Part shown: piece after piece, positions 1 to 64,000 of the stretch
Numbering within the stretch: position 1 is the stretch's first letter
Layout: every line of letters begins with the position of its first letter
Origin: Thermoplasmata archaeon
GTDB lineage: Archaea > Thermoplasmatota > DTKX01 > DATEUP01
Length of the DNA: 64,000 bases
Assembly (NCBI GenBank): GCA_041485285.1
Contig: JBGPJF010000001.1
Location: forward strand, 17,669-81,668
Direction of reading: 5' to 3'
Notes under the pieces: generated by a model
The model's database searches: none
Seen by the model: the letters and a program-made list of their open reading frames with translations, nothing else
What the model was told of the DNA's origin: nothing
Made by a program: the position numbers and the translations under genes

Positions 1-764
1 TTCCTCGTCGATCGCCCACCCGTAGGCGTCGAAGAGCGCATGGTGGTTCGCGCAGAGGAGCATTCCATTTCGGACGTCCACGGAAGTCCCTCGTTTGTTG
101 GCCGGAATGATGTGTGCCGCCTCGAGGCCGACCATCCGCGGCCCGATGTGAAAGCCGATGTCGCAGGCGGCGCAGCGCTCACGGTAGGCAATGCGCACCT
201 CTTGGGTGAATCGGGCGCTCCGGACCTGCCGCTCCGTTTTGGAGACTCGCTTGTCCTCGAACGCGATGAAGGGGATGTTCTCCTCCTTCGTGGGGGGCTT
301 TTGGGGATCCATCGGGAGTCCGCGCAAGTGGAAGTGGTCGTCGTCGTACCCTTCGACAAGGGCCAACCCGAGAACCTCGTAAGCCGCCTTGCCGCCCACC
401 GCCGGTGCCTGCCTGAGGACGGCAATCGGCACCTCGTCGTCCATGTTTCGCTTGAGCCCTTTGTTGGTCGGGAGATTCATGTCGGGTTTTCCGCCACGGC
501 CCTCAGGCGAGTATCGATACGACCACGTCCCGTCGGCGGCGTTTCGCTCTGGCTCCTGGTCTGGATACGGGCCGTTCATCGTCTCGCGAACCCAAAGCGC
601 GTGGCTTGACCCCGATGGCTTGTAGATGCCCATCTGAGCCTTGAATCCGTCAAGTTCCTCGCGCAGTTTTTCGCTGGTGAGCGTTTCGCCAATATGCGCG
701 CGGAGCCAAAGAAGTTGGAGCCGGTGGCGATTGTCCTTCACTTTGTCGACTGGGTCGGGCATTT
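1..764 (-). CDS. HNH endonuclease, partial (continues past the left edge). A roughly 200-aa N-terminal domain of unknown type could be a modified-DNA reader.
   Basis: Manual translation of the minus strand from ATG at 764: MPDPVDKVKDNRHRLQLL...CAACDIGFHIGPRMVGLEAAHIIPANKRGTSVDVRNGMLLCANHHALFDAYGWAIDEE. The C-terminal C-x2-C...H...N...H-H pattern is typical of the McrA-like HNH motif. No in-window stop explains why it is absent from the ORF track. Confidence 0.55.
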
Positions 765-830
765 GCGCGCCCAAGATTGCCGCCGGCGCCGAATGAAGCT
801 ATGGGTGGCGGGGGCCCGCCAAGACGGACG

Positions 831-1127
831 CTACGGACCGCGCTCCGGAACGATTGACCGCTGATGAGACACTCTTGCGCCGCTGAAGCGGAACTTCATG
901 AGGTGGATGCGGCTCCTGGGTGCGGTGATTCCTTGCTCCGTTGCCCAAATCGTGACGATGGAAAGCACACCGCTCCAGAAAAAAACGAGTTCGTGTTGCT
1001 CGCGCTCGTTCGAGTGGGGCCGGAGTTTGGGTTCAAGCGTGTTCAGAACCACTTTCTCGACGACGTTCTGTGCTGGACATGCGGCGAACCCGCCGATGGC
1101 GTGCGAGATTGGCCGTGACAAATTCAC
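831..1127 (-). CDS. Hypothetical small protein of 98 aa with a GTG start. It may be spurious.
   Basis: Open frame between the HNH gene and the leuD fragment. Third-position GC is lower than in the core genes. No recognisable motif. Confidence 0.2.
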   Translation of the reverse strand: MNLSRPISHAIGGFAACPAQNVVEKVVLNTLEPKLRPHSNEREQHELVFFWSGVLSIVTIWATEQGITAPRSRIHLMKFRFSGARVSHQRSIVPERGP

Positions 1128-1546
1128 GCCGCCCGCGCCGCCAGCGTCGTCTGCGTGACCTCAACCAGCCCGCCCTGCTTCAGGATGTGCTGGATGTTCG
1201 GAGGCAGGGCCTCGGCCTTGCGGCTCTTGCCGCTCGTCACGTTCTTCACGACGCCCGAGTCGATGTCGGCCTCGAGCTCGTCGCCGTCCTTGAAGGCCGC
1301 ATGGATCCCCCGGCACACCATCACCGGCAGCGCGATCTTGATCGCGTTGCGGAAGAAGATCGGGGCGAAGGGCGCCGGGGGCCCTACGCAAGTCCGACGG
1401 CGGTGATCTAGACCGGCCACGACGCGTGCGAGGCCCAGGTGGGCCTCGGCTGAGCACCAGATTCTGTGGTAGTCGTAATTACCACGGAATCGAATCTGTG
1501 TTAAGCACACCCGCCACAGATTCGGCGCAGGCTCGCTGAAAGTCAC
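1124..1546 (-). pseudogene. Chimeric ORF whose last ~83 codons duplicate the 3' end of leuD, making it a leuD 3' fragment.
   Basis: The C-terminal ...IFFRNAIKIALPVMVCRGIHAAFKDGDELEADIDSGVVKNVTSGKSRKAEALPPNIQHILKQGGLVEVT aligns residue-for-residue with the LeuD C-terminus encoded at 1647..1900. The nucleotide similarity spans about 1115-1360 versus about 1635-1895. Confidence 0.55.
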
Positions 1547-1646
1547 CCATGGTTGCCCGGCCTGTCGAGAGTGGCTGCCCCGATCTGGTACCAGCGCACG
1601 AGGTCTTGCTGAACCCGCCGCGGGCCGTGCGCCCCCCCCATAGGGC

Positions 1647-2186
1647 TCAAGCGCGGGCGGCGCTTGCGGCCGCCAACTTCATCCTCGTAACCTCAACGAG
1701 CCCGCCCTGCTTCAGGATGTGCTGGATGTTCGGCGGCAGCGCTTCGGCCTTGAGGCTCTTGCCGGTCGTGACGTTTTTCACAACGCCCGTGTCGATGTCC
1801 ACCTCAAGCTCGTCCCCGTCCTTGAACGCGGCGTGGATCCCCGGGCACACCATCACGGGCAGCGCGATGTTGATCGCGTTGCGGAAGAAGATCCGTGCGA
1901 AGCTCTCGGCGAGCACGACCGAGATCCCGACGGCCTTGATCGACACGGGCGCCGACTCGCGCGAGGAGCCGCAGCCGAAGTTGTGGCCCCCGACGATGAC
2001 ATCACCCGCTTTCGCCTTCTTCGTGGCCCAGTCGGGGTCGTAGCCCTCAAGGCAGTGCTTGGCCAGCTCCGTCCGGTCGAGCACCGTGAGGTACTTGCCC
2101 GGCATGATCTGGTCCGTGTCGATGTTGTCGCCGAGGAGGTGGACACGGCCCCTGTACTGAATCTGGAACTTCGACTCGTCGGCCAT
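1647..2186 (-). CDS. leuD: 3-isopropylmalate (or homoaconitate) dehydratase small subunit
   Basis: The LLGDNIDTDQIMP...GGHNFGCGSSRE motifs of the LeuD/aconitase swivel domain. A 7-bp gap separates it from the upstream leuC. Confidence 0.85.
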   Translation of the reverse strand: MADESKFQIQYRGRVHLLGDNIDTDQIMPGKYLTVLDRTELAKHCLEGYDPDWATKKAKAGDVIVGGHNFGCGSSRESAPVSIKAVGISVVLAESFARIFFRNAINIALPVMVCPGIHAAFKDGDELEVDIDTGVVKNVTTGKSLKAEALPPNIQHILKQGGLVEVTRMKLAAASAARA

Positions 2187-2195
2187 CGTGCCACC

Positions 2196-3488
2196 TCACA
2201 CTGCGGGGACCACGACGCGCTTCTTGAGCTTGCGCGGGTCGGTGATTTCGCCGTAAAGCGCCGAGGCCGCAACGACAGCGGGCGATGCGAGGTACACCTG
2301 GCTCTCGCGGTGGCCCATTCGCCCGGGGAAGTTGCGGTTCGAACTGGAGATCGCGACTTCGGTCTTGCCGATCTTGCCGATGTGGCCGCCAAAGCACGCG
2401 GAGCACGACGACTCGGTGAAAACGGCGCCGGCGTCCACGAAGATCTGCACGAGCCCCTCCTTGAGCGCCTGGTTGTAGATGGAGGTCGACGCCGGAGAGA
2501 TGAGGACGCGGCAGCCGGGCGCGACGGTCTCGCCCTTGAGGAACGCCGCGGTGATGCGCAGGTCTTCGATGCGTGCGTTCGTGCACGAGCCGACGAAGGC
2601 CTGGTCGAGCTTGACGCCGACGACTTCGCTGATGTCCTTGACCTTGTCCGGCGAATTGGGGCAGGCAAGCTGCGGCTCCATGCCCGTGACATCGAACTCG
2701 ACCTCTTCTTGAAACACGGCGTCTTCGTCGGAGACCGGGAACGGGTCGGCCATCTCGCGCCGGTAGCGGCCCCTCAGGTAGTCGCGGACGATCTTGTCGC
2801 CGGCGATGATGCCCGTCTTGGCGCCAAGCTCCGTAGTCATGTTGCAGATCGTGAGCCGGTCGTAGACGGGCATCCGCTTGATCGTCTCCCCCGTGAACTC
2901 GAGGGCTTTGTAGCGGCCGCCTTCGCAGGTGAGGAGCTTCGCGGTGCGAAGGATGACATCCTTCGCGTAGACGTGCTCGCCGAGCTTGCCCGAGATTTCG
3001 ATCTTGAAGTTCGTGGGCACGCGCATCCACAGCTCGCCGGTCGCCCATACCGATGCGATCTCCGTGGGCCCCACGCCCGCGGCGAACGCGCCAAGCCCGC
3101 CGCCCATGTTCGTGTGCGAGTCGGAGCCGATGATGACATCGCCGGGGCCTTCCCAGCCCTCTTCCGCGAGCATCTGGTGGCAGATGCCGTGGCGGCCGAT
3201 GTCGTAGAAGTGCTTGATCCCGACTTCCTTGACGAACTTACGGATGTCCACATGCATCTGCACCGCGCCGTCGGTGGAGGCCGGCACCCAGTGGTCGAGG
3301 ACGACCATCACGCGCTCGGGGTCCCAGACCTTGGTCGCGCCCATCTTGCGGAACTGCGGCGCGGCCTGCGCGGTGGCCTCGTGGCCCATCGCGGTGTCGA
3401 CCCGGACATCGAGGATGTCGCCCGGCTTCACATGCGTTTTGCCCGAGTGGGACGCGAGAATCTTCTCGGCGAGCGTCATTCCAGCCAT
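2196..3488 (-). CDS. leuC: 3-isopropylmalate (or homoaconitate) dehydratase large subunit
   Basis: Aconitase-family large subunit of 430 aa, with GSCTNARIEDL and SSSNRNFPGRMG motifs and Fe-S cysteine ligands. Confidence 0.9.
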   Translation of the reverse strand: MAGMTLAEKILASHSGKTHVKPGDILDVRVDTAMGHEATAQAAPQFRKMGATKVWDPERVMVVLDHWVPASTDGAVQMHVDIRKFVKEVGIKHFYDIGRHGICHQMLAEEGWEGPGDVIIGSDSHTNMGGGLGAFAAGVGPTEIASVWATGELWMRVPTNFKIEISGKLGEHVYAKDVILRTAKLLTCEGGRYKALEFTGETIKRMPVYDRLTICNMTTELGAKTGIIAGDKIVRDYLRGRYRREMADPFPVSDEDAVFQEEVEFDVTGMEPQLACPNSPDKVKDISEVVGVKLDQAFVGSCTNARIEDLRITAAFLKGETVAPGCRVLISPASTSIYNQALKEGLVQIFVDAGAVFTESSCSACFGGHIGKIGKTEVAISSSNRNFPGRMGHRESQVYLASPAVVAASALYGEITDPRKLKKRVVVPAV

Positions 3489-3584
3489 TCTGATTGCCTA
3501 CTTGCCAGGGGTGATTCTTGAGGCCTGTTTTTGGCACAACGCTTGTCGCTTAAGTAATCTGCCCCAAAGGGAAAAAACGCCTGG

Positions 3585-3746
3585 CTAGACCGCCTTGATT
3601 TTCTTCTTGACTTCCGCCTCACCGATGGTCTGCCCGTGCTTCTTCCTTACAAGCAAGGTGGACAACTCCACGACCTCGCCCTCGTCGTGGCTGCCGATGA
3701 GGACACCGCAGTCGCGCTCCAACTTGAGCGTCTGCGCTGGCTTCAC
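3585..3746 (-). CDS. Hypothetical small protein of about 53 aa with a GTG start
   Basis: Manual translation gives VKPAQTLKLERDCGVLIGSHDEGEVVELSTLLVRKKHGQTIGEAEVKKKIKAV. It is immediately downstream of the FAD-oxidase stop and below the ORF-track size cutoff. Confidence 0.25.
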   Translation of the reverse strand: MKPAQTLKLERDCGVLIGSHDEGEVVELSTLLVRKKHGQTIGEAEVKKKIKAV

Positions 3747-3759
3747 CCCACGGCCCCCG

Positions 3760-5199
3760 TCAGTCGGCCGGCTTGATGTTCTGGTTCGCCCGGAAGAAGT
3801 TTACGGGGTCCCACTTCTTCTTGACGCTGCGCAGCCGCGCGTGGCTCTCCTTGTAGGCGTCGCCCATCCGCGACTGCACTTCGTCCTCGGTCAGGAAATT
3901 CACATACACGCCTCCCGTCGAGAATGGCCGAATGGCCGTCCACGTTTCGCGCGCCCACGCGATGTTGGGGTCGCCGAGGCCTTCGTCCCAGGCCGCTTGG
4001 ATGTTGAGGTTGAAGGCTGCATCGCGGTTGCCCACGGCCGTGGCGTCGGCGGGAAATTCCGCGATGGCGCCGCCAACCTGGAAGAAGGCCATCAGGCAGT
4101 GCGGCGTGGGGACGAGCTTTGCGCGTTCCAGGAACTTCTCGACGAGGCCGTCGGAGATCTCGGCCACCCACTCGGACTTCCAGTAGTAGTGGCGGCCGTT
4201 CGGCTGCGTGCCGTCGAGCAGCATCTGGAGGTCGGCGTAGTTGCGCTCCATCAGGATGTCCGCGACGGGCTTGCCAAACGCCTTGAGGGGCGCGAGGTCC
4301 TTGACCGCGGCGTCGAGCGAGCCTGTGTGGCAGGCGAGAATCCCGGCCACGAGCTTGCCGTGCCAGTCCTTGGGCACCCACGGTGCCGGCGGTGCCCTTC
4401 GGGCGAGGAACACGAGCGTGAGCTCGCGCGGAGCCTTGGCGGCCATCTCGCGGTAGAACTGTAGGACTTCCTTCGCATGTTCGAAGGAATAGAGCATGAT
4501 GCCGCCCCACACGCGGGGACCCACATGGTGGAGCTTGAACTCGAACGAGGTAACGACACCGTAATTCCCGCCGCCGCCCCGCACGCCCCAAAAGAGGTCG
4601 GCGTTTTCGCTCTCGCTTGCGCGGACGACGCGGCCGTCGGCGGTGACCACCTCAGCCGATAGCAGGTTGTCGGAGGCCCACCCGTACTTGCGCGTGAGGT
4701 AGCCGAACCCGCCCCCGAGGGTGAGGCCCGCGAGCCCCGTCAGGGATACGAACCCCATGACCGTTGCAAGGCCGTGGACCTGCGTCTCACGGTCGAGGTT
4801 CCCCAGCGTGCACCCGGCCTGGGCCGTGGCGCGCTTTCCAGCGACATCCACGACGACGCCCTTCATCGCGGTGAGGTCGATCATGATTGCGTCGTCCCAC
4901 ACCGCCATGCCGGCGATGTTGTGGCCGCCGGCGCGAACGCAGATCAAGAAATTGGATTCTCGCGCGAACCGCACGGTTTCGAGTACGTCGGCCGTGCCGG
5001 AGGCCCTCACGACGAGCGTGGGCTTGCGGTCGATCATCCCGTTCCAGATGGAGCGGGACTGCGCGTAGGCGGGGTCGGAGGGCAAAAGCACGGGGCCACG
5101 CACGCGCGCGCGCAGCTTGGCAAGGGCCGCGTCGTCCAAGGTGGTCGTCGAGCCGTCGAGTGTCTTTACACGGATTCCTGAAACTTGCGCCGTTGACAT
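3760..5199 (-). CDS. FAD-linked oxidase (PCMH-type FAD-binding, BBE-like C-terminus)
   Basis: SGTADVLETVRFARESNFLICVRAGGHNIAG FAD-binding signature. A TATA-like cccttatacg lies about 30 bp upstream of the internal ATG (MSTAQ), so the start is placed at 5199 rather than the GTG at 5223. Confidence 0.8.
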   Translation of the reverse strand: MSTAQVSGIRVKTLDGSTTTLDDAALAKLRARVRGPVLLPSDPAYAQSRSIWNGMIDRKPTLVVRASGTADVLETVRFARESNFLICVRAGGHNIAGMAVWDDAIMIDLTAMKGVVVDVAGKRATAQAGCTLGNLDRETQVHGLATVMGFVSLTGLAGLTLGGGFGYLTRKYGWASDNLLSAEVVTADGRVVRASESENADLFWGVRGGGGNYGVVTSFEFKLHHVGPRVWGGIMLYSFEHAKEVLQFYREMAAKAPRELTLVFLARRAPPAPWVPKDWHGKLVAGILACHTGSLDAAVKDLAPLKAFGKPVADILMERNYADLQMLLDGTQPNGRHYYWKSEWVAEISDGLVEKFLERAKLVPTPHCLMAFFQVGGAIAEFPADATAVGNRDAAFNLNIQAAWDEGLGDPNIAWARETWTAIRPFSTGGVYVNFLTEDEVQSRMGDAYKESHARLRSVKKKWDPVNFFRANQNIKPAD

Positions 5200-5371
5200 C
5201 TTCTCAAATCCCGCGCCCGCCACGCGCCGACGCTACGCCTGAAAAGGCCCACCGCACGTATAAGGGGGTTTGTCACGCCCCGTGGGGCGGTCCGTCAGAT
5301 TCTGTGCGGCGGGGCCCTGCCCGTGCTCTTTGCTCGCCTCGACCCGCGGCAGGCCAAGCAGCGCGAGGGCT

Positions 5372-5518
5372 TCAGTCGTCGGTCATCATGCCGTTCGCGG
5401 CATCGAGCGTGAGTTCCTGCTTGTGCTTGTCGCGGACGTGCGCGACGGCGAAGTACGCGACTTCCTTGTGGTCGTGGCTCTTCACAACGAATCCGCAGGT
5501 GCAGATGATCTTCTTCAT
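5372..5518 (-). CDS. DUF1059-like small metal-binding protein
   Basis: MKKIICTCGFVVKSHDHKEVAYFAVAHVRDKHKQELT matches the DUF1059 pattern (C-x-C...H). The longer ORF N-terminus looks like non-coding readthrough. Confidence 0.45.
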   Translation of the reverse strand: MKKIICTCGFVVKSHDHKEVAYFAVAHVRDKHKQELTLDAANGMMTDD

Positions 5519-5680
5519 TCCGGTAGTGGTGGCGACAGTTTTGTCCAGGGGAATCCCTCGGCCTGGGGGCGGCGTGTTGGCTTTTAAGGGCGCCTCCCCG
5601 AGTCTTGGGCGGTGAGAGGGACGCGGGGTGCGGGTTCCGTCCTGCCCACCGTACATCCTCGCCGCTAAGAGCGTCACCCT

Positions 5681-6124
5681 TCATGGGATTCCAAGGGCGG
5701 CAATCACCTCAGCGGTGGTCACGACTGGCACGGGCGCCTTTGCAAGGAGCTCCTTGTCCTGCGTCCACAGGGTAGCGCTAAGCGCGAGCGCCGCGGCCAC
5801 ATAGGGGGCATCGAGCGGATTGCCTTTGCCCAAGATTGCCTCCGCTTGCGCCAATCGCTTGCGGATAATCGCCAGGGGGACCTCGCCGATCCGGTCGCGC
5901 AGCGCATCGAGAAGGAGATCGAAGGCGGCTTCCGTCGCCCTGCTCTTGGCCAGCAGGTGCGCTCGGTTCCGATCAAACTCCGACCACATCGTCGCGGGGG
6001 TGTAGAGGTCGAGTCCGCCGTAGAGCAGCAAGCGCCGCGTTGTCCCGTCGCGCAGGAGCGCGCCAAAGAGGATGTTGGCGTCCACGACGACGCGCCCGTC
6101 GAGTCGGGGGTGGCGGGCCGTCAT
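5681..6124 (-). CDS. vapC: PIN-domain toxin
   Basis: MTARHPRLDGRVVVDANILFGALL... has a PIN-domain N-terminus. Its ATG overlaps the stop of the upstream antitoxin as ATGA. Confidence 0.7.
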   Translation of the reverse strand: MTARHPRLDGRVVVDANILFGALLRDGTTRRLLLYGGLDLYTPATMWSEFDRNRAHLLAKSRATEAAFDLLLDALRDRIGEVPLAIIRKRLAQAEAILGKGNPLDAPYVAAALALSATLWTQDKELLAKAPVPVVTTAEVIAALGIP

Positions 6125-6345
6125 GCCTTTCGGACTTCGCGCAGCAGGCGTTCCTTCGCCCTTCGCGTGAGGCGGTCGACGTCGGCTTGGGTGAGCTCCG
6201 ACGCGGCGAAGGCGGCGTCGATCGCGTGGAGTTCGCGTAGCCTGCGGCGGATCGCTTGGCGCGCCACCTCGCTCCACCCGATCTCGGGGTGGGCTTTGAC
6301 CCAACGGGCGGTCTCCTCGTCGAGCGCGAGGGTGATATTGGGCAT
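6121..6345 (-). CDS. vapB: VapB-type antitoxin (RHH/CopG-like)
   Basis: 74 aa, MPNITLALDEETARWVKAHPEIGWSEVARQAIRRRLRELH. It overlaps vapC by 4 bp. Confidence 0.6.
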   Translation of the reverse strand: MPNITLALDEETARWVKAHPEIGWSEVARQAIRRRLRELHAIDAAFAASELTQADVDRLTRRAKERLLREVRKA

Positions 6346-6354
6346 GAATGCGGA

Positions 6355-6372
6355 ATATGTGAACTCACATAT
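6355..6372. promoter_or_regulatory. Palindrome ATATGTGA-N2-TCACATAT about 10 bp upstream of the vapB start, a candidate autoregulatory operator and TATA region.
   Basis: 8-bp arms read directly in the sequence. Confidence 0.4.
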
Positions 6373-6416
6373 CTAGGCTCGCTCCAAAAGACGGGAGAGC
6401 GGCCGTCGCGAGCCCC

Positions 6417-6857
6417 TCACGGCGCCGTCTTCTGCAGCCTTGAAGCCTCAAGGAGGATCCTCGACACCTCGACCGCCTGCTCGCTGAAGAACTTCAACTC
6501 CTCCGACCGCGGCTGGCCGGGGAAGGTCAACTTCGCTACCTGCTCGGCGTATTCGCCCGCGACGTCGAACGGCGCATCGAGCCCTTGCGCGTGCCCGGTG
6601 AGCACGGCCCCGATGTAGCGCGACAGCTTGACTTCGCACTCCGCGATGGCGGCGCGCATCTCCACGTACTCCCGCACCGGCGAGGGGTTGGGCGGCACGC
6701 GCCCCGTGTGCTCCTCCCACCGGTTGCGCAGCCGCTCGACGTCGTTGCTGCGCTGTTCGCCCGGGCTGCGGGCCGCCTTCTGCCGGAAGAGCGCCATCCG
6801 GGGCCCCATACCGCTGGTGCTTAATGCCAACTTTGCCTGGGTGCTCCCAAGATGCAA
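6417..6857 (-). CDS. Hypothetical protein, possibly HEPN-like
   Basis: 146-aa ORF with an ...ERLRNRWEEH... R-x(4-6)-H pattern. There is no adjacent nucleotidyltransferase partner. The call is weak. Confidence 0.35.
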   Translation of the reverse strand: MHLGSTQAKLALSTSGMGPRMALFRQKAARSPGEQRSNDVERLRNRWEEHTGRVPPNPSPVREYVEMRAAIAECEVKLSRYIGAVLTGHAQGLDAPFDVAGEYAEQVAKLTFPGQPRSEELKFFSEQAVEVSRILLEASRLQKTAP

Positions 6858-6933
6858 GTCCCGGCGCGCCGCGACGCCGGCAACGCCCGGGTCCTGCGCT
6901 GAACCTTCCGGCGACCGGTCTCCGCTGAGGCGC

Positions 6934-8229
6934 TCACGGCGCGCGCTTGATGCCGGCCTTCGCGGCCAGCTGCCAGAATTCCTTGTCCGACACGCCGCGG
7001 CGCAGGTGCTCGCGTTCGTGGTACTCCGCGATGTACTCCGCGTAATCGGACTTCGTCTTGCCCTCCGCTGCCACCTTGATGAGGTCTGTGAGCTCCTTGA
7101 CCTGCTCCTGGGTCGCGGCGACCTTGTTGTCCTTGAGCTTCTCCTCGACGGAGGTCGTGCCCGTGTGCTTGCCGAACACGAACTCCCGCTTGCGCCCGAT
7201 CATCTCAGGCATGATCGGCTCGTAGGTCAGCGTGTGCTTCAGGATGCCGTGGGTGTGGATGCCCGACTCGTGGCTGTAGGCGTTCGTCCCGACGAGCGGC
7301 TTCTGCGTCCCAAGAGGGATGCCCGTAAGCTCCTCGAGGCGCTTGGAGACCGCGTAGACCTTCTCGATCTTGATGCCCGTGTCCTTGCCATAGAGCACCT
7401 CGAGGGCCATGATCATCTCCTCCAGCGAGGCGTTCCCCGCGCGCTCGCCGATCCCGTTGATGCAGCCGTGGGGGATCTCGACGCCCTCTTCGACGGCCGC
7501 AAGCGAGTTGGCGACCGCCATCCCGAAGTCATTGTGGCCGTGCCACGAGAGCTGGACGGGCTTGACGCGCTTCTTGAACTCGCGGACGAACCACTTGGTC
7601 GTCGAGGGGGTACACACGCCCACCGTGTCGCAGATGACCGCGCGCTTGGCCCCCGCGTCGATCGCGGCATTGTAGAGCTCGCCCACGAAGTCGAGGTCGG
7701 CGCGGACGGTGTCCTCCGTCACGAAGCAGGCCGCGATGCCACGCTCCTTGGCGTACTCGAGGGACGAGACGGCGGCCTCGATGCACTGGCTGCGGGTCAT
7801 CTGCAGCTTGTACTTCAGGTGGAGGTCGGAGACGGCGATGAAGATGGAGGTCTCCTGGGCACCCGCCTCCACGCAGGCGTCGATGTCCCCCTTGCGGGCG
7901 CGCGAGGCGGCCAGGATGACCGTGTTGTGCGTCCCTTCCTTGGCGATCGCCTTGCAGGCCTCGAACTCCTTCTTCGAGACCACGGGGATCCCGACGTCCA
8001 TGATCGCGACGCCCAGGTCGTCAAGCATCTTGGCGATCTCGACTTTTTCCTCGACGGTGAAAAATAGCCCGGGGGTTTGCTCGCCGTCGCGCAGGGTCTC
8101 GTCCCAGAAAAGCACCTTCTGCGGGAGGTTTTGGTGGGCCGCTTGGTCGAACACATAGTTGCGGACGAGCGGCTTGCCGTCCTCATCGAGGGGGGTCAGC
8201 CTGCTGCGGATGTTCGAAGCCACGGGCAC
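6934..8229 (-). CDS. 2-isopropylmalate synthase / homocitrate synthase / citramalate synthase family (DRE-TIM metallolyase). Short form lacking the LeuA C-terminal regulatory domain.
   Basis: LFWDETLRDGEQTPG and WHGHNDFGMAVANSLAAVEEG...HGCINGIGERAGNASLEE motifs. It is 431 aa. Confidence 0.85.
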   Translation of the reverse strand: MPVASNIRSRLTPLDEDGKPLVRNYVFDQAAHQNLPQKVLFWDETLRDGEQTPGLFFTVEEKVEIAKMLDDLGVAIMDVGIPVVSKKEFEACKAIAKEGTHNTVILAASRARKGDIDACVEAGAQETSIFIAVSDLHLKYKLQMTRSQCIEAAVSSLEYAKERGIAACFVTEDTVRADLDFVGELYNAAIDAGAKRAVICDTVGVCTPSTTKWFVREFKKRVKPVQLSWHGHNDFGMAVANSLAAVEEGVEIPHGCINGIGERAGNASLEEMIMALEVLYGKDTGIKIEKVYAVSKRLEELTGIPLGTQKPLVGTNAYSHESGIHTHGILKHTLTYEPIMPEMIGRKREFVFGKHTGTTSVEEKLKDNKVAATQEQVKELTDLIKVAAEGKTKSDYAEYIAEYHEREHLRRGVSDKEFWQLAAKAGIKRAP

Positions 8230-8615
8230 CCTCCTCAGTGGGGTTTTGAGGCTACGGCAGATAGAAAATGGTATTGTAGCAGGGTCGGCGAACCGGCCGC
8301 CATTCCGAGCGGAATGCGGGGAGGGGGGGAGCGCCTCCCAGGGTGGCCACCCGGGGGGGAGGGGGCCTTAACCCCGGCTTGTCGCGCCGGAGGGGACGAA
8401 AGGGGAGATCTCGCCGCGCGCAGGCGCCGATTCGGGGCGGCGCCGCGGTCCCAAAAAACTCCACCGGAAATGGAGGTTGGGGACCCGCCCGGATGCCATT
8501 GTCCGAATCCGGACAATTATGTCCAGGTGTTGATTCAATCAGAACATCACGTTTAACTCCTCAGCACCACTCGCCAACGCTTGCGCGTAAGATCAACGCG
8601 CGGAAACCCCAGGCA

Positions 8616-9662
8616 ATGAAAAAGTGCAGCGTGGTCGGAGGTACCGGTTACACCGGCACCGAACTTGTGCGCCTGCTCTCCGACCACCCGCGGGTTCGCC
8701 TTACGGCCGTTACCTCCCGGGGCCTTGCCGGGAAGCGGGTCACCGACGTCTTCCCCCACCTGATCAACCACATCAACGGGCTCACGTTCAGCCCGCCGGA
8801 CATGGAGACGCTGGCTCGCGAGTCCGACTGCGTGTTCCTGGCCACCCCCCACGGGGTCAGTGCAGAGCTCGCGGCCACCCTCCTCGGGCGCAACCGCGAC
8901 CTCATCGTCATTGACCTGTCCGCGGACTTCCGCCTGAAGGACCCCGCGGCCTACGCCGAGTGGTACGGCCACCCCCACCCCCACCCCGAGCTCCTCTCCC
9001 AAGCCGTCTACGGCCTGCCGGAGATCGAAGGGGCCCACATCCGGGGCGCCCGCCTCATCGCCAACCCCGGCTGCTACCCGACCTCCGTGGTCCTTGCCGT
9101 CGCGCCCCTCCTCCAGGGCGGCCTCACCGACCTTGGCTCCATCATCGCCGACTCCAAGAGCGGCGTGACGGGCGCCGGGCGTGAGCCCACGATGGGCACC
9201 CACTTCCCGGAGGTCAACGAGTCCCTCAAGGCCTACGGGGTCACCAAGCACCGCCACACCCCCGAAATGGAGCAAGAAATGTCCTCGATTGCCCACCACG
9301 CGATGATCATCAACTTCACCCCCCACCTTTTGCCCATAAACCGGGGCATCCTCTCCACGATCTACGCCACGAACGCGAAGGACCTCTCCAAGAAGGAGCT
9401 CCTGAACGCCTACCACGAGTTCTACCAGGCCGCGCCCTTCGTGCGCGTCTACGACACGGGCCTCCCGGAGATTCGCAATGTCCGCGGGTCGAACTTCTGC
9501 GACATCGGCCTCGAGGTCGACCCCCGCACGAAGCGGATTGTGCTCGTGTCGGCCATTGACAACCTCATCAAGGGGGCGGCGGGCCAAGCCGTCCAGAACA
9601 TGAACCTCGCCTTTGGCTTCCCCGAGACGGAGGGCCTCAAAGCCCCCGGCATCGGGGCTTGA
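8616..9662 (+). CDS. argC: N-acetyl-gamma-glutamyl-phosphate reductase
   Basis: MKKCSVVGGTGYTGTELVRLL Rossmann N-terminus and ...ANPGCYPTS catalytic-Cys motif. ATG at 8616 inside the longer alternative-start ORF. Confidence 0.9.
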   Translation: MKKCSVVGGTGYTGTELVRLLSDHPRVRLTAVTSRGLAGKRVTDVFPHLINHINGLTFSPPDMETLARESDCVFLATPHGVSAELAATLLGRNRDLIVIDLSADFRLKDPAAYAEWYGHPHPHPELLSQAVYGLPEIEGAHIRGARLIANPGCYPTSVVLAVAPLLQGGLTDLGSIIADSKSGVTGAGREPTMGTHFPEVNESLKAYGVTKHRHTPEMEQEMSSIAHHAMIINFTPHLLPINRGILSTIYATNAKDLSKKELLNAYHEFYQAAPFVRVYDTGLPEIRNVRGSNFCDIGLEVDPRTKRIVLVSAIDNLIKGAAGQAVQNMNLAFGFPETEGLKAPGIGA

Positions 9663-10926
9663 TCTTGGAGGCACTCCCATTACCCCCCCACCGCCGATTC
9701 CGGTCAAGCGCGAAGGCGGCGTGCTCGACGTCCCGGGTTTCTTCTCGGGAGGAACGCACGCGGGCCTCAAGCGCAAGGGCCAGGACATCGGCATCCTGTT
9801 CTCGGACACCCCCTCGGTCGCCGCCGGCGTGTTTACGACCAACCGCACCCGGGCAGCCCCCGTGCTCCTCTCCGAGCAGCACCTCAGCGGCAGCGGGCGC
9901 CACCGCGCGGCGGTCGTGAACTCGGGGTGCGCAAACGCCTGCACGGGGGAACTCGGGTGGAAGAACGCCGTCGAGATGGCCGACGCCACGGCCGATGTCC
10001 TCGGCGTCCAGCCGCAGGAGGTGCTCGTCGCCTCGACGGGGATCATCGGCAAGCAGCTCGACATGCGCAAGCTCCTCACCGGCATCGAGGACCTCGGCAG
10101 CCAGATTGCCTCCGGCCGGGCCAACCCCCGCTTCTCGAAGGCGATCCTCACGACGGACAAGACCGAGAAGACGGTCTCGGCGACCGTGGACATCGGCGGG
10201 ACGGAGATCACCATCGGCGGCGCCGCCAAGGGGTCGGGGATGATCCACCCCAACATGGCCACGATGCTCGGGTTCCTCGCCACCGACGCGGCCGTCTCCA
10301 AGGAGGTCCTGCGCAGGGCCCTGCGCGAGGTCACGAAGGACACCTTCAACATGATCACCGTCGACGGCGACACCTCGACGAACGACTGCGTGCTGGCCTT
10401 TGCCAACGGCGAGGCCGGAAACGCGAAGATCGACAAGCCCGCGGGCCCGCACTTCCGCCAGTTCCAGTCCGCCCTCCAGGCCGTGTGCCGCGACCTTGCG
10501 CTCCAGATCGTGCGCGACGGCGAGGGCGCGACCAAGGTGTTCGCGGTGAAGGTACAGGGCGCGCGCCGCGAGACCGACGCCCGCGCGATCGCGAGGGCCG
10601 TCGCCAGCTCGAACCTCGTCAAGTGCGCCATCCACGGCTCGGACCCCAACTGGGGCCGCATCGTGTGCGCGGCCGGCTATGCCGGGGCGGACTTCGACCC
10701 CTCGAAGGCGCGCATCTCCGTGTCGAACGGCTCGGCCTCCCCCAAGCTCACGCTCTTCGAGAAGGGCGAGCCGGCGGCATTCAACGAGAAGGACGCCCAC
10801 GACCTGCTCAAGAACGAGTGGATCACGCTCACCCTCGAGCTTGGCCGCGGCCACGCCGAAGCCGAGGCCTGGGGCTGCGACTTCTCCCATGAGTACGTGA
10901 CGATCAACGCACACTACCGGACGTAG
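9613..10926 (+). CDS. argJ: Glutamate N-acetyltransferase / amino-acid acetyltransferase (bifunctional ArgJ)
   Basis: ...GGVLDVPGFFSGGTHAGLKRKG...ATMLGFLATDA (autoproteolytic ATML T site). Start is uncertain: TTG at 9613 overlaps argC, and GTG at 9721 is the alternative. Confidence 0.85.
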   Translation: MASPRRRASKPPASGLDLGGTPITPPPPIPVKREGGVLDVPGFFSGGTHAGLKRKGQDIGILFSDTPSVAAGVFTTNRTRAAPVLLSEQHLSGSGRHRAAVVNSGCANACTGELGWKNAVEMADATADVLGVQPQEVLVASTGIIGKQLDMRKLLTGIEDLGSQIASGRANPRFSKAILTTDKTEKTVSATVDIGGTEITIGGAAKGSGMIHPNMATMLGFLATDAAVSKEVLRRALREVTKDTFNMITVDGDTSTNDCVLAFANGEAGNAKIDKPAGPHFRQFQSALQAVCRDLALQIVRDGEGATKVFAVKVQGARRETDARAIARAVASSNLVKCAIHGSDPNWGRIVCAAGYAGADFDPSKARISVSNGSASPKLTLFEKGEPAAFNEKDAHDLLKNEWITLTLELGRGHAEAEAWGCDFSHEYVTINAHYRT

Positions 10927-10941
10927 AGTAGGGGGTTTCAC

Positions 10942-11859
10942 ATGGCATCTGCAAAAGCGCGTGCACGCACGATGGAGAAGCTCAAGACGCTGCAGGTCGA
11001 GGTCGAGTACCCGCCGAGCGCCCGCCTCGAGATGCTGCGGGGCGAAACGGTCGTGGTCAAGTACGGGGGCCACGCGCTCCACGCCGGCGGCACCGCGGGG
11101 TTCGCCTCCGATGTTGCGTACCTCACGCGGGCCGGCGTCCGCGTCGTGGTGGTCCACGGCGGCGGCCCGGAGATCTCGCAAGAGATGGAGAAGGCCGGCA
11201 TCGAGCCCAACTTCGTGCACGGCCACCGCGTGACCGACGAGGCCACCCTGAAGATCGCCGAGCGCGTCCTTTCGGGCCGCGTCAACCGCGAGCTCGTGAC
11301 GGCCCTTGAGAAGGCAGGTTGCCGCGCGGTTGGCATTTCCGGCCGCGACGGGTCGCTCCTGCGCGCGAAGTACCGCAAGCCCAAGGTCAAAGACGGGGCG
11401 GGCCACGAAGTCCAGGTCAACCTGGGGTACGTAGGCGACATTGAGCGTGTGAACACGCGGCTCCTCCAGCTCCTCCAGGGCGGAGGCTACACGCCGGTGA
11501 TCGCGCCCATCGCCGTCACCGCCGGCGGCCAGTCACTCAACATCAACGCCGATTCGGTGGCAGGGGCCGTCGCCGGCGCGCTCAAGGCCACGACCTGCGT
11601 GTTCCTCACCGATGTTAAGGGCATCCTCGCAGACCCGGCCAAGCCCGAGACCCTGATGCCGGCCCTTCGCTACCGCGAGGCCGAAGCGCTGATTGCAAAG
11701 GGCGCCGTCTCCGGCGGGATGCTCCCCAAGGTCCAAGCCTGCCTCGAAGCGCTCTCGCACGGCTCGCGCGAAGCGCGGATCGTCGATGGCCGCGAGGACC
11801 GCGCGCTGCTGAACGCGCTCCTTCCGGCCGAGCCCCGCGGCACGGCCGTGACGCCGTAG
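10942..11859 (+). CDS. argB: Acetylglutamate kinase
   Basis: VVVKYGGHAL...VVVHGGGPEI amino-acid-kinase motifs. Confidence 0.9.
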   Translation: MASAKARARTMEKLKTLQVEVEYPPSARLEMLRGETVVVKYGGHALHAGGTAGFASDVAYLTRAGVRVVVVHGGGPEISQEMEKAGIEPNFVHGHRVTDEATLKIAERVLSGRVNRELVTALEKAGCRAVGISGRDGSLLRAKYRKPKVKDGAGHEVQVNLGYVGDIERVNTRLLQLLQGGGYTPVIAPIAVTAGGQSLNINADSVAGAVAGALKATTCVFLTDVKGILADPAKPETLMPALRYREAEALIAKGAVSGGMLPKVQACLEALSHGSREARIVDGREDRALLNALLPAEPRGTAVTP

Positions 11860-11878
11860 CCGCCCTGAGGGGACTATC

Positions 11879-13129
11879 ATGAACAAAGCCGAAGCCACCC
11901 CAGCACCGCATTTGCCCGCGCACGCTCCGCCGGCAAGCGGCGACGCTCCGCTGATGCACAACTATTCCGCGCCCACGGTCACGATCGTCCGCGGCAGCGG
12001 GATGGAAGTCTTCGACGACGCGGGGGGGCGCTACCTCGACTTTATCGGCGGCATCGCCGTCGCGGCCACCGGCCACTGCCACCCCGCGGTCGTGGCGGCC
12101 ATCGCCTCGCAGGCGGGCACCCTCATCCACGTCTCGAACCTCTACGGCATCGAGCCGCAGCGCGAACTTGCGCGCCGGCTTGTGCCGAAGGCGGGCCAGG
12201 ACTTCCGCGCCTTTTTCTGCAACTCCGGCGCCGAGGCCAACGAGGCCGCGATCAAACTCGCCCGCAAGTGGGGCCACAAGCACGGCGTTGGCCAGGGCAC
12301 GATCATCTCGGCACTAAACTCGGTCCACGGGCGCACGCGGGCCACCCTCGCGGCCACCGCTCAGCCGAAGTACCAGCAAGGGTTCGAGCCGCTGCCCTCC
12401 GGGTTCAAGTACGTCCCCTACGACGACCTCGACGGGCTCGAGCAGGGGCTCACGCCCGATGTATCGGCGGTCCTGCTCGAACCGATCCAAGGCGAGGGCG
12501 GCGTGAAGGTGCCGGCCATCGGCTACCTGCGCCGCGTCCGCGAAATCTGCGACCGCGCCGGCGTGCTGCTCATCCTCGATGAAGTACAGACCGGCTGCGG
12601 GCGCACCGGGCGGTTCTTCGCCTACGAGCACGAGGGCATCACGCCGGACATCGTGACGCTCGCCAAGGCGCTCGGCTCGGGCGTGCCCATCGGCGCGTGC
12701 CTTGCCCGCGCCGATGTTGCGGAGGTCTTCCAGCCCGGCAGCCACGGCTCCACCTTCGGGGGCAACCCGCTCTCGTCAGCCGCCGCCCTTGCGACCCTCG
12801 ACGTCATCGAAGGCGAGCACCTGATCGAGCGCGCCGCATCCATCGGCACCCACCTCATGAATCACCTCGAGGCGCTCCGCGCTCACGACGCACGCATCCG
12901 CGAGGTCCGCGGCAAGGGCCTGCTCATCGGCGTCGAGTTCAGCGAGCCGATCGCCAAGGACCTTGTGAAGACCATGCTCGGCCTCGGGGTCCTTGCCAAC
13001 GCGACCTCGGAGCACGTGCTGCGCCTCGCCCCGCCGCTGATCATCACGCAAGCGCACGCCGACGCCTATGTCTCCGCGCTCAAGCAGGCGCTTTCCCTGA
13101 CTCCGGCCCTCAAGTCAGGCACTTGTTGA
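11879..13129 (+). CDS. argD: Acetylornithine aminotransferase (class III PLP)
   Basis: ...LLILDEVQTGCGRTGRFFA... PLP-lysine region, 416 aa. Confidence 0.85.
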   Translation: MNKAEATPAPHLPAHAPPASGDAPLMHNYSAPTVTIVRGSGMEVFDDAGGRYLDFIGGIAVAATGHCHPAVVAAIASQAGTLIHVSNLYGIEPQRELARRLVPKAGQDFRAFFCNSGAEANEAAIKLARKWGHKHGVGQGTIISALNSVHGRTRATLAATAQPKYQQGFEPLPSGFKYVPYDDLDGLEQGLTPDVSAVLLEPIQGEGGVKVPAIGYLRRVREICDRAGVLLILDEVQTGCGRTGRFFAYEHEGITPDIVTLAKALGSGVPIGACLARADVAEVFQPGSHGSTFGGNPLSSAAALATLDVIEGEHLIERAASIGTHLMNHLEALRAHDARIREVRGKGLLIGVEFSEPIAKDLVKTMLGLGVLANATSEHVLRLAPPLIITQAHADAYVSALKQALSLTPALKSGTC

Positions 13130-13781
13130 GCGCTTGGAAGGCGGGCATCATATCAGACTCAGAAACGAGGAAGATGGTATCGGTATGGCAGGACATGGCT
13201 TCATTCAGGTTGATGCCGCTCGATGCCAGCGCGCCCAGCAGGTAGGCGATCACGCCGGGCGTCTGCGCGATGTCGTCGGGGGAGGTCACGATCATCTCCA
13301 CCAGGCCGCGGGTCATCTGGATCACGTCGCGGCGCGACAGGATCTCGAGCATCTCCTCGACGATGACGTCGTCGCAGATCAGCGTCACGCCGTGCGAGCC
13401 CTGGACGATGCGGAACAGCCGGCCGGCCTCGAAGTACTTCGCCGTGATGCGGCCGAGTTCGCGCATGATGTCGTAGGAAGGGCGCACCGTGATGATCGCG
13501 ACCTTCGAGTGGATCTCGATCTTCGACTTTCGAAGCACGCCCTTGACGGCGGCCTCGCGGGCGCGGTAGCCCGGCGGCACGATGTAGCGGCGGCAGGCGA
13601 TGAGCGCGGCGTCCTGGCTCTCGACATCCGTCTCCTTGACGATCTTGCGCGACAGCGCGGAGAGGTTGATGAGGTCCATCTGGAGGCAGTCCCGGATGGA
13701 GGGGTGCGCGTCGATGAACTCGCGCGCCTTGTGCGCCGCCGTCTCTCGCCGAACGTCCTTCTTCTTCGCCACGCGTGCCAT
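13110..13781 (-). CDS. ACT-domain putative regulator of amino-acid metabolism (COG2150-like), embedded between argD and argG
   Basis: 223 aa with a basic N-terminus followed by ACT-like beta-alpha-beta-beta-alpha-beta segments. Convergent 20-bp overlap with the argD 3' end. Confidence 0.45.
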   Translation of the reverse strand: MARVAKKKDVRRETAAHKAREFIDAHPSIRDCLQMDLINLSALSRKIVKETDVESQDAALIACRRYIVPPGYRAREAAVKGVLRKSKIEIHSKVAIITVRPSYDIMRELGRITAKYFEAGRLFRIVQGSHGVTLICDDVIVEEMLEILSRRDVIQMTRGLVEMIVTSPDDIAQTPGVIAYLLGALASSGINLNEAMSCHTDTIFLVSESDMMPAFQALNKCLT

Positions 13782-13859
13782 GGGGGCCCCTCAGGGGTCG
13801 GACGCGGCGCGCCCTACATGTCCTTTTTGAGACACAACTGACCGAGGCGGGACAACACC

Positions 13860-15179
13860 ATGCAGCAAACGGGCAAGAAGAACGGCAAGAACAAGGGACC
13901 GCGCCAGAAGATCGTGCTCGCCTACAGCGGCGGGCTCGACACTTCGATCGCGATCCGGTGGCTTACGGACACCTACGAGGCGGACGTCGTGTGCGTGCTC
14001 GTGGACGTCGGCCAGCCCGCGGAAGGGTTCCAAGCGGCCCTAGCGAAGGCGAAGAAGATCGGCGCGGTCGCCGCCTACGGGATCGACGCGCGCGGGGAAT
14101 TTGCGGCCGATTACATCGCGCCCGCCATCTTTGCAAACGCAATGTACGAGAAGCACTACCCGCTTGCCACGGCGCTTGCGCGCCCGCTCATCGCGGCGAA
14201 GCTCGTCGAGATCGCGCGGAAGGAAAACTGCAACGCGGTCGCCCACGGCTGCACGGCCAAGGGCAACGACCAGGTGCGCTTCGAAGTTTCGATCCAGGCG
14301 CTTGCGCCCGACCTCAAGGTCATCGCGCCGGCCCGCGAGTGGATTTACACCCGCGAGGAAGGCATCCAGTGGGCCGAAGAGCGCGGCATCCCGGTGCCGA
14401 TCACGAAGAAGTCCCCCTACTCGGTCGACGAGAACCTCTGGGGCCGCTCGGCGGAGTCGGGCATCCTGGAGGACGCGAACCAAGAGCCGCCCGAGGACTG
14501 CTACGGGTGGAGCGTGTCGCAGGAGAAGGCGCCCGACAAAGCGCAGTACGTCACGGTCACCTTCCGCCAGGGGCTCCCGGTCGCCCTCGACGGCTCGAAG
14601 ATGGCGCTTGACGACCTCATCTCGAAGCTCAACGAGGTCGGCGGCAAGCACGGCGTGGGCCGCATCGACCACGTCGAGAACCGCCTCGTGGGCATCAAGA
14701 GCCGCGAGGTCTACGAAGCGCCGGCGGCGGTCATCCTCACGGAGGCGCACCGCCAGCTCGAGTCGATGGTGCTGCCGCGGGACCTCGTACACTTCAAGTA
14801 CGGCATCGAGGACCGCTTCGCCTCGCTCACCTACGACGGCCTGTGGTTCACGCCGCTGATGGCGTCGCTGCGCGCGTTTTTGGTGTCGAGCCAAGAGCGC
14901 GTGACGGGCGACATCCGCGTCAAGCTGCTGAAGGGGTCGGCGACGGTCGTCGGGCGCGCGTCGCCCTTTTCGATCTACGACACCTCGCTTGCGACCTACG
15001 GGGTGGGCGACCTGTTCAACCACGGATCGGCCCGCGGGTTCATCGACCTCTGGGGGCTTCCCACGCGCATCTACGCGAGCAAGGGCGGCGCCGGGCGGCC
15101 GAAGGTCCAGGTTACCGAAAAGGTTAGCCCGGGCCCCACGACTGCACCGCCGCGCGTAAGCGGGCGGGGCAAGCTGTGA
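13860..15179 (+). CDS. argG: Argininosuccinate synthase
   Basis: IVLAYSGGLDTS PP-loop and 439 aa. Confidence 0.9.
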   Translation: MQQTGKKNGKNKGPRQKIVLAYSGGLDTSIAIRWLTDTYEADVVCVLVDVGQPAEGFQAALAKAKKIGAVAAYGIDARGEFAADYIAPAIFANAMYEKHYPLATALARPLIAAKLVEIARKENCNAVAHGCTAKGNDQVRFEVSIQALAPDLKVIAPAREWIYTREEGIQWAEERGIPVPITKKSPYSVDENLWGRSAESGILEDANQEPPEDCYGWSVSQEKAPDKAQYVTVTFRQGLPVALDGSKMALDDLISKLNEVGGKHGVGRIDHVENRLVGIKSREVYEAPAAVILTEAHRQLESMVLPRDLVHFKYGIEDRFASLTYDGLWFTPLMASLRAFLVSSQERVTGDIRVKLLKGSATVVGRASPFSIYDTSLATYGVGDLFNHGSARGFIDLWGLPTRIYASKGGAGRPKVQVTEKVSPGPTTAPPRVSGRGKL

Positions 15180-16633
15180 AGGCGGACAAGAAAGCCTGGG
15201 GCGGCCGCTTCAAGGGCGCCACGCACCCGCTGGTCGAGGCGTACACGCAGTCGCTGCGCGAGGACGTGCACCTCGCGAAGTGGGACATCATCGGTTCGAT
15301 TGCCCACGCGCGGATGCTGGGCGCCTGCCGGCTGGTCACGCGGACCGAAGAGCGTGCGCTTATGGCCGGCCTCAAGCGCCTCTACCGCGAGGCGCAGGCG
15401 GAGAAGCTCGTGCTCGACCCCGCGCTCGAAGACATCCACATGAACGTCGAGGCGCTGCTGTCGAAGCGCATAGGGCGCGCGGCGGAAAAGCTGCACACCG
15501 CGCGCTCGCGCAACGACCAGGTGGCGCTCGACACGCGGCTGCTCGCGCGCGAGGGCCTCGTTGAACTCGGCGAGGAACTCATCGAACTCCAGGAAGCGCT
15601 CACCGGCCTGGCCCAGAAGTTCGACGGCGTCCCCATGATCGGCCGCACCCATTTCCAGCCCGCGCAGGCCGTGCTGTTTTCGCACCACTTGCTCGCGTAC
15701 CGTGAAAAATTCTCGCGCGACGGCCACCGCGTCGAGTCCGCGCTGGAGCGCGCGGACGCCTCGCCGCTTGGCGCGGGCGCGCTTGCCGGCACGACACTGA
15801 AGACGGATCCGAAGATGACGGCCCGGCTCCTCGGCTTCGCCATGCCCGCGCACAACTCGATCGACGCGGTCTCCGACCGCGATTACATCGCGGATGCGGC
15901 GTACGCTTCGACGATGGTGCTCGTCCACCTCTCGCAACTCTCGGAGGAGATTGTGCTGTGGTCGAGCGAGGCGCTGGGGTACATCGTCTTGCCCGATGCG
16001 TTTTCCACGGGCTCGTCCATCATGCCGCAGAAACGCAACCCCGATGTCGCGGAACTCACGCGCGGCCGCGCGGCGCTTGCCATCGGCGACCTGGCCGGGC
16101 TCCTTGCGATCCTCAAAGGGTTGCCGATGGCCTACAACCGCGACCTGCAAGAGGACAAGTCGGCCCTGTTGCGCACCATGTCGCTTGCCACGCGCGCGTG
16201 CGAAGTCTTCGCGGAGATGCTGCCGGCGCTCAAGTTCAGGACGGAGCGGCTGGCGGCCGGGTTCCACGAGGGGTTCGCGGGTGCCACCGACCTCGCCGAA
16301 TTCCTCGTCCAAAAGGGGATCCCGTTCCGCGAAGCGCATGGGATCGTTGGGCGGCTGGTCCGCGACCTCTCCGACAGCGGGCGCACGCTCGCCGACCTCG
16401 CTCCGACCGAGTTGCTCGCCTATTCGGCGCGCTTCGACAAGCGCGCGCTCCTCACGTTGTCAGCGCATGCCTCGGCCGGGGCGCGCGGGAGCCACGGCGG
16501 CTCGTCCCGCGAGAGCGTCAAGCGCCAGCTTGCGCGGGCCGAGCGCGATGCCGAGGGGCAGCGCCGGGCGCTGTCGAAGTACGCGGCGAAAGTGAAGACG
16601 GCCCGCGGGCTTGCGGCGCCCAGCCGCCGCTGA
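15176..16633 (+). CDS. argH: Argininosuccinate lyase
   Basis: Fumarate-lyase signature GSSIMPQKRNPD. GTG start overlaps the argG stop. Confidence 0.9.
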   Translation: MKADKKAWGGRFKGATHPLVEAYTQSLREDVHLAKWDIIGSIAHARMLGACRLVTRTEERALMAGLKRLYREAQAEKLVLDPALEDIHMNVEALLSKRIGRAAEKLHTARSRNDQVALDTRLLAREGLVELGEELIELQEALTGLAQKFDGVPMIGRTHFQPAQAVLFSHHLLAYREKFSRDGHRVESALERADASPLGAGALAGTTLKTDPKMTARLLGFAMPAHNSIDAVSDRDYIADAAYASTMVLVHLSQLSEEIVLWSSEALGYIVLPDAFSTGSSIMPQKRNPDVAELTRGRAALAIGDLAGLLAILKGLPMAYNRDLQEDKSALLRTMSLATRACEVFAEMLPALKFRTERLAAGFHEGFAGATDLAEFLVQKGIPFREAHGIVGRLVRDLSDSGRTLADLAPTELLAYSARFDKRALLTLSAHASAGARGSHGGSSRESVKRQLARAERDAEGQRRALSKYAAKVKTARGLAAPSRR

Positions 16634-16737
16634 GAGCCGTTTCACAACACTTCTCGCCGGTCGCTCGCCGTGAGCGACTCAGCATTCGGGGGGAGGTAAC
16701 ATCGATATACTGGTAAGATCTGATCTCCCATGGTCGA

Positions 16738-17007
16738 ATGCCCGCGCATGCATCTCCCGACATCACGCTGTCCACGGTCGAGCACGTGCGCGCGCTCCTT
16801 GAGAAATCAACGGTCCCGGTGAGCCGGAACTGGCTGCTTGCAAAACTCGCCGCTTCGGGCCACACGACATCGCGCCGGCGGCTAAATCGGGCGCTCGAAT
16901 TCTTCGAGAGTCTCGGGGTCATGGTCGAGGGGTCCAAGGGCGTACAGTGGACGAGTACGGATAGCCCCAGCCTCAGGCGTGCGCAAGCTATCGGGCGCAG
17001 GCTGTGA
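16738..17007 (+). CDS. Putative antitoxin, winged-helix-like
   Basis: 89 aa. TATA-like gatatact lies about 30 bp upstream. Overlaps the following toxin by 4 bp. Confidence 0.4.
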   Translation: MPAHASPDITLSTVEHVRALLEKSTVPVSRNWLLAKLAASGHTTSRRRLNRALEFFESLGVMVEGSKGVQWTSTDSPSLRRAQAIGRRL

Positions 17008-17357
17008 GGCCGATGTCCGGCTTCCGCCCGAACCGGGTCATCCTCCACCACGAAGTGGAGACGATGTATGCCGCCATCGAGGCGGCTGCGAAGGCTGGCC
17101 GCAAGGAACAAGCGGCGCTGTGGAAAGGCTTTCAGAGGGCCGTGTTGCCTGTCAGAGCCGACGGCCAATGGGGCGAAGTGATCCCCTCCATCCCCGCCTA
17201 CTTCGTTTGGCGCTATGGCGCCCGGAATCTCTACGGCATTGACCTCGCCTTTTTCCACCGTGCGTTTTACACGATCCAGGGCCGCGATGTGATCTTCCTG
17301 GATTTGGTCGATCATGCGGCATACGACAAGTGGTTTCCCGGGCGAAAACGCCGATGA
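17004..17357 (+). CDS. RelE/ParE-superfamily toxin-like protein
   Basis: The C-terminus ...FFHRAFYTIQGRDVIFLDLVDHAAYDKWF resembles the RelE/ParE beta-sheet core (YRIIYRIDD..VYILRIGHRKDVY). Confidence 0.4.
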   Translation: MRPMSGFRPNRVILHHEVETMYAAIEAAAKAGRKEQAALWKGFQRAVLPVRADGQWGEVIPSIPAYFVWRYGARNLYGIDLAFFHRAFYTIQGRDVIFLDLVDHAAYDKWFPGRKRR

Positions 17358-17398
17358 ATTTCGCTGGGAAACCGGCCCGCCCGCGCGGGACCCGAGCC

Positions 17399-20311
17399 CT
17401 ACTCCTCGTCCGGCTTCTTCGGCTTGCGCATCCGCATGACTAGCACCACCGCCGCCCCTGCAACGGCCGCCCCGACGACGATCCAAATGATTGTGCTTCC
17501 CACGGGTGCGCTTGCCACCGCCGGCTCGGTCGCGGTGATCCGCAGCGTCTGGGTCTGCGAGTTGTTCGCCGCGTCCTTCACCGTGAGCTTGACCGTGTGC
17601 TGGCCCGCGGAATCCACGCGCCAGGCGACGTTGCTGTGGTTGCCGGCCGGGTGGTCGTCGATGGTCCAAAGGTACTCGACAATGCCAAGGTCATCCTCGG
17701 AGCCCGACGCGTCGAGCGCCACCGATGACCCCACGATGTAATCGCCGGCCGCCTCGATGCGCGCCACCGGCGGAGCCCCGTCGAGCACCGAGATTGTCAG
17801 CGGGGCGCTGGCGCTGCCGAGCGTCCCGCCGTTCAGCGCCCCGTCGATCGTGTAGAAGTACACCTCGATGGCCCGCCCGTCGTGCGCCGTCGTGAGGCCG
17901 AGCTCCGTAAGCGAGATTCCGAAGCGCGCCGTCTTCACGACCGCGCCGCCCCGCGAGTCGGGCACGAACTCCTCTTGGAGGAAGCTCGTTTCCCCGGCGT
18001 GGCGGAAGTACACGGTGAGGTTCCGCACATCCGACCGGTCGGAGGTCTCCACATGGAAGGTGAAGTCGGCCCCCGCGGTCGCGCGCAGCACCGGCTCAAT
18101 GATCCGGATGACCGGCGGGTCATTGTCGAGGACGCTCAGCTGGCGGCGCCCCGAATTGGCCGTGTTGCCTTCGGTGTCGGTGATGACAAAGAGGTACGCC
18201 ACGACTTGGGCCTCGGCGCCGACGGTGATGTTGGCCTCGAAGGCCCCCTTCCCGTACTCCGGCCATGGCGTGAGCAACACCTCGACGGTGACCCCGCCAT
18301 CTTCCTGGACTTGCGCCAGGGCGCCGGTGACTGCGATGTTGTCGCGCGCGATGAGGCCCAGGTGGAACCGGTCGCCCTGCGCGGCTTGGCGGTCGCTGAG
18401 GTCGGCCACCAGCTCGGGCGGCTCGCGGTCGAGCACCGGCTGGACGCGGGTGGGGGTCTCGACCGAGTTGCCGGCCGCGTCGCTGGCGTTGAACGCGTAC
18501 TCGACGGCCACGGTGTTGTGGCTGAGGGGGAACGTCGTCGAGAAGCTGCTGAGGCCCGGCGGCGGGGCTCCGAAGGTGAAGTCCGACCATGGGCCCTCGC
18601 TGTTGACCGCCAGTTCGCGCCAAGTAACGCGGACCGTGGGGGCACCGCGCGCGTCGGTGGCCACGGTGCCAAGCAGGATGCGCCCGCCCGCAGTGCCCGG
18701 CTGCGACAGGTCGGCGCCAAACTGCGGGGCGCCGAGGTCGGCCAGGTCGATGACCGTCATGCAGAGCGAGCCGCCGTTTCCGGTAACATCCGTGCCGCGC
18801 ACCTCGATGCGGACGGTCTCATTTTCCTCCGAGATGGCCGCTGTGAGCGAAAACGTGAGCGTCTTGTTGGCTCCTGCCGTGGCGGCGGCCGAAGCCGTGC
18901 AGTCGATGGCCAGCAACATCGAGGCCGTCCCCAGGCGGACGTTGTCGGTGACCGTCGCGGTCGCGGTGCCGAATTCACCACGGGAGCCAGTCCGCGTGAA
19001 CGTACAGGCGGTGACGGTCGGAGCGTCGTTGTCCGAGACCCGCACGATCCGCTGCGGGGCCGTGATGCCGTTTCCCGGCTGGCTAAGCGCGTAGAGCATC
19101 GTGCCTTCCCAGTCGGGGGGCACGGTGATGGTGAGCGTGTGACGGCCCGCGGCGAACACGAGGTCGCCCGACCCGGCGCGGCCCCCGAAGGCGTCCGAGT
19201 AGTCCACATGGACGGTGCTAGCACCCGTGGAGCGCACCGTGAAGGTCAGGGGGTCGCCCGTGGTGGCCGTGAGCGGGGTGAGGTCTTCGAAGAGGCGCTC
19301 GCCGCCGACCGACAGCAGGCGGACGGTCCCGTCCAAGTAGCCGACCGCGACGGTGCGCCCGTCCGGCGAGATGGCAAGGGCGCTCGAGTTGCCCGAGCCG
19401 CCGCCAAGGTGCAGCACCTCGAAGCCGACGAGGTCCTCGGTCTGGTTCGGCCGCGCCGAGGGCTCGGTTTCGAGGGTCACCATGCGTGAGCCGTCCGCGG
19501 TCCATGCGAAATTCTCCAGCCCCGAGGTGGTCGAGAGGTTAGCGAAGAGCGTCCAGTTGCGCACCTCCCACACTTCGGCGCGCGAGCCGCCGAGTTGGAC
19601 GGCGAGGAAGCGCCCGCGGCCCTCGAAGGCGACGTTGTCCATGTCGGGGCCGACCCACCGCCACCCCAGCGACTTGCCCCAGGACTTGGCGTCGAAGAGC
19701 GCGACGATGGCGCCGGAGGGCGACAGCGCCTGCTGGCCCACCGCGATGAAGTCCGAGTCGTGCGACCACGAGAGGCCGGCGGGCTGCGAGCCGCCGTAGT
19801 CGAGCGGGATCGTGGCGTTGAGGTAGCCGTTCTCGCCCCAGAAGATGAGCACGGAGTGGACGATGCCGGCCGCGAGGAACTTGCCGTCGGGCGACCAGGC
19901 GACGCCACGCACGTCGTAGTTGAGGCCGCTCTTGGCCCAGGCGTTCGTGCCGCCCGGGATGCGCCACACCGACACGGCGCCTCCCTCGTAGCCCACGCCG
20001 ACCTTGTCGGAGTTCGGGCCCCACGAGATCGAGGAGACCGCGATCCAGTTGGGCTGGGTCGTGATGTTGATTTCGAAGGCGAGCGACGTCGCGTTGAGGA
20101 TCTGCACGGGGCCGCCGTCGATGGCGATGGCCAGGTGCTTGCCGTCGGGGGAGTAGGACACGTCGTCGATGGTGCCGTTGTTGGCCCAACTGGTCAGTTC
20201 CGTAACGGGCACGGCGGCCTGGGGGGTCAGGGAGGCTGTGGCACCCGGGGCCAACGCGGCGAGGGGGAGCGCGAAGGCCAGCGCTACCGCAAGTGCGATT
20301 GCTTTTCGCAT
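17399..20311 (-). CDS. Large secreted, C-terminally TM-anchored surface protein with N-terminal WD40-like propeller repeats, followed by Ig/PKD-like domains
   Basis: Signal peptide MRKAIALAVALAFALPLAALAPGATA. Repeated ...SPDGK.LA..DG.V.IW... blades. C-terminal TM STIIWIVVGAAVAGAAVVLV plus a basic tail RMRKPKKPDEE. Many N-x-S/T sequons. Confidence 0.75.
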   Translation of the reverse strand: MRKAIALAVALAFALPLAALAPGATASLTPQAAVPVTELTSWANNGTIDDVSYSPDGKHLAIAIDGGPVQILNATSLAFEINITTQPNWIAVSSISWGPNSDKVGVGYEGGAVSVWRIPGGTNAWAKSGLNYDVRGVAWSPDGKFLAAGIVHSVLIFWGENGYLNATIPLDYGGSQPAGLSWSHDSDFIAVGQQALSPSGAIVALFDAKSWGKSLGWRWVGPDMDNVAFEGRGRFLAVQLGGSRAEVWEVRNWTLFANLSTTSGLENFAWTADGSRMVTLETEPSARPNQTEDLVGFEVLHLGGGSGNSSALAISPDGRTVAVGYLDGTVRLLSVGGERLFEDLTPLTATTGDPLTFTVRSTGASTVHVDYSDAFGGRAGSGDLVFAAGRHTLTITVPPDWEGTMLYALSQPGNGITAPQRIVRVSDNDAPTVTACTFTRTGSRGEFGTATATVTDNVRLGTASMLLAIDCTASAAATAGANKTLTFSLTAAISEENETVRIEVRGTDVTGNGGSLCMTVIDLADLGAPQFGADLSQPGTAGGRILLGTVATDARGAPTVRVTWRELAVNSEGPWSDFTFGAPPPGLSSFSTTFPLSHNTVAVEYAFNASDAAGNSVETPTRVQPVLDREPPELVADLSDRQAAQGDRFHLGLIARDNIAVTGALAQVQEDGGVTVEVLLTPWPEYGKGAFEANITVGAEAQVVAYLFVITDTEGNTANSGRRQLSVLDNDPPVIRIIEPVLRATAGADFTFHVETSDRSDVRNLTVYFRHAGETSFLQEEFVPDSRGGAVVKTARFGISLTELGLTTAHDGRAIEVYFYTIDGALNGGTLGSASAPLTISVLDGAPPVARIEAAGDYIVGSSVALDASGSEDDLGIVEYLWTIDDHPAGNHSNVAWRVDSAGQHTVKLTVKDAANNSQTQTLRITATEPAVASAPVGSTIIWIVVGAAVAGAAVVLVMRMRKPKKPDEE

Positions 20312-20368
20312 GGGGGGTCGTCCGGCTTGATACGATCGATCTGGATGTATATTTGAGCGTTCTCAAAC

Positions 20369-22807
20369 GTGCCTCGAAGTCGCAAGCGGGGGCGGTTAGT
20401 GTGGGCCTCTTCCGTCCATTATCGGCCTGACGTTGGGCGAATGTTTATCACGCCTGCCCCCGAAACGGTGCCGAGTGGGGAAATGGTCCGCACTCCCCGA
20501 TGTCGAAAGCGCGTGTGGCGGGCCCTTTGGATTTCCGCCTTGCTTGTGGTTCCGCCCGTGGCCCTTGCGCCGAGTGCGGCCGCCATCGAAGCGCCGTTCC
20601 CCTGGACGCCCGTGGGGCGCGCGGACACCAGCAGCAACACCAGCCAGACGATGTTCGCCGATGTCGAGGTCGATGCTCGCGGCAATGCGTTCGCGGTGTG
20701 GCAACAGGAAGGCGACGACATGCCGACGAATTACTACTTCACATGGGGCCGCGCGCTCAACCGGACCTCGGGCCTTGGCCCGCCCATTAACTTCAGCGAG
20801 CCCGGGGCGGAGATGGAGTGGTATCCAGACCTCGCCATGGACCCTGGCGGGAATGCGACCGCATCCGCCTGGATGGGGACGGGCGGCAACGCCATGTTTC
20901 GTCGCTGTCCGCCTGCGTCTCCCTGCGAAAACGCAACGGCAATCCCTGCACCCGGTACCAACTGGGGAGCCGTGCGATTGGGGGCTGACGACTCCGGTGC
21001 TGTATTGGCCGTGTGGCCCGCTTTTGTTTCTACCGAGGATCACATCTACTCCAGCCGGTACGTGCCTGGCGCCGGATGGAGCAGCGTCGTGCGCATTGAT
21101 TCGCTTGGAGCTGACAGCACCTACCCGCAGCTCTCCGTGGCGCCTACCGGGAACGCCACCGCCGTGTGGATGCGGGCGGGGCAGTTTGGAGGCAACAAGA
21201 TGTGGGCCAACGAGTTCACCGTCGGCGGCGGCTGGGGCACTCCCGTTCAGGTGGGCACGACAGGCGGCTGGCAGGTAACGGTGGTCCGCGACCGCAACGA
21301 CAACTCGACCGTGGTGTGGCGAACGTACGATGTCCCCAACGGCACCAAACTCTACGCTGTCCGCCGCGAAGCCGGAGGGCCGTGGAGCGCCGAGGCGGCG
21401 ATCGAGGCGAGCGGCGCCCAGGATTCGTACATCCCGACGCTAGGGGCCGACGATGCGGGCCATGCGATCGCGCTGTGGACAAAGGGCAGCGTGATCTGGT
21501 CGAACCGTTACACCGCCGGCACCGGGTGGGGACAAGCCGTGCGGATGTCTCCCAACGGCTCGTGGGACTCCGCGGGCGGTCCATCGCTCGCCGTGGCGCC
21601 ATCAGGGGAGGCCGTCGGGCTGTGGGGGATGTACAACAACACCTCCCGCGCGCTCGAGGTACACGTCTATCGCCCGGGCAGCGGCTGGGGCCCCGCGCAC
21701 TTCCTCCTCAACACGACCAGCTACTACCTGAGTGGCACCGACATCGCGATCAACCGAAACCTCCAGGGTGCCATGGTCTGGACGCAAGGCGACAACAACG
21801 ACTGGGACGTCTACATGGCGACTTTCGACCTCACGGCGATTGCCGTTGCGATCGACACGCCCGCCAGCGGCACGGTTGTCGGCACGCCGACGGTGCCGGT
21901 GACCGGCCACGCGACGACGGGGGCAAATGTGTCGGTCAACGGGATCCAAGTGGCCGTCGATGAGAACGGCGCGTTCAGCCTCGTCCTCCCGCTACTTGCG
22001 GGCGCAAACGACATCGTGGCGGTCGCGAGCGACGCGTTCGGCGCCGTCGCGACGGATTCCGTGTCGGTCACGTTCGATGACCCCATCCCGGGCCTGCGAG
22101 ACGATTTGAACGAAACGCGCGATGCGATCGACAACCTCTCGGCCGACCTCAACGCAACGCGCGATGCCCTGCAAGCGGCGCGCGATGCCCTCAACGCCAC
22201 CCTCGCTGAACTTGCGGCCGCACAGGCGGAAGTGGCGGCGGCACAAGCCCAGGTTGCCGATCTGCAGGCGCAGGTTGCGGGGCTCGAGGCCAACTTGTCG
22301 GACCTCCAAGGGCAATTGGACGGCGCTCGCGCCGACCTTTCCAACGTGACCGCTCAGCTCGACGCGGCGGTCACGCAACTTTCGGAGATCACCGACGCCT
22401 TCAACGCGGCGCAGGCCCAGCTGGCGGCGGCGAACGCCACGATCGCGGCGCTCGGGCTCCAGGTCAATGCCTCTCGGCTGCAGGTGGAGGCGCTGCAGCG
22501 CGACCTTGACGCGCGTGCAGCGGCTGACGCCGAGCTCCTCGAGGAACTGAACGAAACGCGGACCTCTCTGCGCGCAGCCAACGACCAATTGAACGGCACC
22601 AACGCGCGGCTCTCTGATTCGGAGGAGGCCCTCGCCTCGATGCGGGCTGCCCAGGCCGGGATGACCCTCCTGCTCATCCTCGTGGCACTGGGGCTCGTCG
22701 CCACGATGGTGGTGCTCCAGCTGCGGTCTGAGCGGGAAATGCGCAAAGTGGTCGAACGGATCGGGGGCGAGGACCAACGGGGACCGCGGCCGCCGCGGCG
22801 GGGCTGA
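20369..22807 (+). CDS. Surface protein with signal/TM, 8 Trp-containing ~50-aa repeats, an Ig-like domain, a ~250-aa coiled coil rich in N-x-T/S, a C-terminal TM anchor and a basic tail
   Basis: Repeats such as GNAFAVWQQ / GNATASAWMG / GAVLAVWPA / GNATAVWMRA / NSTVVWRTY / GHAIALWTKG / GEAVGLWGMY / GAMVWTQGD. Coiled coil ...LNATRDALQAARDALNATLAELAAAQAEVAAAQAQVADLQAQV.... TM MTLLLILVALGLVATMVVL. Start uncertain (GTG 20369 or ATG near 20480). Confidence 0.7.
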   Translation: MPRSRKRGRLVWASSVHYRPDVGRMFITPAPETVPSGEMVRTPRCRKRVWRALWISALLVVPPVALAPSAAAIEAPFPWTPVGRADTSSNTSQTMFADVEVDARGNAFAVWQQEGDDMPTNYYFTWGRALNRTSGLGPPINFSEPGAEMEWYPDLAMDPGGNATASAWMGTGGNAMFRRCPPASPCENATAIPAPGTNWGAVRLGADDSGAVLAVWPAFVSTEDHIYSSRYVPGAGWSSVVRIDSLGADSTYPQLSVAPTGNATAVWMRAGQFGGNKMWANEFTVGGGWGTPVQVGTTGGWQVTVVRDRNDNSTVVWRTYDVPNGTKLYAVRREAGGPWSAEAAIEASGAQDSYIPTLGADDAGHAIALWTKGSVIWSNRYTAGTGWGQAVRMSPNGSWDSAGGPSLAVAPSGEAVGLWGMYNNTSRALEVHVYRPGSGWGPAHFLLNTTSYYLSGTDIAINRNLQGAMVWTQGDNNDWDVYMATFDLTAIAVAIDTPASGTVVGTPTVPVTGHATTGANVSVNGIQVAVDENGAFSLVLPLLAGANDIVAVASDAFGAVATDSVSVTFDDPIPGLRDDLNETRDAIDNLSADLNATRDALQAARDALNATLAELAAAQAEVAAAQAQVADLQAQVAGLEANLSDLQGQLDGARADLSNVTAQLDAAVTQLSEITDAFNAAQAQLAAANATIAALGLQVNASRLQVEALQRDLDARAAADAELLEELNETRTSLRAANDQLNGTNARLSDSEEALASMRAAQAGMTLLLILVALGLVATMVVLQLRSEREMRKVVERIGGEDQRGPRPPRRG

Positions 22808-22836
22808 CGCGGGCGGAGAGAGGGGGCCAACGAGAG

Positions 22837-25167
22837 GTGCCGACATCCGGACTCCGGCGCGACGCACGCGCACCGCGCCGGCCCGAGGCCTTCCTGCTTG
22901 CGGGCCTTTTGCTCGCCACCCTCGGAACCTCGTGGCTCCCTACGGCCTCAGCGAGCCCCCCCGGCTGGTTTGGCTTGGGCGTCGTGGACGCCGTTAACGG
23001 CTTTGCGGCGAAGAACCCTTTCCTGGTTTTTGACTCCGACGGGGACGCCTTTGCGTTCTGGGACGAGCAGTGGACGCTCGACATCCCGAGTTACGAATAT
23101 GCATGGGGCGCATCGTTCAACCGGACGACCGGTTGGGGAACGCGCGAGAACCTGACGACGGCCGCGGCCGAGATCGACTGGATGGATGCCGCCGCCGCCT
23201 GCCCCGACGGCAGTGTCGTGGCGGTGGGCGAAGGCGACGGCGTCCAGGCGCGCGTTTTCACACGGGCGGCCGGCTGGGGCACTTCCACCCACATCGGACA
23301 TGACGGCGCGTACGGCGGGCCGGAGGTCGTCTGCGACTCCACGGGGGTCGCGACGGCGGTTTGGGGCGAGTACGACGACCCCTATTCGTACGTGATGGTG
23401 TCCCGCTACTACCCCGCTTCCGGGTGGACCACCAAGACACGGATCTCTATCGCGAACGAGGACAGCGAGGACCCCTCGATCGCAGTCGATGGGGCCGGCA
23501 ACGTGACGGTTGCGTTTCACTCGTTCCCGGCCGTAGCCCAGGGGGTGTACGTGAGCCGTTTTAACGAGAGCGCGGGGTGGAGCGGGGCGGGTCTCATCGG
23601 GCCGGATGGAAACCTTTTCAGTAGCCTGCCGCGCGTCGTCGCCGACGCTTCGGGGAATGCAACCGTCGTGTGGCCCGGGTTCCTTGCGGGCGTTAACGGT
23701 ACGACCCTCATCACGGTGCGGTACCGTCCAAGCTTCGGTTGGTCGCCGCCCTTCGGGCCAGACCTCAACAGTGCGCAACCCGGACGCGTGGTGGACCTTG
23801 GGATCGACGGCGGGGGCAATGTCATCGCGCTCTGGGCTGTGGGGGACGACGTCTACACGGCCCGCCTCCCACCGGTCGGACCCTGGGGGCCCGCCCAGAA
23901 ACTCACGCGGTGGCCGGACCTCGACACGCGGTGGCCCCACCTTGCCGTCGCAGGAAACGGCGATGCGGTTGCGGTGTGGTCGGCGTATTGGAACAACACT
24001 TCAGGCGTCGAGATGGCGCGTTTTGACCCGGCCACAGGTTGGGGGGCCGCTGAGTACCTGGTAGAGACGACACCTTGGCGCGCCTTTTACCCGCGGGTTG
24101 CCGTCGGCGGCGGGGGACGCTTCGGCGTCACATGGCACCAGGGGAGCCCTTCCGATGTGTGGGCCACTTTCTTCGCCCCCCAAGCTCCGACGATCGTCAT
24201 TTGGGAGCCGCAACCCGGGGCCACGACCGACGTCCCGCGCGTGCGGGTATCAGGGTCCGTGACGAACGCGGCCCGCGTGGCGGTAAACGGGCTGCTCGTG
24301 GACGTCCAGCCCAACGGCACCTTTTCGCTCGTGGTTGCGCTGTCCCCAGGGAACAACACGATTACCGGAACGGCCTGGGACGCGCTTGGCCATGCCGCGA
24401 TCGCGTCGGTGGTCGTCCGATTCGACGACCCCGTGCCCGGCCTGGGTGATGCCCTCGAAGCGGCGCGCGCCGACCTTGCCAACCTGTCCGCGACCTTGAA
24501 TCGCACTGCAGACAAGCTTGCGGCCGCCGAACGGCAACTTGACGCGGCGTCGCTCGCTCTCATCGAAACGCGGGCCGATCTGAACGCAACGGCTGCCGAA
24601 CTCGACGCGGCCGAAGCCCGGCTTGGGGGCGCTGAAGGGGCGGTCAACAACCTCACGGGCGAACTTGTGGCCGCGGCGGAGGAGCTTGCGCGGGTCTGGG
24701 ACTCGCTCAACGGAACCAAGGCATCCCTTGCAACCGCCGAATCGGCGCTCGGGGGGCTCGCGGACGGCTTGGCCGCGGCCAATGCCACCCTGGTGGAACT
24801 GCGCGCGAGCTTTGACGCCCAACTTGCCGAGATGCAGACCTTGCAGGCCGCCATCGCGGTGCGCGCGGCGGCCGAGCAGCGCCTGCTCGACGACCTGAGG
24901 GCCATAGGGGACGAACTCCGAGGGGCCCGCGCGCAACTCAACGAAAGGGATGCCCGCCTTCAGAGCACGGAGACCTCGATGCGCGCCCTCGAAACCGCGC
25001 AGGGCGGCTTCTTCGAGGTCCTGATTGCCATGGCGGCTGGCCTCATGGTCGCGATGGCCGCGCTCCACCGGCGCCACGAGCGGAAGATGCGCCAGCTGTT
25101 CAGCACCTTTGCGCAGCGGACCGGCCCGGCGGCCGAACGGCCGCCTCAGGCGCGAAGGGGCCGGTAG
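22837..25167 (+). CDS. Paralog of the preceding gene with the same architecture: signal peptide, W-repeats, Ig-like domain, sequon-rich coiled coil, C-terminal TM
   Basis: Signal MPTSGLRRDARAPRRPEAFLLAGLLLATLG. Repeats GVATAVWGEY / GNATVVWPGF / GNVIALWAVGDD / GDAVAVWSAYW. Coiled coil ...LANLSATLNRTADKLAAAERQLDAAS.... TM VLIAMAAGLMVAMAAL. Confidence 0.7.
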   Translation: MPTSGLRRDARAPRRPEAFLLAGLLLATLGTSWLPTASASPPGWFGLGVVDAVNGFAAKNPFLVFDSDGDAFAFWDEQWTLDIPSYEYAWGASFNRTTGWGTRENLTTAAAEIDWMDAAAACPDGSVVAVGEGDGVQARVFTRAAGWGTSTHIGHDGAYGGPEVVCDSTGVATAVWGEYDDPYSYVMVSRYYPASGWTTKTRISIANEDSEDPSIAVDGAGNVTVAFHSFPAVAQGVYVSRFNESAGWSGAGLIGPDGNLFSSLPRVVADASGNATVVWPGFLAGVNGTTLITVRYRPSFGWSPPFGPDLNSAQPGRVVDLGIDGGGNVIALWAVGDDVYTARLPPVGPWGPAQKLTRWPDLDTRWPHLAVAGNGDAVAVWSAYWNNTSGVEMARFDPATGWGAAEYLVETTPWRAFYPRVAVGGGGRFGVTWHQGSPSDVWATFFAPQAPTIVIWEPQPGATTDVPRVRVSGSVTNAARVAVNGLLVDVQPNGTFSLVVALSPGNNTITGTAWDALGHAAIASVVVRFDDPVPGLGDALEAARADLANLSATLNRTADKLAAAERQLDAASLALIETRADLNATAAELDAAEARLGGAEGAVNNLTGELVAAAEELARVWDSLNGTKASLATAESALGGLADGLAAANATLVELRASFDAQLAEMQTLQAAIAVRAAAEQRLLDDLRAIGDELRGARAQLNERDARLQSTETSMRALETAQGGFFEVLIAMAAGLMVAMAALHRRHERKMRQLFSTFAQRTGPAAERPPQARRGR

Positions 25168-25234
25168 CGGTAGAACACATGCGCGTAGGCCGGCCTGTGC
25201 GCGTTGGCGCCGGCCATCATGTGCGGTTGGCGAG

Positions 25235-25768
25235 TTAGCCGCCCCCGCGTGGGCGCTTCGACCGGCTTGGCGTTACAATGATCGATTCGCCGGACACCTG
25301 CGCTTCGAGGACGTCCCCCGGCCGGGCGTTGAGTTTCTTCGTTGCGCCGCGGGGCAGGCGAATCACGACCTCTCGATCCGCCTTCCGGACGAATCCCTTT
25401 GGCACTAACCACCTCATTCCATCCGGTACTTCCACCCATTCGCCCTCAGGCAGCGCGTCGATGTCCGCCATCGAGCGGATGCGAACCTTCCTCATCGAAC
25501 CCTCCTCCCTCGGTGTCGCAGTAGGTGCTTTTCGCTGAATGTAGCCCGGCGTGCCGTCACGAGCTCGAAGGCGCTGGGGTCTTGTGCCGACTCCTGGAGA
25601 ACCCTTGAAAAGAGTCTTTCCATGAGTTCTGCCAATGATGGTCAAGCGACCGGCCGCCCAGCGCTGATATTGCTTGGACACGAGGACGGCGTAGACCTCT
25701 TCCTTGCTCACGCCGTGTTTTGCGATGTGGTCCATCGCCCGTTCCGTCCAGATCAGGTGTCGGCGCAC
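25235..25768 (-). CDS. In-frame fusion of a BrnT/DUF497-like toxin domain (N-terminal, GTG start) and an AbrB/SpoVT-like swapped-hairpin domain (C-terminal; internal ATG at 25495)
   Basis: N-terminal MRRHLIWTERAMDHIAKHGVSKEEVYAVL matches the DUF497 pattern W...KHGVS.EE. C-terminal ...REVVIRLPRGATKKLNARPGDVLEAQVSGESIIVTP is AbrB-like. No stop separates the two parts, unlike the downstream paralogous pair. Confidence 0.45.
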   Translation of the reverse strand: MRRHLIWTERAMDHIAKHGVSKEEVYAVLVSKQYQRWAAGRLTIIGRTHGKTLFKGSPGVGTRPQRLRARDGTPGYIQRKAPTATPREEGSMRKVRIRSMADIDALPEGEWVEVPDGMRWLVPKGFVRKADREVVIRLPRGATKKLNARPGDVLEAQVSGESIIVTPSRSKRPRGGG

Positions 25769-25913
25769 GCTGGTGCGCCGCGGCCGAAGCTGATGAGGGT
25801 TCCCTGAGGGTAATCGCTCGCCGTGCGATTATTCCGTGTTGGCGCATCCCACGCAATCACTTCGAGGCCCGGTAGCGATCGAAAACGCGCCGGTCGTCCA
25901 GCAATTGCGCGGG

Positions 25914-26180
25914 TCAAGGCCGAGCGGTCTGCTTGGTCTTCTTGCGGGGCGAGCGTTGCACGACGACAGCGCCGGCCTTGATGCGTGCACGCAGCACCTC
26001 ACCCTCCTTGGCGCGGAATTTCTTCCGGACATTTGCGGGAAGGGGCACCACGAGCTCGCGGCCCCGTACGTGAACCTTTTCGTCCACCCAGCGGAATTTG
26101 AGCCCTCCGACGACCTCCACCCATTCGCCCTCAGGAATGGCTCCGAGTTCCTCGACTCCGGGGCGGTAGAGGCGCTTCAT
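25914..26180 (-). CDS. AbrB/SpoVT-like domain protein (putative antitoxin), paralog of the C-terminal part of the previous ORF
   Basis: MKRLYRPGVEELGAIPEGEWVEVVGGLKFRWVDEKVHVRGRELVVPLPANVRKKFRAKEGEVLRARIKAGAVVV. Its ATG overlaps the upstream toxin stop as ATGA. Confidence 0.5.
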   Translation of the reverse strand: MKRLYRPGVEELGAIPEGEWVEVVGGLKFRWVDEKVHVRGRELVVPLPANVRKKFRAKEGEVLRARIKAGAVVVQRSPRKKTKQTARP

Positions 26181-26455
26181 TGGACTCCCTTCCCACGGCG
26201 GAGCAATAAGGCTTTCTCGGAAGGGTCTGCGGGCCTGCAGGTTCCGATCAGAAGAAGATTCGAGTTTGGTTCGGTTCGATGGAGGAACATCACTAGGTAA
26301 CGGCCGCGAATCCGGCCGATGATCATCACGCCCCCGGCGTGATTCCGCCAATAGAACCGCCCTGATCGGAGCAAATCGTCCACATCGACCTTCGTGACCG
26401 CGTGGCGCGCGATGTGCTCCTCGCCTTCGAGCGTCCACGCGATGTCGAACCACAC
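26177..26455 (-). CDS. BrnT/DUF497-like toxin
   Basis: MWFDIAWTLEGEEHIARHAVTKVDVDDLL...RYLVMFLHRTEPNSNLLLIGTCRPADPSEKALLLRRGKG has the DUF497 organisation. Confidence 0.5.
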   Translation of the reverse strand: MWFDIAWTLEGEEHIARHAVTKVDVDDLLRSGRFYWRNHAGGVMIIGRIRGRYLVMFLHRTEPNSNLLLIGTCRPADPSEKALLLRRGKGVQ

Positions 26456-26564
26456 GGAGCGGCGTGACTGGGCGCCATCTTGAATCTCTCGTGATGACCA
26501 TCACTTGCTCGCTGATCAATCGTGGAGCCAAGCGCGAGCCAAGCGCGAAGGCGCCTGCATGGCG

Positions 26565-27050
26565 TCACTTCGCGGGCCGGTACCTGTAGAACACGCGCCC
26601 GTCTGCAAGCTTGTGCACCTTGAACTCCAGGGGCATCCCGATTTTCATGTCCTCGTGCTTCGCGTCATCCACGCGCGCGAGGATCTTGAACCGGGTCCCC
26701 TCGACCTCGACGACCGCGATGACGAAGGGCATGTCCTGCTCCATCCCCATCGGCGCGCCGAGCATCATGGCCGTGTGCGCGAACACCTTCCCTTTCTTCG
26801 ACATTTCGCGCCACTCCAGGGTCTCGATCGTGCACTGGTCGCAGGCCACGCGCGGCGGGAAGTGCAGGCGCTCGCAGTGCTTGCAGTAGGTCGTGATGAA
26901 CCGCCCCTCGCGCAGCGCGTCGAAGAACGGCGAGATCTGCGTGTACGCCGCGTCCTCGAGCGGGTAGAAGTCGAGGAGGTAGGGGAGCGGCTCAGGGACG
27001 GGGTTCGCGGGCGGCAGCTTCGCGGCGGCCTTGGGGGCGGGCGTGGTCAT
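26565..27050 (-). CDS. DUF35 Zn-ribbon/OB-fold protein, partner of thiolase
   Basis: C-x2-C...C-x2-C (CKHCERLHFPPRVACDQC) followed by an OB-fold. ATG at 27050 (MTTPAP). 4 bp after the thiolase stop. Confidence 0.8.
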   Translation of the reverse strand: MTTPAPKAAAKLPPANPVPEPLPYLLDFYPLEDAAYTQISPFFDALREGRFITTYCKHCERLHFPPRVACDQCTIETLEWREMSKKGKVFAHTAMMLGAPMGMEQDMPFVIAVVEVEGTRFKILARVDDAKHEDMKIGMPLEFKVHKLADGRVFYRYRPAK

Positions 27051-27054
27051 CGCA

Positions 27055-28248
27055 TCAGCCCCCCACCGTCGGCGAGCGGCCCCACACAAGGACGCTGTGG
27101 ACGTTCGCGGCGCCCGATAGGTTGTGCGTCATGGCCATTTCGGCGCCCTCGACCTGGCGCTTGGCAGGCACCTTGGACTGGAACTGCCAGAGAACCTCCG
27201 CAATCTGCGAGATGCCGGTGGCGCCGAGCGGGTGACCCATGCCGAGGAGCCCGCCGCGCGGGTTGAATGGAATCTTGCTGCCGATGTACGGGTTGCCCTC
27301 TTCGATGAATTTCCCGCCCTCGCCCTTCTTGCAGAAGCCGAGGTCCTCGTACTCGATGAGCTCGGAAATGGAGAAGCAGTCGTGCGACTCGACGAAGTCG
27401 AGGTCGCTTGGGCCGATTCCCGCCATCTTGTAGGCCTCGCGGCTCGCGATCTTCGCGGGCTCCCAGGTGGTCCAGTTCGAGAGGTTGGCGAGGTTCCCGC
27501 CGATCGCGCTCTGGCCGGAGCCTTGGATGTAGGCGGCCTGGTCGGTGAATTCCTTCGCGCGCTCCGCGCAGGTCACGAGCACGGCGGCTGCGCCGTCGGT
27601 GATCCCGGAGCAGTCGAAGAGCTTGAGGGGCGGCGCGATCATGCGCGACGAGAGCACCTTCTCCTTAGGGACGGGCTTTTGGAATTGCGCGTAAGGATTG
27701 GTCGTGGAGTTCTCGTGGTTTTTCTCGGAGACCAGGGCCATCTGCTCCTCGGTGGTCCCATATTCGTGCATGTGCCGCATCGCGGTGAGCGCGAAGAACG
27801 GCGGAGCGGATGCGCCCGCGGGGCCGTCGAACTCGCGGTCGAGAACGCAAGCCATCGAGGTCTGCGCTTCGGCCATGTTGGGGAGATTCATTTTCTCGAC
27901 GCCGATGCACAGCGCCACCTCCGAGAGGCCCGAGGCGATCGCCATCGCCGCGGAGCGCACGGCGCTCTGTCCGGACGAGCAGGCGAGTTCGGTGCGCTGC
28001 ACGACGCGCCAGGGCTTCACGCCGAGCATGTCGGCGACGAGCGGGGCCACGTGCGACTGGAACGCGAAGCGCTCGGGTTCCGCCGCGCCAACGAACAGCG
28101 AATCGACCTGCTTGCGGTCAAGGTTCGGGACCGCCTTGAAGAGTTCACGCCCGGCCTCCTGGGCAAGCTCGCGCCAGGTCGCGTTGCGGATGCCCCAGCG
28201 CGTGTGGCCGGCGGCCACGACGGCGACTTTGCCCTTGATGCCGGACAT
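27055..28248 (-). CDS. Thiolase-like protein (archaeal acetyl-CoA acetyltransferase / SCP-x-type)
   Basis: 397 aa with catalytic-Cys region ...TELACSSGQSAV... and C-terminal GHPLGATG. Confidence 0.85.
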   Translation of the reverse strand: MSGIKGKVAVVAAGHTRWGIRNATWRELAQEAGRELFKAVPNLDRKQVDSLFVGAAEPERFAFQSHVAPLVADMLGVKPWRVVQRTELACSSGQSAVRSAAMAIASGLSEVALCIGVEKMNLPNMAEAQTSMACVLDREFDGPAGASAPPFFALTAMRHMHEYGTTEEQMALVSEKNHENSTTNPYAQFQKPVPKEKVLSSRMIAPPLKLFDCSGITDGAAAVLVTCAERAKEFTDQAAYIQGSGQSAIGGNLANLSNWTTWEPAKIASREAYKMAGIGPSDLDFVESHDCFSISELIEYEDLGFCKKGEGGKFIEEGNPYIGSKIPFNPRGGLLGMGHPLGATGISQIAEVLWQFQSKVPAKRQVEGAEMAMTHNLSGAANVHSVLVWGRSPTVGG

Positions 28249-28287
28249 CGACGTTGCGGACGAAGCGCCGGGGGATAAAGGGTGCGT
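28148..28287. repeat. Direct-repeat copy 1, about 140 bp, covering the thiolase start codon, its first ~34 codons and its upstream region
   Basis: About 90% identical to 29688..29826 by direct comparison. For example gggcaagctcgcgccaggtcgcgttgcggatgccccagcgcgtgtggccg versus gggcaagctcacgccagatctcgttgcggatgccccagcgcgagtggccg. Confidence 0.6.
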
Positions 28288-28311
28288 TTACCGTCGGCGG
28301 GGGGCGCCACC

Positions 28312-29616
28312 TTACGCGCGCCGGGTGAGGAACCAGTCCAAGGCCCCGTGGCCCTGCACTCCCTGGGGGAGCTCCCCGCCGGGAGTGTCCAAACTCACGA
28401 GTTGCAGCTTCGCGCGCGGGTACCGCCGCGCGCCTTCCTTGAGTGCTCGCGCTTCGCGCTCCAGGGTCTCGCCCTCCGGGGCCGCACACACCTGGATCAA
28501 GGCCTCCTCCCCCGAAGGGAAACGAGCGAGGAAATCCACCTCGAAGCCGCTCGAAGTGCGGACATAGGCGACCTGCGCGCCTTGGCGATCCAACTCGAGG
28601 AGCACGCAAGTTTCGAGGGCGTGGCCGAGGTTTGCGCGCCCCGATCGGTCGAAGACCGGGATAAGGCCCGGGTCGATCGGGTACACCTTCCGCGGGTTGA
28701 CCATCCGCTGCCGTTCGGAGCCGGCTGCAATGGAGATGGTCCGGACGAGGAAGGCGTCCTCGAGGTGGGACAGGTAGGCGTGCAACGTGCCCTTCGCGAC
28801 CTGCATCCCCTGCGAACGCAAGTCGTTGTAGAACTTGTTCACGCTGAATGCCCCCCCGGCGTTTGCAAGCAGGTGGCGGGCCATCGATCGGAGGGCCAAG
28901 GGGTGACTAACGGCGTGGCGCTCTACCACGTCACGCAAAAGGGCCACATCTACGAGGCCGCGCAGGAGCTCCGTCCGGTCGCGGGCTCCCAACCCGACGG
29001 CTTCAGGAAAGCCTCCGCACTTGAGGTACTCGCGAAGTGCCTTCCCAAGCGCGGAGCGCTCCGCCTTCGCAAGCCGCTGAGGTGCCTTCTTAGGTTCTCG
29101 CCCGAGGTGGCGCAGGTATTCACGAAAGCTGAAAGGGTAAACAAGCGCCTCGACCGCGCGCCCCCGCATGCTTGTGGCCACTTCACGTGAAAGCAGCCGC
29201 GCCGAAGACCCGGACAGGAAGAGGTCCAACCGTTCGGTGTCGAGCAGCCGGCGCGCGAACGTCTCCCAACCGCGGACCGTCTGAATCTCATCGAGGAACC
29301 ACGTCGCCTTGCGCTTGTCGCGCCAGGCGGGGTGGAGCAGGTAGTATTCCTCGGCCACGTGCTGGAGGTCGGCCGCGGTCATCCCCCCGAGCCGCTCGTC
29401 CTCGAAACCCAAGTAGAGGAGGCCCTCGCGGGGCGTGCCGCCGGCCAAGCGCTGCGCGAGGAGCTGCCAGAGGAAGGTGGTCTTGCCAGCCCGGCGGGGC
29501 CCGATAACGGCGACGGCCCTCCCCGGCACATTGGGGACATGGATGTCGCGCGGCGTCAGGGGCGGTGGGGCCGTGGCGAGGGAGTCGACGATCTTCTGGC
29601 GGAGGAGCTCGCGCAT
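28312..29616 (-). CDS. AAA+ ATPase, DUF4143 family (COG1373-like)
   Basis: Walker A VIGPRRAGKTTFL, Walker B WFLDEIQ, and a C-terminal DUF4143-like region. ATG at 29616 (MRELLRQ). An AT-rich gaaatagataatattt TATA box lies upstream, with an 11-mer tttgtcctcct repeated twice in the promoter. Confidence 0.8.
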   Translation of the reverse strand: MRELLRQKIVDSLATAPPPLTPRDIHVPNVPGRAVAVIGPRRAGKTTFLWQLLAQRLAGGTPREGLLYLGFEDERLGGMTAADLQHVAEEYYLLHPAWRDKRKATWFLDEIQTVRGWETFARRLLDTERLDLFLSGSSARLLSREVATSMRGRAVEALVYPFSFREYLRHLGREPKKAPQRLAKAERSALGKALREYLKCGGFPEAVGLGARDRTELLRGLVDVALLRDVVERHAVSHPLALRSMARHLLANAGGAFSVNKFYNDLRSQGMQVAKGTLHAYLSHLEDAFLVRTISIAAGSERQRMVNPRKVYPIDPGLIPVFDRSGRANLGHALETCVLLELDRQGAQVAYVRTSSGFEVDFLARFPSGEEALIQVCAAPEGETLEREARALKEGARRYPRAKLQLVSLDTPGGELPQGVQGHGALDWFLTRRA

Positions 29617-29683
29617 TTGTCCTCCTAAGAAGGACGAAATAGATAATATTTGTCCTCCTGATGGGGACAATTTTGGCGCCCCC

Positions 29684-29826
29684 TCAACGGCCCGCCTCAT
29701 GGGCAAGCTCACGCCAGATCTCGTTGCGGATGCCCCAGCGCGAGTGGCCGGGGGCCAGGGCCGCGACTTTGCCCTGGAGGCCGGACATCGGCTGGGCCCA
29801 CGAGGAGCCGGGGTAAGAATAGTGCG
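29684..29826 (-). pseudogene. Duplicated thiolase 5' fragment, which is direct-repeat copy 2 of the pair flanking the ATPase gene
   Basis: Encodes MSGLQGKVAALAPGHSRWGIRNEIWRELAHEAGR* compared with the thiolase N-terminus MSGIKGKVAVVAAGHTRWGIRNATWRELAQEAGRELF. It terminates after 34 codons. Confidence 0.55.
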
Positions 29827-29905
29827 CGCAGGAGGTTCGCCCAGGCGCCCTTGGCGCGGGCCCGCGATTCCTCCAAGCCCCGCCCCATTGGCCCCCAAAA
29901 AGTAA

Positions 29906-31090
29906 GTGACCGTTGCCATATCCCTCGCCCGTCTCATGCCGTGGTCCCCGTTTGGCAAGAAAGCCGATGACCCTCGGCCCGCCGGGCCGACCGCCTACGC
30001 TTCGCTGCGAGAAAAGTGGCTCCTCGGCGAGGTGATCCGGCTCGCCGGCCCAGGCGAACAAGACTCGGTCATCGCGGTTCTGTTTGACAAGGCCGTTGGC
30101 GACGGCCACGTCACGTTTGTGGCCGCAGAGGATGGAACGGCGAGCATGTACACAAGCAGGGGTGGTGGGATTATTGGGTCGGGGCGCCACGCCTCAGCGG
30201 CAGCCGCAGCGCTTGGCCTCGTTGGCTGTGCCCAGAGTTATGTGAGCCTCTTGCCCCTCGCTAAGTCCTTCCCCCTCCCCCAGGCGCCGCGCGTTGCCTT
30301 CCACATCGTCACGCGCGGCGGGGTGCACTCAGCCGCTTTCGACCCTGGCGCGATGCGCAGCAGCCACCGCCTTTCGCCCCTCGAAACTGCGCGGGGAAAC
30401 CTCGTCACCCAGACGAGACTGCTCGACGAGCGCAGACAACGAGGGGCCCTCGGTCCACACGAAATCGATGCGCAGGTTTTTGCCGATGGCGGAATCTGCG
30501 TGCGCGTTCCGCCGGACCCGACCCCAACTTGGCTTACCGCAAACGGGCTGAAAGTGGTCCTTGCCATCGGACACGCAAACGGGGACCGTTTGGCCGTTCA
30601 CATCGAACCGGGGGACGAGAAGGCACAAGCGGGAGCGCTCCGAGCGATCGACGCAGCCGGGTACACGGGGGCGTTTTCCGAGGTGCCCAAGATGATCGGC
30701 TACAAGAATCGGATGGCGACCATTCACCACGCGGTCGAGAGCGCCCGCGCGGACATCGTTTTGGAGCAACTTGCCCTCGGCACGAGTATCGAAGCGCGCG
30801 ACGGCGACGGCTACACGCCCCTGTTGCTCGCCGCGATGCAAGGGCGGACGGCAATCTTCCAAGTCCTCGTGCAACGGCATGCCGACTTCCGTGCCCGCGA
30901 CCGGTTCCAGAACACCGCGTTAATCTACGCCGCGCAGGTCGGCGATGTGGGGATTGCCAGGCACCTGTACATCCTTGGTGCAGACCTGGGCGCAAAAGGC
31001 CAGAACGGCCTCACCGCGCTCCAAGTCGCCACGCAGTGCGGCCACCGCGAGGTGGCGCAGCTCTTGCAGGCCGTCAGCGCCAGCGAATAG
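29906..31090 (+). CDS. Ankyrin-repeat protein (3-4 C-terminal ANK repeats) with a ~270-aa N-terminal domain of unknown family
   Basis: ...DGDGYTPLLLAAMQGRTAIFQVLVQRHADFRARDRFQNTALIYAAQVGDVGIARHLYILGADLGAKGQNGLTALQVATQCGHREVAQLL has ANK consensus. Confidence 0.7.
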   Translation: MTVAISLARLMPWSPFGKKADDPRPAGPTAYASLREKWLLGEVIRLAGPGEQDSVIAVLFDKAVGDGHVTFVAAEDGTASMYTSRGGGIIGSGRHASAAAAALGLVGCAQSYVSLLPLAKSFPLPQAPRVAFHIVTRGGVHSAAFDPGAMRSSHRLSPLETARGNLVTQTRLLDERRQRGALGPHEIDAQVFADGGICVRVPPDPTPTWLTANGLKVVLAIGHANGDRLAVHIEPGDEKAQAGALRAIDAAGYTGAFSEVPKMIGYKNRMATIHHAVESARADIVLEQLALGTSIEARDGDGYTPLLLAAMQGRTAIFQVLVQRHADFRARDRFQNTALIYAAQVGDVGIARHLYILGADLGAKGQNGLTALQVATQCGHREVAQLLQAVSASE

Positions 31091-31151
31091 GCACCCGCTC
31101 AACGAGGCCAACCTGGCGGCCGAGGTAGCCCGCCGTGTTGCGGCCAGAAGC

Positions 31152-32849
31152 CTACTTCCTGCCCTTGCCCTTCTCCTCGCTGTCCTCAACGAGCGAGCCC
31201 GCCGCCGACAAGTTCCTCAGGATGTTCTTGACCTCGTCGTCCGAGAGCTTGCTTAGCACATTCTGGAGCTTCGACACGTCGATCCCCGCGTCGGTCGCGA
31301 GCGACGCGAGCCGCCCGAGGCTGCCCCCGCCGCCGCTTGCAACGCCGCGCACGAGTTGACCGAGCGACACGCCGGTCATCGACTCGAGCATCGCGCTGGC
31401 CTTCATGGCCCCTTGCGCGACGTTCTCGACGAGCCCCGCCGGCCCGCCGGCGCCGCCCATCATGATGAGCTTGTCCGTGCCCGCGAGCGGCTGGGCCATC
31501 TCGCGCACGATGCTCGGCAGGCCCTCGACCACGACCTGGAGTTTGGCCGCGTCCTGGTACCTCGACCAGGCCTCGGCCTTCTTCATCATGGCCGCGGCCG
31601 TCGCCGTCCCGGTCGCCTCGATGGCGGCGGCCTCGGAGAGACCCTTTGCCTTGATGATGTCGGCCTCCGCGAGACCGACCGCGCGCGTCTTGTCGCCGTC
31701 GGCGACCCCCGTCACGCGGATGATGTTCGCGTTGGCTTCTCCTTGGACCTGGATGACGTCGGCCTGCGCCTTCCCGCGCGCAAAGGTCGCGGAGGCCTCC
31801 CCGTTGGCGCGCAGCACGGTCGCGCGCTGGTCGCCCTCGGCAATGGTCGCCGCCCGGTCGGCCTCGGCTTTGGCCGGGACGCGGATTGTGGCTTCGACCT
31901 CCTTCGTCTTGCGCTCGATTTCCTTCTGCTGGAGGTCGATCTGCCGCTCCTTCTCCTTGATCTGGATGTTGACCTCGGCCTGGACGAGTTCCTGGCGCCG
32001 CACGCGGTCCTGCAGGTCGAAGGCGATCTCCTTGTTCGCGCGCTCAATTTCGACTTGCGCCTGGTACTGGTTGACCTTGACGTCGCGCTCCCGCTGGGCC
32101 GCGGCAATCGCCGCGTCGGCCTCGAAGCGGGCCTGCTGCCCCTGCTTGTCGTAATCGGCCGACTTCTGGATCGCTTCCATGCGCGCCGCGGATTCGCCGA
32201 TGACGGCGTCACGCGTGGCGTTGGCCTGGCCGACCCGCGCGTCCCTTTGGACTTCGGCGGTGCGCCGCTTGCCGAGCGCTTCGAGGTACCCTTGCGTGTC
32301 GCTGATGTCCTTGACCTGGAGCGAGATGATTTCGAGCCCCATGTTGCCAAGCTCGGGCACCGCGACTTCGCGGATCTTGCTTGCCAGCGTCTCGCGGTCG
32401 GCGTTGATCTGCTCGACTTCGAGGGTCGCGCACACGCCGCGGACCTGGCCGATGATCGTGGCCTCCGCGAGCTGGCCCACGCCCTCGCGGGTCTTGCCAA
32501 GCAGCTGCACCGAGGCGACGTTGAGCTTCGTCTTCTCGTTCGAGATCTTGATCTGCGCGACGCACTCGACCGTGAGGGGCACCCCCGAGTGGGTGATGAC
32601 CGCCGGGACGTGGATTTCGAGCGTCTGCAGCGAGAGGTCGAGGTACGCGACTTGCTCGACGATGGGGTAGACGAATTTGCCGCCGCCTTGGATGACCTCG
32701 AACCCGATGTCCTTCCTCCGGCGCCCGAACACGACCATGGCTTGGTTCGGGGGGACGCGCTTGTAGCGCCGGGCGTAGATCACGAAGCCTGCAATTACAA
32801 TCACGATTACAGCCACAAACACAATCGGAAGAATTTCTTCGCCAGCCAT
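31152..32849 (-). CDS. Flotillin / SPFH (band-7) family protein
   Basis: N-terminal TM, SPFH domain, and a long Ala/Glu-rich coiled coil (EA repeats). ATG at 32849 (MAGEEILPIV). Confidence 0.85.
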   Translation of the reverse strand: MAGEEILPIVFVAVIVIVIAGFVIYARRYKRVPPNQAMVVFGRRRKDIGFEVIQGGGKFVYPIVEQVAYLDLSLQTLEIHVPAVITHSGVPLTVECVAQIKISNEKTKLNVASVQLLGKTREGVGQLAEATIIGQVRGVCATLEVEQINADRETLASKIREVAVPELGNMGLEIISLQVKDISDTQGYLEALGKRRTAEVQRDARVGQANATRDAVIGESAARMEAIQKSADYDKQGQQARFEADAAIAAAQRERDVKVNQYQAQVEIERANKEIAFDLQDRVRRQELVQAEVNIQIKEKERQIDLQQKEIERKTKEVEATIRVPAKAEADRAATIAEGDQRATVLRANGEASATFARGKAQADVIQVQGEANANIIRVTGVADGDKTRAVGLAEADIIKAKGLSEAAAIEATGTATAAAMMKKAEAWSRYQDAAKLQVVVEGLPSIVREMAQPLAGTDKLIMMGGAGGPAGLVENVAQGAMKASAMLESMTGVSLGQLVRGVASGGGGSLGRLASLATDAGIDVSKLQNVLSKLSDDEVKNILRNLSAAGSLVEDSEEKGKGRK

Positions 32850-32853
32850 GGTT

Positions 32854-33456
32854 TCACACTCCAGTCTTGTTTGGTTCCTTGAGTTCTTCAACAAGTGCGA
32901 TGGATTCCTGGATCCGCGTGATCAGCACCGTGGTGCCGACCCCCAACCTGCCGCCTTGGGCCCGCGCGCTCACCGACTGGCGGATGCCGCGCACGGAGAA
33001 CGAGACCGCGCCGATGCCCCCCTCGGGGATGGCTTCCGTGACGGTCGCCACTTTTCCTTCATACTCCTTTTCATGGATGGTTGACGATGCCTGGGACTTC
33101 ACGAGGAAGTTCGCCACGACCAAGAACAGGCCGGCGAAGGCAACGACGCCCGTGACGACCGCGGTGATGGCCGTCAGGAGGGGGTCCCATCCGCCAAACG
33201 AAAGGGCGGTCCCCACAGCGCCAGTGACTCCCATGAAAGTAGATATCATCGGCATGGAGAGCGGCGACAGCCCGGATGAGTCGGCCGCCCCAAGGTCGTG
33301 GCCCAAGCCCCCAACATCTCCGCCCACATCTCCGCCGACGTCACCTCCGACATCGCCGGTGTCGCCACCCGACCCTCCGATGAGGGCAAACAGGAGGAAG
33401 ACGATGCCCGCGAGCATCATGCCGATGTAGATGTACGCATCCGCGGAAATTGCCAT
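32854..33456 (-). CDS. NfeD-like membrane protein with a C-terminal OB-fold (flotillin partner)
   Basis: TM segments and a C-terminal ...VATVTEAIPEGGIGAVSFSVRGIRQSVSARA OB-fold. A (GGDV)4 low-complexity tract. Stop lies 4 bp before the flotillin start. Confidence 0.7.
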   Translation of the reverse strand: MAISADAYIYIGMMLAGIVFLLFALIGGSGGDTGDVGGDVGGDVGGDVGGLGHDLGAADSSGLSPLSMPMISTFMGVTGAVGTALSFGGWDPLLTAITAVVTGVVAFAGLFLVVANFLVKSQASSTIHEKEYEGKVATVTEAIPEGGIGAVSFSVRGIRQSVSARAQGGRLGVGTTVLITRIQESIALVEELKEPNKTGV

Positions 33457-33821
33457 ACGAGGTCCTCCACGCGACGGTTCGCTACGCTGAACGAGCGCGC
33501 AATGGGGATTGCTCCCCGCTTGCCCGTCGTCTCGCGCCCCTATCGTGGAGTACGAGAATTAAACGTATCCCCGCTTGCGTATCGGAAGCGCTAGGGGATT
33601 GGTTTACGCGGGGCAAACGGTTAGATGCGTAATGGCACGCACGCGTGGGGTCGCGCTCCGTGATGCAATAGCGCCGACAGCATCCTGCGAATCCGATTGC
33701 CGGGGTCGCGATGATCGGCGCGATGCCGCGGTTGGCTCCGCTTGCCTCAATCGCGGAACACGCGCCAGCCCCCGTCTGCCAGCCTTTATAACTGGTACGC
33801 AACTTTTCAACGTGCTTTCCC

Positions 33822-36800
33822 ATGCGCGCTCCCGTGGCCATGTCTGGCAGGCAACGCGCGCGGTGTGTGTCTCTGGCCGTGCTGATGTTTATGGGGGCGC
33901 TCCTGCCGGCCTTGCCGGCGGCGCTGGGGGCGACGCTTGCCGACAACGTGCCGTTTCTTGACTCCCTGGACAGCGGCAACCAGCAGGACGACCACTCCTT
34001 CAACGTCTCGACGGGCACCTGGGCGGCCCTCGGCACGCTCGTCTACGACCAGGCAGGCAACACGGGCGACCTGCGCAGCGAATTGCGGCAGGGGTCCACG
34101 GCCGGCGCGATGATCGCGTCCGACTCCGCGGGCGACGTCGACTCGACATCGCGCCTCTCCGTGCTGGCGGTGAACGGCTTCGGCCTCGGCTCGGGGGCGA
34201 CCTTCTGGGCCTCCGAGGTGCTCCTCAATGACGCGCCTTCGTACGCGGTCGAGTTCGAGGGCACGCCGACCGTGATGTTCGCCAACCCCTACATCGACAG
34301 CTCGTCGATCGGCGCTAGCGGCGTCCTCCAAGCCTACCAGGTGTTCCTCAACAAGCGCGACACGCTGGACATCCGCCTCGCCGTGCCGAGCACGTACACC
34401 TACAACTACAATCTCCAGCTCTTCCTCTTCGGCGGCAGCAGTTCAAACTTCTACAGTGCTGCCGGGGTCGGGACAAGCGGCCCTGCCGCGCAGTCGGGCG
34501 GCCCCGACAACTCCGACCAGTACCTCCGTTACACCGCGCCCGTGTCGGGGTGGTTCTTGCTCCTCATTGGCAACACGCGCGAACTTGCCAATGTCCCGTA
34601 CACGCTCACCGTCTACACCAACGGCAAGGCCCTTGCCGACACCCAGCCCGACGGCGGCACGGTCGACAGCTGGAACACGAACGACGACTTCGCGTTTGCA
34701 AACCCCGCAAGCGACTGGGGCTTCGTCGCGCTGCGCAACGACAACGCCGGGTACGGCGAGTGGGTCACCGCCGAGATGCACTCCCCCACCTTCGACTCGA
34801 ACGTCCTTGCGTCGGAGAGCCCCGCGGCGGGGTCGGAGCGCGCAGGCGTCATTGCGGTCAACCGGAACGCGCCGAGTTCCGCCTCCAACACCTCGCTCAT
34901 CACGGTGAAGTGGGGGCCCTACGCGCTCTTCCCCGTGGCCTACACGCTCGAGATGGACAACCGCGTGCCGCTGCTCGCCTCGAGCGAGACGCCCGTCCGG
35001 ATGAATTTCAGCGCCGGGGAGATCCTGCGCGGCGGGGAGATCGCGCTTTCCGCCGGCCAGACCGTGGAGATCCACGTCGGCGTCGACCCGCTGTTCACCT
35101 ACCCCCACGAGCTCGAGCTCATCGTGTTCGCGCCGGGGTCGTCGTACTACTCGGGAAGCGGGACGGTCGGGACGGGGCCCGTCGCCTCGGCGCGCACCGG
35201 CGTGAACACCGCGCAGGACCTGACGTTCACCGCGAAGAGCACCGGCTACTACGGCGTCGCGGTGCTCTCGCTCAACTCGACCTACATGGTGCCCGTCGAT
35301 GTCACCGTGAAGATCCAAGGGGGGCTCCCGCTCGTGCACAATGACGTCCGCGTCGGCGTGCTCGACGACGGGAACCCCCAGGACCTGTTTGCATTCACGG
35401 TGGACTCCGGTCGGTGGGGCGTCCTCGCGGGCCGGTTCCTCGCCGGCACGGGCGCCTACAAGCAGCAGATTACCACCGGCGGCTTCGACGGCACGCCGGT
35501 CGCCTCGGACACCCTCGGCGCGAGCGCGGCCCTGCCGACGTTCGCCTTCGAGGCCGTGAACGGGTACCGCCAGGCGCCGACGAACTACTACGCCTCGGTC
35601 GTCCGCGTCCAAAACGCGCCGATCTACATGGTCGAGTATGACGCGGCTCCTCTGCCGCTGCCGCGCAACGCCCGCACGAACGTCTCGGTGCCCGACGGCC
35701 AGATCGTGTCGGCCTACGAAGTGAACCTCAACGCTGGAGAGACGGTGGACTTCCGCATGCGCGTGGACGCCGGCTACTCGTACCCCTACAACCTCCAGCT
35801 CTTCCTGCTGGCCCCGGTGTTCCAAGTCTATTCGACTTCGGGCGCGCTTGCGCCTTCCGCTTACGGCGCCTCCGCGGGCACCGAATCGACGGAGCAGGAC
35901 CTGGTGGGCGTGGTGCCCTTCACGGGCAGCTACCTCGTCGTGCTCGCGAACCTGGGGAACCTCACCGAGGTCCCCGCCACCATCGATGTGCGCATCAACG
36001 GCGAGCCGCTCTCCGTCGGCGTCTCGGCCGTGTCCGACCTCAGCGCCGCGAACGCCCTGAATTACTACGCCTTCAGCGCGCCGCCGACCACCTGGACGGT
36101 CGCGGGCGTGAAGATCGGGTCGGCCTCGAAGCCGGCGGACACGCTCGTCCACAGCCTCCACGGCCCGACCCCCGACTCGAACGCGCTTGCCACCGACCGC
36201 GTCCGCGGGATCGGCGCCGAGGGGATCATCGCCATCGACGGGTTCGCGCAGTCCACGAATGCGTCGTACTTCCTCTCGGAGGAGTCGGCGCTCCAGGGCG
36301 CCAACACGATGACCTTCCAGGTGCAGATTGCGACGAGCTTCGTCGGCATCAACACCGTATCGCAGGTCGTGAGCGGCTCGCTGCCGGCCTCGTCGCAGTT
36401 CGTCGGGTTCCAGATCAACCTGAACGCGGGGCAAACGCTTGACCTGCGCCTGCGGCGCGCTGAAGGGTACTCGTACCCCTACTCGCTCGGGCTCCTCGTG
36501 TTCCGCCCGGGTTCGGGCAATGCCTCCTCGTCGGGCGAAGGCGGGGGCGCGCCGATGGTGTCGTCGGCCAACGGCCCGTCGGTCGAGCAGGACGGCATCT
36601 TCACCGCGACGACCACCGGCGTCCACCTCATCCTGGTCGTCAACCTCGACACCCCGCGCGACATCGCGTACGGCCTGAACCTCACGGTCGACGGGTGGCC
36701 GATCGCGAGCGACACGCACATCGCGGGCGACCTGAACTCCTACAACCGCGCCGACCAGTACAACTTCCAGACCGCGGGCGGCGCGTGGACGGCCGCGGGC

Positions 36801-37976
36801 GTCAAGTGGACGAGCGGGCTGGGCACCGTCCGCGCGGGCCTCCACACGCTGGGCCTTAACACGGTCCCGCTGGCGACCGTCGACGCCAACGCCCTCAACA
36901 CCGTGGCGGTCCTGCCGTTCTTCGCGCCGGCGAACTCGTCGAACGCCTCGACCACCTTCTACTTCAACATCACCCTGGCGCCGCAGCCGGGCACACCGAC
37001 CGCCAACTACGAGGTCGGGTTCGCGGGCTCATCCGCCGTTTGGCCGAACAGCGAGATCGGGCAGACCAAGGCCTTCAACATATCCGGCTCCAGCTTCTTC
37101 GCGCTCCACCAGCTCGAGCTCGTCCAGGGCGACCACCTCGAGATCACCCTCCAGGTGGTGCCAAGCTACAGCAAGGAGCACGACCTCAACCTCGCCCTCT
37201 ACCATATCCCGCTCTCCCCCGAGATCCTCCAGGTCACTGCGGTCGCACGCGGCGGCGAGGGCCTTGGCAAGCAGATCATTTTCCAAACAAACGACACGGG
37301 CAGCTACCTGCTCGTCGTCGAGAACGCGGGCGCGATGGACACGGTCCCCTACACGCTGTCGCTCGAGCGGCACACGACGCCCACCTCGCCGCCGAGGCCG
37401 ATCAACGTGACCTCCGAGACGCACGGCCAAAACTTCATCGATATTACGTGGACGATGAGCCAGGAGGCGAACTTTGCCGACTACGAGGTCTATGTGTCGC
37501 TCACCGACCAACCCCCCGCCGTCCCCACGAACACGATCAAGACACGGGAAATGACGGCCGACCGTATCGAGGAGGTGGGGGCCGGTGGCGTCATCCAGCC
37601 GGGCAGGACCTACTATGTGTGGGTGCTCGTCCGCAACGACGAAGGCCAAGGCACTTACTCGGCGTCCATTTCAGTAACCACGACCGCCCACAGCATCTTC
37701 GAGGAGACCAACACGTGGATTCTCGTGGCGACGTTGGCCGGCCTGGGAGTCATCGCGCTCTTCGGCTACCTGCGCGCGCGCGGCGTGAAGGATGGGAAGG
37801 GGTTCAGGCTGCGCTCTTCGAAGGCGGAGCAGGTCGTAACGGAGAAGGCCAAGGGCCCGCCCGGCAAACCGCGGTCGCCGAAGGGAGAAGAGGCATTGGC
37901 CGTGCCGGCCGCGCCCCCGAAGGCGGCCCAGGAGTCCGTGGATTACATGCAGCGGGTCATGAAGGGCGGGCGCTAG
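33822..37976 (+). CDS. Giant surface protein (1384 aa): signal peptide, five tandem ~280-aa repeats with PPC-like motifs, an FN3-like domain, a C-terminal TM anchor and a cytoplasmic tail
   Basis: Recurrent YNLQLFLF / HELELIVF / YNLQLFLL / YSLGLLVF / HDLNLALY cores and ...PYTL(T/S)V... ends, matching the PPC pattern (DlDLyL...Y.l.V). TM WILVATLAGLGVIALFGYL. A TATA-like ctttataact lies about 30 bp upstream. Confidence 0.75.
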   Translation: MRAPVAMSGRQRARCVSLAVLMFMGALLPALPAALGATLADNVPFLDSLDSGNQQDDHSFNVSTGTWAALGTLVYDQAGNTGDLRSELRQGSTAGAMIASDSAGDVDSTSRLSVLAVNGFGLGSGATFWASEVLLNDAPSYAVEFEGTPTVMFANPYIDSSSIGASGVLQAYQVFLNKRDTLDIRLAVPSTYTYNYNLQLFLFGGSSSNFYSAAGVGTSGPAAQSGGPDNSDQYLRYTAPVSGWFLLLIGNTRELANVPYTLTVYTNGKALADTQPDGGTVDSWNTNDDFAFANPASDWGFVALRNDNAGYGEWVTAEMHSPTFDSNVLASESPAAGSERAGVIAVNRNAPSSASNTSLITVKWGPYALFPVAYTLEMDNRVPLLASSETPVRMNFSAGEILRGGEIALSAGQTVEIHVGVDPLFTYPHELELIVFAPGSSYYSGSGTVGTGPVASARTGVNTAQDLTFTAKSTGYYGVAVLSLNSTYMVPVDVTVKIQGGLPLVHNDVRVGVLDDGNPQDLFAFTVDSGRWGVLAGRFLAGTGAYKQQITTGGFDGTPVASDTLGASAALPTFAFEAVNGYRQAPTNYYASVVRVQNAPIYMVEYDAAPLPLPRNARTNVSVPDGQIVSAYEVNLNAGETVDFRMRVDAGYSYPYNLQLFLLAPVFQVYSTSGALAPSAYGASAGTESTEQDLVGVVPFTGSYLVVLANLGNLTEVPATIDVRINGEPLSVGVSAVSDLSAANALNYYAFSAPPTTWTVAGVKIGSASKPADTLVHSLHGPTPDSNALATDRVRGIGAEGIIAIDGFAQSTNASYFLSEESALQGANTMTFQVQIATSFVGINTVSQVVSGSLPASSQFVGFQINLNAGQTLDLRLRRAEGYSYPYSLGLLVFRPGSGNASSSGEGGGAPMVSSANGPSVEQDGIFTATTTGVHLILVVNLDTPRDIAYGLNLTVDGWPIASDTHIAGDLNSYNRADQYNFQTAGGAWTAAGVKWTSGLGTVRAGLHTLGLNTVPLATVDANALNTVAVLPFFAPANSSNASTTFYFNITLAPQPGTPTANYEVGFAGSSAVWPNSEIGQTKAFNISGSSFFALHQLELVQGDHLEITLQVVPSYSKEHDLNLALYHIPLSPEILQVTAVARGGEGLGKQIIFQTNDTGSYLLVVENAGAMDTVPYTLSLERHTTPTSPPRPINVTSETHGQNFIDITWTMSQEANFADYEVYVSLTDQPPAVPTNTIKTREMTADRIEEVGAGGVIQPGRTYYVWVLVRNDEGQGTYSASISVTTTAHSIFEETNTWILVATLAGLGVIALFGYLRARGVKDGKGFRLRSSKAEQVVTEKAKGPPGKPRSPKGEEALAVPAAPPKAAQESVDYMQRVMKGGR

Positions 37977-38165
37977 CGGCGCCGGCCGGGCAGGGCTCTC
38001 TTCACGATTTCGAGAGGAATGAACTCCTCCTCCCGAAGGATGCGATTCCATTGCGCGTCCTGCTTTGCAGGCCGACCGCTTCCCGTCGTTTTCATCAGAC
38101 AACTGACATCGCGGGCCGGTTTTGAAACTTTGGCTTGTCCAACTGCCCCCTAACGGCGGCGGAGG

Positions 38166-38930
38166 TCAGGCGTCGGGCGGCCCGAACTCCTCGGCCGCCG
38201 CTTGGCGGAACCACCGTATTCCGGTCCCTGGGCCCTCTGCAATTTCGCGCCAATGTTCGGCCAAGAAGCGCTTCGAGATTATCTCGACCTTGTGCTGCCT
38301 TGCCACCCGTTCGGCCTTGAGCATCGTGGGCCCTCGTATTACGAGCGCCCCCTCAATGAAACCACGAGCAGCGGGATCCCACGGCAACCGCGGAACCGCA
38401 ACCCGGCCGGCCCACGCCCGCAAGATTTCCACGGCCCGTTCGTATTCCTTGTACATCATGACAATCGGGTCGCGCAGCCCGCCCTTCGAGAGGGTCATCT
38501 CAGTCCCGTCAACAAACGTCACGATCGTAAATGGGACGCGGTGGCGGTTCGAGACCGTGGAGTCGATGGAGTACACGTCGGCGAGACGCCGATAGGGCGT
38601 GGCTCCGAAGCCGCTCGAGACGCCCCCCCGATAGATGCGGAAAGGCGTGACGCCGGCGTATTTTGGCTTCTCGATCTTGATGCCGATGAGCGCGCCGACG
38701 AGAAGGAGGGCCTCAAGGGGGACGACCGTCGTCAAGAAACCGGATTGCCCCGGGGGCGGGAGCAGGAAGTAGAAGGGGGCGAACCCCACGCTCAGCCCCA
38801 TGACCATCCACAGGCCCATGTAAACGCGGCCACGGCGCCACCGGTACGCACCCGGAGGCTCTTCGAAGAGAATCTCGCCACCGTCCTTTTCCCCCTCGGC
38901 GAAGGAGCGTGCGGCGGCGGCATCGTTCAC
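38166..38930 (-). CDS. Hypothetical membrane protein (2 TM, then a globular domain; possibly bacterial-PH-like)
   Basis: Hydrophobic segments MGLWMVMGLSVGFAPFYFLL and LEALLLVGALIGI. No confident family. Confidence 0.4.
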   Translation of the reverse strand: MNDAAAARSFAEGEKDGGEILFEEPPGAYRWRRGRVYMGLWMVMGLSVGFAPFYFLLPPPGQSGFLTTVVPLEALLLVGALIGIKIEKPKYAGVTPFRIYRGGVSSGFGATPYRRLADVYSIDSTVSNRHRVPFTIVTFVDGTEMTLSKGGLRDPIVMMYKEYERAVEILRAWAGRVAVPRLPWDPAARGFIEGALVIRGPTMLKAERVARQHKVEIISKRFLAEHWREIAEGPGTGIRWFRQAAAEEFGPPDA

Positions 38931-39018
38931 AAGCGCCGCCTCGTCGCCGCCTTACGGGTATCAAGTCTATATTCCCCCGCCGCGCTCCGTCGGCTGAAAT
39001 GCCTGCGGGTGCACTTCA

Positions 39019-42000
39019 GTGGCCATACAGCCCCCTCCAGCCGAGTACAAACCCCAAGCGGTCGAGGCCGAAATCCTCGACTTCTGGCGGCGCGAGCGCA
39101 TCTTCGAGCGCTCGGTGAGCGAGCGAGCTTCCGGCCCGCCCTGGATTTTCCTTGAAGGGCCGCCCACCGCCAACGGCAAGCCCGGCGCCCACCACGTCAT
39201 CGCGCGCGCGCTGAAGGACCTCTTCCCGCGCTACAAGACGATGCAGGGCTACCAGGTTGCCCGCAAGGGCGGCTGGGACACGCACGGGTTGCCCGTCGAG
39301 ATCAGCGTCGAGAAGGAACTGAAGATCTCTGGCAAGCAGGACATCGAGAAGCTCGGGGTTGCCAAGTTCAACCAACTGTGCCGCGAGTCGGTGTTCCGCT
39401 ACGAGGCCGAGTGGCGCAAGATGACGGAGCGGATGGCCTACTGGGTGGACATGGAGCACCCGTACATCACACTCTCCAACGACTACGTCGAGTCGGTTTG
39501 GTGGGCGCTCAAGGAGATCCACGGCAAGGGCTTGCTCTTCAAAGGGCTCAAGGTCAACCCCTACTGCCCGCGCTGCGGCACGACCCTGTCGTCGCACGAG
39601 GTCGCCGCGGGGTACGAGGACGTCGAGGATCCCTCGGTCTTCCTCCGCTTCCCCATCAAAGAATCGCGCGACGGCCCGCCGCGCTCGGTGCTTGCCTGGA
39701 CCACGACGCCGTGGACGCTGCCCTCCAACTTCGCGCTGGCCGTCCACCCCGACTTCGACTACCTCGAGGTCGAGCAACGGGGAGAACGGCTCGTTGTCCT
39801 CGAGGCGCTTGCCAAGACCGCGCTCAAAGTCGGCTTCAAGGTGATTTCGAAATTCAAGGGCAAGGACCTCGTCGGACTCGCCTACGAGCCTCCGTTCTCG
39901 TTCGTGCCGATGCCGACGGGCTCGACGGGCCTCCACAAAATCTACGCCGGGACCTTCGTGAGCCACGAGGAAGGCACCGGCGTCGTCCACATGGCGCCCT
40001 TCGGCGAGGACGACGCCGAGCTTGCGAAGGCAAACGGCATCCCGCTTCCGCGCTCGATCGACGGCGCGGGCAGGTTCCTGCCCTCCGACGGCAACCCCGT
40101 CCCGGGCGTCTTCTTCAAGGACGCCGACGCGCCGCTGCTCGACCTGCTGAAGAAGAGCGGGCGCCTCTACCGGCTTGCGAAGCACAAGCACTCGTACCCG
40201 TTCTGCTGGCGCTGCGACACGCCCCTCATGTATTACCCGACCGATTGCTGGTACATCGGGATGTCGCGCCTGCGCGACGCGATCAAGGGCGTCAACGAGC
40301 AAGTCGCGTGGTACCCCGAGGCCTACAAGCACGGCCGCTTTGGCGACTTCCTCGAGAACCTGAAGGACTGGGCGCTCTCGCGCGAGCGGTTCTGGGGCAC
40401 CCCGCTGCCGATCTGGCGGTGCTCGAAGGGACACGAGTTCGTTGCGGGGTCGTACGCGGACCTCAAGGCGCGCGGCGCGGCCCTCGGGGAGCCCTTCGAC
40501 CCGCACCGGCCCTCGATCGACGAGGTCCCCGTCACCTGCGCCGACTGCGGCGAGCCTATGGCCCGCGAGCCGTTCGTCATCGACACCTGGTTCGACTCCG
40601 GCTCGGCGTTCTTCGCGCAGTGGCACTACCCGCACGAGAACAAGCAGGCGTTCGAGGCCGCGTTCCCCGCCGACTACATCGCGGAGGCCGTCGACCAGAC
40701 CCGCGGCTGGTTTTATTCGCTCATGGCGATCTCAACGGCGATCTGGGGAAAGCCGTCGTACCGCCGGGTCCTTGTGAGCGGGCTCGTCCTCGACAAGGAC
40801 GGCGCGAAGATGTCGAAGTCCAAGGGCAACGTCATCGACCCCTGGGAGATCTTCGACGCGGAGGGGGCGGACGCTCTGCGGTGGTACCTCTTCACGCAGT
40901 CGCCTCCATGGGCCGACAAACGCTTCGACCGGGCGTTTGCCCGCGAGGCCATCGCGAAGTTCCTCCTGCCCATGTGGAACTGCTACTCGTTCCTCGCCAC
41001 CTACGGCGCGATCGACGGGTTCGACCCCGCGAAGCCGGGCCCGCCGAACGCCGAGTTGCCCGCCCTGGACCGGTGGCTCGTGTCACGCGCTGAGCGGACG
41101 ATCAAGGCCACGACCGAGGCTATGGACGCCTTCGAGCCTCACCGCGCGGCGCGGACAATCGAGGAGTTCCTCGTCGCCGACCTCTCCAATTGGTGGATCC
41201 GCAGGTCGCGCGACCGGTTCTGGGCCGAAGGGTTCGGCAAGGACAAGCTCGCCGCCTACACGACCCTCTACGACGCCGTGATGACGATCACCTCCTTGGC
41301 CGCGCCGTTCGCCCCCTTTGCAACCGAGAAGGTGTACCTGGGCATCCGCGGCGCCTCCGACCCCGCTTCCATCCATTTGTCCAAATGGCCGACCCACACC
41401 CCGGCGCACCTCGACGACGCCCTCGAAGCCCAGATGGCCAGAATCCGGGCCCTCTCTGAGGCTGGCCACCGGCTGCGCGATGAGGGCCAGGTAAAGACGC
41501 GCCAACCCCTCAAGGAGGCAATCCTCGTCATGCCCGAGGACGCCTGGCGGCGGATCGAGCCGCTCCTCGCCCTGCTCCAGGACGAATTGAACGTCAAACA
41601 TCTGCGGCGCGCCGGCACCAAGGACGCCTTCCTTTCCCGCCGGTTCTCCATCCCCATCGCCAAGCTCGGCCCCCGCTTCCGGGGGGAGGCCAAGGCGATC
41701 GCCGAGGCCGTCGCGTCGATGTCGCCCGACCGAATCGCCCCCTTCTTCGACTCGAAGAAGCCCCTCAACCTGGAATACGGCCCGGCCCGCAAGCAGGTCG
41801 AGCTCCCCACGGAATACTTCGTCGTCGAGGCCGAGCCGAAGGCCCCCTTCAAGGTCGCCGACCTGGGGACAGAGTCCCTCGTCCTCAATCTGGAACTCAA
41901 CGACGACCTGCGCGCCGAGGGGTTCGCCCGGGAAGTCGTGCGGTGCATCCAGCTAACGCGAAAAGAGGCCGGCCTCAAGATCGAAGACCGCATCGTCCTC

Positions 42001-42165
42001 ACGCTCGACCTCGAGGAAGGCGCTTGGAAAATGCTTGAGCGCCACCTCGAACGCATCGCAGCCGACGCCCAGGCCGCCTCCGTGCAGCGCGGCCGCAAGG
42101 ATGGCGCCAAAGCGTGGGACCTCGACGGCGGCAAGGTCGCCGTCCACGTCGCCAAAGCACCCTGA
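39019..42165 (+). CDS. ileS: Isoleucyl-tRNA synthetase
   Basis: HIGH-region PTANGKPGAHH and KMSKSKGN, 1048 aa. A TATA-like aagtctatatt lies about 45 bp upstream. Confidence 0.95.
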   Translation: MAIQPPPAEYKPQAVEAEILDFWRRERIFERSVSERASGPPWIFLEGPPTANGKPGAHHVIARALKDLFPRYKTMQGYQVARKGGWDTHGLPVEISVEKELKISGKQDIEKLGVAKFNQLCRESVFRYEAEWRKMTERMAYWVDMEHPYITLSNDYVESVWWALKEIHGKGLLFKGLKVNPYCPRCGTTLSSHEVAAGYEDVEDPSVFLRFPIKESRDGPPRSVLAWTTTPWTLPSNFALAVHPDFDYLEVEQRGERLVVLEALAKTALKVGFKVISKFKGKDLVGLAYEPPFSFVPMPTGSTGLHKIYAGTFVSHEEGTGVVHMAPFGEDDAELAKANGIPLPRSIDGAGRFLPSDGNPVPGVFFKDADAPLLDLLKKSGRLYRLAKHKHSYPFCWRCDTPLMYYPTDCWYIGMSRLRDAIKGVNEQVAWYPEAYKHGRFGDFLENLKDWALSRERFWGTPLPIWRCSKGHEFVAGSYADLKARGAALGEPFDPHRPSIDEVPVTCADCGEPMAREPFVIDTWFDSGSAFFAQWHYPHENKQAFEAAFPADYIAEAVDQTRGWFYSLMAISTAIWGKPSYRRVLVSGLVLDKDGAKMSKSKGNVIDPWEIFDAEGADALRWYLFTQSPPWADKRFDRAFAREAIAKFLLPMWNCYSFLATYGAIDGFDPAKPGPPNAELPALDRWLVSRAERTIKATTEAMDAFEPHRAARTIEEFLVADLSNWWIRRSRDRFWAEGFGKDKLAAYTTLYDAVMTITSLAAPFAPFATEKVYLGIRGASDPASIHLSKWPTHTPAHLDDALEAQMARIRALSEAGHRLRDEGQVKTRQPLKEAILVMPEDAWRRIEPLLALLQDELNVKHLRRAGTKDAFLSRRFSIPIAKLGPRFRGEAKAIAEAVASMSPDRIAPFFDSKKPLNLEYGPARKQVELPTEYFVVEAEPKAPFKVADLGTESLVLNLELNDDLRAEGFAREVVRCIQLTRKEAGLKIEDRIVLTLDLEEGAWKMLERHLERIAADAQAASVQRGRKDGAKAWDLDGGKVAVHVAKAP

Positions 42166-42215
42166 CAGGACGCCCAGCTACACGGGGCCTCCGGCCTTGG
42201 CCGTATGTCCGACCC

Positions 42216-42230
42216 TTTCGATTTTTTCCC
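42216..42230 (+). terminator. Oligo-T tract (ctttcgattttttcc) about 55 bp after the ileS stop, a candidate archaeal terminator
   Basis: T6 run read directly. Confidence 0.35.
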
Positions 42231-42249
42231 CACGGATGTCCCAAAATTA

Positions 42250-42272
42250 GACGCTTGTCCGTTTCAAGCGTC
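42250..42272. promoter_or_regulatory. Palindrome GACGCTTG-N7-CAAGCGTC, a candidate operator upstream of the aminotransferase
   Basis: Read directly. It lies between two CCAAAATT(A/G) TATA-like direct repeats. Confidence 0.35.
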
Positions 42273-42292
42273 CAAAATTGTAGCGCCATCCA

Positions 42293-43600
42293 ATGCGGAT
42301 GGAAACCCCCGACGGCCACCTTTATTACAGATGGAAACGTCTTGCCAAGTGGGCGCATCTCTTGGTGTTCGACGTCTCCAAGCACTTCTCCGACCGCGCC
42401 AATCAGATGACCGCCTCCGAGATCCGCGAACTGCTGAAGGTTACGCAGCGGCCCGGGATGATCTCGTTTGCCGGCGGGCTGCCGAACCCCGAGACGTTCC
42501 CCATCGACATCGTCGACCAGATCGTCGACAAGGTGCTGCGCGAGGACGGCGCGGAGGCGCTCCAGTACGGCTCGACCGAGGGGCTCGCGAAGCTGCGCCA
42601 GATCCTGTGGGAGAAGCACGCGCGCGAGGACAACGCCAACGAGAATGACCAGGTCATGGTCTCGAACGGCGTCCAGCAGGGCCTCGACATCCTCTCGAAG
42701 GTCACGATCAACCAGGGCGACACGCTCGTGCTGGAGGCGCCGTCGTACCTCACCGGCGGGATGGCATTCCGCGTCTACGGCTGCGACATCCACTCCGTCG
42801 ACCTCGACGAGGGCGGCATCCGCGTCGACCTGCTTGAGGAGACACTCGCGGGCCTGCGACGCCTCGGCCGCCTGCCGAAGTTCCTCTACCTCACGCCGAC
42901 GTTCCACAACCCCGCGGGGGTCACGATGGACCTGAAGCGCCGCAGGCAGGTCATGGACCTCGCCTACGAGTTCGACCTGCTCGTGATCGAGGACGACCCC
43001 TACCACATGCTGAACTACGACGGAATCGAGATCCGCAACCTCAAGTCGCTCGACGAGGACAACCGCGTGCTGTACTTCTCGTCGTTCTCGAAGATCCTGT
43101 CCCCGGGCCTTCGCCTCGGGTACGCGATTGGGCAGGCCGACCTCATCAACAAGATGGTGCTCGCCAAGCAGACGGCCGACCTCTGCACGAACTCGCTCTC
43201 CCAGTTCATCGCCTACGAGTACCTGGCCGGGGGCCACCTCGACCACCACATCGAGAAGATCCGCACGGTGTACCGGCGCAAGCGCGACATCATGGTGAAG
43301 GGCCTGCACGACAACATGCCCGAGGGCGTTTCCTGGACGCACCCGGCCGGCGGGATGTTCCTGTGGGCCACCTTCCCCGACGGCGTCGACACGCGGGCCA
43401 TGTTCCCCAAGTCGGCGGCAAGGAGCGTGGCGTACGTGCACGGCCGATCGTTCTACTTCGACGGCCGCGGCGCAAACCAGGCCCGGCTGAACTTCAGCAA
43501 CCCCTCGGACGAGAACATCAAGCTCGGCGTGGAGCGGCTCTCGGCGGTCGCGCGCGAGGAAATCGAAGAGGCGCGCGCCTCCAAGCGCATCGTTGCGTAA
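42293..43600 (+). CDS. PLP-dependent aminotransferase, class I/II (AAT/LysN/aromatic-aminotransferase-like)
   Basis: ...YFSSFSKILSPGLRLGY... PLP-lysine motif. Confidence 0.8.
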   Translation: MRMETPDGHLYYRWKRLAKWAHLLVFDVSKHFSDRANQMTASEIRELLKVTQRPGMISFAGGLPNPETFPIDIVDQIVDKVLREDGAEALQYGSTEGLAKLRQILWEKHAREDNANENDQVMVSNGVQQGLDILSKVTINQGDTLVLEAPSYLTGGMAFRVYGCDIHSVDLDEGGIRVDLLEETLAGLRRLGRLPKFLYLTPTFHNPAGVTMDLKRRRQVMDLAYEFDLLVIEDDPYHMLNYDGIEIRNLKSLDEDNRVLYFSSFSKILSPGLRLGYAIGQADLINKMVLAKQTADLCTNSLSQFIAYEYLAGGHLDHHIEKIRTVYRRKRDIMVKGLHDNMPEGVSWTHPAGGMFLWATFPDGVDTRAMFPKSAARSVAYVHGRSFYFDGRGANQARLNFSNPSDENIKLGVERLSAVAREEIEEARASKRIVA

Positions 43601-43601
43601 G

Positions 43602-44573
43602 TCAGACGACGTTGCCGCCGATGATGTCGGTCCCGACCTTCATCAGGTCGGCAAGGATGCCCACCTCGATGGCGTCGTCCATCCACCCGAACCGCTCCTC
43701 GCTCCGCTGCACGATGAGGGGGCGGACCTTGGCCACGCCGCGCACGCCCTTGGCAAGCTTGGCGCACTTCTCGATGTCGCCGAGCCGCGTGGCATAGAGG
43801 CCCACGCCGAAGTTCCCAAGCTCGGGGTCGGCGGGGTAGTCGATGCAGACCATGTGCGCGTCGAGGGCGCGCGTGACCGCCTGGAACGTTTTTACGCCTG
43901 CGTCCGGCTCCAGCCATACGAGCATCTCGAAGAGGATCAGGCCCGGCACCTTGTCGGTCTCGACGATTGGAATCACGAACACGGCCCCCTCCTCGCTCAT
44001 CCGCTCGAACCGCCGCTTCACCGTCCGCGGGTGGATGTGCAACTCCCTGGCCACCTGCGAGAGCGGGCGCAAGGCGTCGCCCCGCAGCGCCTTGATGATC
44101 CGCCAGTCGAGGTTCGAGAGCGGGCGAAGCGGGGGCGGCAACTCGGCCGTGAAGAACCGCACGAGCTCGGCTTCCCCGGCCATGGCGAGCAGGAGGCGCA
44201 GCTTGCGCTCGAGGTCCGCGGGGGTGTGGTAGGCCAGGATGATGTTCAGTTCCGGCTCCGTGAAGGTGTACACGCCGACGATCCCGTCGACCACCTCGAG
44301 CTTCTTGGCAAGCGCTTCCGCCTGGGCGGCGTCTTTCAACTTGACGTAGTAGCACACGGCCTCGAGCCCGAGGAGGCGGAAGTTCGGGAATATCTCGTAG
44401 CCCGCGAGGACGCCCTCCGCGGTCATCTTCGCGATGCGGTCGCGCACCGCTTCCGGCGACATCTTCAGTTTGCGGGCGATCGTCGCCGGCCTGAGGGTCG
44501 CGGCGGGGCGCGGGTACTTCCCGTAGGGCTGGAGGCCCATCGTCCGGAGGATCCGGATGTCGGTCGCGTCCAC
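43602..44573 (-). CDS. Tandem (double) Lrp/AsnC-type transcriptional regulator
   Basis: Two HTH+RAM-like halves: MDATDIRILRTM...PEAVRDRIAKMTAEGVL... and ...LDWRIIKALRGDALRPLSQVARELHIHPRTVKRRFERMSEEG.... Confidence 0.7.
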   Translation of the reverse strand: MDATDIRILRTMGLQPYGKYPRPAATLRPATIARKLKMSPEAVRDRIAKMTAEGVLAGYEIFPNFRLLGLEAVCYYVKLKDAAQAEALAKKLEVVDGIVGVYTFTEPELNIILAYHTPADLERKLRLLLAMAGEAELVRFFTAELPPPLRPLSNLDWRIIKALRGDALRPLSQVARELHIHPRTVKRRFERMSEEGAVFVIPIVETDKVPGLILFEMLVWLEPDAGVKTFQAVTRALDAHMVCIDYPADPELGNFGVGLYATRLGDIEKCAKLAKGVRGVAKVRPLIVQRSEERFGWMDDAIEVGILADLMKVGTDIIGGNVV

Positions 44574-44625
44574 GGAGCCGGAGGAGGGCCGGGGCGCAAG
44601 ATAGCCCTTGCGCGAAGCGGCGGCC

Positions 44626-45723
44626 CTACGCGCTCACCTCGTAGAGGACGTTGATCGGGTTCTGGATGTCGACCTTGCGCACTCCTGCAAATCCAGCTCG
44701 CTTTGCGTACTCGTGGACGCGGTTCTCGAAGAGGCCCGCGGTGCCGAGACCCTCGCCGCCGCGCCCGATGGCGATCGACATGCAGAAAAACGTTGAGACG
44801 CCGTAGAAAATGGGGCCCATGGGAGCCGCGTTGTCCTCGAGACGGTTGGCGCCGTTGATCTCGAGGAGCATGAACACACCCCCCGGGTTCAGCGCCTTCC
44901 GCACGTTGGTGAACACCGCGTAGGGGTCGGCGGTGTCGTGGACCATGTCGAAGGCGGTGATTGCGTCGAATCCCTTCGGAATCCCCTTCGTGAGGTCGCG
45001 CTGCTCGAAGGTGACGCGGTCCGCCACCTTTTCCTTGGCCGCGAGCGCCCGGGCCCGCGACACGCTCCCTTCGTCAATGTCGAAGCCGACGAAGGTGGAC
45101 TTGGGGTACGCCTGCGCCAGGCGCACGAGCGCCTTGCCGCTGCCCGCGCCGATGTCGGCAACACGCGCGCCCGCCTTCAGCTTCGCCTCGAGGGCAGGCA
45201 GCAGGGGGACCCACTGCTGCACGAGCAGGTTCTCGTGCCACTGGTCGGTCTGGCGCAGCTCCGCGCGCCAGATCTCCTCGCCGTAGTGCGAATGGGAGAC
45301 GCCCTTCCCGTCCTTGAACGCCTTGGCAACCGGCTCGTAGATGGCCATCAGCCCGCCCATCATCTGGAAGAAGCCCCCGAAGAAGAACGGGCCACCCTCT
45401 TCGGCAAGGACTGGTGCCGTGGACGGCAGGAGGCCGAAGCGCCCGCCCTTGGGGTCGTAGGAGAGGTAGCCGGCCGTCGAGAGGCACGCGCCCCACTCCT
45501 GCGCGTAGCGCTCAGCGACGCCGGTGCACTCCGCGATCTCCTTGGCCGTGTGGGGGCCGTGCTGCGCCAGGTCCTTGAAGAGGCCGTAGCGGTCGCCGAG
45601 CGCGCAGCACATGATCGTGAAGGTCGCGGCGCTGTCGCCGATCACGCGGCCCACGAAGGCCTCAGTCGCGGCAGTGTCGGTCGGTTGCGGTGCGGGTGCT
45701 ACGGTGTGCGATTGGGATTCCAT
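44626..45723 (-). CDS. Class I SAM-dependent methyltransferase (N-terminal dimerisation/wH-like region, then MTase fold)
   Basis: Motif I VADIGAGSGKALVRLA and ...GGVFMLLE. ATG at 45723 (MESQSH). Confidence 0.75.
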   Translation of the reverse strand: MESQSHTVAPAPQPTDTAATEAFVGRVIGDSAATFTIMCCALGDRYGLFKDLAQHGPHTAKEIAECTGVAERYAQEWGACLSTAGYLSYDPKGGRFGLLPSTAPVLAEEGGPFFFGGFFQMMGGLMAIYEPVAKAFKDGKGVSHSHYGEEIWRAELRQTDQWHENLLVQQWVPLLPALEAKLKAGARVADIGAGSGKALVRLAQAYPKSTFVGFDIDEGSVSRARALAAKEKVADRVTFEQRDLTKGIPKGFDAITAFDMVHDTADPYAVFTNVRKALNPGGVFMLLEINGANRLEDNAAPMGPIFYGVSTFFCMSIAIGRGGEGLGTAGLFENRVHEYAKRAGFAGVRKVDIQNPINVLYEVSA

Positions 45724-45988
45724 CGAGTTCGCCCTGCGAAGACCATGCCGAGGAAGGCAAAAGGCCTGTCGGCCTGCCCCCTCCATCGCGGTGACAAAAA
45801 CAGGCCCCCGTTGTCCGACGTGATGGGCCCCCACCGCTGAGACGGACAAGGTTGCCCCGCGCCGGCCCCCCGCCGCGCTTCGGTTACCCCCCCGTAACCC
45901 TTATTAGGGTTCCAGGAATTAGGATGACTTAGTCGATTAATTCGGATTAAGAAAGCGAAACGAAGCTCTTAGTCCGAGGACTCGGAAC

Positions 45989-47149
45989 ATGACCGCCCGA
46001 ACCTCACCCCGCCTCGGGGCTTACCGGAAGACCCCCGCCGGCTACCCGGCGTTCCATATCGAGACCGGTCCCCTGGCAATGCCGGTCAAGGTCGGGGACC
46101 GCCTCCTTGGCGAACTTGACCGGGCCACGCTCGCGGTCGGCAAGCTCGTCGGAACGGCATCCGTGCTCCCAAGCCCCGAGAACTTCATTTCAATGTACAT
46201 GCGACTTGAGGCAGTAATCTCATCGCGCATCGAGGGGACGCGTGCTTCCCTCGTGGACTTGTTGAGGTTCGAGCAAGAACCGGAGGAGACCGAACGGTTG
46301 GACGACCTCACGCAAGTGTCGAACCACCTCAAGCTCCTCCAGATTCTCGATACCCGCAAGCGAAGCGCCCCACTTACCCTCGGCGAGCTCGAAGCGGCCC
46401 ACCGCACGCTCCTCAAGGGAACGGTCGGTGTCCATTCGCTGGGCAAGATCCGCACCGTCCAGAATTGGATCGGACCGCCAGGGCCCATTTCGATGGCGGA
46501 TTTCATCCCTCCTCCCCCTGGAGAGGTGAAAGAGGCCCTCCGCGACCTGGTGGCTTTCATCAATCACAACTCACGGCTCCCGCCGATTATCCGCGCCGCC
46601 GTTGCCCACGTCTATTTCGAAACGATCCACCCATTCGCGGATGGCAACGGGAGGATCGGCAGGTACCTCATTCACTTCATGCTCTGGAAATGCGGCGTGG
46701 TGGACCGCCCCATCCTGTATTTCTCTCATTACATTCGCCGATTCCAGGGCGAGTATTACGAACGGCTGAACGGCGCCCGCGACCCGGAGGGACTCGAGGA
46801 ATTCTGTATCTTTCTCACGACCGGGATTGGCGACGTCGCCGAGGAGGCGCTCGGGCGATCCAGGGAGGTCGTCGCCGTCTGTCGCGATTACGAACGGGTC
46901 GTACGGGGAACCATGGGACGGCGTACGGTTCCGGCGCTCCGCGTATTGGAAGAATTGTACCGCCAACCGATCGCCGAAGTGCCCGAGATAGCGAGGTGGA
47001 GCGGGCTCGGCCGCAGCTCGACGAACCTCCTGGTCGACGCGTTGCTCGACGCCAAGATCCTCGTGGAGCGGACAGGTCAAGCCAGGAACCGGGTTTTTGG
47101 CCTCAAGAAGTATCTCGACCTGTTCACGGCTGTTGATGAGGAGGCGTAA
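45989..47149 (+). CDS. Fic/Doc-family (Fido) protein, putative AMPylase, with a C-terminal winged helix
   Basis: Canonical Fic motif HPFADGNGRIGR. An AT-rich promoter region with palindromes lies upstream. Confidence 0.85.
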   Translation: MTARTSPRLGAYRKTPAGYPAFHIETGPLAMPVKVGDRLLGELDRATLAVGKLVGTASVLPSPENFISMYMRLEAVISSRIEGTRASLVDLLRFEQEPEETERLDDLTQVSNHLKLLQILDTRKRSAPLTLGELEAAHRTLLKGTVGVHSLGKIRTVQNWIGPPGPISMADFIPPPPGEVKEALRDLVAFINHNSRLPPIIRAAVAHVYFETIHPFADGNGRIGRYLIHFMLWKCGVVDRPILYFSHYIRRFQGEYYERLNGARDPEGLEEFCIFLTTGIGDVAEEALGRSREVVAVCRDYERVVRGTMGRRTVPALRVLEELYRQPIAEVPEIARWSGLGRSSTNLLVDALLDAKILVERTGQARNRVFGLKKYLDLFTAVDEEA

Positions 47150-47242
47150 TCGTTCCAAGCGTGTTTGCGGGCCAGCGACAGAAAGGCTGGGCCCGCCCCG
47201 CCAACCGTTATATATCGCGCCCCAAATCGGCGCCCCAGCGCC

Positions 47243-47464
47243 ATGGCCGACGACCTGCTCACCCCAAAGCACCTCAAGTGGATCTTCGCCCTCGTCCTCA
47301 TGGCGGGCGTCACCTTCTACTTCATGTGGGGGTTCGCGTTCCACGCGTTCTTCGACTTCGCGAATTACACCATCACCGTGATCCTCGTGTTCACGGGGCT
47401 CATCGGGACGTTCCTCTACCGCGAGCTCGAGCGGGAGCAGGCGAAGGCCAAAGCCTCCGAATGA
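47243..47464 (+). CDS. Small membrane protein of about 73 aa, 2 TM
   Basis: MADDLLTPKHLKWIFALVLMAGVTFYFMWGFAFHAFFDFANYTITVILVFTGLIGTFLY. Confidence 0.35.
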   Translation: MADDLLTPKHLKWIFALVLMAGVTFYFMWGFAFHAFFDFANYTITVILVFTGLIGTFLYRELEREQAKAKASE

Positions 47465-47476
47465 GGCGGCCCCGCT

Positions 47477-48895
47477 TCAGTACGTCTTTGCCACCAGCGT
47501 AGGCTTTCCCGCCGGCTTGCCGCAGACGAGGCACTTCTCCGGCGCGCGCACACCGACCGGCAGCGCGCCCCCCTCAAGCGTGCCGAGCACGTGGGCGTCG
47601 GACTCCTGCTCGATCTTCTTCCCGCAGACTTCCTGGCCGCACCAGCCCACGACCGACACCCCGCCGTGCGCGCGCAGCTCTTCCCACGAGTGCGCGCCGA
47701 TCACGGCGTCTTCGATGATGCGCTTGGCCTTCTCGAGCATCCGCTCGCGGAGGAACTCGAACTCTTCGCGCACGGCCTCCTTGAGGCGCTCGCGCTTGTA
47801 CGTGTTCTTGCCGCCGGTGTCGCGGGGGACGATGACGACGGTGCCATCCTTGAGGTCGCGCGGCCCGACCTCGACGCGCAGCGGCACGCCGCGCAGCTCG
47901 TGCTCGAAGTACTTCGCGCCCGGGCGGAGGTCGCGGATGTCGGCCTCCGCGCGCAGGCCCTCGGCCTTGAGTTCCGCAGCGATGGCCTTGGCCGCCGCGA
48001 GGGGCTCGTCGCGCGAGTCCTTCGTCTGGATCGGGATTACGACGACCTGAACAGGCGCGATGGCCGGCGGCATCACGAGCCCCTTGTTGTCCCCGTGAAT
48101 GGCGACGACGGCGCCGATCAGGCGCTCGCTCATCCCGTAGGTCGTCTGGTGGACGTACTTGCGCGACCCGTCGGCGTCTTCGTAGGTGATGCCGTACGGC
48201 CGCGAGAAGTTCTCCTTGTAGTGGTGGATCGTCGCGACCTGGAGCGTCTTGCCCGTCGGGGTGATCGTGTCGGCCCCGAGCGAGTAAAACGCCCCGGCGA
48301 ACTTGTCCCACTCCGGCCTGCGGTTGATGAGGTAGGGCAGCGCGAGTTCGCGGGCGAGCGCCTGCCAGATCTCCATGTCCTCGCGCACCTGGGCCTCGGC
48401 GGCCTCGAAGGTCGTCTGCGCCGTGTGGCCCTCGAAGAAGTGGATCTCGCGGACGCGCATGAACGCGCGCGTCATCTTGGTCTCGTAGCGGAACGTGTTC
48501 ACGATCTGGAACACCTTGAGCGGAAGGTCCGCGTGGCTCCTCACCCAGAGCGCGAACATCGGGTACATCGCCGTCTCGGAGGTCGGCCGCAGCAGCAGCT
48601 TCACGTCGAGTTCGTTGTCCCCGCCGTGGGTGACCCAGTAGACCTCGGCGCCGAAACCCTTGATGTGGTCGGCTTCTTTCTTGAACTCCGTCTCGGGAAT
48701 GAGCAGCGGGAAGTTGACCTCCTTGTAGCCACGCGCCTCGCAGAGGCCGCGGGTGATCATGTCCGTGAGGAACATGGCCTTCCAGCCGTAGGGCGTCCAG
48801 ACATTCATCCCCTTGATCGGATAGCGCTTGTCGGTGAGGCCGGCCTTCTCGACGATGTCGTTGTACCAGGCCAGGAAATCCTCTTCCTTCCGCAT
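47477..48895 (-). CDS. proS: Prolyl-tRNA synthetase (archaeal/eukaryal-type class II)
   Basis: MRKEEDFLAWYNDIVEKAGL... and class II motifs ...FRYETKMTRAFMRVREIHFFEGH.... ATG at 48895. Confidence 0.9.
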   Translation of the reverse strand: MRKEEDFLAWYNDIVEKAGLTDKRYPIKGMNVWTPYGWKAMFLTDMITRGLCEARGYKEVNFPLLIPETEFKKEADHIKGFGAEVYWVTHGGDNELDVKLLLRPTSETAMYPMFALWVRSHADLPLKVFQIVNTFRYETKMTRAFMRVREIHFFEGHTAQTTFEAAEAQVREDMEIWQALARELALPYLINRRPEWDKFAGAFYSLGADTITPTGKTLQVATIHHYKENFSRPYGITYEDADGSRKYVHQTTYGMSERLIGAVVAIHGDNKGLVMPPAIAPVQVVVIPIQTKDSRDEPLAAAKAIAAELKAEGLRAEADIRDLRPGAKYFEHELRGVPLRVEVGPRDLKDGTVVIVPRDTGGKNTYKRERLKEAVREEFEFLRERMLEKAKRIIEDAVIGAHSWEELRAHGGVSVVGWCGQEVCGKKIEQESDAHVLGTLEGGALPVGVRAPEKCLVCGKPAGKPTLVAKTY

Positions 48896-49035
48896 CGTCA
48901 AGTCGCCTCCGCGTCGAGCGCGGGAAGCGGAGGGCTGACTTAACCGTTTTCGTGGGGGGACGGGCGCCCGAAGGGTGCCCGCGGCGGCTCGGGAACCATT
49001 ATTTGGCCGGGCTCCCACGTCCGGGCGGGACGCCC

Positions 49036-49167
49036 ATGTGCACCGTTTGCGTCATGACCTTCGGCTCGTTTGTCGGCGCCGTCGCCCTGGCGAAAGCGGG
49101 CGGCCTTGCCGGGGCAAAAGTCGCGCTCGTTGCCTTTGCCACGACCTACCTGATGCGGCGCCGTTGA
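49036..49167 (+). CDS. Small hydrophobic peptide of 43 aa with an N-terminal CxxC (MCTVC) upstream of copA. A speculative membrane metallo-peptide.
   Basis: MCTVCVMTFGSFVGAVALAKAGGLAGAKVALVAFATTYLMRRR. Confidence 0.25.
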   Translation: MCTVCVMTFGSFVGAVALAKAGGLAGAKVALVAFATTYLMRRR

Positions 49168-49222
49168 TCGCGCGCGCTCACCTTTACATTCGTAAGGAGA
49201 TCGAACCTCATAGTAGCCCGCG

Positions 49223-49246
49223 CATAGGGGAACTGCAATCCCTATG
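49223..49246. promoter_or_regulatory. Inverted repeat CATAGGG-N10-CCCTATG overlapping the copA start codon, a candidate metal-responsive operator
   Basis: Read directly. ctttacattcgtaagg lies about 30 bp upstream. Confidence 0.3.
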
Positions 49247-51595
49247 GCTAGAGACCTGATCTGCGGCATGTACGTCGACGAGGGCAAGACGCCCTTCTGG
49301 GCGGAACGCCGCGGCCAGACCTACTACTTCTGCAGCCAGGGCTGCTCGCAGGCGTTCAAGAAACCCGAAGAGGAGTTCCGCCGCCTCAAATGGACCGCGG
49401 CGTTCAGCCTCGTGCTGGGCGCCATCACCGCGTTCTTCGAATACCTCTACGCGCCGCTTGTCGGCTCCAGCGAGTACAACATGCCCGTCGCGGGCATCCC
49501 GATGTACATGCTGCTGTTTGTCCCCGCGACCCTTGTCCAATTCATTGGCGGGGCGCGGTTCTACAAGGGCACACGGGATGCGATCAAAGCGCGCCAGGCC
49601 AACATGGACAGCCTCATCGCCACGGGGACCTCGGCCGCGTGGGTCTACAGCACCATCGTAACCTTCCTCCCGGGGATCCTGCCCGTGAGCTCGACGGGAG
49701 CGCCCGCGGTCTACTTCACCGAATCGGGCCTCATCATCGGCTTCATCCTGCTTGGCGGCGTGATGGAGCACCTCGTCAAGGGGCGCGCCTCCGAGGCCGT
49801 GTACAAGCTCCTCGACCTCCAGCCGAAGATGGCGACGGTCGAGAAGGACGGGAAGGAGACCGAGGTCCCGGTCGAGAAGGTGCAGGTAGGTGACCTGATC
49901 GTGGTGCGGCCCGGCGAAAGAATTCCGGTCGACGGGGAAGTCGCAAGCGGCAGCTCCGCCATTGACGAGTCGCTGGTAACCGGCGAAAGCATGCCCGTCG
50001 AGAAGCGGGTCGGCGACTTCGTCGTAGGCGGGAGCATCAACCGCACGGGCCTGCTCAAGGTGCGCGCGACCAAGGTCGGCGCCGACACCACCCTCGCGCA
50101 GATCGTCCGCCTCGTCGAGGAGGCGATCGTGTCCAATGCCCCGATCCAGCGGATGGCCGACCGCGTGTCGTCGTACTTTGTGCCCGTTGTGGTCGTTGTG
50201 GCGGTGAGCGCCTTCCTGCTGTGGTACACGATTGGCGCCCTCCCCTTCTCGAGCGCCTTCATCGTCCTCGTGTCGGTGCTGATCGTGGCCTGCCCCTGCG
50301 CGCTGGGCATCGCGACCCCGGCTGCTATCATGATTGGGGCCGCCAAGGGCGCCGGGGCGGGCATCCTCGTCAAGAGCGGGGAGGTGCTGGAGAAGGCGCG
50401 CGCCGTTTCGCTCGTGGTGTTTGACAAGACGGGCACGCTCACGAGCGGCTCGCCATCGGTGAGCGAGGTCGAGGCCATCGCCCCCTTCGACAAGGGCCAG
50501 GTGGCGCGCCTTGCATCCTCGGCCGAACAGGGCTCGGAGCACCCCGTCGGCGAGGCCGTGGTGCGCGCGGCCCGTGAACTCGGCATCGTGATGGTCGACC
50601 CCGTTGGCTTCGAGGCCGTGCCCGGCCAAGGCATTCGGGCCAACGTCATGGGCAAACGCATCGAGGTCGGGAACCGTGCGATGATGGCCGCCTCTGGCGT
50701 GGATGCATCGGCCCTCGAGCGGCGAGCGAGCCAACTCGAGACGGCAGGCAAAACCGTCATGCTCGTTGCCGTGGACGGCCAGCCGGCCGGCCTGATTGCG
50801 GTCGCCGACACGCTCAAAGAGACCGCGGCCGAGGCGGTGAAGCTGCTGCGCGACGGCGGCGTCGAGGTCATGCTGCTCACCGGCGACAACCCGCGCACCG
50901 CCAAGGCCGTGGCGGCTGCTGTTGGCATCGAACGCGTGATGGCCGAGGTCCGCCCCGTCGACAAGGCGCGTGTTGTCGGTGAGCTGAAGAAAGAGGGCAG
51001 AGTCGTCGCAATGGTAGGCGACGGCATCAACGACGCCCCCGCGCTTGCCGCGGCCGACGTAGGAATCGCGATCGGCAGCGGTACCGACGTCGCCAAGGAG
51101 GCCGGCGGCATCGTGCTCCTTCGCGACGACCCCCGCGATGTCGCGCGGGCCATCGCCCTCTCGCGGCGCACCGTGTCGAAGATCCGCCAGAACCTGTTCT
51201 GGGCGTTCGCGTACAACATCGCCCTCATCCCCGTCGCCGCCGGCGCGCTGCTCCTCGTGGGCGGCCCGCTGTTCAACCCGATCTTCGCAGCCATCGCGAT
51301 GGCCGCTTCCTCCACCACGGTCACCCTGAATTCAATGCTGCTCGGGCGCTTCGACCCGCGGAGCGCGACGCTCGCGGGGAAGGCGCCCGGCCGGGCACCC
51401 AGGGTTGACACAACGAAAACCGGAGATGACGAAATGTTCAGGAAACCAAAGATGGAGAAGGACCCTGTGTGTGGAATGATGGTCGACCCAAAGAAGGCGG
51501 CCGGCAATGAAAGCCACGAGGGCAAGGACTTCTACTTCTGCTCGACGGGCTGCGCCGCCACCTTCCGCGCCGACCCGCACAAGTACGCGCACTGA
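49244..51595 (+). CDS. copA: Copper-translocating P1B-type ATPase with N- and C-terminal TRASH/YHS metal-binding domains
   Basis: N-terminal LICGMYVDE...[13 protein letters not shown] motif [31 protein letters not shown]-terminal DPVCGMMVD...FYFCSTGC. Confidence 0.9.
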
Positions 51596-51695
51596 CCGGT
51601 CCAGGATGCATGGGGCCGTCCCCTCGACGGAAAGGGGCCAGGCGAGGCGCGGTTGAGCCCACTCCTTATCTATATGTAGACATACATGTAGATCC

Positions 51696-51929
51696 GTGAC
51701 CAAGACTGTGGCGCTCTCCGATCGGGCCTACGAAGTGCTCGCGCGGCTCAAGAAGCCCGGCCAATCGTTCTCCGAGGTCGTGCAAGAGCTCGCGCACGAG
51801 AAGAGGCCGAGCGTTCGCGAGGTGAGCGGCCTGCTGGCAGACGACTCCGACTATTGGAAGGCGTTCGCAGCGAAGAGGCGCGCCGCCCGCAAGCGCTCCG
51901 CACGGCGCGTGCGCTTCGAGGAGGGCTAA
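51696..51929 (+). CDS. vapB: VapB-like antitoxin
   Basis: 77 aa with a GTG start. A TATA-like ttatctatatg lies about 30 bp upstream. The TAATG junction overlaps vapC. Confidence 0.5.
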   Translation: MTKTVALSDRAYEVLARLKKPGQSFSEVVQELAHEKRPSVREVSGLLADDSDYWKAFAAKRRAARKRSARRVRFEEG

Positions 51930-52321
51930 TGTTTGTCGTGGACACCGACGTTTGTGTCGACGCGATTCGCGGGCTGCGGGGGGCGGCCGATGAGCTTGCT
52001 GCCCTCGAACGCGAGGGCCCCCTGGCGCTCGCCGCCATCACGGCACACGAACTGTGGGAGGGAGCCTTCGGCTCGGACAATCCCGATCGGGCCGTTGCGG
52101 CCGTGGCCAAATTCATGGCTGCGTTCGCGGTCCTCCCCTACGATGACACCTCGGCACGTTTGGGCGGGCAACTCGCCGCAACGCTCGAGAAAACCGGGCG
52201 CCCGATCGGCGACCTCGACACCATGATTGCAGCGACGGCGGTAGCCCAAGGAGCGACCTTGGTTACCCGTAACGCGCAGCACTTCCGTCGAGTGAAGGAC
52301 TTGCGCGTGCACGCCCTCTGA
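51929..52321 (+). CDS. vapC: PIN-domain toxin
   Basis: MFVVDTDVCVDAIRG...LVTRNAQHFRRV has the PIN acidic-residue pattern. Confidence 0.7.
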   Translation: MFVVDTDVCVDAIRGLRGAADELAALEREGPLALAAITAHELWEGAFGSDNPDRAVAAVAKFMAAFAVLPYDDTSARLGGQLAATLEKTGRPIGDLDTMIAATAVAQGATLVTRNAQHFRRVKDLRVHAL

Positions 52322-52379
52322 GGTAGCCCCCCCGGCCGTCCAATCAACGCTTATCAACAGGGGCGGGGGTAGCGCCAAC

Positions 52380-54662
52380 GTGGCCGGCGTCGGCGACGTT
52401 CTGGTATTCGCGTTCCTGGCCTGCGCCGGGGGCGCCGCCGTCCTGCGGGGCCTCCATCTTTGGCGGCCGCTCGAGGGGCGCCCGTTCGACTACCGCCGCG
52501 TTTCGCGTCAGCTGCTCTTCGCCACGCTCGGCGCGGCCTTTGCCATCGCCGCCTACGTTGAGTTCCTCTTCCTGACGAGCGACCTTTCGTTCCAGTACGT
52601 TTGGGGCCACAGCGCGCGCGAACACATCCTCCTTTGGAAAGTCGAGGGGCTGTGGGCCGGGCAAGAGGGCTCGATCTTCCTTTGGGCCTCGTCGATGACG
52701 GGCGCGCTCGCGATCAACGAATGGCTGACGATCCGCCGCGAGCGGCGGCCCGCCGAAGAAGGGTCAAAGGCCGCCAAACGGCGGGTCGCCGACGCCCGCC
52801 TTGGTGACTGGACCGCTTTCTTCGTCCTCGTCATCATCACGAGCTTCGCGATCGTCCTTATCGCGTCCAACTGGTTTCAACTGACAAGCGCCGAGCAGCT
52901 CGCCGGCAACCCCGCGGGAAAGGGAATCTCGTCCACGCTTCGCACCGAACTCAACGCGATCCACCCGCCCATCGAACTAACCGGGTACGCGCTCACCGCG
53001 CTCCCCATGGCCGCCGCCTTCGCGTACCTCGCCACCGGCGACAAGGGGTGGATCCGCTACTGCTCCTTCTGGACGCGCACCGCGTGGATTTTCCTCACGA
53101 CCGGCCTGGCCATCGGCGGGCTTTGGGCGTACATCACCCTCGGGTGGGGCGGGTACTGGGCCTGGGACCCTGTCGAAGTCGCCTCCCTCCTGCCGTGGCT
53201 TGCCACCACGGCCCTGCTCCACGCCCAAGTCATGCACAAGCGCGGCAAGATGTACCCGCTCGCGGCGCCCCTGTTTGCGGCCATCGCATTTTCGCTCACC
53301 GAGTTCGGCACCTTCGTCACGCGCAGCGGCGTCTGGAACTCCGTCCACTCGTTCATCGCCAGCCCCAACGTGTCGCTCGGCGACGCCATCGCGCACGCGC
53401 TTGCCTCTGACCTTCGCCTCGCCGTGTTCTTCGCCATGATCTTCGTGCCCCTCGGCCTGCTCGCGCTGCTCCTGCGCCATTTCCTCAAGCACCACTACAA
53501 GGAGGTCAGTTTCCTTCCGCCGCGCGGGGCCGACGAGGACCTCGTCGACTACATCACGCAGGACAAATTCACCGTGTTCGCGGGCATCCTCATGCTCTCC
53601 GCCATCCTGCTCATGACCTTCGTCGTGCTCGTGAAGAACGCCGCCATCGCCCCGCAGCCCCAGGAGTACGAGACGAAGCTCGCGATCCCGCTCTTCGTCA
53701 TCCTGTTCTTCATCGCCGTCAACTACCTGCGCCGCCCGCTTGGCAGCGAGAATGCGCTCCTTGCCGCGATCGTCGCCTCCTTCGTGGGCGCGATGGCGTT
53801 CATCCTCTACCCGGCGCCTCCAGGCGCCGGCTACTGGAAGCTTGCCGCCGCTGCGATCCCCATGGTCTTGCTGATCTTCGGGATGGGCGCGGTGCGGATC
53901 ACGGGGGCCCTGCGGCGCAAAACCCTCTCCTCGCTCAAAGCCCGCGCGCGCACGATCGCGATCCTCCTTGCCCACGTCGGAGTGGCGTGTGTGGTGCTCG
54001 GGTACGCGACCACGAATGTGGCCGCAAGCGAAAGGCCCGCCATCGTCGCCGCCGCCGAAGGCGGCCGCGGGGCGGTGACGGCCGACGTGTACGGCTACAC
54101 CATCGAACTCCTCAACTTCACAAAGGACGGGAACGCCGGGGGTTCGGCGACCGAATACTGGGACAAGTTCACGGCGACCTATTCGATGTACGACGGCGCC
54201 CACCACCTCGTGCGGATGAGTTCCGCCTTTGTCGTCTACAAGCGCTACTTTGCCGCACCGACATCGGCCAATTTCTCGGTCGGCGACTACAGCGGGATCG
54301 CGCTCATCCACACGGACGTTTATTCCACCCTCACCTACGACCTGTACATCCAGATCAACAACCTCGTGAACATCAACGACCCCTCGTCCAACGGCACGAA
54401 TTCTACGGTCGCCGTCGAACTCTCCGTCCGCCAGATCCCCGGCACCTGGGGCATCTGGCTCGGCGTCGTGCTGATGGTTGGCGGGATGGTCACGCTGATG
54501 CTGGTGGAATACACCGCGCAGCGCAAAGGCGGCGAGAAGTTCACGCCCGCGGACGACCCTGCAGGGACGCCCGCACGAACGGTCCCCGGAAGTCCCGCGT
54601 CGCAAACGGCGCCAGATCCCGTGAGTCCTGCCCCCATGGAAGGCCAAACGGACTCTCGTTGA
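52380..54662 (+). CDS. ccmF: Cytochrome c-type biogenesis heme lyase, CcmF/NrfE-like (heme-handling WWD family), extended C-terminal region
   Basis: WWD domain LGWGGYWAWDPVEVASLLPWL and multiple TM helices, 760 aa. Confidence 0.7.
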   Translation: MAGVGDVLVFAFLACAGGAAVLRGLHLWRPLEGRPFDYRRVSRQLLFATLGAAFAIAAYVEFLFLTSDLSFQYVWGHSAREHILLWKVEGLWAGQEGSIFLWASSMTGALAINEWLTIRRERRPAEEGSKAAKRRVADARLGDWTAFFVLVIITSFAIVLIASNWFQLTSAEQLAGNPAGKGISSTLRTELNAIHPPIELTGYALTALPMAAAFAYLATGDKGWIRYCSFWTRTAWIFLTTGLAIGGLWAYITLGWGGYWAWDPVEVASLLPWLATTALLHAQVMHKRGKMYPLAAPLFAAIAFSLTEFGTFVTRSGVWNSVHSFIASPNVSLGDAIAHALASDLRLAVFFAMIFVPLGLLALLLRHFLKHHYKEVSFLPPRGADEDLVDYITQDKFTVFAGILMLSAILLMTFVVLVKNAAIAPQPQEYETKLAIPLFVILFFIAVNYLRRPLGSENALLAAIVASFVGAMAFILYPAPPGAGYWKLAAAAIPMVLLIFGMGAVRITGALRRKTLSSLKARARTIAILLAHVGVACVVLGYATTNVAASERPAIVAAAEGGRGAVTADVYGYTIELLNFTKDGNAGGSATEYWDKFTATYSMYDGAHHLVRMSSAFVVYKRYFAAPTSANFSVGDYSGIALIHTDVYSTLTYDLYIQINNLVNINDPSSNGTNSTVAVELSVRQIPGTWGIWLGVVLMVGGMVTLMLVEYTAQRKGGEKFTPADDPAGTPARTVPGSPASQTAPDPVSPAPMEGQTDSR

Positions 54663-55095
54663 CGTCCATGTTGTTCTCGTCGACGAGGAAGACACTCGCG
54701 GCAATCGCGTAGCGCTGCCCGCCCGAGACGACCATAAGCACCTCAACCGATTTGTGCGTCGCGCCCACGGCGTTCCTCAGCCGCGCCGCTTCTTCCGGCG
54801 TGGGCTGGTCGAACGCGATGCCTTTCAGGTGCACGGGCAGTTCGACGTACTCGGTGCCCATCATGATCAGGTCGAGGTTGGTGTCCACGCGGGGTTCGTC
54901 CTTGGTCTCCTCCGTGGTGGGGCTGCGCACCAACATTTGGCCGAGGGCCGCGCGGCACTCCCACAAGTGGAATTCGCGGGTGCGTGCCTTTTCGATCCAC
55001 TGCGCGGTGCGGTCATCGGGGACCAGGGGGCCGGCGGATGGGCGGGTCGGTGCCGCGGCGCTCTTCGCTTTCCCGTTCTTCCCTGGAGTCGCCAT
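54541..55095 (-). CDS. Hypothetical protein of 184 aa, downstream of vapC. Its 3' end overlaps the ccmF 3' end by about 120 bp.
   Basis: Protein-like composition and no recognised family. The long convergent overlap makes the extent uncertain. Confidence 0.3.
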   Translation of the reverse strand: MATPGKNGKAKSAAAPTRPSAGPLVPDDRTAQWIEKARTREFHLWECRAALGQMLVRSPTTEETKDEPRVDTNLDLIMMGTEYVELPVHLKGIAFDQPTPEEAARLRNAVGATHKSVEVLMVVSGGQRYAIAASVFLVDENNMDVNESPFGLPWGQDSRDLAPFATRDFRGPFVRASLQGRPRA

Positions 55096-55155
55096 GGTGC
55101 CCGCTCAGCCAGATGGGGCCTTGGGCCCAAATGAACCCACCGGCCGAGCGCATCC

Positions 55156-55584
55156 CTAAGAAGGGAGGCGCGCCACCAAGCCATCGAACCCGCGGTCGAA
55201 AGACGCGATCACCGCGACGTGGCGCTCAGCCATTACCGCAAGCGAAGTGCAGTCTGTAAAGCTCAAGCCTCGACGATAGTGACGGCGAAACAGCGGGACC
55301 GCTTCGCGGAACGCTCCGTCCGACACGCGCGAAACCGGAATCGGGGGCGCCTGCCCATGGGTGGGCCCCTCGAAGGTCGCTGCAAGCAAGCGGTCGATTG
55401 CCTCGGAGGGGGCGCCCCGCACCATGAGAAGCGTCAACGCCTCATCCAAAACAAAGTCCGTCACGAAGGGGGAGCCCCAGGCGCCCACGAGCGCCTTTGC
55501 CACGATCGCCTCAGCCTCGTGGTGTTTACCCTCACGCTTGAGGAGCCAGGCTACGAGCAGGTCGGTGTCGAGGAGACAGGTCAC
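55156..55584 (-). CDS. vapC: PIN-domain toxin
   Basis: MTCLLDTDLLVAWLL...SFTDCTSLAVMAERHVAVIASFDRGF. ATGA overlap with the upstream antitoxin. Confidence 0.7.
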   Translation of the reverse strand: MTCLLDTDLLVAWLLKREGKHHEAEAIVAKALVGAWGSPFVTDFVLDEALTLLMVRGAPSEAIDRLLAATFEGPTHGQAPPIPVSRVSDGAFREAVPLFRRHYRRGLSFTDCTSLAVMAERHVAVIASFDRGFDGLVARLPS

Positions 55585-55865
55585 GATCGATCCCTTTTCT
55601 TCCTTCCATAGAGCGCCTCGTCCACGTCTCCGATTTCGAATCCGATGTCGATCGGGAGCGCCATGACGCGTTCTAGCTCCGCCTTGGAGAGTGGCCGCCA
55701 GGCTTTGCCCGCCAAGGCCGCGGGCGCCTCTTCTCCCTTTTCAAGGAGCCGGTCAAGGAGGTCGGCTTGCGTCACACGCCGGCCCGTCATGACGCGCAGT
55801 GTCGCCTGGAGGCGATCGAAGCGCTTCTTCTGCTGTTTTTCAATCCGCAGTGTTGTGGCTGACAT
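55581..55865 (-). CDS. vapB: VapB-like antitoxin (start at the second Met, MSATTLRIEK; a longer form from 55898 is possible)
   Basis: An AT-rich ttatacaatttatacatttt lies about 20-30 bp upstream on the coding strand. Confidence 0.45.
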   Translation of the reverse strand: MSATTLRIEKQQKKRFDRLQATLRVMTGRRVTQADLLDRLLEKGEEAPAALAGKAWRPLSKAELERVMALPIDIGFEIGDVDEALYGRKKRDRS

Positions 55866-56031
55866 CCGAATTTCATACAATGCATACAATTTATACATTT
55901 TGGCCCCGATTACCCATGGGAGGGCAGAAAGCTGGCCGCAAAGTATTTGCGCGGCGCCCGCCTCGCCGCAGTTGTGTCCGCCGCCCCCGTGACTAAACGG
56001 CACGCTCTCGCTCATTAGCGGGAGCCACAAC

Positions 56032-56105
56032 GGGCCTGTCGGACAGCCAGGTAGTCTAGCGGACTTTTAATCCGCGCGTCGGGGGTTCGAATCCCCCCAG
56101 GCCCG
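56032..56105 (+). tRNA. tRNA-Lys (anticodon UUU), no encoded CCA
   Basis: Hand-folded: acceptor GGGCCTG/CAGGCCC, D-arm GGAC-AGCCAGGTA-GTCT, anticodon stem GCGGA/TCCGC with loop CTTTTAA, T-arm GGGGG-TTCGAAT-CCCCC, discriminator G. Total 74 nt. Confidence 0.75.
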
Positions 56106-56120
56106 CTTCCCCTTTTCATG

Positions 56121-56194
56121 GCCTTTGTGGTGTAGTGGAAGCACGCGGACCTCTTTGACCGCCCGCGGCGCCGGTTCGATTCGGGCAGCGGCAC
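56121..56194 (+). ncRNA. tRNA-like element 15 nt downstream of tRNA-Lys. It has a D-arm-like TGGTGTAGTGGAAGCAC and a T-loop-like GGTTCGATTC, but no canonical acceptor or anticodon-stem pairing could be found by hand.
   Basis: Conserved tRNA landmarks are present (A14, G18G19, the GTTCGAtt T-loop), but the acceptor does not pair with GCCTTTG/AGCGGCA. It may be intron-containing, non-canonical, or a pseudo-tRNA. Confidence 0.3.
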
Positions 56195-56199
56195 TACGT

Positions 56200-56400
56200 T
56201 TAATCTTCAATCGAGAAGAAATCGACTAAGAGTAGCCAAGCCATCACGGTCACCGCACCTACGAGAGTCAGACCCCCAACGGCAACGGGATCCCCAAACA
56301 GGGACTGATCTACGCCGAACAGTGTAAAGAGGACGACCAAGAGCGCCGTGACAAGGACCCCCATGGCCCAATGGGACTTGTCCTTGTCCATCAGAATCAC
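56200..56400 (-). CDS. Small membrane protein of 66 aa, 2 TM, downstream of nadE
   Basis: MILMDKDKSHWAMGVLVTALLVVLFTLFGV...LTLVGAVTVMAWLLLV. ATGA overlap with the nadE stop. Confidence 0.35.
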   Translation of the reverse strand: MILMDKDKSHWAMGVLVTALLVVLFTLFGVDQSLFGDPVAVGGLTLVGAVTVMAWLLLVDFFSIED

Positions 56401-57200
56401 TCGCGCCAGTCAATCCCGACCGTTCGCATCCCCAACTTGCACACGAGCGGCATTCGCCGCTTGTGGGCGCCGTGCTCGACCTTCGCGCGCACCTTGCGCA
56501 CTTTCGCCAGCGGCACGCCCGCCCGGCGCACGATCATCGCGTCGTTCATCTTGAGTTCGAGCCCCAGCAGCAGGCGGTCGAGGTCGACGTATGCGATCCC
56601 GAGGTCGCCCTCATCCGTTTGTCCGGGCCAGAGCCCCGCCGAGGGCGGCTTCTCGATGATGCGCCTTGGCACGCGCATCGCGGCCGCCATCTCGCGGACC
56701 TGAGTCTTGTACAGGTCGCCGATCGGCAGCAGGTCGCAGCCGCCGTCCCCCCACTTCGTGAAGTAGCCCGTGAGCAGCTCGCTCTTGTTGCCGGTCCCGA
56801 GCACGAGGGCGCCGCGGCGGTTGGCCTCGGCGTAGAGCGCGGCCATCCGGACGCGCGCCTTGAGGTTCCCGCGCACCTTACGGTCGCTCGCCTTGGTCGC
56901 CTCGACCATCGCGAAATAGGGCACCGTGAGGTCGCGCACTTCGAAGGAGACCTTCATCTTGGCCGCGACCGCGCGCGCGTCGCGCAGATCGCCGGGCGGA
57001 ACGCGCTCGATGGGGAGGAAGAACGTCCACACGCGCTTGGGCCCCAGGGCCTTGACTGCAAGCGCGGTCACGAGCGCGGAGTCCACGCCCCCGGACATGC
57101 CGATGACCACGCCGGGCGCCCCCGCGTCACCGACGTGGTCCTGGAGAAACGCCGCAATGGCGTCGGATGCGCCTTCCGGGAGCGAGGGCGTGAGCGCCAC
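56397..57200 (-). CDS. nadE: NH3-dependent NAD+ synthetase
   Basis: PP-loop VVIGMSGGVDSALV, 267 aa. Confidence 0.85.
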   Translation of the reverse strand: MALTPSLPEGASDAIAAFLQDHVGDAGAPGVVIGMSGGVDSALVTALAVKALGPKRVWTFFLPIERVPPGDLRDARAVAAKMKVSFEVRDLTVPYFAMVEATKASDRKVRGNLKARVRMAALYAEANRRGALVLGTGNKSELLTGYFTKWGDGGCDLLPIGDLYKTQVREMAAAMRVPRRIIEKPPSAGLWPGQTDEGDLGIAYVDLDRLLLGLELKMNDAMIVRRAGVPLAKVRKVRAKVEHGAHKRRMPLVCKLGMRTVGIDWRE

Positions 57201-57298
57201 GGCGCGGGGAGCGGCCTGCGCCGCTTTTTACGTTTGGATTGGGGGACGCGCCTCACGCTGGGTAACGTCCATTTAGGCTCGCCCCGCTCCCTTGCGCG

Positions 57299-58123
57299 AT
57301 GCGCATCCTCGGTGCCCAGTGGCGCCCCATAACCGCCAACACGCCCGCGAACCTGAAGCGCATGCTCGACCTCGTCATCAAGCGCCGACCCACGCTCGCC
57401 CTCTTCCCCGAGATGTGGCTCACGGGCTACTCCATTCGAGACCGGGTCATCGAGCTTGCCGAGCCCGCCGACGGACCCTCGGTCGAAGCCGCCTCCAAGG
57501 CCGCGCGCAAAGCGCGCTCCACGATCGTGTTCGGCTTCCCCGAGAAGGCGCGCGGCCAGCGCGGCGCGATCTACAACTCCGCCGCCGTGTGCACGCCCGA
57601 CGGCGAAGTGGGCGTCTACCGCAAGTGGTTCCTCCCGAACTTCGGGCCGTACGAGGAGAAGATGCATTTCCACAAAGGCACGGGCGTCCCCGTGTTCAAC
57701 ACGCCATTTGGGACCCTCGGCCTCCAGATCTGCTACGACCTCTTCTTCCCCGAGCTTGCGAAGGTCTCGTGCCTCAAGGGCGCCGACATCGTCGTGAACA
57801 TCTCGGCCTCGCCGATCACCGCGCGCTCGCTGTTTGAGCGGATCATTGAGGCGCGCGCCGTCGAAAACGCCGTGTTCTTCGCCTATTTGAACCGCGTCGG
57901 CACCGACCTCGGCCTCGTGTTTGCCGGCGGCTCGGCGCTCATCGGGCCCAGGGGCCAGGAGATCCAGGCGCTACCGCTTGTCAAGGAGGCGCTCCTCGAC
58001 TGCGAGGTCGACCTCGAAGACACCGACCTCGCCCGGCCGTTCCGCCCCACGCTGCGCGACTCGCGCGCCGAAGTCTTCGACGAGGCCGCCGCGTTGGTCC
58101 GCGCGGGCGGGCCATCGCCCTGA
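57299..58123 (+). CDS. Carbon-nitrogen hydrolase (nitrilase/Nit superfamily)
   Basis: E-K-C triad context: LALFPEMWLTGY, ...YRKWFLPNF..., LQICYDLFFPE. Confidence 0.85.
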   Translation: MRILGAQWRPITANTPANLKRMLDLVIKRRPTLALFPEMWLTGYSIRDRVIELAEPADGPSVEAASKAARKARSTIVFGFPEKARGQRGAIYNSAAVCTPDGEVGVYRKWFLPNFGPYEEKMHFHKGTGVPVFNTPFGTLGLQICYDLFFPELAKVSCLKGADIVVNISASPITARSLFERIIEARAVENAVFFAYLNRVGTDLGLVFAGGSALIGPRGQEIQALPLVKEALLDCEVDLEDTDLARPFRPTLRDSRAEVFDEAAALVRAGGPSP

Positions 58124-58130
58124 CCGCGCC

Positions 58131-58140
58131 AAGTTTTATA
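58131..58140 (+). promoter_or_regulatory. TATA-like box aagttttata about 20 bp upstream of tRNA-Gln
   Basis: Read directly. The spacing is slightly short for a canonical -26 position. Confidence 0.35.
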
Positions 58141-58156
58141 CGCCCCGCTGGCTCAC

Positions 58157-58229
58157 GCCGCACCATAGCCCCGTAGTGTAGCGGCCAATCATGCGGGCCT
58201 TTGGAGCCTGCGACGGCAGTTCGAATCTG
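58157..58229 (+). tRNA. tRNA-Gln (anticodon UUG), no encoded CCA
   Basis: Acceptor AGCCCCG/CGGGGCT, anticodon stem CGGGC/GCCTG with loop CTTTGGA, T-arm GGCAG-TTCGAAT-CTGCC, discriminator A. Total 73 nt. Confidence 0.7.
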
Positions 58230-58263
58230 CCCGGGGCTACTCCCCTTCCACCGAGCCTACGCT

Positions 58264-58782
58264 TCACGACCCATACTGCTTCGGGATGTCGCGCGGGCCC
58301 GCTTCCTTCTTCTTCGCAGGGCCCGCCGCGTACGCGCCTTCAGGAAGCGCCTTGGCTTCCTCTTCCATCTTCGCCACCCAACCCTCGATCCGCAGCGCGA
58401 AGTCCTCTTGGAACTTCTTGCGGAACCCGGATGCAAACGCCCGCCGCCACCCACGCACGATGATCTCCATGCTGACCTTCATCTGCGCGCCGCCCGGCGT
58501 CTCCTCGACGCCGAACTCCGTGCGGTGGTACCAGCGGCCCGCTTCCTCTTCGACGCGGAAGTGCGACGGCGGATACTTGCGCAGCACGGCCTTCGATTCA
58601 TACGGCGCGCCCGCGAGCGTGCCCTTGTCCTTCGTCGTGTTCTGCAGCTGCTTCCAGACCTCGGTGATCTCGCGGGAGGTGAGCCCCTTCGTGTAGGCGC
58701 CGTCCTCCGCCGTGGGGGAGGTCATCCAGTCGTACACGAAGCGCGCCGGCGCCTTCACCGTGTAGGTGTGCTCGAAATGCAT
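58264..58782 (-). CDS. SRPBCC (START/Bet v1/polyketide-cyclase-like) domain protein
   Basis: 172 aa. The first ~140 aa (MHFEHTYTVKAPARFVYDWMTSP......GAQMKVSMEIIVRGW...) show an SRPBCC pattern. The tail is basic/Ala-rich. Confidence 0.5.
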   Translation of the reverse strand: MHFEHTYTVKAPARFVYDWMTSPTAEDGAYTKGLTSREITEVWKQLQNTTKDKGTLAGAPYESKAVLRKYPPSHFRVEEEAGRWYHRTEFGVEETPGGAQMKVSMEIIVRGWRRAFASGFRKKFQEDFALRIEGWVAKMEEEAKALPEGAYAAGPAKKKEAGPRDIPKQYGS

Positions 58783-59437
58783 GGCCGCAGGACGGCAGGC
58801 AGCCGCGCGCGCTTATGAAATCTTCGGGCGCGGAGGGCTGGTCGAAGCCCCGGCGCATCTCGGAGTCGAACACCGCCGCGGAACAACCGTTGCGCCCGCG
58901 ACTTGCCCTCATTGCGAAACCCTAAAGGCGTGCCCCCCGCTCCGAGCACCCGTGGAAACCCCCCACTATTCCTTGACGGACACCCCCCTAGAGGTCGACC
59001 TGCGAGCGCTCCAGCGCGTCGGTAAAGAGCGGTTCACGCTGCTGTGGTGGGAGCACTTCTACGATGGCCCCTTGTACGGGATGGCCCTCCTCGACGGGCA
59101 GAAGCACTGGTACCGGTGCTATGAATCGAACGGCGCGTCCTCTGGCGCGGACTCCATGGAGCGGCACATTGTTTTCTTTCGGCTGGACCCGGAGCACCGG
59201 CGGCTCGAGGAGGAGTGGCACGAGTTGTTCCGCAAGTATGTCACGGGAGTGACCGACTTCGTGCGCGAACGGCCCCACCGGGGGCTCCCGCGGCGGACGC
59301 CGGAGGAGATGGAAACGTTTGCGCGACTTTGGGCCGCGGCCGGTGTCAAGGCCCGCCAGCTAGCCCCGAATTCGGCGGTCGGGTTTTACGAGGACCCCCA
59401 AAACCGGCTCGTGGACGGCCCGCGCGAAACATTCTGA
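58766..59437 (+). CDS. Hypothetical protein (start uncertain; may begin downstream)
   Basis: Aromatic-rich, globular-looking ...RFTLLWWEHFYDGPLYGMALLDGQKHWYRCYESNG.... No family recognised. Confidence 0.3.
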   Translation: MCSKCMAAGRQAAARAYEIFGRGGLVEAPAHLGVEHRRGTTVAPATCPHCETLKACPPLRAPVETPHYSLTDTPLEVDLRALQRVGKERFTLLWWEHFYDGPLYGMALLDGQKHWYRCYESNGASSGADSMERHIVFFRLDPEHRRLEEEWHELFRKYVTGVTDFVRERPHRGLPRRTPEEMETFARLWAAAGVKARQLAPNSAVGFYEDPQNRLVDGPRETF

Positions 59438-59522
59438 AGGCGGGAACGGCTGGGCGGCGTGGGGGGAGGGGGGCAAAAGTGGACGGGGGCAAGCGCCCCC
59501 GGAAATGTGCGCGGCCCGCGCC

Positions 59523-60110
59523 TTACGAGTCCTTCTCGAAGTCGATGATCACCGCGAAAGTGAGCGGGTAGATCGGGTGCATCGAGTTGCCCGCAAGGAT
59601 CACCGAGTAGGTGTCGCGCAGGGTGAGCATCTTGGCCGTGACGCGCGCCACTTCGGTGCCCGCCGGGTCCTTCATCGCGTACTTGCGGCGGATCAGGTTG
59701 CCCTTCGTGGAGATCATGGGCTGGCCCTGGCCGTTGAGCAGCGACGCCTTCAGGCCGCCGATGAACCCGCGCTTGACATTGATGTAGCCGACCATCCGCC
59801 CGTCGGCGAGCGTGATCGTGTAGGCCGTCTTGAACGCGCCCGAGCCCTTCGAGATCATGCCGACCGGGCGGTCGTCGTTCGTGAGGATCGCGTAGGAGCG
59901 CTTCATGTGGCGCTTCACGATCGACCCTGCAAGCGCGCCCACGAGCGCCGCGCCGACGGCCTGGCCCGCGTCCTGCTTGATCTTGAAAAGCGGGTTTTTC
60001 TGGTCATCCAGCACGTCGTAGGTCGCGCCGATGGTGAGCGCGCGCTGACGCAACAGGAAACTCGTTCGTCCGGCAAGTGGCAGGTCTTCCATTCTGACGG
60101 CCATTGACAT
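59523..60110 (-). CDS. LURP-one-related / tubby-C-terminal-like (DUF567) family protein
   Basis: ...FLLRQRALTIGATYDVLDDQKNPLFKIKQDAG... and a C-terminal ...HPIYPLTFAVIIDFE..., matching the LOR/DUF567 organisation. The start among three nearby Met codons is uncertain. Confidence 0.45.
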   Translation of the reverse strand: MSMAVRMEDLPLAGRTSFLLRQRALTIGATYDVLDDQKNPLFKIKQDAGQAVGAALVGALAGSIVKRHMKRSYAILTNDDRPVGMISKGSGAFKTAYTITLADGRMVGYINVKRGFIGGLKASLLNGQGQPMISTKGNLIRRKYAMKDPAGTEVARVTAKMLTLRDTYSVILAGNSMHPIYPLTFAVIIDFEKDS

Positions 60111-60200
60111 TGGGGTAACCCGAACGGAGGAGGGGGTGAGGGGCATCTTAAACGTAATGGTGCGCCGGGCGAGCGCAAGGGGGAGGTTTCGGCCCCCCCC

Positions 60201-60854
60201 TCACTGTCCGGGGTGGATCTCGTAGTCGTGGACCACGGCGAGGAACACGAAGTAAATGGGGTGGACGGGGGCGAAGGTGCGCAGGACGACCACGTCCCGC
60301 AGCCCGTGGAGCGCGCGAGAGAGGTCGCCGGCCGGACGCCCCCAGGGGTCGAGGATGGGGGTCGGCCCGGGGTAGGGGGCCACGTTGAGAGAGAGGGCGG
60401 GGGCGCCCGTGGCATCGAGCACGACAGCGCCGAGTGGGCCGTACCCTGCGCTCGTGACGTCGACCCATGCAAACGGCTGCCAATCGGAGAGGAACAGGGT
60501 CCACGCGGGGCGGGCGGACCCCGACGCCTTTTCGATCCGGCCAAGCCACCGGTCGTCGAGCGTCCACATCTCGTAGTGGCGGGCCATCGCATGCTCCAGC
60601 CGGGTGCCGAGGTTCACATCGCGCCGGTGATGGTGCTTCCCGCTGGAGGCGAGGACATCGACCGCCACCGCGAAGGTCTCGGAGACCGCGGCCTGCGACG
60701 CGGGCCGCTCGATCTGGAACAGCTCGCGCCCGTCCTCTGCAAGCACGTGGTAGCGCGTGCCCAGGCGCACGAGCTCCTTCTCGAGTTCGAGGTAGTTCAG
60801 GCCGTCAAGGCCTGCCTCCAAGAGGGGTGCGGGGACCCCTTCTTCGGCGGCCAC
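60201..60854 (-). CDS. Second DUF567/tubby-like paralog
   Basis: ...LVRLGTRYHVLAEDGRELFQIERP... and a C-terminal ...VHPIYFVFLAVVHDYE..., parallel to the previous gene. Confidence 0.45.
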   Translation of the reverse strand: MAAEEGVPAPLLEAGLDGLNYLELEKELVRLGTRYHVLAEDGRELFQIERPASQAAVSETFAVAVDVLASSGKHHHRRDVNLGTRLEHAMARHYEMWTLDDRWLGRIEKASGSARPAWTLFLSDWQPFAWVDVTSAGYGPLGAVVLDATGAPALSLNVAPYPGPTPILDPWGRPAGDLSRALHGLRDVVVLRTFAPVHPIYFVFLAVVHDYEIHPGQ

Positions 60855-60941
60855 GGGGGAGGATGCAGCGCTGCGACCGATTAACGGTTGCGCAAAGCGC
60901 GCGCGCTACCCGAAAGGAGTTTCCCGCGGGCCGAAGCGCCT

Positions 60942-63113
60942 TCAGAGCCCGCCGGCGGCAGCGGGCGCCGCCGACCCGCGCTGGGTGCGCGCAAAGAGCT
61001 GGAGGGTTTCGCCCTCGCGGTGCGTCTCGACATAGCCCGACTGGGAGAGCGCGCGCACGGACCGTGCCACATGCCCACCCGGCTTGCCGAGGAGCTCGGC
61101 GACCTGCTGCTCGGTCATGCCCGGGCGCGCCTCGATCGCCTCAAGCACCGCGCGGTCGTCGGAGGCGAGCGTGTAGGCCTCCGCGTCGATCTTGACCTTG
61201 GTCGCGAAGAAGCGGAGGTACATCCCCTCGCGGGCGGTCTTGATGAGCCCGGCCTTCTCGAGCGCGTGAAGGTGGTACGCGCACACGCCGCGCGCGACCC
61301 CCGCCTTGCGCTGGAGTTCGGAGAGGTGGATGCCCGGCTCATCGTCGATGATCTGGTAGATTCGGCCGCGGACAAAGTGCGTGAGGAGCTTCTCGCGGTT
61401 CTGGCGGTCGACGATCGCGCCGACAAGGCCGGCGAGCAGGAAGTAGATCCCGACCTCGGTGCCGCCGAGGAAGATGCCGACGGCGACCAGCCCGGCGATG
61501 CCGAGCCACAGCGGCCATGGGTTGGAGCGGGGAGCAGCGACCGGCCCGGCGTGGGGGCTCACGGTGATTGTGGTGCTGGTGGAACCTGACCCGCCGGGGC
61601 CGGCGGCAGTGACCGCAATCTCATGGATGCCGGGAGCGAGTTTGACGTCCGAAAAGAGCGACGCGTGCGAAGCGGCCTCGCCGTCGACGGTCCATGTGAA
61701 TTCGGTGTTGGTCGGGTCGGGGACGTTGCCTACCCACTGGAGGGACACGGCGTCCCCCGCGCCGACCTCGAGGCTCCCGGTGACCGGGACGATGCGGTCT
61801 AGCGTGGGGGCAACCGGGTCGGGAAGCACCGTCCAGGTAAACGCGAAGCGGTTTTCTGGGAGGCCTGGGTCCCCCGCCCACAGGTAACGAGTGTAGGTGC
61901 CGGGTGTCCGCGGCAAGGAAACGAAGGCTCCGAAGTAGGTGCCTTCGGCATTTAGGCGGTCGGCGTGCTGGTCTTGCTGCTCCAACACGGGGTCATTCAG
62001 GTAAACCACGCCTACGTAGCGTGTAGCGCTGAATTCCGCATACAGGTCGCCGCCTGCCGGGAGGTCGGAAAGGTGAACCTCGGGAACCGCCGGGACGACA
62101 AGCGCAAGCCCCGCACCTACGGACGCATCGTACACCACGATGGGAACCTCGATGCTCGCCGCCGCGCGGTGCGTGTCAACCGCCGTGATTTGCAGATACG
62201 AGGGGCCGCCACCGAGCGCGGCCGCGTCGGCGCCCACCAGGAACGTGAACGGCGCGTGGTCAACGGTCGAGTAGTCGACGGTGTGAATTCCGGCCGTGGC
62301 GCCCTGCGCAGTGACCGTAAAGGCATCGGCCTCGGGGTCAGAGACGGTGAGGGTGACATGCACATAGCCTCCGGTGGGGACGGGCTCCGGCACAGCCGCC
62401 AGGGCTACAACGGGCGCCTGATTTTGGGTGTCGGCCACAACGAGGCGCAACGGCGCCGCGTCGGAGGTCTCTCCGTTCCGGTCCTGCGCGGTGAGTTGCA
62501 TGTCGTAGGCGCCTGCGGCCGCCCCCGGCCCCCACGCGAATGAGAATTTGCCGCTTGCGTAGCTCACCGTCACGCCGGGCGCCGTCAAATAGGTGGAAAA
62601 GACGAGCAGGTCGCCGCCGCCGTCGTCGGCGAAATACTTGGCAAGGTCGAAGGCCGCGGGATCCGTCTGGCCGAGCGCAACCGTGAGGTCGGGCAGCGGG
62701 GCGGCGAGCTTCGGGTGGGTCACACACTGGTTGGCCGTGACCATGCGCAGGACCGTCGCAAAGTTCCCGGCTGCATCGGTCGCGACGACCGTGATCACGG
62801 CCGGCTGCAGGCATGAAGTGCCGGTGCCTGGAAGCGTCAGGTCTCGAACTTCGAAGGTGCCGTCAAAGATGTTCACGTCCGCGAGGTGCCCGTTGACGGT
62901 GACCATTGCTCCGCGTTCGGTGGCCCCGAACACGATCGGACGGTCGTCGGCAAGCTGCGCGCCTTCGGAGGGCGCGTAGAGGGTGAGCGAAGGGGCCGTC
63001 GTGTCGGAGGGAGCCGCAAACGCGGGGGCCGCCGCAAGGAGGACAAAAAAAGCGGCAACGCCAAGCGCAAGCGGCGAAGGGTGAATGTACCGCTCCGGCG
63101 CTTGGCGTGCCAT
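60942..63113 (-). CDS. Membrane-anchored regulator: signal peptide, ~500-aa extracellular Ig/cadherin-like domains, 2 TM, two cytoplasmic winged-helix (MarR/ArsR-like) domains
   Basis: Signal LALGVAAFFVLLAAAPAFAAPS. TMs WLGIAGLVAVGIFLGG / IYFLLAGLVGAIV. wHTH ...IHLSELQRKAGVARGVCAYHLHALEKAGLIKTAREGMYLRF... and ...MTEQQVAELLGKPGGHVARSVRALSQSGYVETHREG.... Confidence 0.6.
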   Translation of the reverse strand: MARQAPERYIHPSPLALGVAAFFVLLAAAPAFAAPSDTTAPSLTLYAPSEGAQLADDRPIVFGATERGAMVTVNGHLADVNIFDGTFEVRDLTLPGTGTSCLQPAVITVVATDAAGNFATVLRMVTANQCVTHPKLAAPLPDLTVALGQTDPAAFDLAKYFADDGGGDLLVFSTYLTAPGVTVSYASGKFSFAWGPGAAAGAYDMQLTAQDRNGETSDAAPLRLVVADTQNQAPVVALAAVPEPVPTGGYVHVTLTVSDPEADAFTVTAQGATAGIHTVDYSTVDHAPFTFLVGADAAALGGGPSYLQITAVDTHRAAASIEVPIVVYDASVGAGLALVVPAVPEVHLSDLPAGGDLYAEFSATRYVGVVYLNDPVLEQQDQHADRLNAEGTYFGAFVSLPRTPGTYTRYLWAGDPGLPENRFAFTWTVLPDPVAPTLDRIVPVTGSLEVGAGDAVSLQWVGNVPDPTNTEFTWTVDGEAASHASLFSDVKLAPGIHEIAVTAAGPGGSGSTSTTITVSPHAGPVAAPRSNPWPLWLGIAGLVAVGIFLGGTEVGIYFLLAGLVGAIVDRQNREKLLTHFVRGRIYQIIDDEPGIHLSELQRKAGVARGVCAYHLHALEKAGLIKTAREGMYLRFFATKVKIDAEAYTLASDDRAVLEAIEARPGMTEQQVAELLGKPGGHVARSVRALSQSGYVETHREGETLQLFARTQRGSAAPAAAGGL

Positions 63114-63218
63114 AGTGTTCTGCTGCCAGTTGAGCGACTGGCCTTAAGAAGTTCGGCGTGAGACGTATAAAACGCATGTGGCAGGCCCTCGCCCGGCCAG
63201 CAACGTTGCCAGGGCGGC

Positions 63219-64000
63219 TCAATCCTCAGGCAGTGGCTTCTTGGCCGGGGCCTTGCCCTTCGGCGCTGGCTGGGGGGGCGGGGGCGGCGGTTCGTCGGCG
63301 TCTTCGAATTCCTCGAACTCCGTCGGCTCGTCGTCGACCTTCTTCGGCGGGGCCTTCATCGTCGCCTCGAATTCGCCGGCGAGGTCCTCGTGGGGGGCCT
63401 CCTCGAACTCCGTGATCTCTTCGAAGGCAGGCGCCTCGTCCTCGTCGCCCTCCGGCAGCGGCTTCTTGGCCGCCGGCGCGGGCGGGGGCGGCGGGGGCGG
63501 TGGGGCCTTGCTCGTCGGCCTCGGCGGCGTTGGCGGCGTCGTCGATACCTTGGCCGCGGGCGCAGCCTTCGAGGGCGCGGGCTTGGGAGCCGGCGCCGGC
63601 TCCTCTTCGAACTCGACCGCCTGGTCCTCGCTGGGCTCTTCCGGCTCGGCAGCAGGCTCCTCTTCCTCGACGACCACGGGCTTCCTTGCCGGCGCCGGCT
63701 TCGCCGGCGGTGCGGGCTTTGCAGCGGGCTCCTCCTCTTCCTCGGCCACAGCCTCTGCTTCTATGATTTCCGCCGCCACACCTTCCTCGGGCGAGAGGTA
63801 CTGCAAGACCTCCTTGCACTTCGAGGCGTACTCCGCCTTCGGCCCCAGTTGCAGCGCCCGCTTGAAGGCGGGCAGCGCCTCGCTTGGCCGGTCGAGCCGG
63901 TCGAGGATCACGCCGCGGTTGAAGTGAAGGACGCCATTGGCCTCGTTGATCTCAAGCGCCTTGTCGAAGCACTGGAGCGCTTCCTCCATCTTCTCGAGCT
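63219..64000 (-). CDS. TPR-repeat protein with a long Pro/Glu/Ala-rich disordered C-terminal tail. Partial: the N-terminus lies beyond the right edge.
   Basis: ...ALQCFDKALEINEANGVLHFNRGVILDRLDRPSEALPAFKRALQLGPKAEYASKC... TPR-like helices, then a PAPPAKPAP... / EEEEEP... tail. Confidence 0.5.
   Translation of the reverse strand, partial: LEKMEEALQCFDKALEINEANGVLHFNRGVILDRLDRPSEALPAFKRALQLGPKAEYASKCKEVLQYLSPEEGVAAEIIEAEAVAEEEEEPAAKPAPPAKPAPARKPVVVEEEEPAAEPEEPSEDQAVEFEEEPAPAPKPAPSKAAPAAKVSTTPPTPPRPTSKAPPPPPPPPAPAAKKPLPEGDEDEAPAFEEITEFEEAPHEDLAGEFEATMKAPPKKVDDEPTEFEEFEDADEPPPPPPQPAPKGKAPAKKPLPED

Follow-up and report, generated by a model that had tools for sequence, protein, structure and literature searches.

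A repeated leuD 3′ end as the probable scar of a decayed accessory-gene cassette at a leuD-anchored defence hotspot

The 3′ end of leuD occurs twice in the window, the whole stretch of 64,000 nucleotides analysed here, and this repeat is probably the scar of a decayed accessory-gene cassette that recombined into the 3′ part of leuD, at a recurrent leuD-anchored hotspot for defence genes. The cassette would have brought along a replacement 3′ end of leuD, complete with a stop codon, and behind it an AAA_14/DUF4143 ATPase gene in convergent orientation. By a crossover at about codon 96, the 5′ part of the resident leuD would have been joined to this substitute end, so that leuD stayed intact, and the resident end (copy A) would have been stranded behind the cassette, still joined to a small ORF and an HNH_2 gene. 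The cargo gene has since lost its middle, ~1.16 kb comprising about codons 22–408; ~210 bp of it persist, with the promoter palindromes, the first 20 codons and ~13 codons from the C-terminus. The features are listed in Table 1.

Table 1. Features of the leuD region in the window, with positions counted from its first nucleotide
Feature	Positions	Strand	Size and evidence
HNH_2 endonuclease gene, cut by the window edge	1–762	−	311 aa in L180; Pfam HNH_2, E 1e-12; PADLOC HNH model, E 2.8e-9
Conserved ~100-aa ORF region, native neighbour of leuD	801–1127	open on both strands	L083 homology; no Pfam hit
Copy A (S2), putative displaced resident leuD codons 96–176 with own stop TGA (1124–1126)	1124–1372	−	~90% identity to copy B
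S1, decayed leuD codons 74–95	1373–1433	−	66% identity, 1-nt deletion, in-frame TAG
Chimeric ORF, JGI "hypothetical protein" P0124	1124–1546	−	140 aa, GTG start; ORF list; no Pfam hit
Spacer, internally deleted AAA_14/DUF4143 ATPase pseudogene, convergent with leuD	1434–1646	+	213 bp; homology to L179, L091, L183
Two adjacent palindromes (CAGATTCTGTGG..CCACGGAATCG; CGAATCTGTG..CACAGATTCG)	1458–1526	+	Motif conserved upstream of AAA_14 genes
First 20 codons of the AAA_14/DUF4143 gene (PQIRRRLAESHPWLPGLSRV)	1514–1573	+	tblastn with L091 ATPase residues 2–21; aligned with L179, L091 and L182 starts
Last ~13–20 codons of the AAA_14/DUF4143 gene (DLVPAHEVLLNPP...)	1582–1643	+	tblastn with L091 ATPase residues 409–421, 61.5%; C-termini compared
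leuD	1647–2186	−	179 aa, aconitase-family small subunit; ORF list; Pfam Aconitase_C, E 2.4e-19
Copy B, leuD codons 96–176 in the working gene	1659–1904	−	Repeat of 1127–1372
leuC	2196–3488	−	430 aa, aconitase-family large subunit, upstream partner of leuD; Pfam Aconitase, E 7e-103

The repeat itself, first noticed in a sequence-only reading, is real. A repeat search paired 1137–1387 with 1669–1919 (86% identity, register +532), blastn aligned the copies with 255/309 identities (E 1e-80), and tblastn placed LeuD residues 96–176 at 1369–1127 on the minus strand (69/81 identical, E 3e-45). Precise alignment shifted the bounds, initially put at 1115–1360 and 1635–1895, to a clean repeat of 86–90% identity between 1127–1372 and 1659–1904. 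The similarity had also been carried ~12 bp beyond the stop codon, where the alignment does not support it: the C-terminal tails of copies A and B are a 9-nt indel apart and the sequences past their stops are unrelated. The leuD C-terminal portion lying in copy B corresponds to the last ~84 codons of the gene. The displaced copy, first described as the last ~83 codons, is longer by the decayed segment S1. The local alignment score of S1 is 22, against 8.0 ± 1.4 in shuffles, of which 0/5000 reached 22, and its 5′ boundary lies within a few codons of those of copy 3 in locus L179 (residue 73) and copy 2 in locus L183 (residue 74). A junction of old and fresh sequence (66% versus 90% identity) falls within the copy at codon 95/96. 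The 60-nt S1 is much older than copy A, and may be a relic passively carried by the cassette, outside the recent displacement.

The same junctions are present in two further assemblies, possibly not independent of the window sample: the Logan contig L001 corresponds to window positions 2345..1311 (99.9% identity) and the JGI contig L180 to 1829..1 (100% identity). No step in base composition was seen across the feature. The tRNA and Rfam scans gave nothing near it, their sole hits being two tRNAs at 56 and 58 kb. A sigma-70 promoter and terminator scan yielded nothing useful, and such a scan is inapplicable because the organism is probably archaeal.

The spacer between the copies carries the remains of a gene. 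Window positions 1562–1432 match L179 9853–9984 (64% over 133 nt, E 4e-9) and also L091 11789–11888, and the matched part of both loci is the start of an AAA_14 gene with its promoter. The entire spacer is colinear with L183, with only a 2-nt gap and the same deletion breakpoints. In the window remnant the start codon is mutated to CCG, the N-terminal stretch is out of frame with the C-terminal one, and the stop codon is lost. The motif ATTCTATGG-N10-CCATAGAATCGAATCTGTGG stands upstream of the AAA_14 genes in L179, L091 and L182, and also occurs in L183; the palindromes are, by this conservation, a predicted promoter/operator region of the AAA_14 gene family. The whole spacer folds weakly better than its shuffles (z −2.7). 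A repeated or MITE-like element was considered for the spacer and rejected, as neither the window nor any of the loci has another copy of it besides its homologues. The PADLOC PDC-S01 models are matched by the intact homologue in L179 (E 4e-56, residues 23–415); of this gene the window retains only ~33 codons, out of frame and lacking a start codon, short of full length. The spacer is best described as the wreck of the PADLOC candidate defence gene PDC-S01, an AAA_14/DUF4143 ATPase, and the inserted accessory gene was probably anti-virus in role. A literature search on DUF4143/AAA_14 found no paper relevant to the protein family.

Both the gene tails and the substitutions bear on which copy is the resident one. 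The tail of copy A (...LAARAA*) is that of the outgroup LeuD P0016 (...KLAARAA), and copy A runs unbroken into a flank common to L082, L181 and L183. Copy A and its flank are thus native, given the outgroup-like tail and the colinear downstream DNA in these three loci. The tail of copy B (...LAAASAARA) resembles that of the L179 leuD, which likewise abuts an AAA_14 gene, and copy B may be a substitute end that came in from outside together with the cassette. Derived changes, few in number (~23 in total) and polarised on five outgroup sequences, were counted over leuD codons 96–167. The copy B branch has 9 synonymous and 1 non-synonymous changes, and the copy A branch 6 of each kind, including N106K, P115R and L145R at conserved residues. 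With 9 synonymous changes per ~52 sites on the leuD branch, a neutral 216-nt copy of equal age would be expected to carry ~35 changes, versus 12 on copy A. The dN/dS ratio is 0.11 between copies A and B (dN 0.044, dS 0.40) and 0.2–0.36 between the displaced copies of different genomes. Copy A may accordingly be estimated to have been free of selection for only ~0.025 substitutions per site, versus the 34% divergence of S1, and these few substitutions suggest that it was part of the working gene until recently and that the present leuD end is of foreign origin. A test of leuD for mosaicism, comparing 5′ and 3′ synonymous divergence to relatives, found no clear difference. From the tails and counts we infer the direction of events given above.

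The remnant module, on the other hand, is old, because L183 has the deletion breakpoints of the window. If the module was vertically inherited, the freshness of copy A would need a later swap or import. Two simpler histories were tried, namely separate recent duplications alone, suggested by the likeness of copies within a genome, and a single ancient array with lineage-specific loss alone; neither fits the low dN/dS of displaced copies together with the L183 breakpoints.

The closest relatives, found through the protein database and exact-protein look-ups, belong to a deep archaeal lineage near Thermoplasmatota; most are metagenome contigs, several of which end inside repeats. The window LeuD is 73–94% identical to those of this clade. 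Among the matches listed, pattern scans for LeuD in GTDB genomes and JGI metagenome contigs gave only distant LeuD (≤60% identity). In L179, leuD is followed by an AAA_14/DUF4143 gene, a leuD copy (residues 92–173), a HEPN-like and MNT gene pair, and another copy (73–176). In L181 the order is leuD, ~700 bp, a copy, HEPN-like and MNT, a copy and HNH_2, and in L082–L089 it is leuD, HEPN-like and MNT, a remnant copy and HNH_2. Three copies bracket an AAA_14 and MNT unit and a Glucodextran_B gene in L091, and in L182 an AAA_14/DUF4143 gene adjoins a leuD fragment. L183, from another sample, has the order leuD, spacer, copy and flank colinear with the window over 1.09 kb, at 76% identity. The leuD end is thus present three times in L179, in L181 and in L091. 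The short contig L183 has two truncated copies, and the window holds a single unit. The protein database contains at least 12 more ORFs from the clade that encode a truncated LeuD C-terminus.

The sites hold 1–3 cassettes, with an AAA_14/DUF4143 gene, a HEPN-like and MNT pair, or a Glucodextran_B-domain protein as cargo. The cargo genes end 4–18 bp from the stop of the preceding leuD copy or overlap it by 4 bp (L179 8625/8630 and 10261/10258; L181 10342/10339; L082 10537/10544; L091 10540/10558). Cargo proteins are 47–66% identical between genomes whose LeuC and LeuD are 82–94% identical, and do not follow the host tree; the MNT proteins of L181 and L082 are only 49% identical, though their hosts are the closest pair. 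The 5′ ends of the displaced copies form two narrow classes, at residues ~71–76 and ~92–103. Every readable locus of the closer subclade is occupied. In the outgroup, L095 (over 10 kb downstream) and L097 show no extra copy behind leuD, that is, an empty site. The arrangement is that of a core defence hotspot, with leuC–leuD on one side, two GNAT genes (then leuB where visible) on the other, and variable content in between: the PDC-S01 ATPase, MNT (PDC-M05A/S09), HNH, a DpdB-like protein, a type II methylase and a REase-like HATPase.

Several marks of a gene-end-replacing element are present. Target-derived direct repeats (1659–1904 and 1127–1372) flank foreign DNA (1434–1646), and a full-length leuD coexists with a displaced pseudogene end, copy A, that lacks the 5′ half. 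Re-use of the site in tandem is seen in L179, L181 and L091, where at least two units have target copies between them. An element-encoded tyrosine or serine integrase or casposase was not found, and the window spacer has no room to encode a recombinase. Among the called genes of L179, L180, L181, L091, L082–L090 and L182, searched over ~10 kb on each side where contigs allow, no integrase domain is on record. The small ORFs beside the copies (208 aa in L090; 91 aa in L181; 63 and 52 aa in L091; 96–98 aa in L094/L095; 179 aa in L097; four ORFs in L182) showed no recombinase domain either. Scans of IMG/VR with the LeuD C-terminus, a degenerate leuD core pattern and the L179 ATPase gave no match, and no circular or excised form of a cassette was seen.

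Each cassette in the related genomes is followed by another leuD 3′ fragment, so that an insertion would both repair leuD and re-create the landing sequence. Units could then be gained, lost and exchanged through recombination between the leuD-end repeats of 250–310 bp, either by a double crossover with an already structured donor locus or by Campbell-type insertion of a circle excised between repeats. This recombination would most likely use the host homologous recombination machinery, a view held with slightly better than even confidence. Some other seeding event, site-specific or illegitimate, would also be needed, because homologous recombination alone cannot make the first duplication. 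For the clustered 5′ ends of the copies, a fixed crossover site is no worse an explanation than common descent of the cassettes. We further propose, tentatively and as a broader view that we think possible rather than probable, that the leuD 3′ end is a self-renewing landing pad for recombinase-free defence cassettes, integron-like in its layout and run by general recombination. Each cassette would combine a replacement leuD end with one or two defence or toxin–antitoxin genes in convergent orientation; its insertion would repair leuD, and the previous end would remain as a new recombination arm. With this arm kept, arrays could grow, shrink and swap units between genomes through the 250–310-bp repeats alone, and even a module stripped of its cargo, like the remnant in the window and L183, would go on being passed along.

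The sequence-only reading had placed the inserted DNA elsewhere, taking the repeat as one end of a larger mobile or defence island in the left flank, whose integrase and third repeat would lie outside the window. This is improbable and largely refuted. HNH_2 is a defence-type gene, and the stretch from the terminal leuD copy to the GNAT pair does vary: it holds HNH_2 in the window, L082 and L181, and other defence genes in L179 (a DndB/DpdB-like gene, a methylase, an EcoO109I-type endonuclease and a HATPase). To that extent the defence context stands, as the locus is a defence-gene hotspot and HNH_2 lies in its variable stretch. Gene-end replacement, however, puts foreign DNA between the copies, where the gene remnant sits, and the HNH_2 stretch is not bounded by a leuD repeat on its far side; none occurs on the far side of the L179 stretch. 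L180 extends the window 8.9 kb leftward, through HNH_2, a giant Glucodextran_B protein, a Cys/Met-metabolism enzyme, a homoserine dehydrogenase and two GNATs, and neither an integrase nor a third leuD copy was found there. The left flank is instead colinear with relatives: in L082 and L181 the terminal leuD copy is likewise succeeded by the small ORF and HNH_2 (HNH_2 orthologues 65–66% identical), and the small ORF region is present in L183. A 103-aa product of L083 matches window 801–1109 on the plus strand (57%), and a 98-aa minus-strand ORF in 801–1127, whose GTG start overlaps the stop of copy A (GTGA), is also conserved in L082 and L181. HNH_2 is thus a native or older neighbour of leuD, not an insertion marked by the repeat. 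What endures from the integration idea is a displaced leuD end and the substitution of a gene end; the term site-specific is unproven, because no integrase is on record in the L180 extension or the related loci.

A dedicated site-specific recombinase encoded elsewhere, in trans or by a lost parent element, is nevertheless the alternative to which we give most weight, while holding it to be the less probable one. Its core would lie in the most conserved stretch of leuD, codons ~96–109, where ATCTTCTTCCGCAACGCGATCAACATCGCG holds the perfect palindrome CGCGAT-CAAC-ATCGCG (CGCGATCAACATCGCG) at codons 104–108, and the long leuD homology would merely keep the gene intact, as with e14 or phage 21 at icd. 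The old/fresh junction in copy A falls at codon 95/96, and the 5′ ends of L179 copy 2, L091 copy 3, L181 copy 2 and the ORFs P0125, P0127 and P0131 lie within codons 92–103; common descent of the cassettes, however, also predicts shared boundaries. The protein P0021 equals P0008 for 103 residues and then continues in a LeuD tail ≤38% identical to any other top-scoring hit of the LeuD search (P0001–P0120) or to the two cluster members P0121–P0122, a switch that homologous recombination could not make. P0021 is, however, encoded on one contig of 1.3 kb, which the assembler may have joined wrongly where the k-mers of leuD are most conserved. Tandem arrays formed by re-use of att sites are known for integrase-bearing elements of archaea and bacteria (PMC6563490), but the leuD repeats, at 250–310 bp, are far above the archaeal att sites of 8–69 bp (PMC6563490). 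The lack of any recombinase gene on record and the absence of the leuD core and the ATPase from IMG/VR weigh on the same side. In-place tandem duplication of the leuD 3′ end by slippage or unequal crossing-over, with a drifted copy and a filler spacer, would suit two direct copies just 532 bp apart, but is very unlikely: a recognisable foreign gene remnant as spacer counts as refuting it, copy A has about one third of the neutral changes and a low dN/dS, the age contrast within the copy is sharp, and intact cargo genes lie between the copies of relatives. It is equally doubtful that the ORF at 1124–1546 is a genuine chimeric gene with a product built on the C-terminal half of LeuD, even though it runs through 140 codons without a stop and is annotated by JGI. 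The changes N106K, P115R and L145R are non-conservative and hit residues conserved in clade LeuD, and the N-terminal half, with the conserved GSSRE segment, is missing. The ORF had been described as carrying 57 unrelated N-terminal codons; it does exist, but ~20 of these codons cover decayed leuD in a shifted frame and the rest is antisense to the pseudogene remnant. This extension is not conserved in L183, and the sole database match of the N-terminal part is the identical sequence itself. The ORF is judged spurious. Least credible of all is a misassembly in which the leuD ends of two strain variants were placed one after the other: L001 and L180 both end inside the repeat, so assemblers struggle there, but the three assemblies agree on the junctions, L183 comes from another sample, and the architecture recurs in long contigs of other samples, one of 101.7 kb.

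The leuD locus bears on how defence islands come together, especially in archaea and where mobility genes are missing. Each unit here is followed by a dated core-gene fragment, which lets one read from the sequence in what order, and how long ago relative to one another, units were inserted, lost or swapped. If the cassettes move without a recombinase of their own, core-gene ends would act as portable homology arms, a simple and general way of exchanging immunity genes between diverged relatives. The decayed-cassette reading also explains the "hypothetical" and "partial LeuD" ORFs in metagenome annotations and the recurrent contig breaks at leuD in these genomes. The window feature alone would be a dead scar, and a present function is unlikely.

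Among known systems, the element e14 of E. coli is 15 kb long, has its own integrase/excisionase system and undergoes SOS-induced excision. As at the integration sites of e14 and phage 21, the gene entered at leuD encodes a housekeeping enzyme, the insert lies in its 3′ part, and a displaced C-terminal pseudogene is left at the far end. Unlike e14, the leuD inserts measure 0.2–2.9 kb, carry one or two cargo genes and no recombinase, stand up to three in series and occur in an archaeal host, and the duplicated gene end is longer (81–104 codons). At icd the element supplies a substitute gene end that differs mostly synonymously, the displaced icdC pseudogene staying at the far end; when icd and icdC recombine, the insert is lost and the resulting icd, though chimeric, still works (PMC13626634, citing Hill et al. 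1989). In a survey of Thaumarchaeota, 14/68 integrated elements target protein-gene 3′ ends, which they replace together with the stop codon; arrays form through re-use of the site, and many elements are "cryptic", with few recognisable genes (PMC6563490). The leuD cassettes share with these the archaeal host, the target, the replacement of the end with its stop and the arrays at one site. Those elements, however, were recognised by the integrases or casposases that they encode, and their att sites or target-site duplications measure 8–69 bp, while the leuD loci have long repeats, no integrase, and units of single defence or toxin–antitoxin genes.

Hotspots in which variable defence genes lie between fixed core genes are known as cDHS1/2 in P. 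aeruginosa (PMC10250203) and as defence-island hotspots in E. coli (PMC10121019). Many occupied sites there lack a mobility gene, and in the model of those authors the insert brings additional target sites and the region spreads by homologous recombination in the flanks (PMC10250203; PMC10121019). The variable defence genes between leuD and the GNAT pair with leuB follow this plan. Each leuD-locus cassette, unlike those hotspots, which have no such core-gene repeat, is followed by a fragment of the flanking gene, and for this reason the order of events is readable at leuD. With integron arrays the leuD locus has in common small, mostly single-gene cassettes in series, each with a copy of a recombination sequence. 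The resemblance is one of layout only: neither intI, attI nor cassettes bounded by attC-type hairpins were found, the repeats are coding leuD ends, and every cassette has a promoter of its own and points towards the anchor gene.

The 3′ part of leuD is repeated directly 532 bp downstream of the original. The repeat, first proposed in the sequence-only reading, was recovered by a repeat search of the window (1137–1387 versus 1669–1919, 86%), by blastn (255/309 identities, E 1e-80) and at the protein level, where LeuD residues 96–176 match 1369–1127 (69/81 identical). That reading had placed the copies at about 1115–1360 and 1635–1895; the clean limits are 1127–1372 and 1659–1904. It also extended the similarity about 12 bp past the leuD stop, but the similarity ends before the stop codons: the tails of the displaced copy (copy A) and of the end now on leuD (copy B) differ by an indel of 9 nt, and beyond the two stops the sequences are unrelated. 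The copy exceeds the 250 bp first supposed, as a decayed segment, S1, adds leuD codons 74–95 (66% identity), lacking 1 nt and interrupted by an in-frame TAG (alignment score 22; shuffles 8.0 ± 1.4, 0 of 5000 reaching 22). The 140-aa chimeric ORF (1124–1546) is spurious, and the feature is a non-functional scar. The same junctions occur in L001 (Logan, SRR35960034; window 2345..1311, 99.9%) and L180 (JGI 3300052987; window 1829..1, 100%), contigs that may share their source with the window and that both terminate within the repeat.

Features of the leuD region, and large Glucodextran_B-domain proteins, in the window and in other contigs (L-numbers)
Locus	Feature	Coordinates	Strand	Remarks
Window	HNH_2	1–762, continuing in L180 1070–2005		311 aa
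Window	copy A	1124–1372	minus	displaced leuD codons 96–176 with own stop
Window	S1	1373–1433	minus	decayed leuD codons 74–95
Window	spacer	1434–1646	plus	213 bp
Window	AAA_14 N-terminal codons	1514–1573	plus	encodes PQIRRRLAESHPWLPGLSRV, residues 2–21; start codon now CCG
Window	AAA_14 C-terminal codons	1582–1620	plus	encodes DLVPAHEVLLNPP, residues 409–421; frame differs from N-terminal part
Window	leuD	1647–2186	minus	179 aa, Aconitase_C
Window	leuC	2196–3488	minus	upstream of leuD, which comes next
Window	Glucodextran_B-domain large proteins	20369–22807, 22837–25167, 60942–63113
L180	Glucodextran_B-domain large protein	2323–6579
L091	Glucodextran_B-domain large protein	13478–15496
L179	leuD	8086–8625		first element of array
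L179	AAA_14/DUF4143 ATPase	8630–9904	minus	after leuD
L179	leuD fragment, residues 92–173	10001–10246		after ATPase
L179	HEPN-like (136 aa) + MNT nucleotidyltransferase		minus	between the two leuD fragments
L179	leuD fragment, residues 73–176	11336–11647		after HEPN-like + MNT
L179	DndB-like gene, C5 methylase, EcoO109I-type endonuclease, HATPase, two GNATs			in this order beyond last fragment
L181	leuD, ~700 bp, fragment (99–173), HEPN-like + MNT, fragment (97–176), HNH_2, GNAT GNAT, leuB			order
L091/L092	leuD, AAA_14/DUF4143 + 63-aa relic + MNT, fragment (101–171), Glucodextran_B protein, fragment (97–168)			order
L082–L089	leuD, HEPN-like + MNT, short remnant (142–162), ~100-aa ORF, HNH_2, GNAT GNAT, leuB			order
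L182	AAA_14/DUF4143 gene + relic of a second, adjoining leuD fragment
L183	leuD copy (66–178, displaced, HEPN gene before), AAA_14 remnant, copy (74–176), small ORF			order
L180	HNH_2 (311 aa), Glucodextran_B giant protein, Cys/Met-metabolism enzyme, homoserine dehydrogenase, two GNATs			past the window's left edge

The spacer between the copies is the deletion remnant of an AAA_14/DUF4143 gene, from which ~1.16 kb is missing. Window 1562–1432 aligns to the beginning of this gene and the DNA upstream of it in L179 (9853–9984; 64% of 133 nt, E 4e-9) and also in L091, and two palindromes at 1458–1526 represent the motif ATTCTATGG-N10-CCATAGAATCGAATCTGTGG, kept upstream of the L179, L091 and L182 genes. 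The spacer hairpins were rejected as an RNA gene or att site, being the dead gene's promoter region; Rfam gave no match to them, and the fold z-score is only -2.7. In L182, a second, decayed set of these promoter palindromes and first codons lies at 1030–1450, between the intact gene and the leuD fragment, and is the relic of another cassette, like the window spacer. A distant paralogue of the ATPase (32% over 307 residues) is found in the window at 28615–29520 (minus), inside ORF 28312–29958, which has no NCBIfam match.

Copy A ends in ...LAARAA*, the tail of the outgroup LeuD P0016, resembling also P0004 and P0009, and its stop overlaps the GTG start of the next ORF (GTGA). Leftwards from 1360, the window runs colinear with L181 (67% over 1406 nt) and with L082, in both cases along the last leuD copy and the genes that come after it. 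Copy A, the small ORF and HNH_2 are thus the resident leuD end in its native neighbourhood. The left flank had been suspected of being the inserted DNA, but the foreign remnant sits between the copies, and neither an integrase nor a third leuD copy was found in the left extension provided by L180. The present leuD tail, ...LAAASAARA*, resembles that of L179, whose leuD also abuts an AAA_14 gene.

The differences between the copies were polarised over 72 codons with five outgroup leuD genes. The leuD branch carries 9 synonymous and 1 non-synonymous changes, and the copy A branch 6 and 6, among them N106K, P115R and L145R. With ~52 synonymous sites, a copy neutral since the split would be expected to carry ~35 changes, against the 12 observed. 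Between the copies, dS is 0.40 and dN 0.044 (Nei-Gojobori; ratio 0.11), while dN/dS is 0.2–0.36 among displaced copies from different genomes and 0.03–0.07 among functional leuD pairs. These values suggest that the two ends gained most of their divergence while still serving working genes, each in a different genome, and that selection on copy A was lifted only ~0.025 substitutions per site ago; S1 (34% different) and the spacer would be far older than this release. In-place duplication is excluded by these copy ages, which point to copy B having been imported along with the cassette.

Relatives were taken as contigs with close LeuD homologues, retrieved via exact-protein look-up. The LeuD clade comprises ~20 relatives at 73–94% identity, all others being at most 63% identical; L179 is the closest (LeuD 94%, contig 101.7 kb). 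The window ProRS has closest relatives at 78–95%, and its named neighbours (54–58%) are all Thermoplasmata, Thermoplasmatota or Methanomassiliicoccales archaea. This placement, which indicates a deep lineage of archaea close to Thermoplasmatota that has been little sampled, fits the archaeal type of both ProRS and IleRS and the presence of an HVO_0163-type HTH protein.

When only the LeuD C-terminus served as query, more than a dozen truncated ORFs of the clade were recovered, and no extra leuD copy occurs in the more distant L095 and L097, which may represent the empty site. Cargo genes are convergent with leuD; 4–18 bp lie between their ends and the stop of the leuD copy ahead of them, or else the two overlap by 4 bp, so that the unit is apparently a leuD end plus cargo. 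The intact L179 ATPase matches the PADLOC candidate defence system PDC-S01 (E 4e-56), and the MNT proteins match PDC-M05A/PDC-S09. The defence context suspected earlier is borne out. Cargo proteins are 47–66% identical between genomes whose LeuC/LeuD are 82–94% identical, and their relations do not track the host tree, which suggests exchange between genomes. The L091 Glucodextran_B gene is itself cargo, sitting between two leuD fragments, and one of the large Glucodextran_B-domain proteins of the window and its extension is fused to HVO_0163-type HTH domains.

Contig L183 (1.4 kb) derives from another sample and aligns colinearly to window 1992..922, with 76% identity over 1093 nt. Its AAA_14 remnant has the same deletion breakpoints as the window (one 2-nt gap, 62–70% identity), so the remnant-bearing module is old and common to both. 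The leuD copies beside it look recently retired; therefore either the whole module moved into a naive leuD, or working and stranded ends were swapped later. A double crossover could have produced this, with the left arm in leuC/leuD and the right arm, near codon 96, joining the stranded copy of the donor to the end then working in the recipient. Its product would be the window layout: foreign end, old spacer, old S1 and fresh resident S2 (copy A). The same product would arise from a circle that had been excised between two repeats and then inserted in Campbell fashion. A HEPN-domain ORF (L183 1–277) lies in leuD orientation, inverted relative to cargo in the other loci, and stops 6 bp short of a leuD fragment whose start at residue 66 forms a third boundary class.

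Homologous recombination is, on balance, the probable mover of the cassettes; the repeats, at 250–310 bp, are ample for it. However, the 5′ ends of displaced copies fall in two narrow classes, codons ~71–76 and ~92–103, and one protein, P0021 (ENA contig, 1334 bp), turns to a foreign LeuD tail directly after residue 103, although it may be an assembly chimera. Its residues 1–103 are identical to P0008 (...FARIFFRN), and the tail has at most 38% identity to any other LeuD among the first-search matches listed; P0021 is either a real heterologous gene-end replacement at the proposed crossover site or a chimera assembled at the most conserved leuD k-mers. A trans-acting site-specific enzyme is a possible but less likely mover, and the ~92–103 class does fall in the most conserved part of leuD, in which the palindrome CGCGATCAACATCGCG is located. 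Among the loci examined, none has a recombinase gene on record, none appeared when their unannotated ORFs were compared with Pfam and NCBIfam, and IMG/VR returned nothing with the leuD core or the AAA_14 ATPase. Other routes are improbable. In any case, recombination between existing repeats cannot account for the first duplication.

Beyond the leuD repeats, the slot from the terminal copy to the GNAT pair, held by HNH_2 in the window, contains in L179 a DndB/DpdB-like gene, C5 methylase, EcoO109I-type endonuclease and HATPase, which makes it a second variable defence stretch. The N-terminal ~190 residues of the HNH_2 protein match no family. Between copy A and HNH_2, the ~100-aa ORF region (801–1127) has an open, conserved frame on each strand: that of the minus strand (98 aa) is common to L082 and L181, and that of the plus strand is 57% identical to a 103-aa product called in L083; Pfam gave no match to this region. 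Elsewhere in the window, a Fic-type protein adenylyltransferase (45989–47149) may be another defence or toxin gene, as may a protein (29906–31090) that weakly matches MzaA, the MZA anti-phage sigma factor, and the ankyrin-repeat effectors AnkH and AnkY.

Across this uncultivated clade of archaea, the wider pattern is one of defence cassettes arrayed at leuD as anchor and punctuated by repeats of the gene end; it is of moderate interest and directly testable. The scar was rightly recognised as the footprint left by a displaced gene end; site-specific integration, as then proposed, is unproven. The feature is not counted among integrative elements, because a recombinase, one of their defining traits, was sought and not found; it is a variant of the gene-end-replacing kind. 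In Escherichia coli icd, e14 and phage 21 provide a substitute gene end with mostly synonymous differences, leave a displaced icdC pseudogene and are lost through recombination between the copies (PMC13626634); the leuD scar follows the same gene-end-replacement logic. Archaeal integrated elements use the 3′-distal region of protein genes and form tandem arrays (PMC6563490). For core defence hotspots, inserts have been proposed to supply new target sites, and homology in the flanks to let the region spread (PMC10250203), and the leuD locus likewise shows variable defence content between fixed core genes. Unlike these systems, the leuD arrays are without a recombinase, and their units are very small, with just one or two genes apiece, each unit being marked by unusually long gene-end repeats; the target and the host lineage differ as well.

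Follow-up and report, generated by a model that had tools for sequence, protein, structure and literature searches.

Our analysis of p1 and p2, two adjacent genes in the window (the whole 64,000-nucleotide stretch of Thermoplasmata archaeon DNA analysed here), shows that they encode tandem paralogs with the same order of parts: a signal peptide, an eight-bladed β-propeller, an Ig-like domain of the Glucodextran_B family, a DP(V/I)PGL hinge, a coiled coil, a TM helix and a basic tail (table 1). On balance, and with moderate confidence, we favour the idea that they are type-I surface glycoproteins which serve as fast-diversifying envelope spikes or adhesins and help build the outer coat. The hallmarks of stalked membrane-anchored archaeal surface proteins (signal peptide, β-rich ectodomain, coiled coil and single C-terminal TM helix) are all present in both. 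The two proteins are 33% identical over 722 residues (E 9e-98), so the tandem paralogy claimed in a preliminary description of this DNA holds, and its C-terminal TM helix with basic tail and its Ig-like domain are likewise found in both proteins. The Ig-like domain is already a Pfam family (PF09136, Glucodextran_B); p1 and p2 both score above the gathering cut-off of 27 bits for that family, and their homologs score 39–58 bits. The possibility that p1 and p2 are spurious ORFs of GC-rich DNA is ruled out by the homology and structure results described below.

The real start of p1 is probably not the GTG at 20369 that opens the longest ORF; it is probably either the ATG at 20483 (M39), which has a GGGG upstream, or the ATG at 20441 (M25), which was chosen by the gene caller on identical contigs. 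Gene calls on independent contigs (Logan, JGI) gave the same p2 gene. Neither signal peptide contains a lipobox cysteine, and the AlphaFold2 model of p1 opens with a short helix, after which the chain is disordered. The short spacer between the genes carries a Shine-Dalgarno-like element, which suggests co-transcription, and as far as the sequence can tell p1 and p2 are probably transcribed together.

Table 1. Features of p1, p2 and the adjacent surface protein gene (positions in the window).
Feature	Position	Strand	Description
WD40-PKD neighbour	17399..20311	-	970 aa, divergently transcribed; signal peptide, WD40-type propeller, Ig-like/PKD, C-terminal TM, short basic tail
p1	20369..22807	+	longest ORF, 812 aa counted from GTG
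p1 signal peptide	20483..20584	+	MVRTPRCRKRVWRALWISALLVVPPVALAPSAAA, read from sequence
p1 eight-bladed propeller head	20591..21838	+	residues ~75–490; blade 2 degenerate; alignment, profile, AlphaFold2
p1 Ig-like domain	21848..22078	+	PF09136 Glucodextran_B, residues 494–570, 43.6 bits; AlphaFold2 pLDDT ~90
p1 DPIPGL hinge and 27-heptad stalk	22079..22660	+	residues 571–764; 10 N-x-S/T sequons
p1 TM helix and basic cytoplasmic tail	22661..22804	+	TM residues ~765–787
p1-p2 spacer	22808..22836	+	29 nt; purine-rich Shine-Dalgarno-like GGAGAGAGGGGG
p2	22837..25167	+	p1 paralog, 776 aa; ORF
p2 signal peptide	22837..22953	+	residues 1–39, ends ...LPTASA; read from sequence
p2 eight-bladed propeller head	22954..24177	+	residues 40–447; alignment, AlphaFold2
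p2 Ig-like domain	24187..24417	+	PF09136 Glucodextran_B, residues 451–527, 41.3 bits
p2 DPVPGL hinge and 27-heptad stalk	24427..25008	+	residues 531–724; 6 N-x-S/T sequons
p2 TM helix and basic tail	25009..25164	+	TM residues ~725–747

Alignment with 62 homologs divides the head into eight units of ~52 residues with the consensus P..A.D..GNA.AVW.Q.DG....IWANRY..G.GWG.A..IE, and the predicted structures form a closed ring of eight four-stranded blades (p2 head: eight blades, pLDDT 91, pTM 0.92; p1 head plus Ig-like domain: pLDDT ~90), so the eight-bladed propeller guessed at in the preliminary description was a good guess. Blade 8 of p2 is probably completed by the N-terminal GW strand, in the manner of a velcro closure. 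A family profile built with p1 and p2 among its members scores them at E 6e-97 and E 3e-94, respectively, and finds no further member among the other ORFs of the window. Within this propeller family p1 and p2 are divergent in sequence, with blade-to-blade identities of 14–17% as against ~51% in homolog P0017. The head is not the novelty it had been taken for, since in clusters at 50% identity the head profile finds 78,227 representatives from bacteria and archaea, among them giant bacterial surface proteins that carry the domain in many copies.

The statement that the repeat belongs to no named family stands in that Pfam has no model for the p1/p2 propeller, but two named families do match cleaner homologs. 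NF053835 (PDIAV motif lipoprotein) matches P0003 (E 2e-18) and P0017 (E 1e-10), and its scores in the homologs (29–67 bits) are all under its 90-bit cut-off; BNR_4 (PF15892), a family of sialidase-like propellers to which GH145-like proteins also belong, has a cut-off of 27.3 bits, which is passed only by P0003 with 35.2 bits. Neither family matches p1 or p2 even at E up to 1. Among named families, these two are nevertheless the closest to the head repeat in sequence, with the difference that the NF053835 proteins are lipoproteins, whereas p1 and p2 are archaeal and anchored by a TM helix. The family name leads us to infer that the PDIAV motif is the strand P-x-(V/I)-A-V-D with which every blade begins; a search of the literature on this motif turned up nothing relevant. 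For NF053835 and BNR_4 alike, there is no established function to carry over to p1 and p2. A WD40 or Kelch head was rejected, as p1 and p2 have no matches to those profiles. The structural neighbours of the head include enzymes (sialidases, GH145, PL42, CylK) and also lectins. The PLL/PHL-type lectins (Photorhabdus) and BP39L/CV39L are 10–16% identical to the head, but they have seven blades rather than eight, the profile search gives no sequence relationship to them, and no sugar-binding residues could be mapped onto the p1/p2 head. Conservation in the head falls on the same repeat positions in every blade, and these positions may be purely structural.

In both proteins the stalk runs for 188 residues from hinge to TM helix and consists of 27 unbroken heptads in one register. 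Hydrophobic power at a period of 3.5 is 96 in p1 and 95 in p2 (against ~9 on average and at most 50–63 in shuffled sequences), and at 3.67 it is 9.1 and 17.0, which is background level (shuffle mean ~9); the stalk of a relative, P0398, behaves in the same way (100.7 at 3.5 and 2.8 at 3.67). An undecad right-handed coiled coil was therefore rejected, since there is no signal at 3.67. Leu fills position a in 17/27 and 20/27 heptads, and position d holds Leu, Ala or Thr; the Ala content is 26%, and proline is absent. Single-chain AlphaFold2 predicts one continuous, straight 173-residue helix followed by the TM helix, and at 0.148 nm per residue the 188 residues correspond to ~27 nm. The coiled-coil stalk proposed earlier is thus present as a heptad coiled coil and an extended predicted helix, but at ~190 rather than ~250 residues. 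From the Ig-like domain through the stalk to the TM helix, p1 and p2 align without a gap over 297 columns at 35–44% identity, and within the stalk conservation is highest in the core, at a (15/27) and d (13/27). Searching PDB sequences with the region from Ig-like domain to TM helix returned generic coiled-coil matches alone, for example SMC and phage gp26.

The stalk had also been described as sequon-studded, and indeed its N-x-S/T sequons number 10 in p1 and 6 in p2, against 1.4 and 0.8 expected. Whole p1 has 23 (5.3 expected) and whole p2 has 16 (3.3 expected); this is an excess of 4–7-fold over composition, and 0/2000 shuffles matched any of these counts. Sequons contain 56–57% of all Asn residues and 75–77% of those within the stalk (0/2000 shuffles as high), and no such enrichment is seen in the cytoplasmic proteins of the same window. 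In the p1 and p2 stalks the sequon Asn occupies heptad positions b, c, e or g and never a, d or f, and across eight homolog stalks it is at a, d or f in 0/31 cases; the recurrent motifs are L-N-x-T at a-b-c-d and N-L-S/T at g-a-b. To judge from these patterns p1 and p2 are probably heavily glycosylated, and in the stalk we have a clear case of a coiled coil whose sequence seems adapted to carrying N-glycans.

The divergently transcribed WD40-PKD gene next to p1 (table 1) encodes a third sequon-enriched surface protein, whose position is kept in a syntenic relative; the other genes around p1 and p2 are arg genes, small MazE/AbrB-like genes, and a thiolase with a DUF35 gene. In that relative (locus L075) identity is 79–88% for the flanking genes and 59% for the WD40-PKD neighbour, but there is only one propeller-stalk gene, with 29–32% identity to p1/p2 and a stalk of 163 residues. 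By these sequence identities, the p1/p2-type gene diverges far faster than its neighbours. The full architecture is found again in many Thermoplasmatota MAGs, often as clustered paralogs, with stalk lengths that range from 39 to 188 residues across the family; for example, two genomes have three paralogs each inside 22 kb, and clustered paralogs in other genomes than that of p1 and p2 have stalks of 69, 110 and 169 residues or of 108, 124 and 148 residues. Another homolog, P0040, sits within a cluster of glycosyltransferase and sugar-nucleotide genes. The family alignment offers no stretch conserved enough to serve as a query, a scan of a genome collection with p2 alone gave no confirmed relative, and our literature search found no described Thermoplasmatota propeller/coiled-coil surface protein. 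The host is an uncultured archaeon, and its placement in the Thermoplasmatota rests on its ProRS, whose named relatives all belong to the Thermoplasmata or Thermoplasmatota; an IleRS scan gave distant matches only, mostly bacterial and at most 56% identical. Because the architecture recurs in so many Thermoplasmatota MAGs, the "undescribed surface system" of the preliminary description is better regarded as an uncharacterised family: it is indeed uncharacterised, but it is widespread and not a one-off system.

How might such proteins work? p1 and p2 would be exported by Sec and have their signal peptides cleaved, leaving the N-terminus outside and the C-terminal helix anchored in the membrane. 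The 27 heptads would pair with those of other chains as a parallel, left-handed coiled coil to give a rigid stalk of ~27 nm; both the oligomeric state and the parallel orientation are presumed here, and our guess of a trimer is made by analogy with SlaB (below). N-glycans would be attached to Asn at the core-flanking positions b, c, e and g, and the stalk would lift the Ig-like domain and the propeller off the membrane, so that the propeller would be the contact-making tip or, if it has the binding function that we suppose, would meet its putative ligand there. Fast diversification of p1 and p2 is what is expected for molecules that are exposed to viruses, partners or substrates.

Four other explanations deserve attention. 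The topology of p1 and p2 fits known stalked S-layer anchors (PMC10903991, PMC6555900), and they could be true S-layer proteins, with stalks as pillars under a regular canopy of tiled propeller/Ig heads, as in tetrabrachion or SlaA/SlaB. Stalks of equal length that align without gaps would be expected if the heads share one height, and the location of P0040 in a glycosylation gene cluster also agrees with such a role. On the other hand, the unequal stalks of clustered paralogs are unfit for a single-height lattice, the syntenic relative makes do with one gene and a 163-residue stalk, genes of this type diverge far faster than their neighbours, and the protein layer of cultured Thermoplasmatales has no lattice (PMC12448462); we consider a true S-layer unlikely. 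Within the spike/adhesin explanation itself there is a sub-variant in which every stalk is built from p1 together with p2, as an obligate hetero-oligomer. Only 29 nt separate the genes, with a Shine-Dalgarno-like element in the gap, both stalks are exactly 188 residues in a family that ranges from 39 to 188 with no indels from Ig-like domain to TM helix, and it is at a and d, in the core, that the two proteins agree best. Such pairing is possible but doubtful, since the syntenic relative has a single gene, paralog stalks are unequal in other genomes, and equal length could reflect merely a shared height constraint.

The remaining two concern the head and the direction of the helix. If the propeller were a surface-displayed carbohydrate-active enzyme (sialidase, BNR_4, GH145 or PL42-like), the stalk would merely present it to polymers, and there are several hints in this direction: P0003 is above the BNR_4 cut-off, the family profile has marginal PDB matches to 4irt (E 0.0035), which is an uncharacterized protein, and to the GH145 entry 5mum (E 0.015), and the top Foldseek matches include sialidases, GH145 and PL42. 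We nonetheless find an enzyme quite improbable; p1 and p2 themselves have no BNR_4 match, their identity to sialidases, GH145 and PL42 is only 8–14%, the sialidases have six blades and GH145 and PL42 seven rather than eight, and no blade-specific catalytic residues are apparent among positions that are conserved alike in all blades. As for the helix, it might be antiparallel, either folded as a hairpin or paired in trans between membranes as a tether. Antiparallel "Alacoil" packing, too, typically places small residues (Ala, Thr) at d, and the frequent Ala and Thr at d and the 26% Ala of the stalk recall it. However, the heptads keep one register throughout, the 188 residues lack proline and any obvious turn near the middle, AlphaFold2 gives one straight helix, and a chain with its head at the N-terminus and its TM helix at the C-terminus is more likely to be extended and parallel, so we regard an antiparallel helix as very improbable indeed.

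Spikes or adhesins of the kind we favour bear on a gap in what is known of these archaea. Cultured Thermoplasmatales have no crystalline S-layer and are covered instead by a dense unordered protein layer ~20 nm thick; genome-wide searches in that study found no S-layer-like genes, and the authors named no components of the layer (PMC12448462). The p1/p2 family, with its recurrent, multi-copy, sequon-saturated, membrane-anchored stalks, offers a concrete candidate component. A bolder version, which we put forward tentatively and think unlikely to be correct as it stands, is that the propeller-Ig-coiled-coil-TM family is a principal building block of the unordered Thermoplasmatota exterior protein layer: a forest of glycosylated coiled-coil stalks whose height is genetically tunable (39–188 residues), with lectin-like eight-bladed propeller tips, and whose paralog arrays have diversified to evade viruses or bind partners. 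If true, this would be a distinct archaeal solution to the cell envelope, and a propeller superfamily of ~78,000 clusters would gain its first known function. Since that propeller family is huge, has no Pfam model and is uncharacterised, any function found here would transfer widely, including to the giant bacterial surface proteins. Stalked surface proteins that carry glycans are well established in archaea; p1 and p2 are an uncharacterised variant of a known sort of protein and contradict nothing in current understanding.

Two such proteins invite comparison. The resemblance to tetrabrachion drawn in the preliminary description is one of topology only. Tetrabrachion, the S-layer protein of Staphylothermus marinus, has a 70 nm, tetrameric, right-handed stalk and four 24-nm arms (PMC6555900). 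Like p1 and p2 it is a surface glycoprotein with a parallel coiled-coil stalk anchored at the C-terminal end (in p1/p2 the parallel orientation is proposed) and a distal β-rich part, but the p1/p2 stalk is ~27 nm long and heptad (3.5) without a 3.67 signal, and in place of four arms the distal part is globular, with a propeller and an Ig-like domain. Because the p1/p2 stalk is heptad periodic and has no undecad periodicity, the closest functional analogue, judged by architecture, is Sulfolobus SlaB and not tetrabrachion. SlaB, which anchors the S-layer of the Sulfolobales in the membrane, combines β-sandwich domains with a glycosylated trimeric coiled coil of 132 residues and a TM helix, and 6 of its 14 predicted N-glycosylation sites are on the coiled-coil helix (PMC10903991). 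The library searches with p1 and p2 gave no match pointing to SlaB, and no SlaA-like canopy partner, that is, no large secreted β-rich protein without a membrane anchor, was found at the locus. The likeness is one of architecture: both have an N-terminal β-sandwich/Ig-like part, a long C-terminal coiled-coil helix, one TM helix and many sequons, including some on the helix. To this the p1/p2 proteins add the eight-bladed propeller tip and a longer stalk (188 residues), and they are multi-copy, fast-evolving paralogs in the Thermoplasmatota, a different phylum from the Thermoproteota to which SlaB belongs.

Both open reading frames of the tandem pair reported in the preliminary description, p1 and p2, are present, and their products are paralogues with 33% identity over 722 aligned residues (E 9e-98). 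The Ig-like domains share 44% identity, the stalks 35% and the heads 30%, and the 297 alignment columns that span the Ig-like domain, stalk and TM helix contain no gaps. The genes are separated by 29 nt, with a purine-rich GGAGAGAGGGGG upstream of the GTG start of p2. The start of p1 is more probably ATG 20483 (M39) or ATG 20441 (M25), the latter being the gene caller's choice on identical contigs; a typical signal peptide remains with either, and p2 has one as well. The window has a G+C content of about 66%. Its prolyl-tRNA synthetase has close relatives at 78–95% identity, and the named relatives (54–58% identity) are all Thermoplasmata, Thermoplasmatota, Methanomassiliicoccales or "Euryarchaeota" archaea, so the window belongs to a Thermoplasmatota lineage that has been little sampled.

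Coordinates of p1, p2 and other genes of the window
Feature	Position	Strand	Remarks
WD40-PKD protein, 970 aa	17399-20311	-	signal peptide, WD40-type propeller, Ig-like/PKD, C-terminal TM helix, short basic tail
p1	20369-22807	+	ORF confirmed
p2	22837-25167	+	ORF confirmed
Small genes, one MazE/AbrB-like	25235-26531	-	between p2 and a DUF35-thiolase pair
Ankyrin-repeat protein	29906-31090	+	
SPFH/flotillin-like protein, 580 aa	31152-32894	-	adjoins ankyrin-repeat gene
Large surface protein, 1384 aa	33822-37976	+	signal peptide, fn3 domain, C-terminal TM helix, Lys/Pro-rich tail
Isoleucyl-tRNA synthetase (IleRS)	39019-42165	+	
723-aa protein	60942-63113	-	signal peptide, Glucodextran_B Ig-like domain (31.5 bits), weak PKD match

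The p1 and p2 heads match nothing in Pfam or NCBIfam, in agreement with the earlier failure to assign their repeats to a named family. The p2 head as query retrieved 126 proteins, every one annotated as hypothetical, with no more than 30% identity for the best of them; they join this head to Big_5, PKD, Ig or Glucodextran_B domains. Their alignment shows eight units of ~52 residues (consensus P..A.D..GNA.AVW.Q.DG....IWANRY..G.GWG.A..IE), and the AlphaFold2 model of the p2 head (pLDDT 91, pTM 0.92; pLDDT ~90 for p1) is an all-beta domain whose strand pattern is that of eight blades, so the original guess of an eight-bladed propeller is borne out. The final repeat stops after its third strand and a GW strand opens the mature N-terminus, which implies that the N-terminus closes the propeller ring. 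NCBIfam NF053835 ("PDIAV motif-containing lipoprotein") gives sub-cut-off matches to cleaner homologues (E 2e-18 for P0003) but not to p1 or p2, and one homologue passes the Pfam BNR_4 cut-off, which p1 and p2 do not match. A head profile run against the full library found 78,227 cluster representatives at E <=1e-3 (15,859 at E <=1e-30), including giant proteins with multiple copies of the domain; blade-to-blade identity is 14–17% in p1 and p2 versus 51% in the homologue P0017. The p1/p2 head is therefore a divergent member of a propeller family that is very large yet unnamed and uncharacterised.

After the head, p1 and p2 each score above the cut-off for PF09136 (Glucodextran_B), as expected of the Ig-like domain proposed there, and a hinge, (F/Y)-x-D-P-(V/I)-P-G-L, follows that is conserved in p1, p2 and homologues. 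From hinge to TM helix is 188 residues in each, in a single heptad register of 27 heptads with no break; Leu occupies position a in 17 of 27 heptads (p1) and 20 of 27 (p2), and Leu, Ala or Thr fill position d. At period 3.5 the hydrophobic power is 96 in p1 and 95 in p2 (shuffles average ~9 and reach at most 50–63), and is at background level at 3.6 and 3.67. AlphaFold2 models p1 residues 576–748 as one uninterrupted helix (pLDDT 60–83), followed by the TM helix. The layout and extended coiled coil of the preliminary description thus hold for p1 and p2, but the right-handed stalk type of tetrabrachion is ruled out by the periodicity test.

The sequons of the stalk are likewise real: p1 has 10 there and p2 has 6 (1.4 and 0.8 expected), and the whole proteins have 23 and 16 (5.3 and 3.3 expected), counts that 0 of 2000 shuffles reached. 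Sequons hold 56–57% of all Asn in these proteins and 75–77% of stalk Asn, and nine sequon positions are common to both; IleRS, ArgG and ArgH of the window have none. In p1, p2 and eight homologue stalks the sequon Asn is confined to b, c, e and g and is absent from a, d and f (homologue counts: g 15, b 11, c 3, e 2), and two motifs are repeated, L-N-x-T at a-b-c-d and N-L-S/T at g-a-b; f is presumably avoided because an Asn there would put the S/T on position a, which is strictly Leu. Archaeal AglB acts on the N-x-S/T sequons of exported proteins, and the saturation of p1 and p2 with sequons suggests that glycans coat both stalk and head. The WD40-PKD protein, whose gene is oriented divergently from p1, has 15 sequons (6.0 expected; reached by 1 of 2000 shuffles), and its gene, p1 and p2 would form a three-gene surface-glycoprotein cluster. 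The 1384-aa surface protein is not enriched in sequons (15 versus 11.9 expected).

The p1/p2 architecture is less rare than was first supposed, given the size of the head family and the occurrence of the whole architecture in Thermoplasmatota MAG proteins, with stalks of 39–188 residues, those of p1 and p2 being the longest seen. A C-terminal TM helix is present in just 13 of the 120 best head matches; the others lack it and have different accessory domains. Trios of paralogues with unequal stalks lie within 22 kb in GCA_041499475.1 and in a JGI contig, amid toxin-antitoxin-like and accessory genes. Another homologue, P0040, lies in a cluster (locus L005 5130-15022, GCA_040751795.1) of genes for glycosyltransferases (GT4, two GT2), a DegT aminotransferase, a hexapeptide acetyltransferase, an NTP-transferase and a UDP-sugar dehydrogenase (sugar-nucleotide genes), which may be a glycosylation pathway for the propeller-stalk family.

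Logan and JGI assemblies contain the p1-p2 locus in copies that are identical or 98% identical. In one 98% copy (L076 6922-9332, JGI 3300052987) the p1 call is truncated to 443 aa and carries the JGI name "predicted nucleic acid-binding Zn-ribbon protein", apparently an artefact arising from coiled-coil similarity. Locus L075, from a related organism, has the order argD, ACT-domain gene, argG, argH, small unannotated gene, WD40-PKD gene, a single propeller-stalk gene (P0398, stalk 163 residues) and DUF35. The flanking genes are 79–88% identical to those of the window and the WD40-PKD protein, in the same position, 59%, but P0398 only 29–32% to p1 and p2; therefore the family evolves much faster than its neighbours or is replaced by divergent copies. 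The tandem pair is specific to the window's lineage. Since the propeller-stalk gene directly abuts DUF35 in L075, the window carries ~3.7 kb of extra DNA (p2 and small genes).

Among the other genes, the 723-aa protein has a hydrophobic segment at about residues 535–565, followed by a pair of winged-helix DNA-binding domains (HTH_24, MarR-like) on the cytoplasmic side; it resembles a transcription regulator that spans the membrane and whose extracellular sensor part would use the Ig-like domain type of p1 and p2. In a pattern-based genome scan the matches of the window's IleRS were nearly all to bacterial loci (Actinomycetota, Chloroflexota, Patescibacteria; 33–56% identity), the archaeal matches being an uncultured archaeon (53%) and a Halobacteriales MAG (33%); either bacteria have this type of IleRS too or the search method may be biased. 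The ankyrin repeats of the protein encoded beside the SPFH/flotillin-like gene are of a kind uncommon among archaea.

We picture p1 and p2 as C-terminally anchored "lollipops", in which a multichain left-handed coiled coil, probably parallel (antiparallel assembly of the long helix being unlikely), would raise the Ig-like domain and propeller ~27 nm above the membrane (computed at 0.148 nm per residue). Fast divergence and paralogue arrays point to an exposed, interacting molecule such as an adhesin, lectin, virus-facing surface or envelope spike. p1 and p2 could instead be true lattice-forming S-layer proteins, a reading that their equal stalks favour, but paralogues elsewhere have unequal stalks and the rapid divergence also argues against this. 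The equal, gap-free stalks suggest a p1/p2 hetero-oligomer, although the relative carrying L075 has a single gene. The head may also be a glycan-active enzyme displayed at the surface, though support for this is weak; Foldseek places sialidases, PLL-family lectins, CylK, GH145 and PL42 highest for the p1 model at 8–16% identity, and the head-family profile has only marginal matches in the PDB (4irt, E 0.0035; the GH145 entry 5mum, E 0.015).

The exterior protein layer of cultured Thermoplasmatales is unordered and ~20 nm thick; S-layer-like genes were not found in these archaea and the layer's components were not named (PMC12448462). The propeller-stalk family is a candidate component of that layer. 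Tetrabrachion, whose 70 nm stalk is right-handed, tetrameric and branches into arms (PMC6555900), has only the general idea in common with p1 and p2. Functionally, the nearest known analogue is Sulfolobus SlaB, which combines three beta-sandwich domains and a TM helix with a trimeric coiled coil of 132 residues that bears 6 of SlaB's 14 sequons (PMC10903991). The proteins p1 and p2 are an uncharacterised form of an already known archaeal surface-protein type.

What the first reader, a model, noticed from the sequence alone, without database searches (positions are those of the whole stretch)
28148..29826. DUF4143 AAA+ ATPase gene behaving as a 1.4-kb cassette, flanked by ~140-bp imperfect direct repeats that duplicate the thiolase 5' end
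Copy 1 (28148-28287) contains the functional thiolase start and its upstream region. Copy 2 (29688-29826) is about 90% identical and retains a 34-codon pseudo-N-terminus, MSGLQGKVAALAPGHSRWGIRNEIWRELAHEAGR*. Exactly one gene with its own AT-rich promoter lies between them, so a tandem duplication is unlikely. This pattern fits target-site capture or duplication during insertion of a mobile single-gene cassette. DUF4143/COG1373 ATPases are notoriously multi-copy in archaeal genomes, and such flanks would be direct evidence for how they move. The 11-mer tttgtcctcct also occurs twice around the ATPase start and TATA box.
Basis: seen in the sequence. Interest (0 to 1): 0.6.

Follow-up and report, generated by a model that had tools for sequence, protein, structure and literature searches.

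The report
Defence ATPase cassette inserted into thiolase start
A single horizontally acquired gene for a candidate anti-virus ATPase, carrying its own conserved promoter, was inserted into the start of an archaeal thiolase gene; about 140 bases of that start were duplicated, and related copies of the gene in bacteria and archaea often show the same arrangement.

Summary
Window 28147-28286 and 29687-29826 are a 140-nt direct repeat, 81% identical (not ~90%; E 1e-34), with only two copies in the window. They bracket one AAA_14+DUF4143 ATPase gene. The upstream copy is a decaying relic of the thiolase core promoter plus codons 1-34.

Relatives settle the history. L190 and L191-193 have flotillin, ankyrin and thiolase with no ATPase and a single thiolase 5' end. 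The ATPase plus the duplicate is therefore an insertion.

The ATPase matches PDC-S01, a widespread candidate defence gene. Across about 80 homologous loci it behaves as a promoter-plus-ORF cassette. Copies that are 88-95% identical sit in unrelated flanks, sharing DNA only from about -57 to +3..+60. In 20 of 69 loci, locus-specific direct repeats of 33-408 nt flank the gene, against 0/56 and 7/84 in controls.

Cassette ends are ragged, repeat lengths vary, and no transposase or integrase lies inside. Insertion by host recombination or repair, filtered by selection, is the most likely mechanism but is not proven. Integrase action in trans or self-mobilisation by the ATPase-nuclease remain open.

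The parts
29687..29826 (-). Repeat copy 2. Relic of the thiolase core promoter (TATA mutated to TTCTT) plus codons 1-34. It is closed by a TGA at 29686-29684 that lies in cassette sequence, and it sits at the ancestral position next to the ankyrin gene.
   Evidence: It has 12 private substitutions against 4-5 in each other lineage. Of 13 coding differences, 4 are synonymous and 9 non-synonymous (read), which looks neutral. Its left flank (29827-29905) is homologous to the ankyrin-thiolase spacer of L191 (p about 0.002).
29617..29686 (-). Cassette 5' region. Box 1 is TTGTCCCCATCAGGAGGACAA (29670-29650). An A/T-rich spacer ATATTATCTAT (29649-29639) is the putative -10 or TATA element. Box 2 is TTCGTCCTTCTTAGGAGGACAA (29638-29617) and ends at the ATG.
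   Evidence: Boxes sit at -53 and -20 in 69/80 loci (one or more strict matches) and 35/80 (both), with 6 matches elsewhere in 472 kb. Homology to the nearest relatives (L099, L196, L198) starts at -56 to -60.
28312..29616 (-). ATPase gene (434 aa): AAA_14 P-loop domain, a helical middle region and a C-terminal DUF4143 domain of the PD-(D/E)xK fold. It matches PDC-S01, a candidate defence gene.
   Evidence: Pfam. PADLOC PDC-S01, E 1.6e-89. All family-invariant residues are present. The AF2 model has pLDDT 70, with an ORC/Cdc6/MuB/DnaA-like AAA+ domain and a C-terminal alpha-beta3-alpha-beta fold.
28287..28311 (-). 25-nt tail between the ATPase stop codon and repeat copy 1. Its origin is unassigned.
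   Evidence: It has no significant similarity to the left flank of copy 2 or to the orthologous spacers. Cassette homology with relatives ends about 15 nt before the stop codon.
28147..28286 (-). Repeat copy 1. This is the working thiolase core promoter (TTTAT at 28279-28275) plus codons 1-34.
   Evidence: It is 89% identical to the L001 orthologue and keeps the orthologue-majority base at 17 of the 26 sites where the two copies differ.
27055..28248 (-). Intact thiolase gene (397 aa). It is followed by its DUF35/ChsH2-type partner gene (27089-26565).
   Evidence: Pfam. The thiolase is 92% and 90% identical to the L001 and L002 orthologues.
29906..31090 (+). Ankyrin-repeat gene. It gives context only: it is not part of the cassette and was already present before the ATPase arrived.
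   Evidence: Pfam. An ankyrin gene lies in the same place and orientation in L190 and L191-193, which lack the ATPase. It is absent from L001 and L180-189.

Best explanation
Shown: this is a horizontally acquired single-gene cassette. It consists of a roughly 55-70-nt promoter with two palindromic operator-like boxes, followed by the ORF of a PDC-S01-type AAA_14/DUF4143 ATPase. It lies inside the 5' end of the thiolase gene of a Thermoplasmatota lineage whose relatives carry flotillin, ankyrin and thiolase in that order without it. The insertion is associated with a 140-bp duplication (at most 165 bp) covering the thiolase core promoter and first 34 codons. The downstream copy keeps the thiolase intact. 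The upstream copy is a relic that has since drifted. The event is old: the copies are 81% identical, and the ATPase's nearest known relative is 77% identical.

Inferred: the ATPase binds its own boxes through its helical/winged-helix middle region and represses itself. It serves the host as a defence ATPase-nuclease and has been kept by selection.

Inferred mechanism of insertion: host recombination or repair, not a cassette-encoded transposase. One route is a single illegitimate or microhomology-mediated insertion whose two joints fell in overlapping order, equivalent to fill-in of a long staggered break. The other is single-crossover (Campbell-type) integration of a circular cassette that carried a copy of the conserved thiolase start from a related donor. 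Insertions that destroyed the thiolase start would presumably have been lost, so only a duplicating outcome survived.
For: Empty sites: L190 and L191-193 have flotillin, ankyrin and thiolase with no ATPase and one thiolase 5' end. L001 and L180-189 have flotillin next to thiolase. None of 80 thiolase loci has the ATPase within 8 kb.

Copy 2 is the displaced relic. It has 12 private changes, a mutated TATA, and a left flank homologous to the L191 spacer.

The cassette is the unit of transfer. Pairs of loci 88-95% identical over the gene share DNA only from about -57..-113 to +3..+138, although up to 1500 nt of flank is available. The promoter boxes sit at fixed positions in 69/80 loci. More than 7,700 homologues were found; the 120 best listed are 67-77% identical, and the sources name them as Thermoplasmatota, Planctomycetota and Alphaproteobacteria.

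Flanking direct repeats recur in 20/69 loci, against 0/56 around thiolase genes (p 2e-6) and 7/84 in shifted controls (p 0.001). They are locus-specific.

No transposase-like signature. Left and right ends are ragged even among recent pairs. No terminal repeats are conserved. Repeat length runs from 33 to 408 nt. Pfam finds no transposase or integrase domain in the ATPase.

A second filled/empty pair exists: L132 against L194/L195.
Against: The mechanism is inferred, not seen. The window's junctions are too old to show microhomology.

The two copies share at most one derived site, so they may not descend from one in-situ duplication.

At tRNA sites the repeats start in the anticodon loop, and in L140/L137 a tyrosine integrase abuts one copy. 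This points to site-specific recombination for at least some family members.

The left end of the shared DNA clusters tightly at -51..-69 in many pairs. That could reflect a defined cleavage site rather than selection on the promoter.

About 70% of loci show no detectable flanking repeat. My blast search also missed repeats under about 30 nt, such as those in L117.
Confidence: 0.55

Rival explanations
1. Integrase-made att sites. The cassette is an integrase-less mini-island, comparable to a cis-mobilizable element or satellite. A tyrosine recombinase acting in trans integrated it at the thiolase 5' end. The element supplied a replacement promoter and N-terminus (copy 1). The displaced host start became copy 2. 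Precedents recalled from memory are e14/phage 21 at icd and SXT at prfC.
For: The L163 repeat runs from the anticodon loop of tRNA-Arg to its 3' end plus the terminator, with the intact tRNA on one side. L137/L140 carry two tRNA-Lys 3' halves, and a tyrosine integrase ORF ends at the upstream copy. An integrase lies 0.8 kb downstream of the ATPase in L099. Integrase-like ORFs lie within 2 kb in L102 and L176. A tRNA gene or tRNA half lies within about 550 nt in about 8 of 75 loci, against about 2.6 expected. In L132, L134, L140 and L163 the mismatches cluster in one part of the repeat beside a long identical run, as expected for a diverged arm plus an identical core.
Against: Cassettes found in different contexts do not share any flanking att-like sequence. 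In L163 the cassette proper (-100..+34, by comparison with L158) is smaller than the att-bounded segment, so the att sites belong to the landing place. Mismatch clustering is not consistently on one side (pooled p 0.13). No integrase-like ORF was found in the 64-kb window, although this was only a low-sensitivity tblastn with two integrases. Copy 1 is the copy most like the orthologues, which gives no sign of foreign origin.
Confidence: 0.2
2. Self-mobilising gene. The ATPase-nuclease itself promotes insertion. It binds the two boxes at the cassette's left end and nicks target DNA tens to hundreds of bases apart, which produces long, variable target duplications.
For: The protein combines an ORC/MuB/DnaA-like AAA+ module with a PD-(D/E)xK-fold domain (PMC3424549; PMC12988326). 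Sequence conservation is very high across domains of life, as for selfish genes. The left boundary of shared DNA is sharp, just outside box 1. In WIN, L120, L125, L128, L132 and L161 the repeats abut the cassette within 5-56 nt.
Against: No PD-(D/E)xK enzyme is known to carry out strand transfer (my own knowledge). Motif III is an invariant Q-V-C instead of E-x-K, so nuclease activity is uncertain. The right end is ragged and no box lies at the 3' end. No near-identical intragenomic copies were seen: the two ATPases in L103 are 32% identical. Most loci lack repeats.
Confidence: 0.12
3. Two unrelated steps. A small tandem duplication of the thiolase start arose first, and the ATPase later happened to land at its junction. 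Alternatively, the repeat is a chance or paralogous similarity.
For: Short tandem duplications are common. The age of the event hides the order of steps.
Against: This needs two rare events at the same base pair. None of the relatives' loci shows a duplicated thiolase start without the ATPase. The same gene-plus-flanking-repeat pattern recurs in about 18-20 independent loci. Chance is excluded (E 1e-34).
Confidence: 0.06

Closest known systems
PDC-S01, a 'phage defence candidate' single-gene system in PADLOC-DB (COG1373, AAA_14 + DUF4143)
   Same: Full-length match to the PDC-S01 profile (E 1.6e-89), with the same two Pfam domains. The literature describes PDC-S01 as the fourth most common defence candidate in prokaryotes. 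It reports enrichment in Archaea including Thermoplasmatota, repeated inter-domain transfer, and an ATPase fused to a PD-(D/E)xK domain (PMC12988326). DUF4143 is listed in the PD-(D/E)xK superfamily (PMC3424549).
   Different: In the papers I could search, I found no description of the conserved two-box promoter, of the promoter-plus-ORF unit of transfer, or of flanking duplications of neighbouring gene ends. Anti-phage activity of PDC-S01 is still untested according to PMC12988326.
Integrase-less, att-flanked islands: cis-mobilizable elements of streptococci (from memory); integrase-bearing islands at tmRNA/tRNA genes carrying defence cargo (PMC12595487)
   Same: A short cargo segment is bounded by direct repeats made from the end of the adjacent gene. 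This includes tRNA 3' halves beginning in the anticodon loop (L163, L137/L140), with an integrase next door in L140. The cargo is a defence gene.
   Different: In the window the target is the 5' end of a protein-coding gene, and no integrase was detected. Cassettes in different contexts share no att sequence. The unit is a single gene of about 1.4 kb.
Prophage e14/phage 21 at icd and SXT at prfC: integration inside a gene with an element-borne replacement end (from memory)
   Same: A long, imperfect direct repeat of a gene end. One copy completes the working gene and the other is a displaced pseudo-end.
   Different: Those elements are large and encode their own integrase. Here the insert is one ATPase gene, and copy 1 shows no sign of foreign origin.
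Transposons and insertion sequences with target-site duplications
   Same: An insert bracketed by a duplication of target sequence.
   Different: Those duplications are short and of fixed length. The elements have defined, usually inverted, ends and encode a transposase. Here repeats are 33-408 nt and variable, ends are ragged, and there is no transposase domain.
Integron gene cassettes and Acinetobacter pdif modules
   Same: Single-gene modules that move between contexts. In the L103 group, small cassettes are separated by a repeat in one orientation.
   Different: There is no attC-like hairpin (z -1 to +1). No XerC/D-type pdif site was found beside a distant homologue on an Acinetobacter plasmid. 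The window has no such repeat.

Membership tests
PDC-S01 / COG1373 ATPase (AAA_14 + DUF4143) | N-terminal AAA_14 P-loop domain and C-terminal DUF4143 domain in one protein of about 400-450 aa | tested here: met
   Pfam AAA_14 E 6.3e-31 (residues 33-168) and DUF4143 E 2.7e-16 (228-378). PADLOC PDLC04787 PDC-S01 E 1.6e-89 over residues 35-431.
PDC-S01 / COG1373 ATPase (AAA_14 + DUF4143) | Canonical PD-(D/E)xK catalytic residues (D ... E-x-K) | tested here: inconclusive
   E335 and D361 (in EVDF) are invariant. The third motif is an invariant Q375-V-C377, not E-x-K. The fold topology alpha-beta3-alpha-beta is predicted with pLDDT 76-92.
PDC-S01 / COG1373 ATPase (AAA_14 + DUF4143) | Protects cells against phage or virus infection | not testable with these tools
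Transposon / insertion sequence | Encodes a transposase (DDE, HUH, serine or tyrosine type) | tested here: not met
   Only AAA_14 and DUF4143 are found in the single ORF between the repeats.
Transposon / insertion sequence | Defined conserved termini, and a short target duplication of fixed length | tested here: not met
   The ends of shared DNA vary from -57 to -227 and from +3 to +138 among pairs at least 94% identical. The 3' tails are unrelated. Repeats are 33-408 nt.
Integrase-mobilised island / cis-mobilizable element | Bounded by direct repeats (attL/attR) derived from the end of the target gene | tested here: met
   Window: a 140-nt repeat of the thiolase 5' end. L163, L137 and L140: tRNA 3' halves.
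Integrase-mobilised island / cis-mobilizable element | A cognate integrase in the element, or in a related element of the same genome | tested here: inconclusive
   None was detected in the 64-kb window by tblastn with two integrases, which is a low-sensitivity test. One is present next to the repeat in L140/L137 and near the ATPase in L099. The rest of the genome was not available.
Integrase-mobilised island / cis-mobilizable element | The element carries its own att sequence from site to site | tested here: not met
   Closely related cassettes in different contexts share nothing beyond promoter plus ORF.
Integron cassette | attC recombination site forming an imperfect hairpin, and an IntI integrase nearby | tested here: not met
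   No inverted repeat of that kind flanks the window cassette. The repeats of the L103 group do not fold better than shuffled sequence. There is no Rfam hit in 25000-33000.
Free-standing homing endonuclease gene | A nuclease gene copied into a cognate empty allele by repair, without target duplication | tested here: not met
   The insertion is flanked by a 140-nt duplication, and the family occupies many unrelated sites.

The most novel reading that the evidence does not exclude
PDC-S01 genes are a new kind of minimal selfish-plus-useful element. A single ATPase-nuclease gene, with a promoter that may work in both bacteria and archaea, promotes its own insertion next to conserved gene ends (tRNA 3' ends, starts and ends of housekeeping genes). 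It makes long, variable target duplications that leave the target gene intact. This would explain why it is among the most abundant and most widely transferred defence candidates.
Probability: 0.12. Interest if true: 0.9.

Novelty: new variant of a known kind. Interest (0 to 1): 0.58.

Why it matters
PDC-S01 is reported as the fourth most common defence candidate in prokaryotes and as especially common in Archaea (PMC12988326). Yet its function, its regulation and the way it spreads are all unknown.

This locus, together with the family survey, yields three testable leads. First, a precise unit of transfer: about 57 nt of promoter plus the ORF. Second, a conserved pair of palindromic boxes that is an obvious candidate for self-repression. 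Its A/T-rich spacer could serve as a -10 element in bacteria and as a TATA box giving a leaderless transcript in archaea; this last point is inference. Third, a reproducible insertion signature: duplication of the end of the neighbouring gene, which lets the cassette land in or beside essential genes without killing the host.

If the duplications prove to be made by the protein itself, this would be a new mobility mechanism. If they are made by host recombination or by integrases in trans, the family is still a clean model for how single defence genes move between bacteria and archaea.

Tried and rejected
1. Genome-wide dispersed repeat: rejected. The window holds only two copies, and both derive from the thiolase start.

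2. Compositional island: no GC anomaly across the cassette.

3. Known RNA in or near the repeats: no Rfam match at E up to 0.1.

4. Longer duplication reaching into the ATPase 3' end: the left flanks of the two copies are not significantly similar (p 0.27).

5. Using mismatch position within the repeats to separate a target-site duplication from an att-type origin: mismatches cluster in some loci, but not consistently on one side.

6. Phylogeny of the 140-nt segment to date or source the copies: it is star-like and uninformative.

7. Viral carriers: no homologue in IMG/VR by pattern scan. GenBank phages and PLSDB plasmids hold only homologues below 60% identity, at best 34-35%, including 167 Acinetobacter plasmids.

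8. pdif (XerC/D) module idea for an Acinetobacter plasmid copy: no pdif-like site and no flanking repeat.

9. attC-like structure for the dispersed repeat of the L103 group: no hairpin.

10. Sequence homologue with a solved structure: none. Foldseek returns only generic AAA+ initiator and loader proteins.

11. Recent intragenomic transposition: the two ATPases in L103 are 32% identical paralogues.

12. The 12-mer TRAGGKGGCGCC at both cassette ends in the window: 10/12 match, my rough estimate p about 0.04, and absent from the relatives' cassettes. Treated as probable coincidence.
Full report
**Observation.** On the minus strand the order of features is as follows.
- Flotillin/SPFH gene, 32894-31152.
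- Ankyrin-repeat gene on the opposite strand, 29906-31090.
- Repeat copy 2, 29826-29687.
- A 70-nt A/T-rich leader.
- ATPase gene, 29616-28312.
- A 25-nt tail.
- Repeat copy 1, 28286-28147, which runs into the intact thiolase gene (28248-27055).
- The DUF35/ChsH2-type partner gene, 27089-26565.

The two copies are 140 nt long, ungapped and 81.4% identical. Blastn gives E 1e-34 inside the window, and there is no third copy. Copy 2 encodes MSGLQGKVAALAPGHSRWGIRNEIWRELAHEAGR followed by TGA. Of its 13 coding differences from copy 1, 4 are synonymous and 9 are not (read). That is the pattern of a drifting pseudogene fragment. The window has 66% G+C and the cassette shows no compositional anomaly.

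**The ATPase is an insertion.** The window comes from a Thermoplasmatota MAG. Four sets of related loci bear on this.
- None of 80 thiolase loci from species-representative genomes has the ATPase within 8 kb.
- In L001 and L180-189 (thiolase 92% identical) the flotillin gene is followed directly by the thiolase gene, about 310 nt away.
- In L002 (90% identical) the same gap holds an SPFH-like ORF and a RelE-type toxin-antitoxin pair.
- In L190 and L191-193, whose thiolases fall in the same 90%-identity protein cluster as the window's, the order is flotillin, ankyrin on the opposite strand, about 110-160 nt, then thiolase. There is one thiolase start and no ATPase.

This last arrangement is the state expected just before the insertion. 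The ATPase and the duplicated 140 nt are the only differences from it. The flank to the left of copy 2 is still recognisably homologous to the ankyrin-thiolase spacer of L191 (p about 0.002). The flank to the left of copy 1 is not. Copy 2 therefore sits in the ancestral position.

**Age of the event.** In a six-way alignment of the 140-nt segment, copy 1 is 86-89% identical to three orthologues (L001, L002, L190) and 81% to L191. Copy 2 is 76-84% identical to everything, including copy 1. At the 26 sites where the copies differ, the orthologues favour the copy 1 base at 17 and the copy 2 base at 7. Only one site is shared-derived between the two copies.

The event is therefore about as old as the split between these species. 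Alternatively, the two copies came from different lineages. The data cannot separate these possibilities. The ATPase has stayed intact and keeps every family-invariant residue, which argues that it is under selection in this host.

**What the gene is.**
- Pfam finds AAA_14 and DUF4143.
- PADLOC matches the PDC-S01 profile over the full length, E 1.6e-89.
- DUF4143/COG1373 is listed in the PD-(D/E)xK superfamily with unknown function (PMC3424549).
- PDC-S01 is described as the fourth most common defence candidate in prokaryotes. It is enriched in Archaea including Thermoplasmatota, has been transferred repeatedly between domains, and is experimentally unvalidated (PMC12988326).
- An AlphaFold model (pLDDT 70) shows an AAA+ module. 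Its nearest solved folds are ORC/Cdc6, MuB, DnaA, RuvB and clamp loaders. The helical middle region is of low confidence. The C-terminal domain is well predicted with alpha-beta3-alpha-beta topology.
- E335 and D361 are invariant. The third nuclease motif is an invariant Q-V-C rather than E-x-K, and this holds even in a 32%-identical paralogue. Nuclease activity is therefore uncertain.
- The search returned more than 7,700 homologues. The 120 best listed are 67-77% identical, and the sources name them as Thermoplasmatota, Planctomycetota and Alphaproteobacteria.

**Family survey: a promoter-plus-ORF cassette.** I fetched about 100 loci that carry homologues.

First, the 5' region is conserved. 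Two palindromic boxes with consensus TTGTCCTT-N6-AAGGACAA lie at fixed positions -53 and -20. The second box ends at the start codon, and an A/T-rich hexamer lies between them. At least one strict match is present in 69 of 80 non-redundant loci, and both are present in 35. Only 6 matches occur elsewhere in 472 kb. In the window the boxes are at 29670-29650 and 29638-29617.

Box 1 overlaps a -35-like element. Box 2 overlaps the transcription start and the ribosome-binding site. This layout is typical of self-repression, but that reading is inference. I also infer that the spacer could act as a -10 element in bacteria and as a TATA box about 27 nt before a leaderless start in archaea.

Second, pairs of loci that are 88-95% identical across the gene have unrelated flanks. 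L103 and L117 are 94.7% identical from -57 to +8, with 1500 nt of flank available on each side. Other recent pairs end at -66, -68, -73, -100 or -113 on the left, and at +3, +34, +41, +64 or +138 on the right. The window's nearest relatives (71-75% DNA identity) align from -56..-60 to about 15 nt before the stop codon. The gene moves with its promoter, but its ends are ragged.

**Flanking repeats are a family trait of mixed origin.** A blastn comparison of the 1.5 kb upstream with the 1.5 kb downstream finds a direct repeat in 20 of 69 loci, not counting the window and its duplicate contig. The rate is 0 of 56 thiolase-centred controls (p 2e-6) and 7 of 84 shifted controls in the same loci (p 0.001). 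The repeats are locus-specific. They fall into three groups.

- *Tight duplications of unique host sequence.* The upstream copy ends 5-38 nt before box 1, and the downstream copy starts 25-56 nt after the stop codon. This group includes the window (140 nt), L132 (131 nt, the 3' end of an NMT1-type gene), L125 (80 nt), L128, L120 and L161. For L132, the relatives L194 and L195 lack the ATPase.
- *tRNA-derived repeats.* In L163 the repeat runs from the anticodon loop of tRNA-Arg through its 3' end and terminator, with the intact tRNA on one side. L137 and L140 have two tRNA-Lys 3' halves, and a tyrosine integrase ORF ends at the upstream one. In L175, box 1 starts one base after the CCA end of tRNA-Asp. 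A tRNA gene or tRNA half lies within about 550 nt in about 8 of 75 loci, against about 2.6 expected under my rough assumptions.
- *Pre-existing repeats.* A same-orientation motif, GGTCYTGCAWTCCAGCAC, separates small cassettes in L103, L106, L109, L117 and L138. L122 has tandem repeats on both sides.

In L163 the cassette proper (-100..+34, by comparison with L158) is smaller than the att-bounded segment. At least there, the repeats belong to the landing site and not to the cassette.

**Mechanism.** Two things are shown: the insertion, and a duplication that spares the target gene. The process that produced them is inferred.

A transposase-type event is unlikely. There is no transposase domain, no conserved ends and no fixed duplication length.

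I favour host recombination or repair, with confidence about 0.55. One route is a single illegitimate insertion whose two joints fall in overlapping order. The other is Campbell-type single-crossover integration of a circular cassette carrying a copy of a conserved gene end. The thiolase start is 87-91% identical between species, and tRNA 3' halves are similarly conserved, so both offer portable homology.

Selection would then remove insertions that break the target. This thiolase, with its DUF35 partner, probably belongs to the archaeal mevalonate pathway and is probably essential. That point rests on my own knowledge and was not tested here. The duplicated segment begins 5-6 nt upstream of the TTTAT box (28279-28275), so copy 1 retains a core promoter.

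There are three rivals.
- Integrase action in trans (about 0.2) is supported by the tRNA cases.
- Self-mobilisation by the ATPase-nuclease (about 0.12) is suggested by the sharp left boundary beside its own binding boxes.
- Two unrelated events at the same position is the least likely (about 0.06).

**Novelty and verdict.** The gene family and its candidate defence role are known. Integrative islands with att duplications are also known. In the searchable literature I found no description of three things: the cross-domain two-box promoter, the promoter-plus-ORF unit of transfer, and the frequent duplication of neighbouring gene ends around PDC-S01 genes.

The cassette reading is supported by orthologous empty sites. 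The proposed target-site-duplication mechanism is plausible but unproven. I rate this a new variant of a known kind, with interest about 0.58.

Noticed in passing
L002:6690-7804: In a relative, the flotillin-thiolase gap holds a 201-aa ORF resembling the flotillin N-terminus plus a RelE-like toxin and a small antitoxin-like gene. L001 has nothing in this gap and the window has ankyrin plus the ATPase, so this gap is a small variable hotspot.
   Followed up: partly
window 25235-26531 (minus strand): Downstream of the DUF35 gene lie two paralogous pairs of BrnT-like toxin and AbrB/MazE-like partner. The second pair appears fused into one 177-aa ORF.
   Followed up: no
L103:2749-8836; also L106, L109, L117, L138: A same-orientation dispersed repeat (core GGTCYTGCAWTCCAGCAC within a unit of about 50-100 nt) separates small cassettes: a HigB-like toxin, two different DUF4143 ATPases and a DUF499-like gene. 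The layout resembles an integron array, but the repeats form no hairpin and no integrase was seen.
   Followed up: partly
L175:3163-3300 and L173 (about 1130-1206): In L175 the cassette's box 1 begins one base after the CCA end of an intact tRNA-Asp(GUC). A 94%-identical cassette in L173 keeps only the last 17 nt or so of that tRNA, in a different upstream context.
   Followed up: partly
window 29686-29675 and 28314-28303: A 12-mer, TRAGGKGGCGCC, lies at both ends of the cassette, just after the relic's codon 34 and starting at the ATPase stop codon. It matches at 10 of 12 positions, rough p about 0.04, and is absent from the relatives' cassettes.
   Followed up: partly
window 28312-29616 (protein residues 375-377): The third PD-(D/E)xK motif is an invariant Q-V-C instead of E-x-K across the subfamily, and also in a 32%-identical paralogue in L103. 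The nuclease domain may be inactive or may use unusual chemistry.
   Followed up: partly
L176:3605-3679 / 5885-5959 and L114:3806-3933 / 5355-5485: In two loci the ATPase is flanked by inverted rather than direct repeats: 75 nt at 95% identity and 131 nt at 75%.
   Followed up: no
PLSDB plasmids: Distant homologues (about 30% identity) occur on 167 Acinetobacter plasmids. The one locus examined (L199) has a tyrosine recombinase about 2 kb upstream but no pdif-like site.
   Followed up: partly
L196:1790-1850: In the closest relative of the window's ATPase (77% identical), a DEAD/ResIII helicase ORF ends 34 nt before the ATPase start. The helicase coding sequence therefore runs through box 1.
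   Followed up: no
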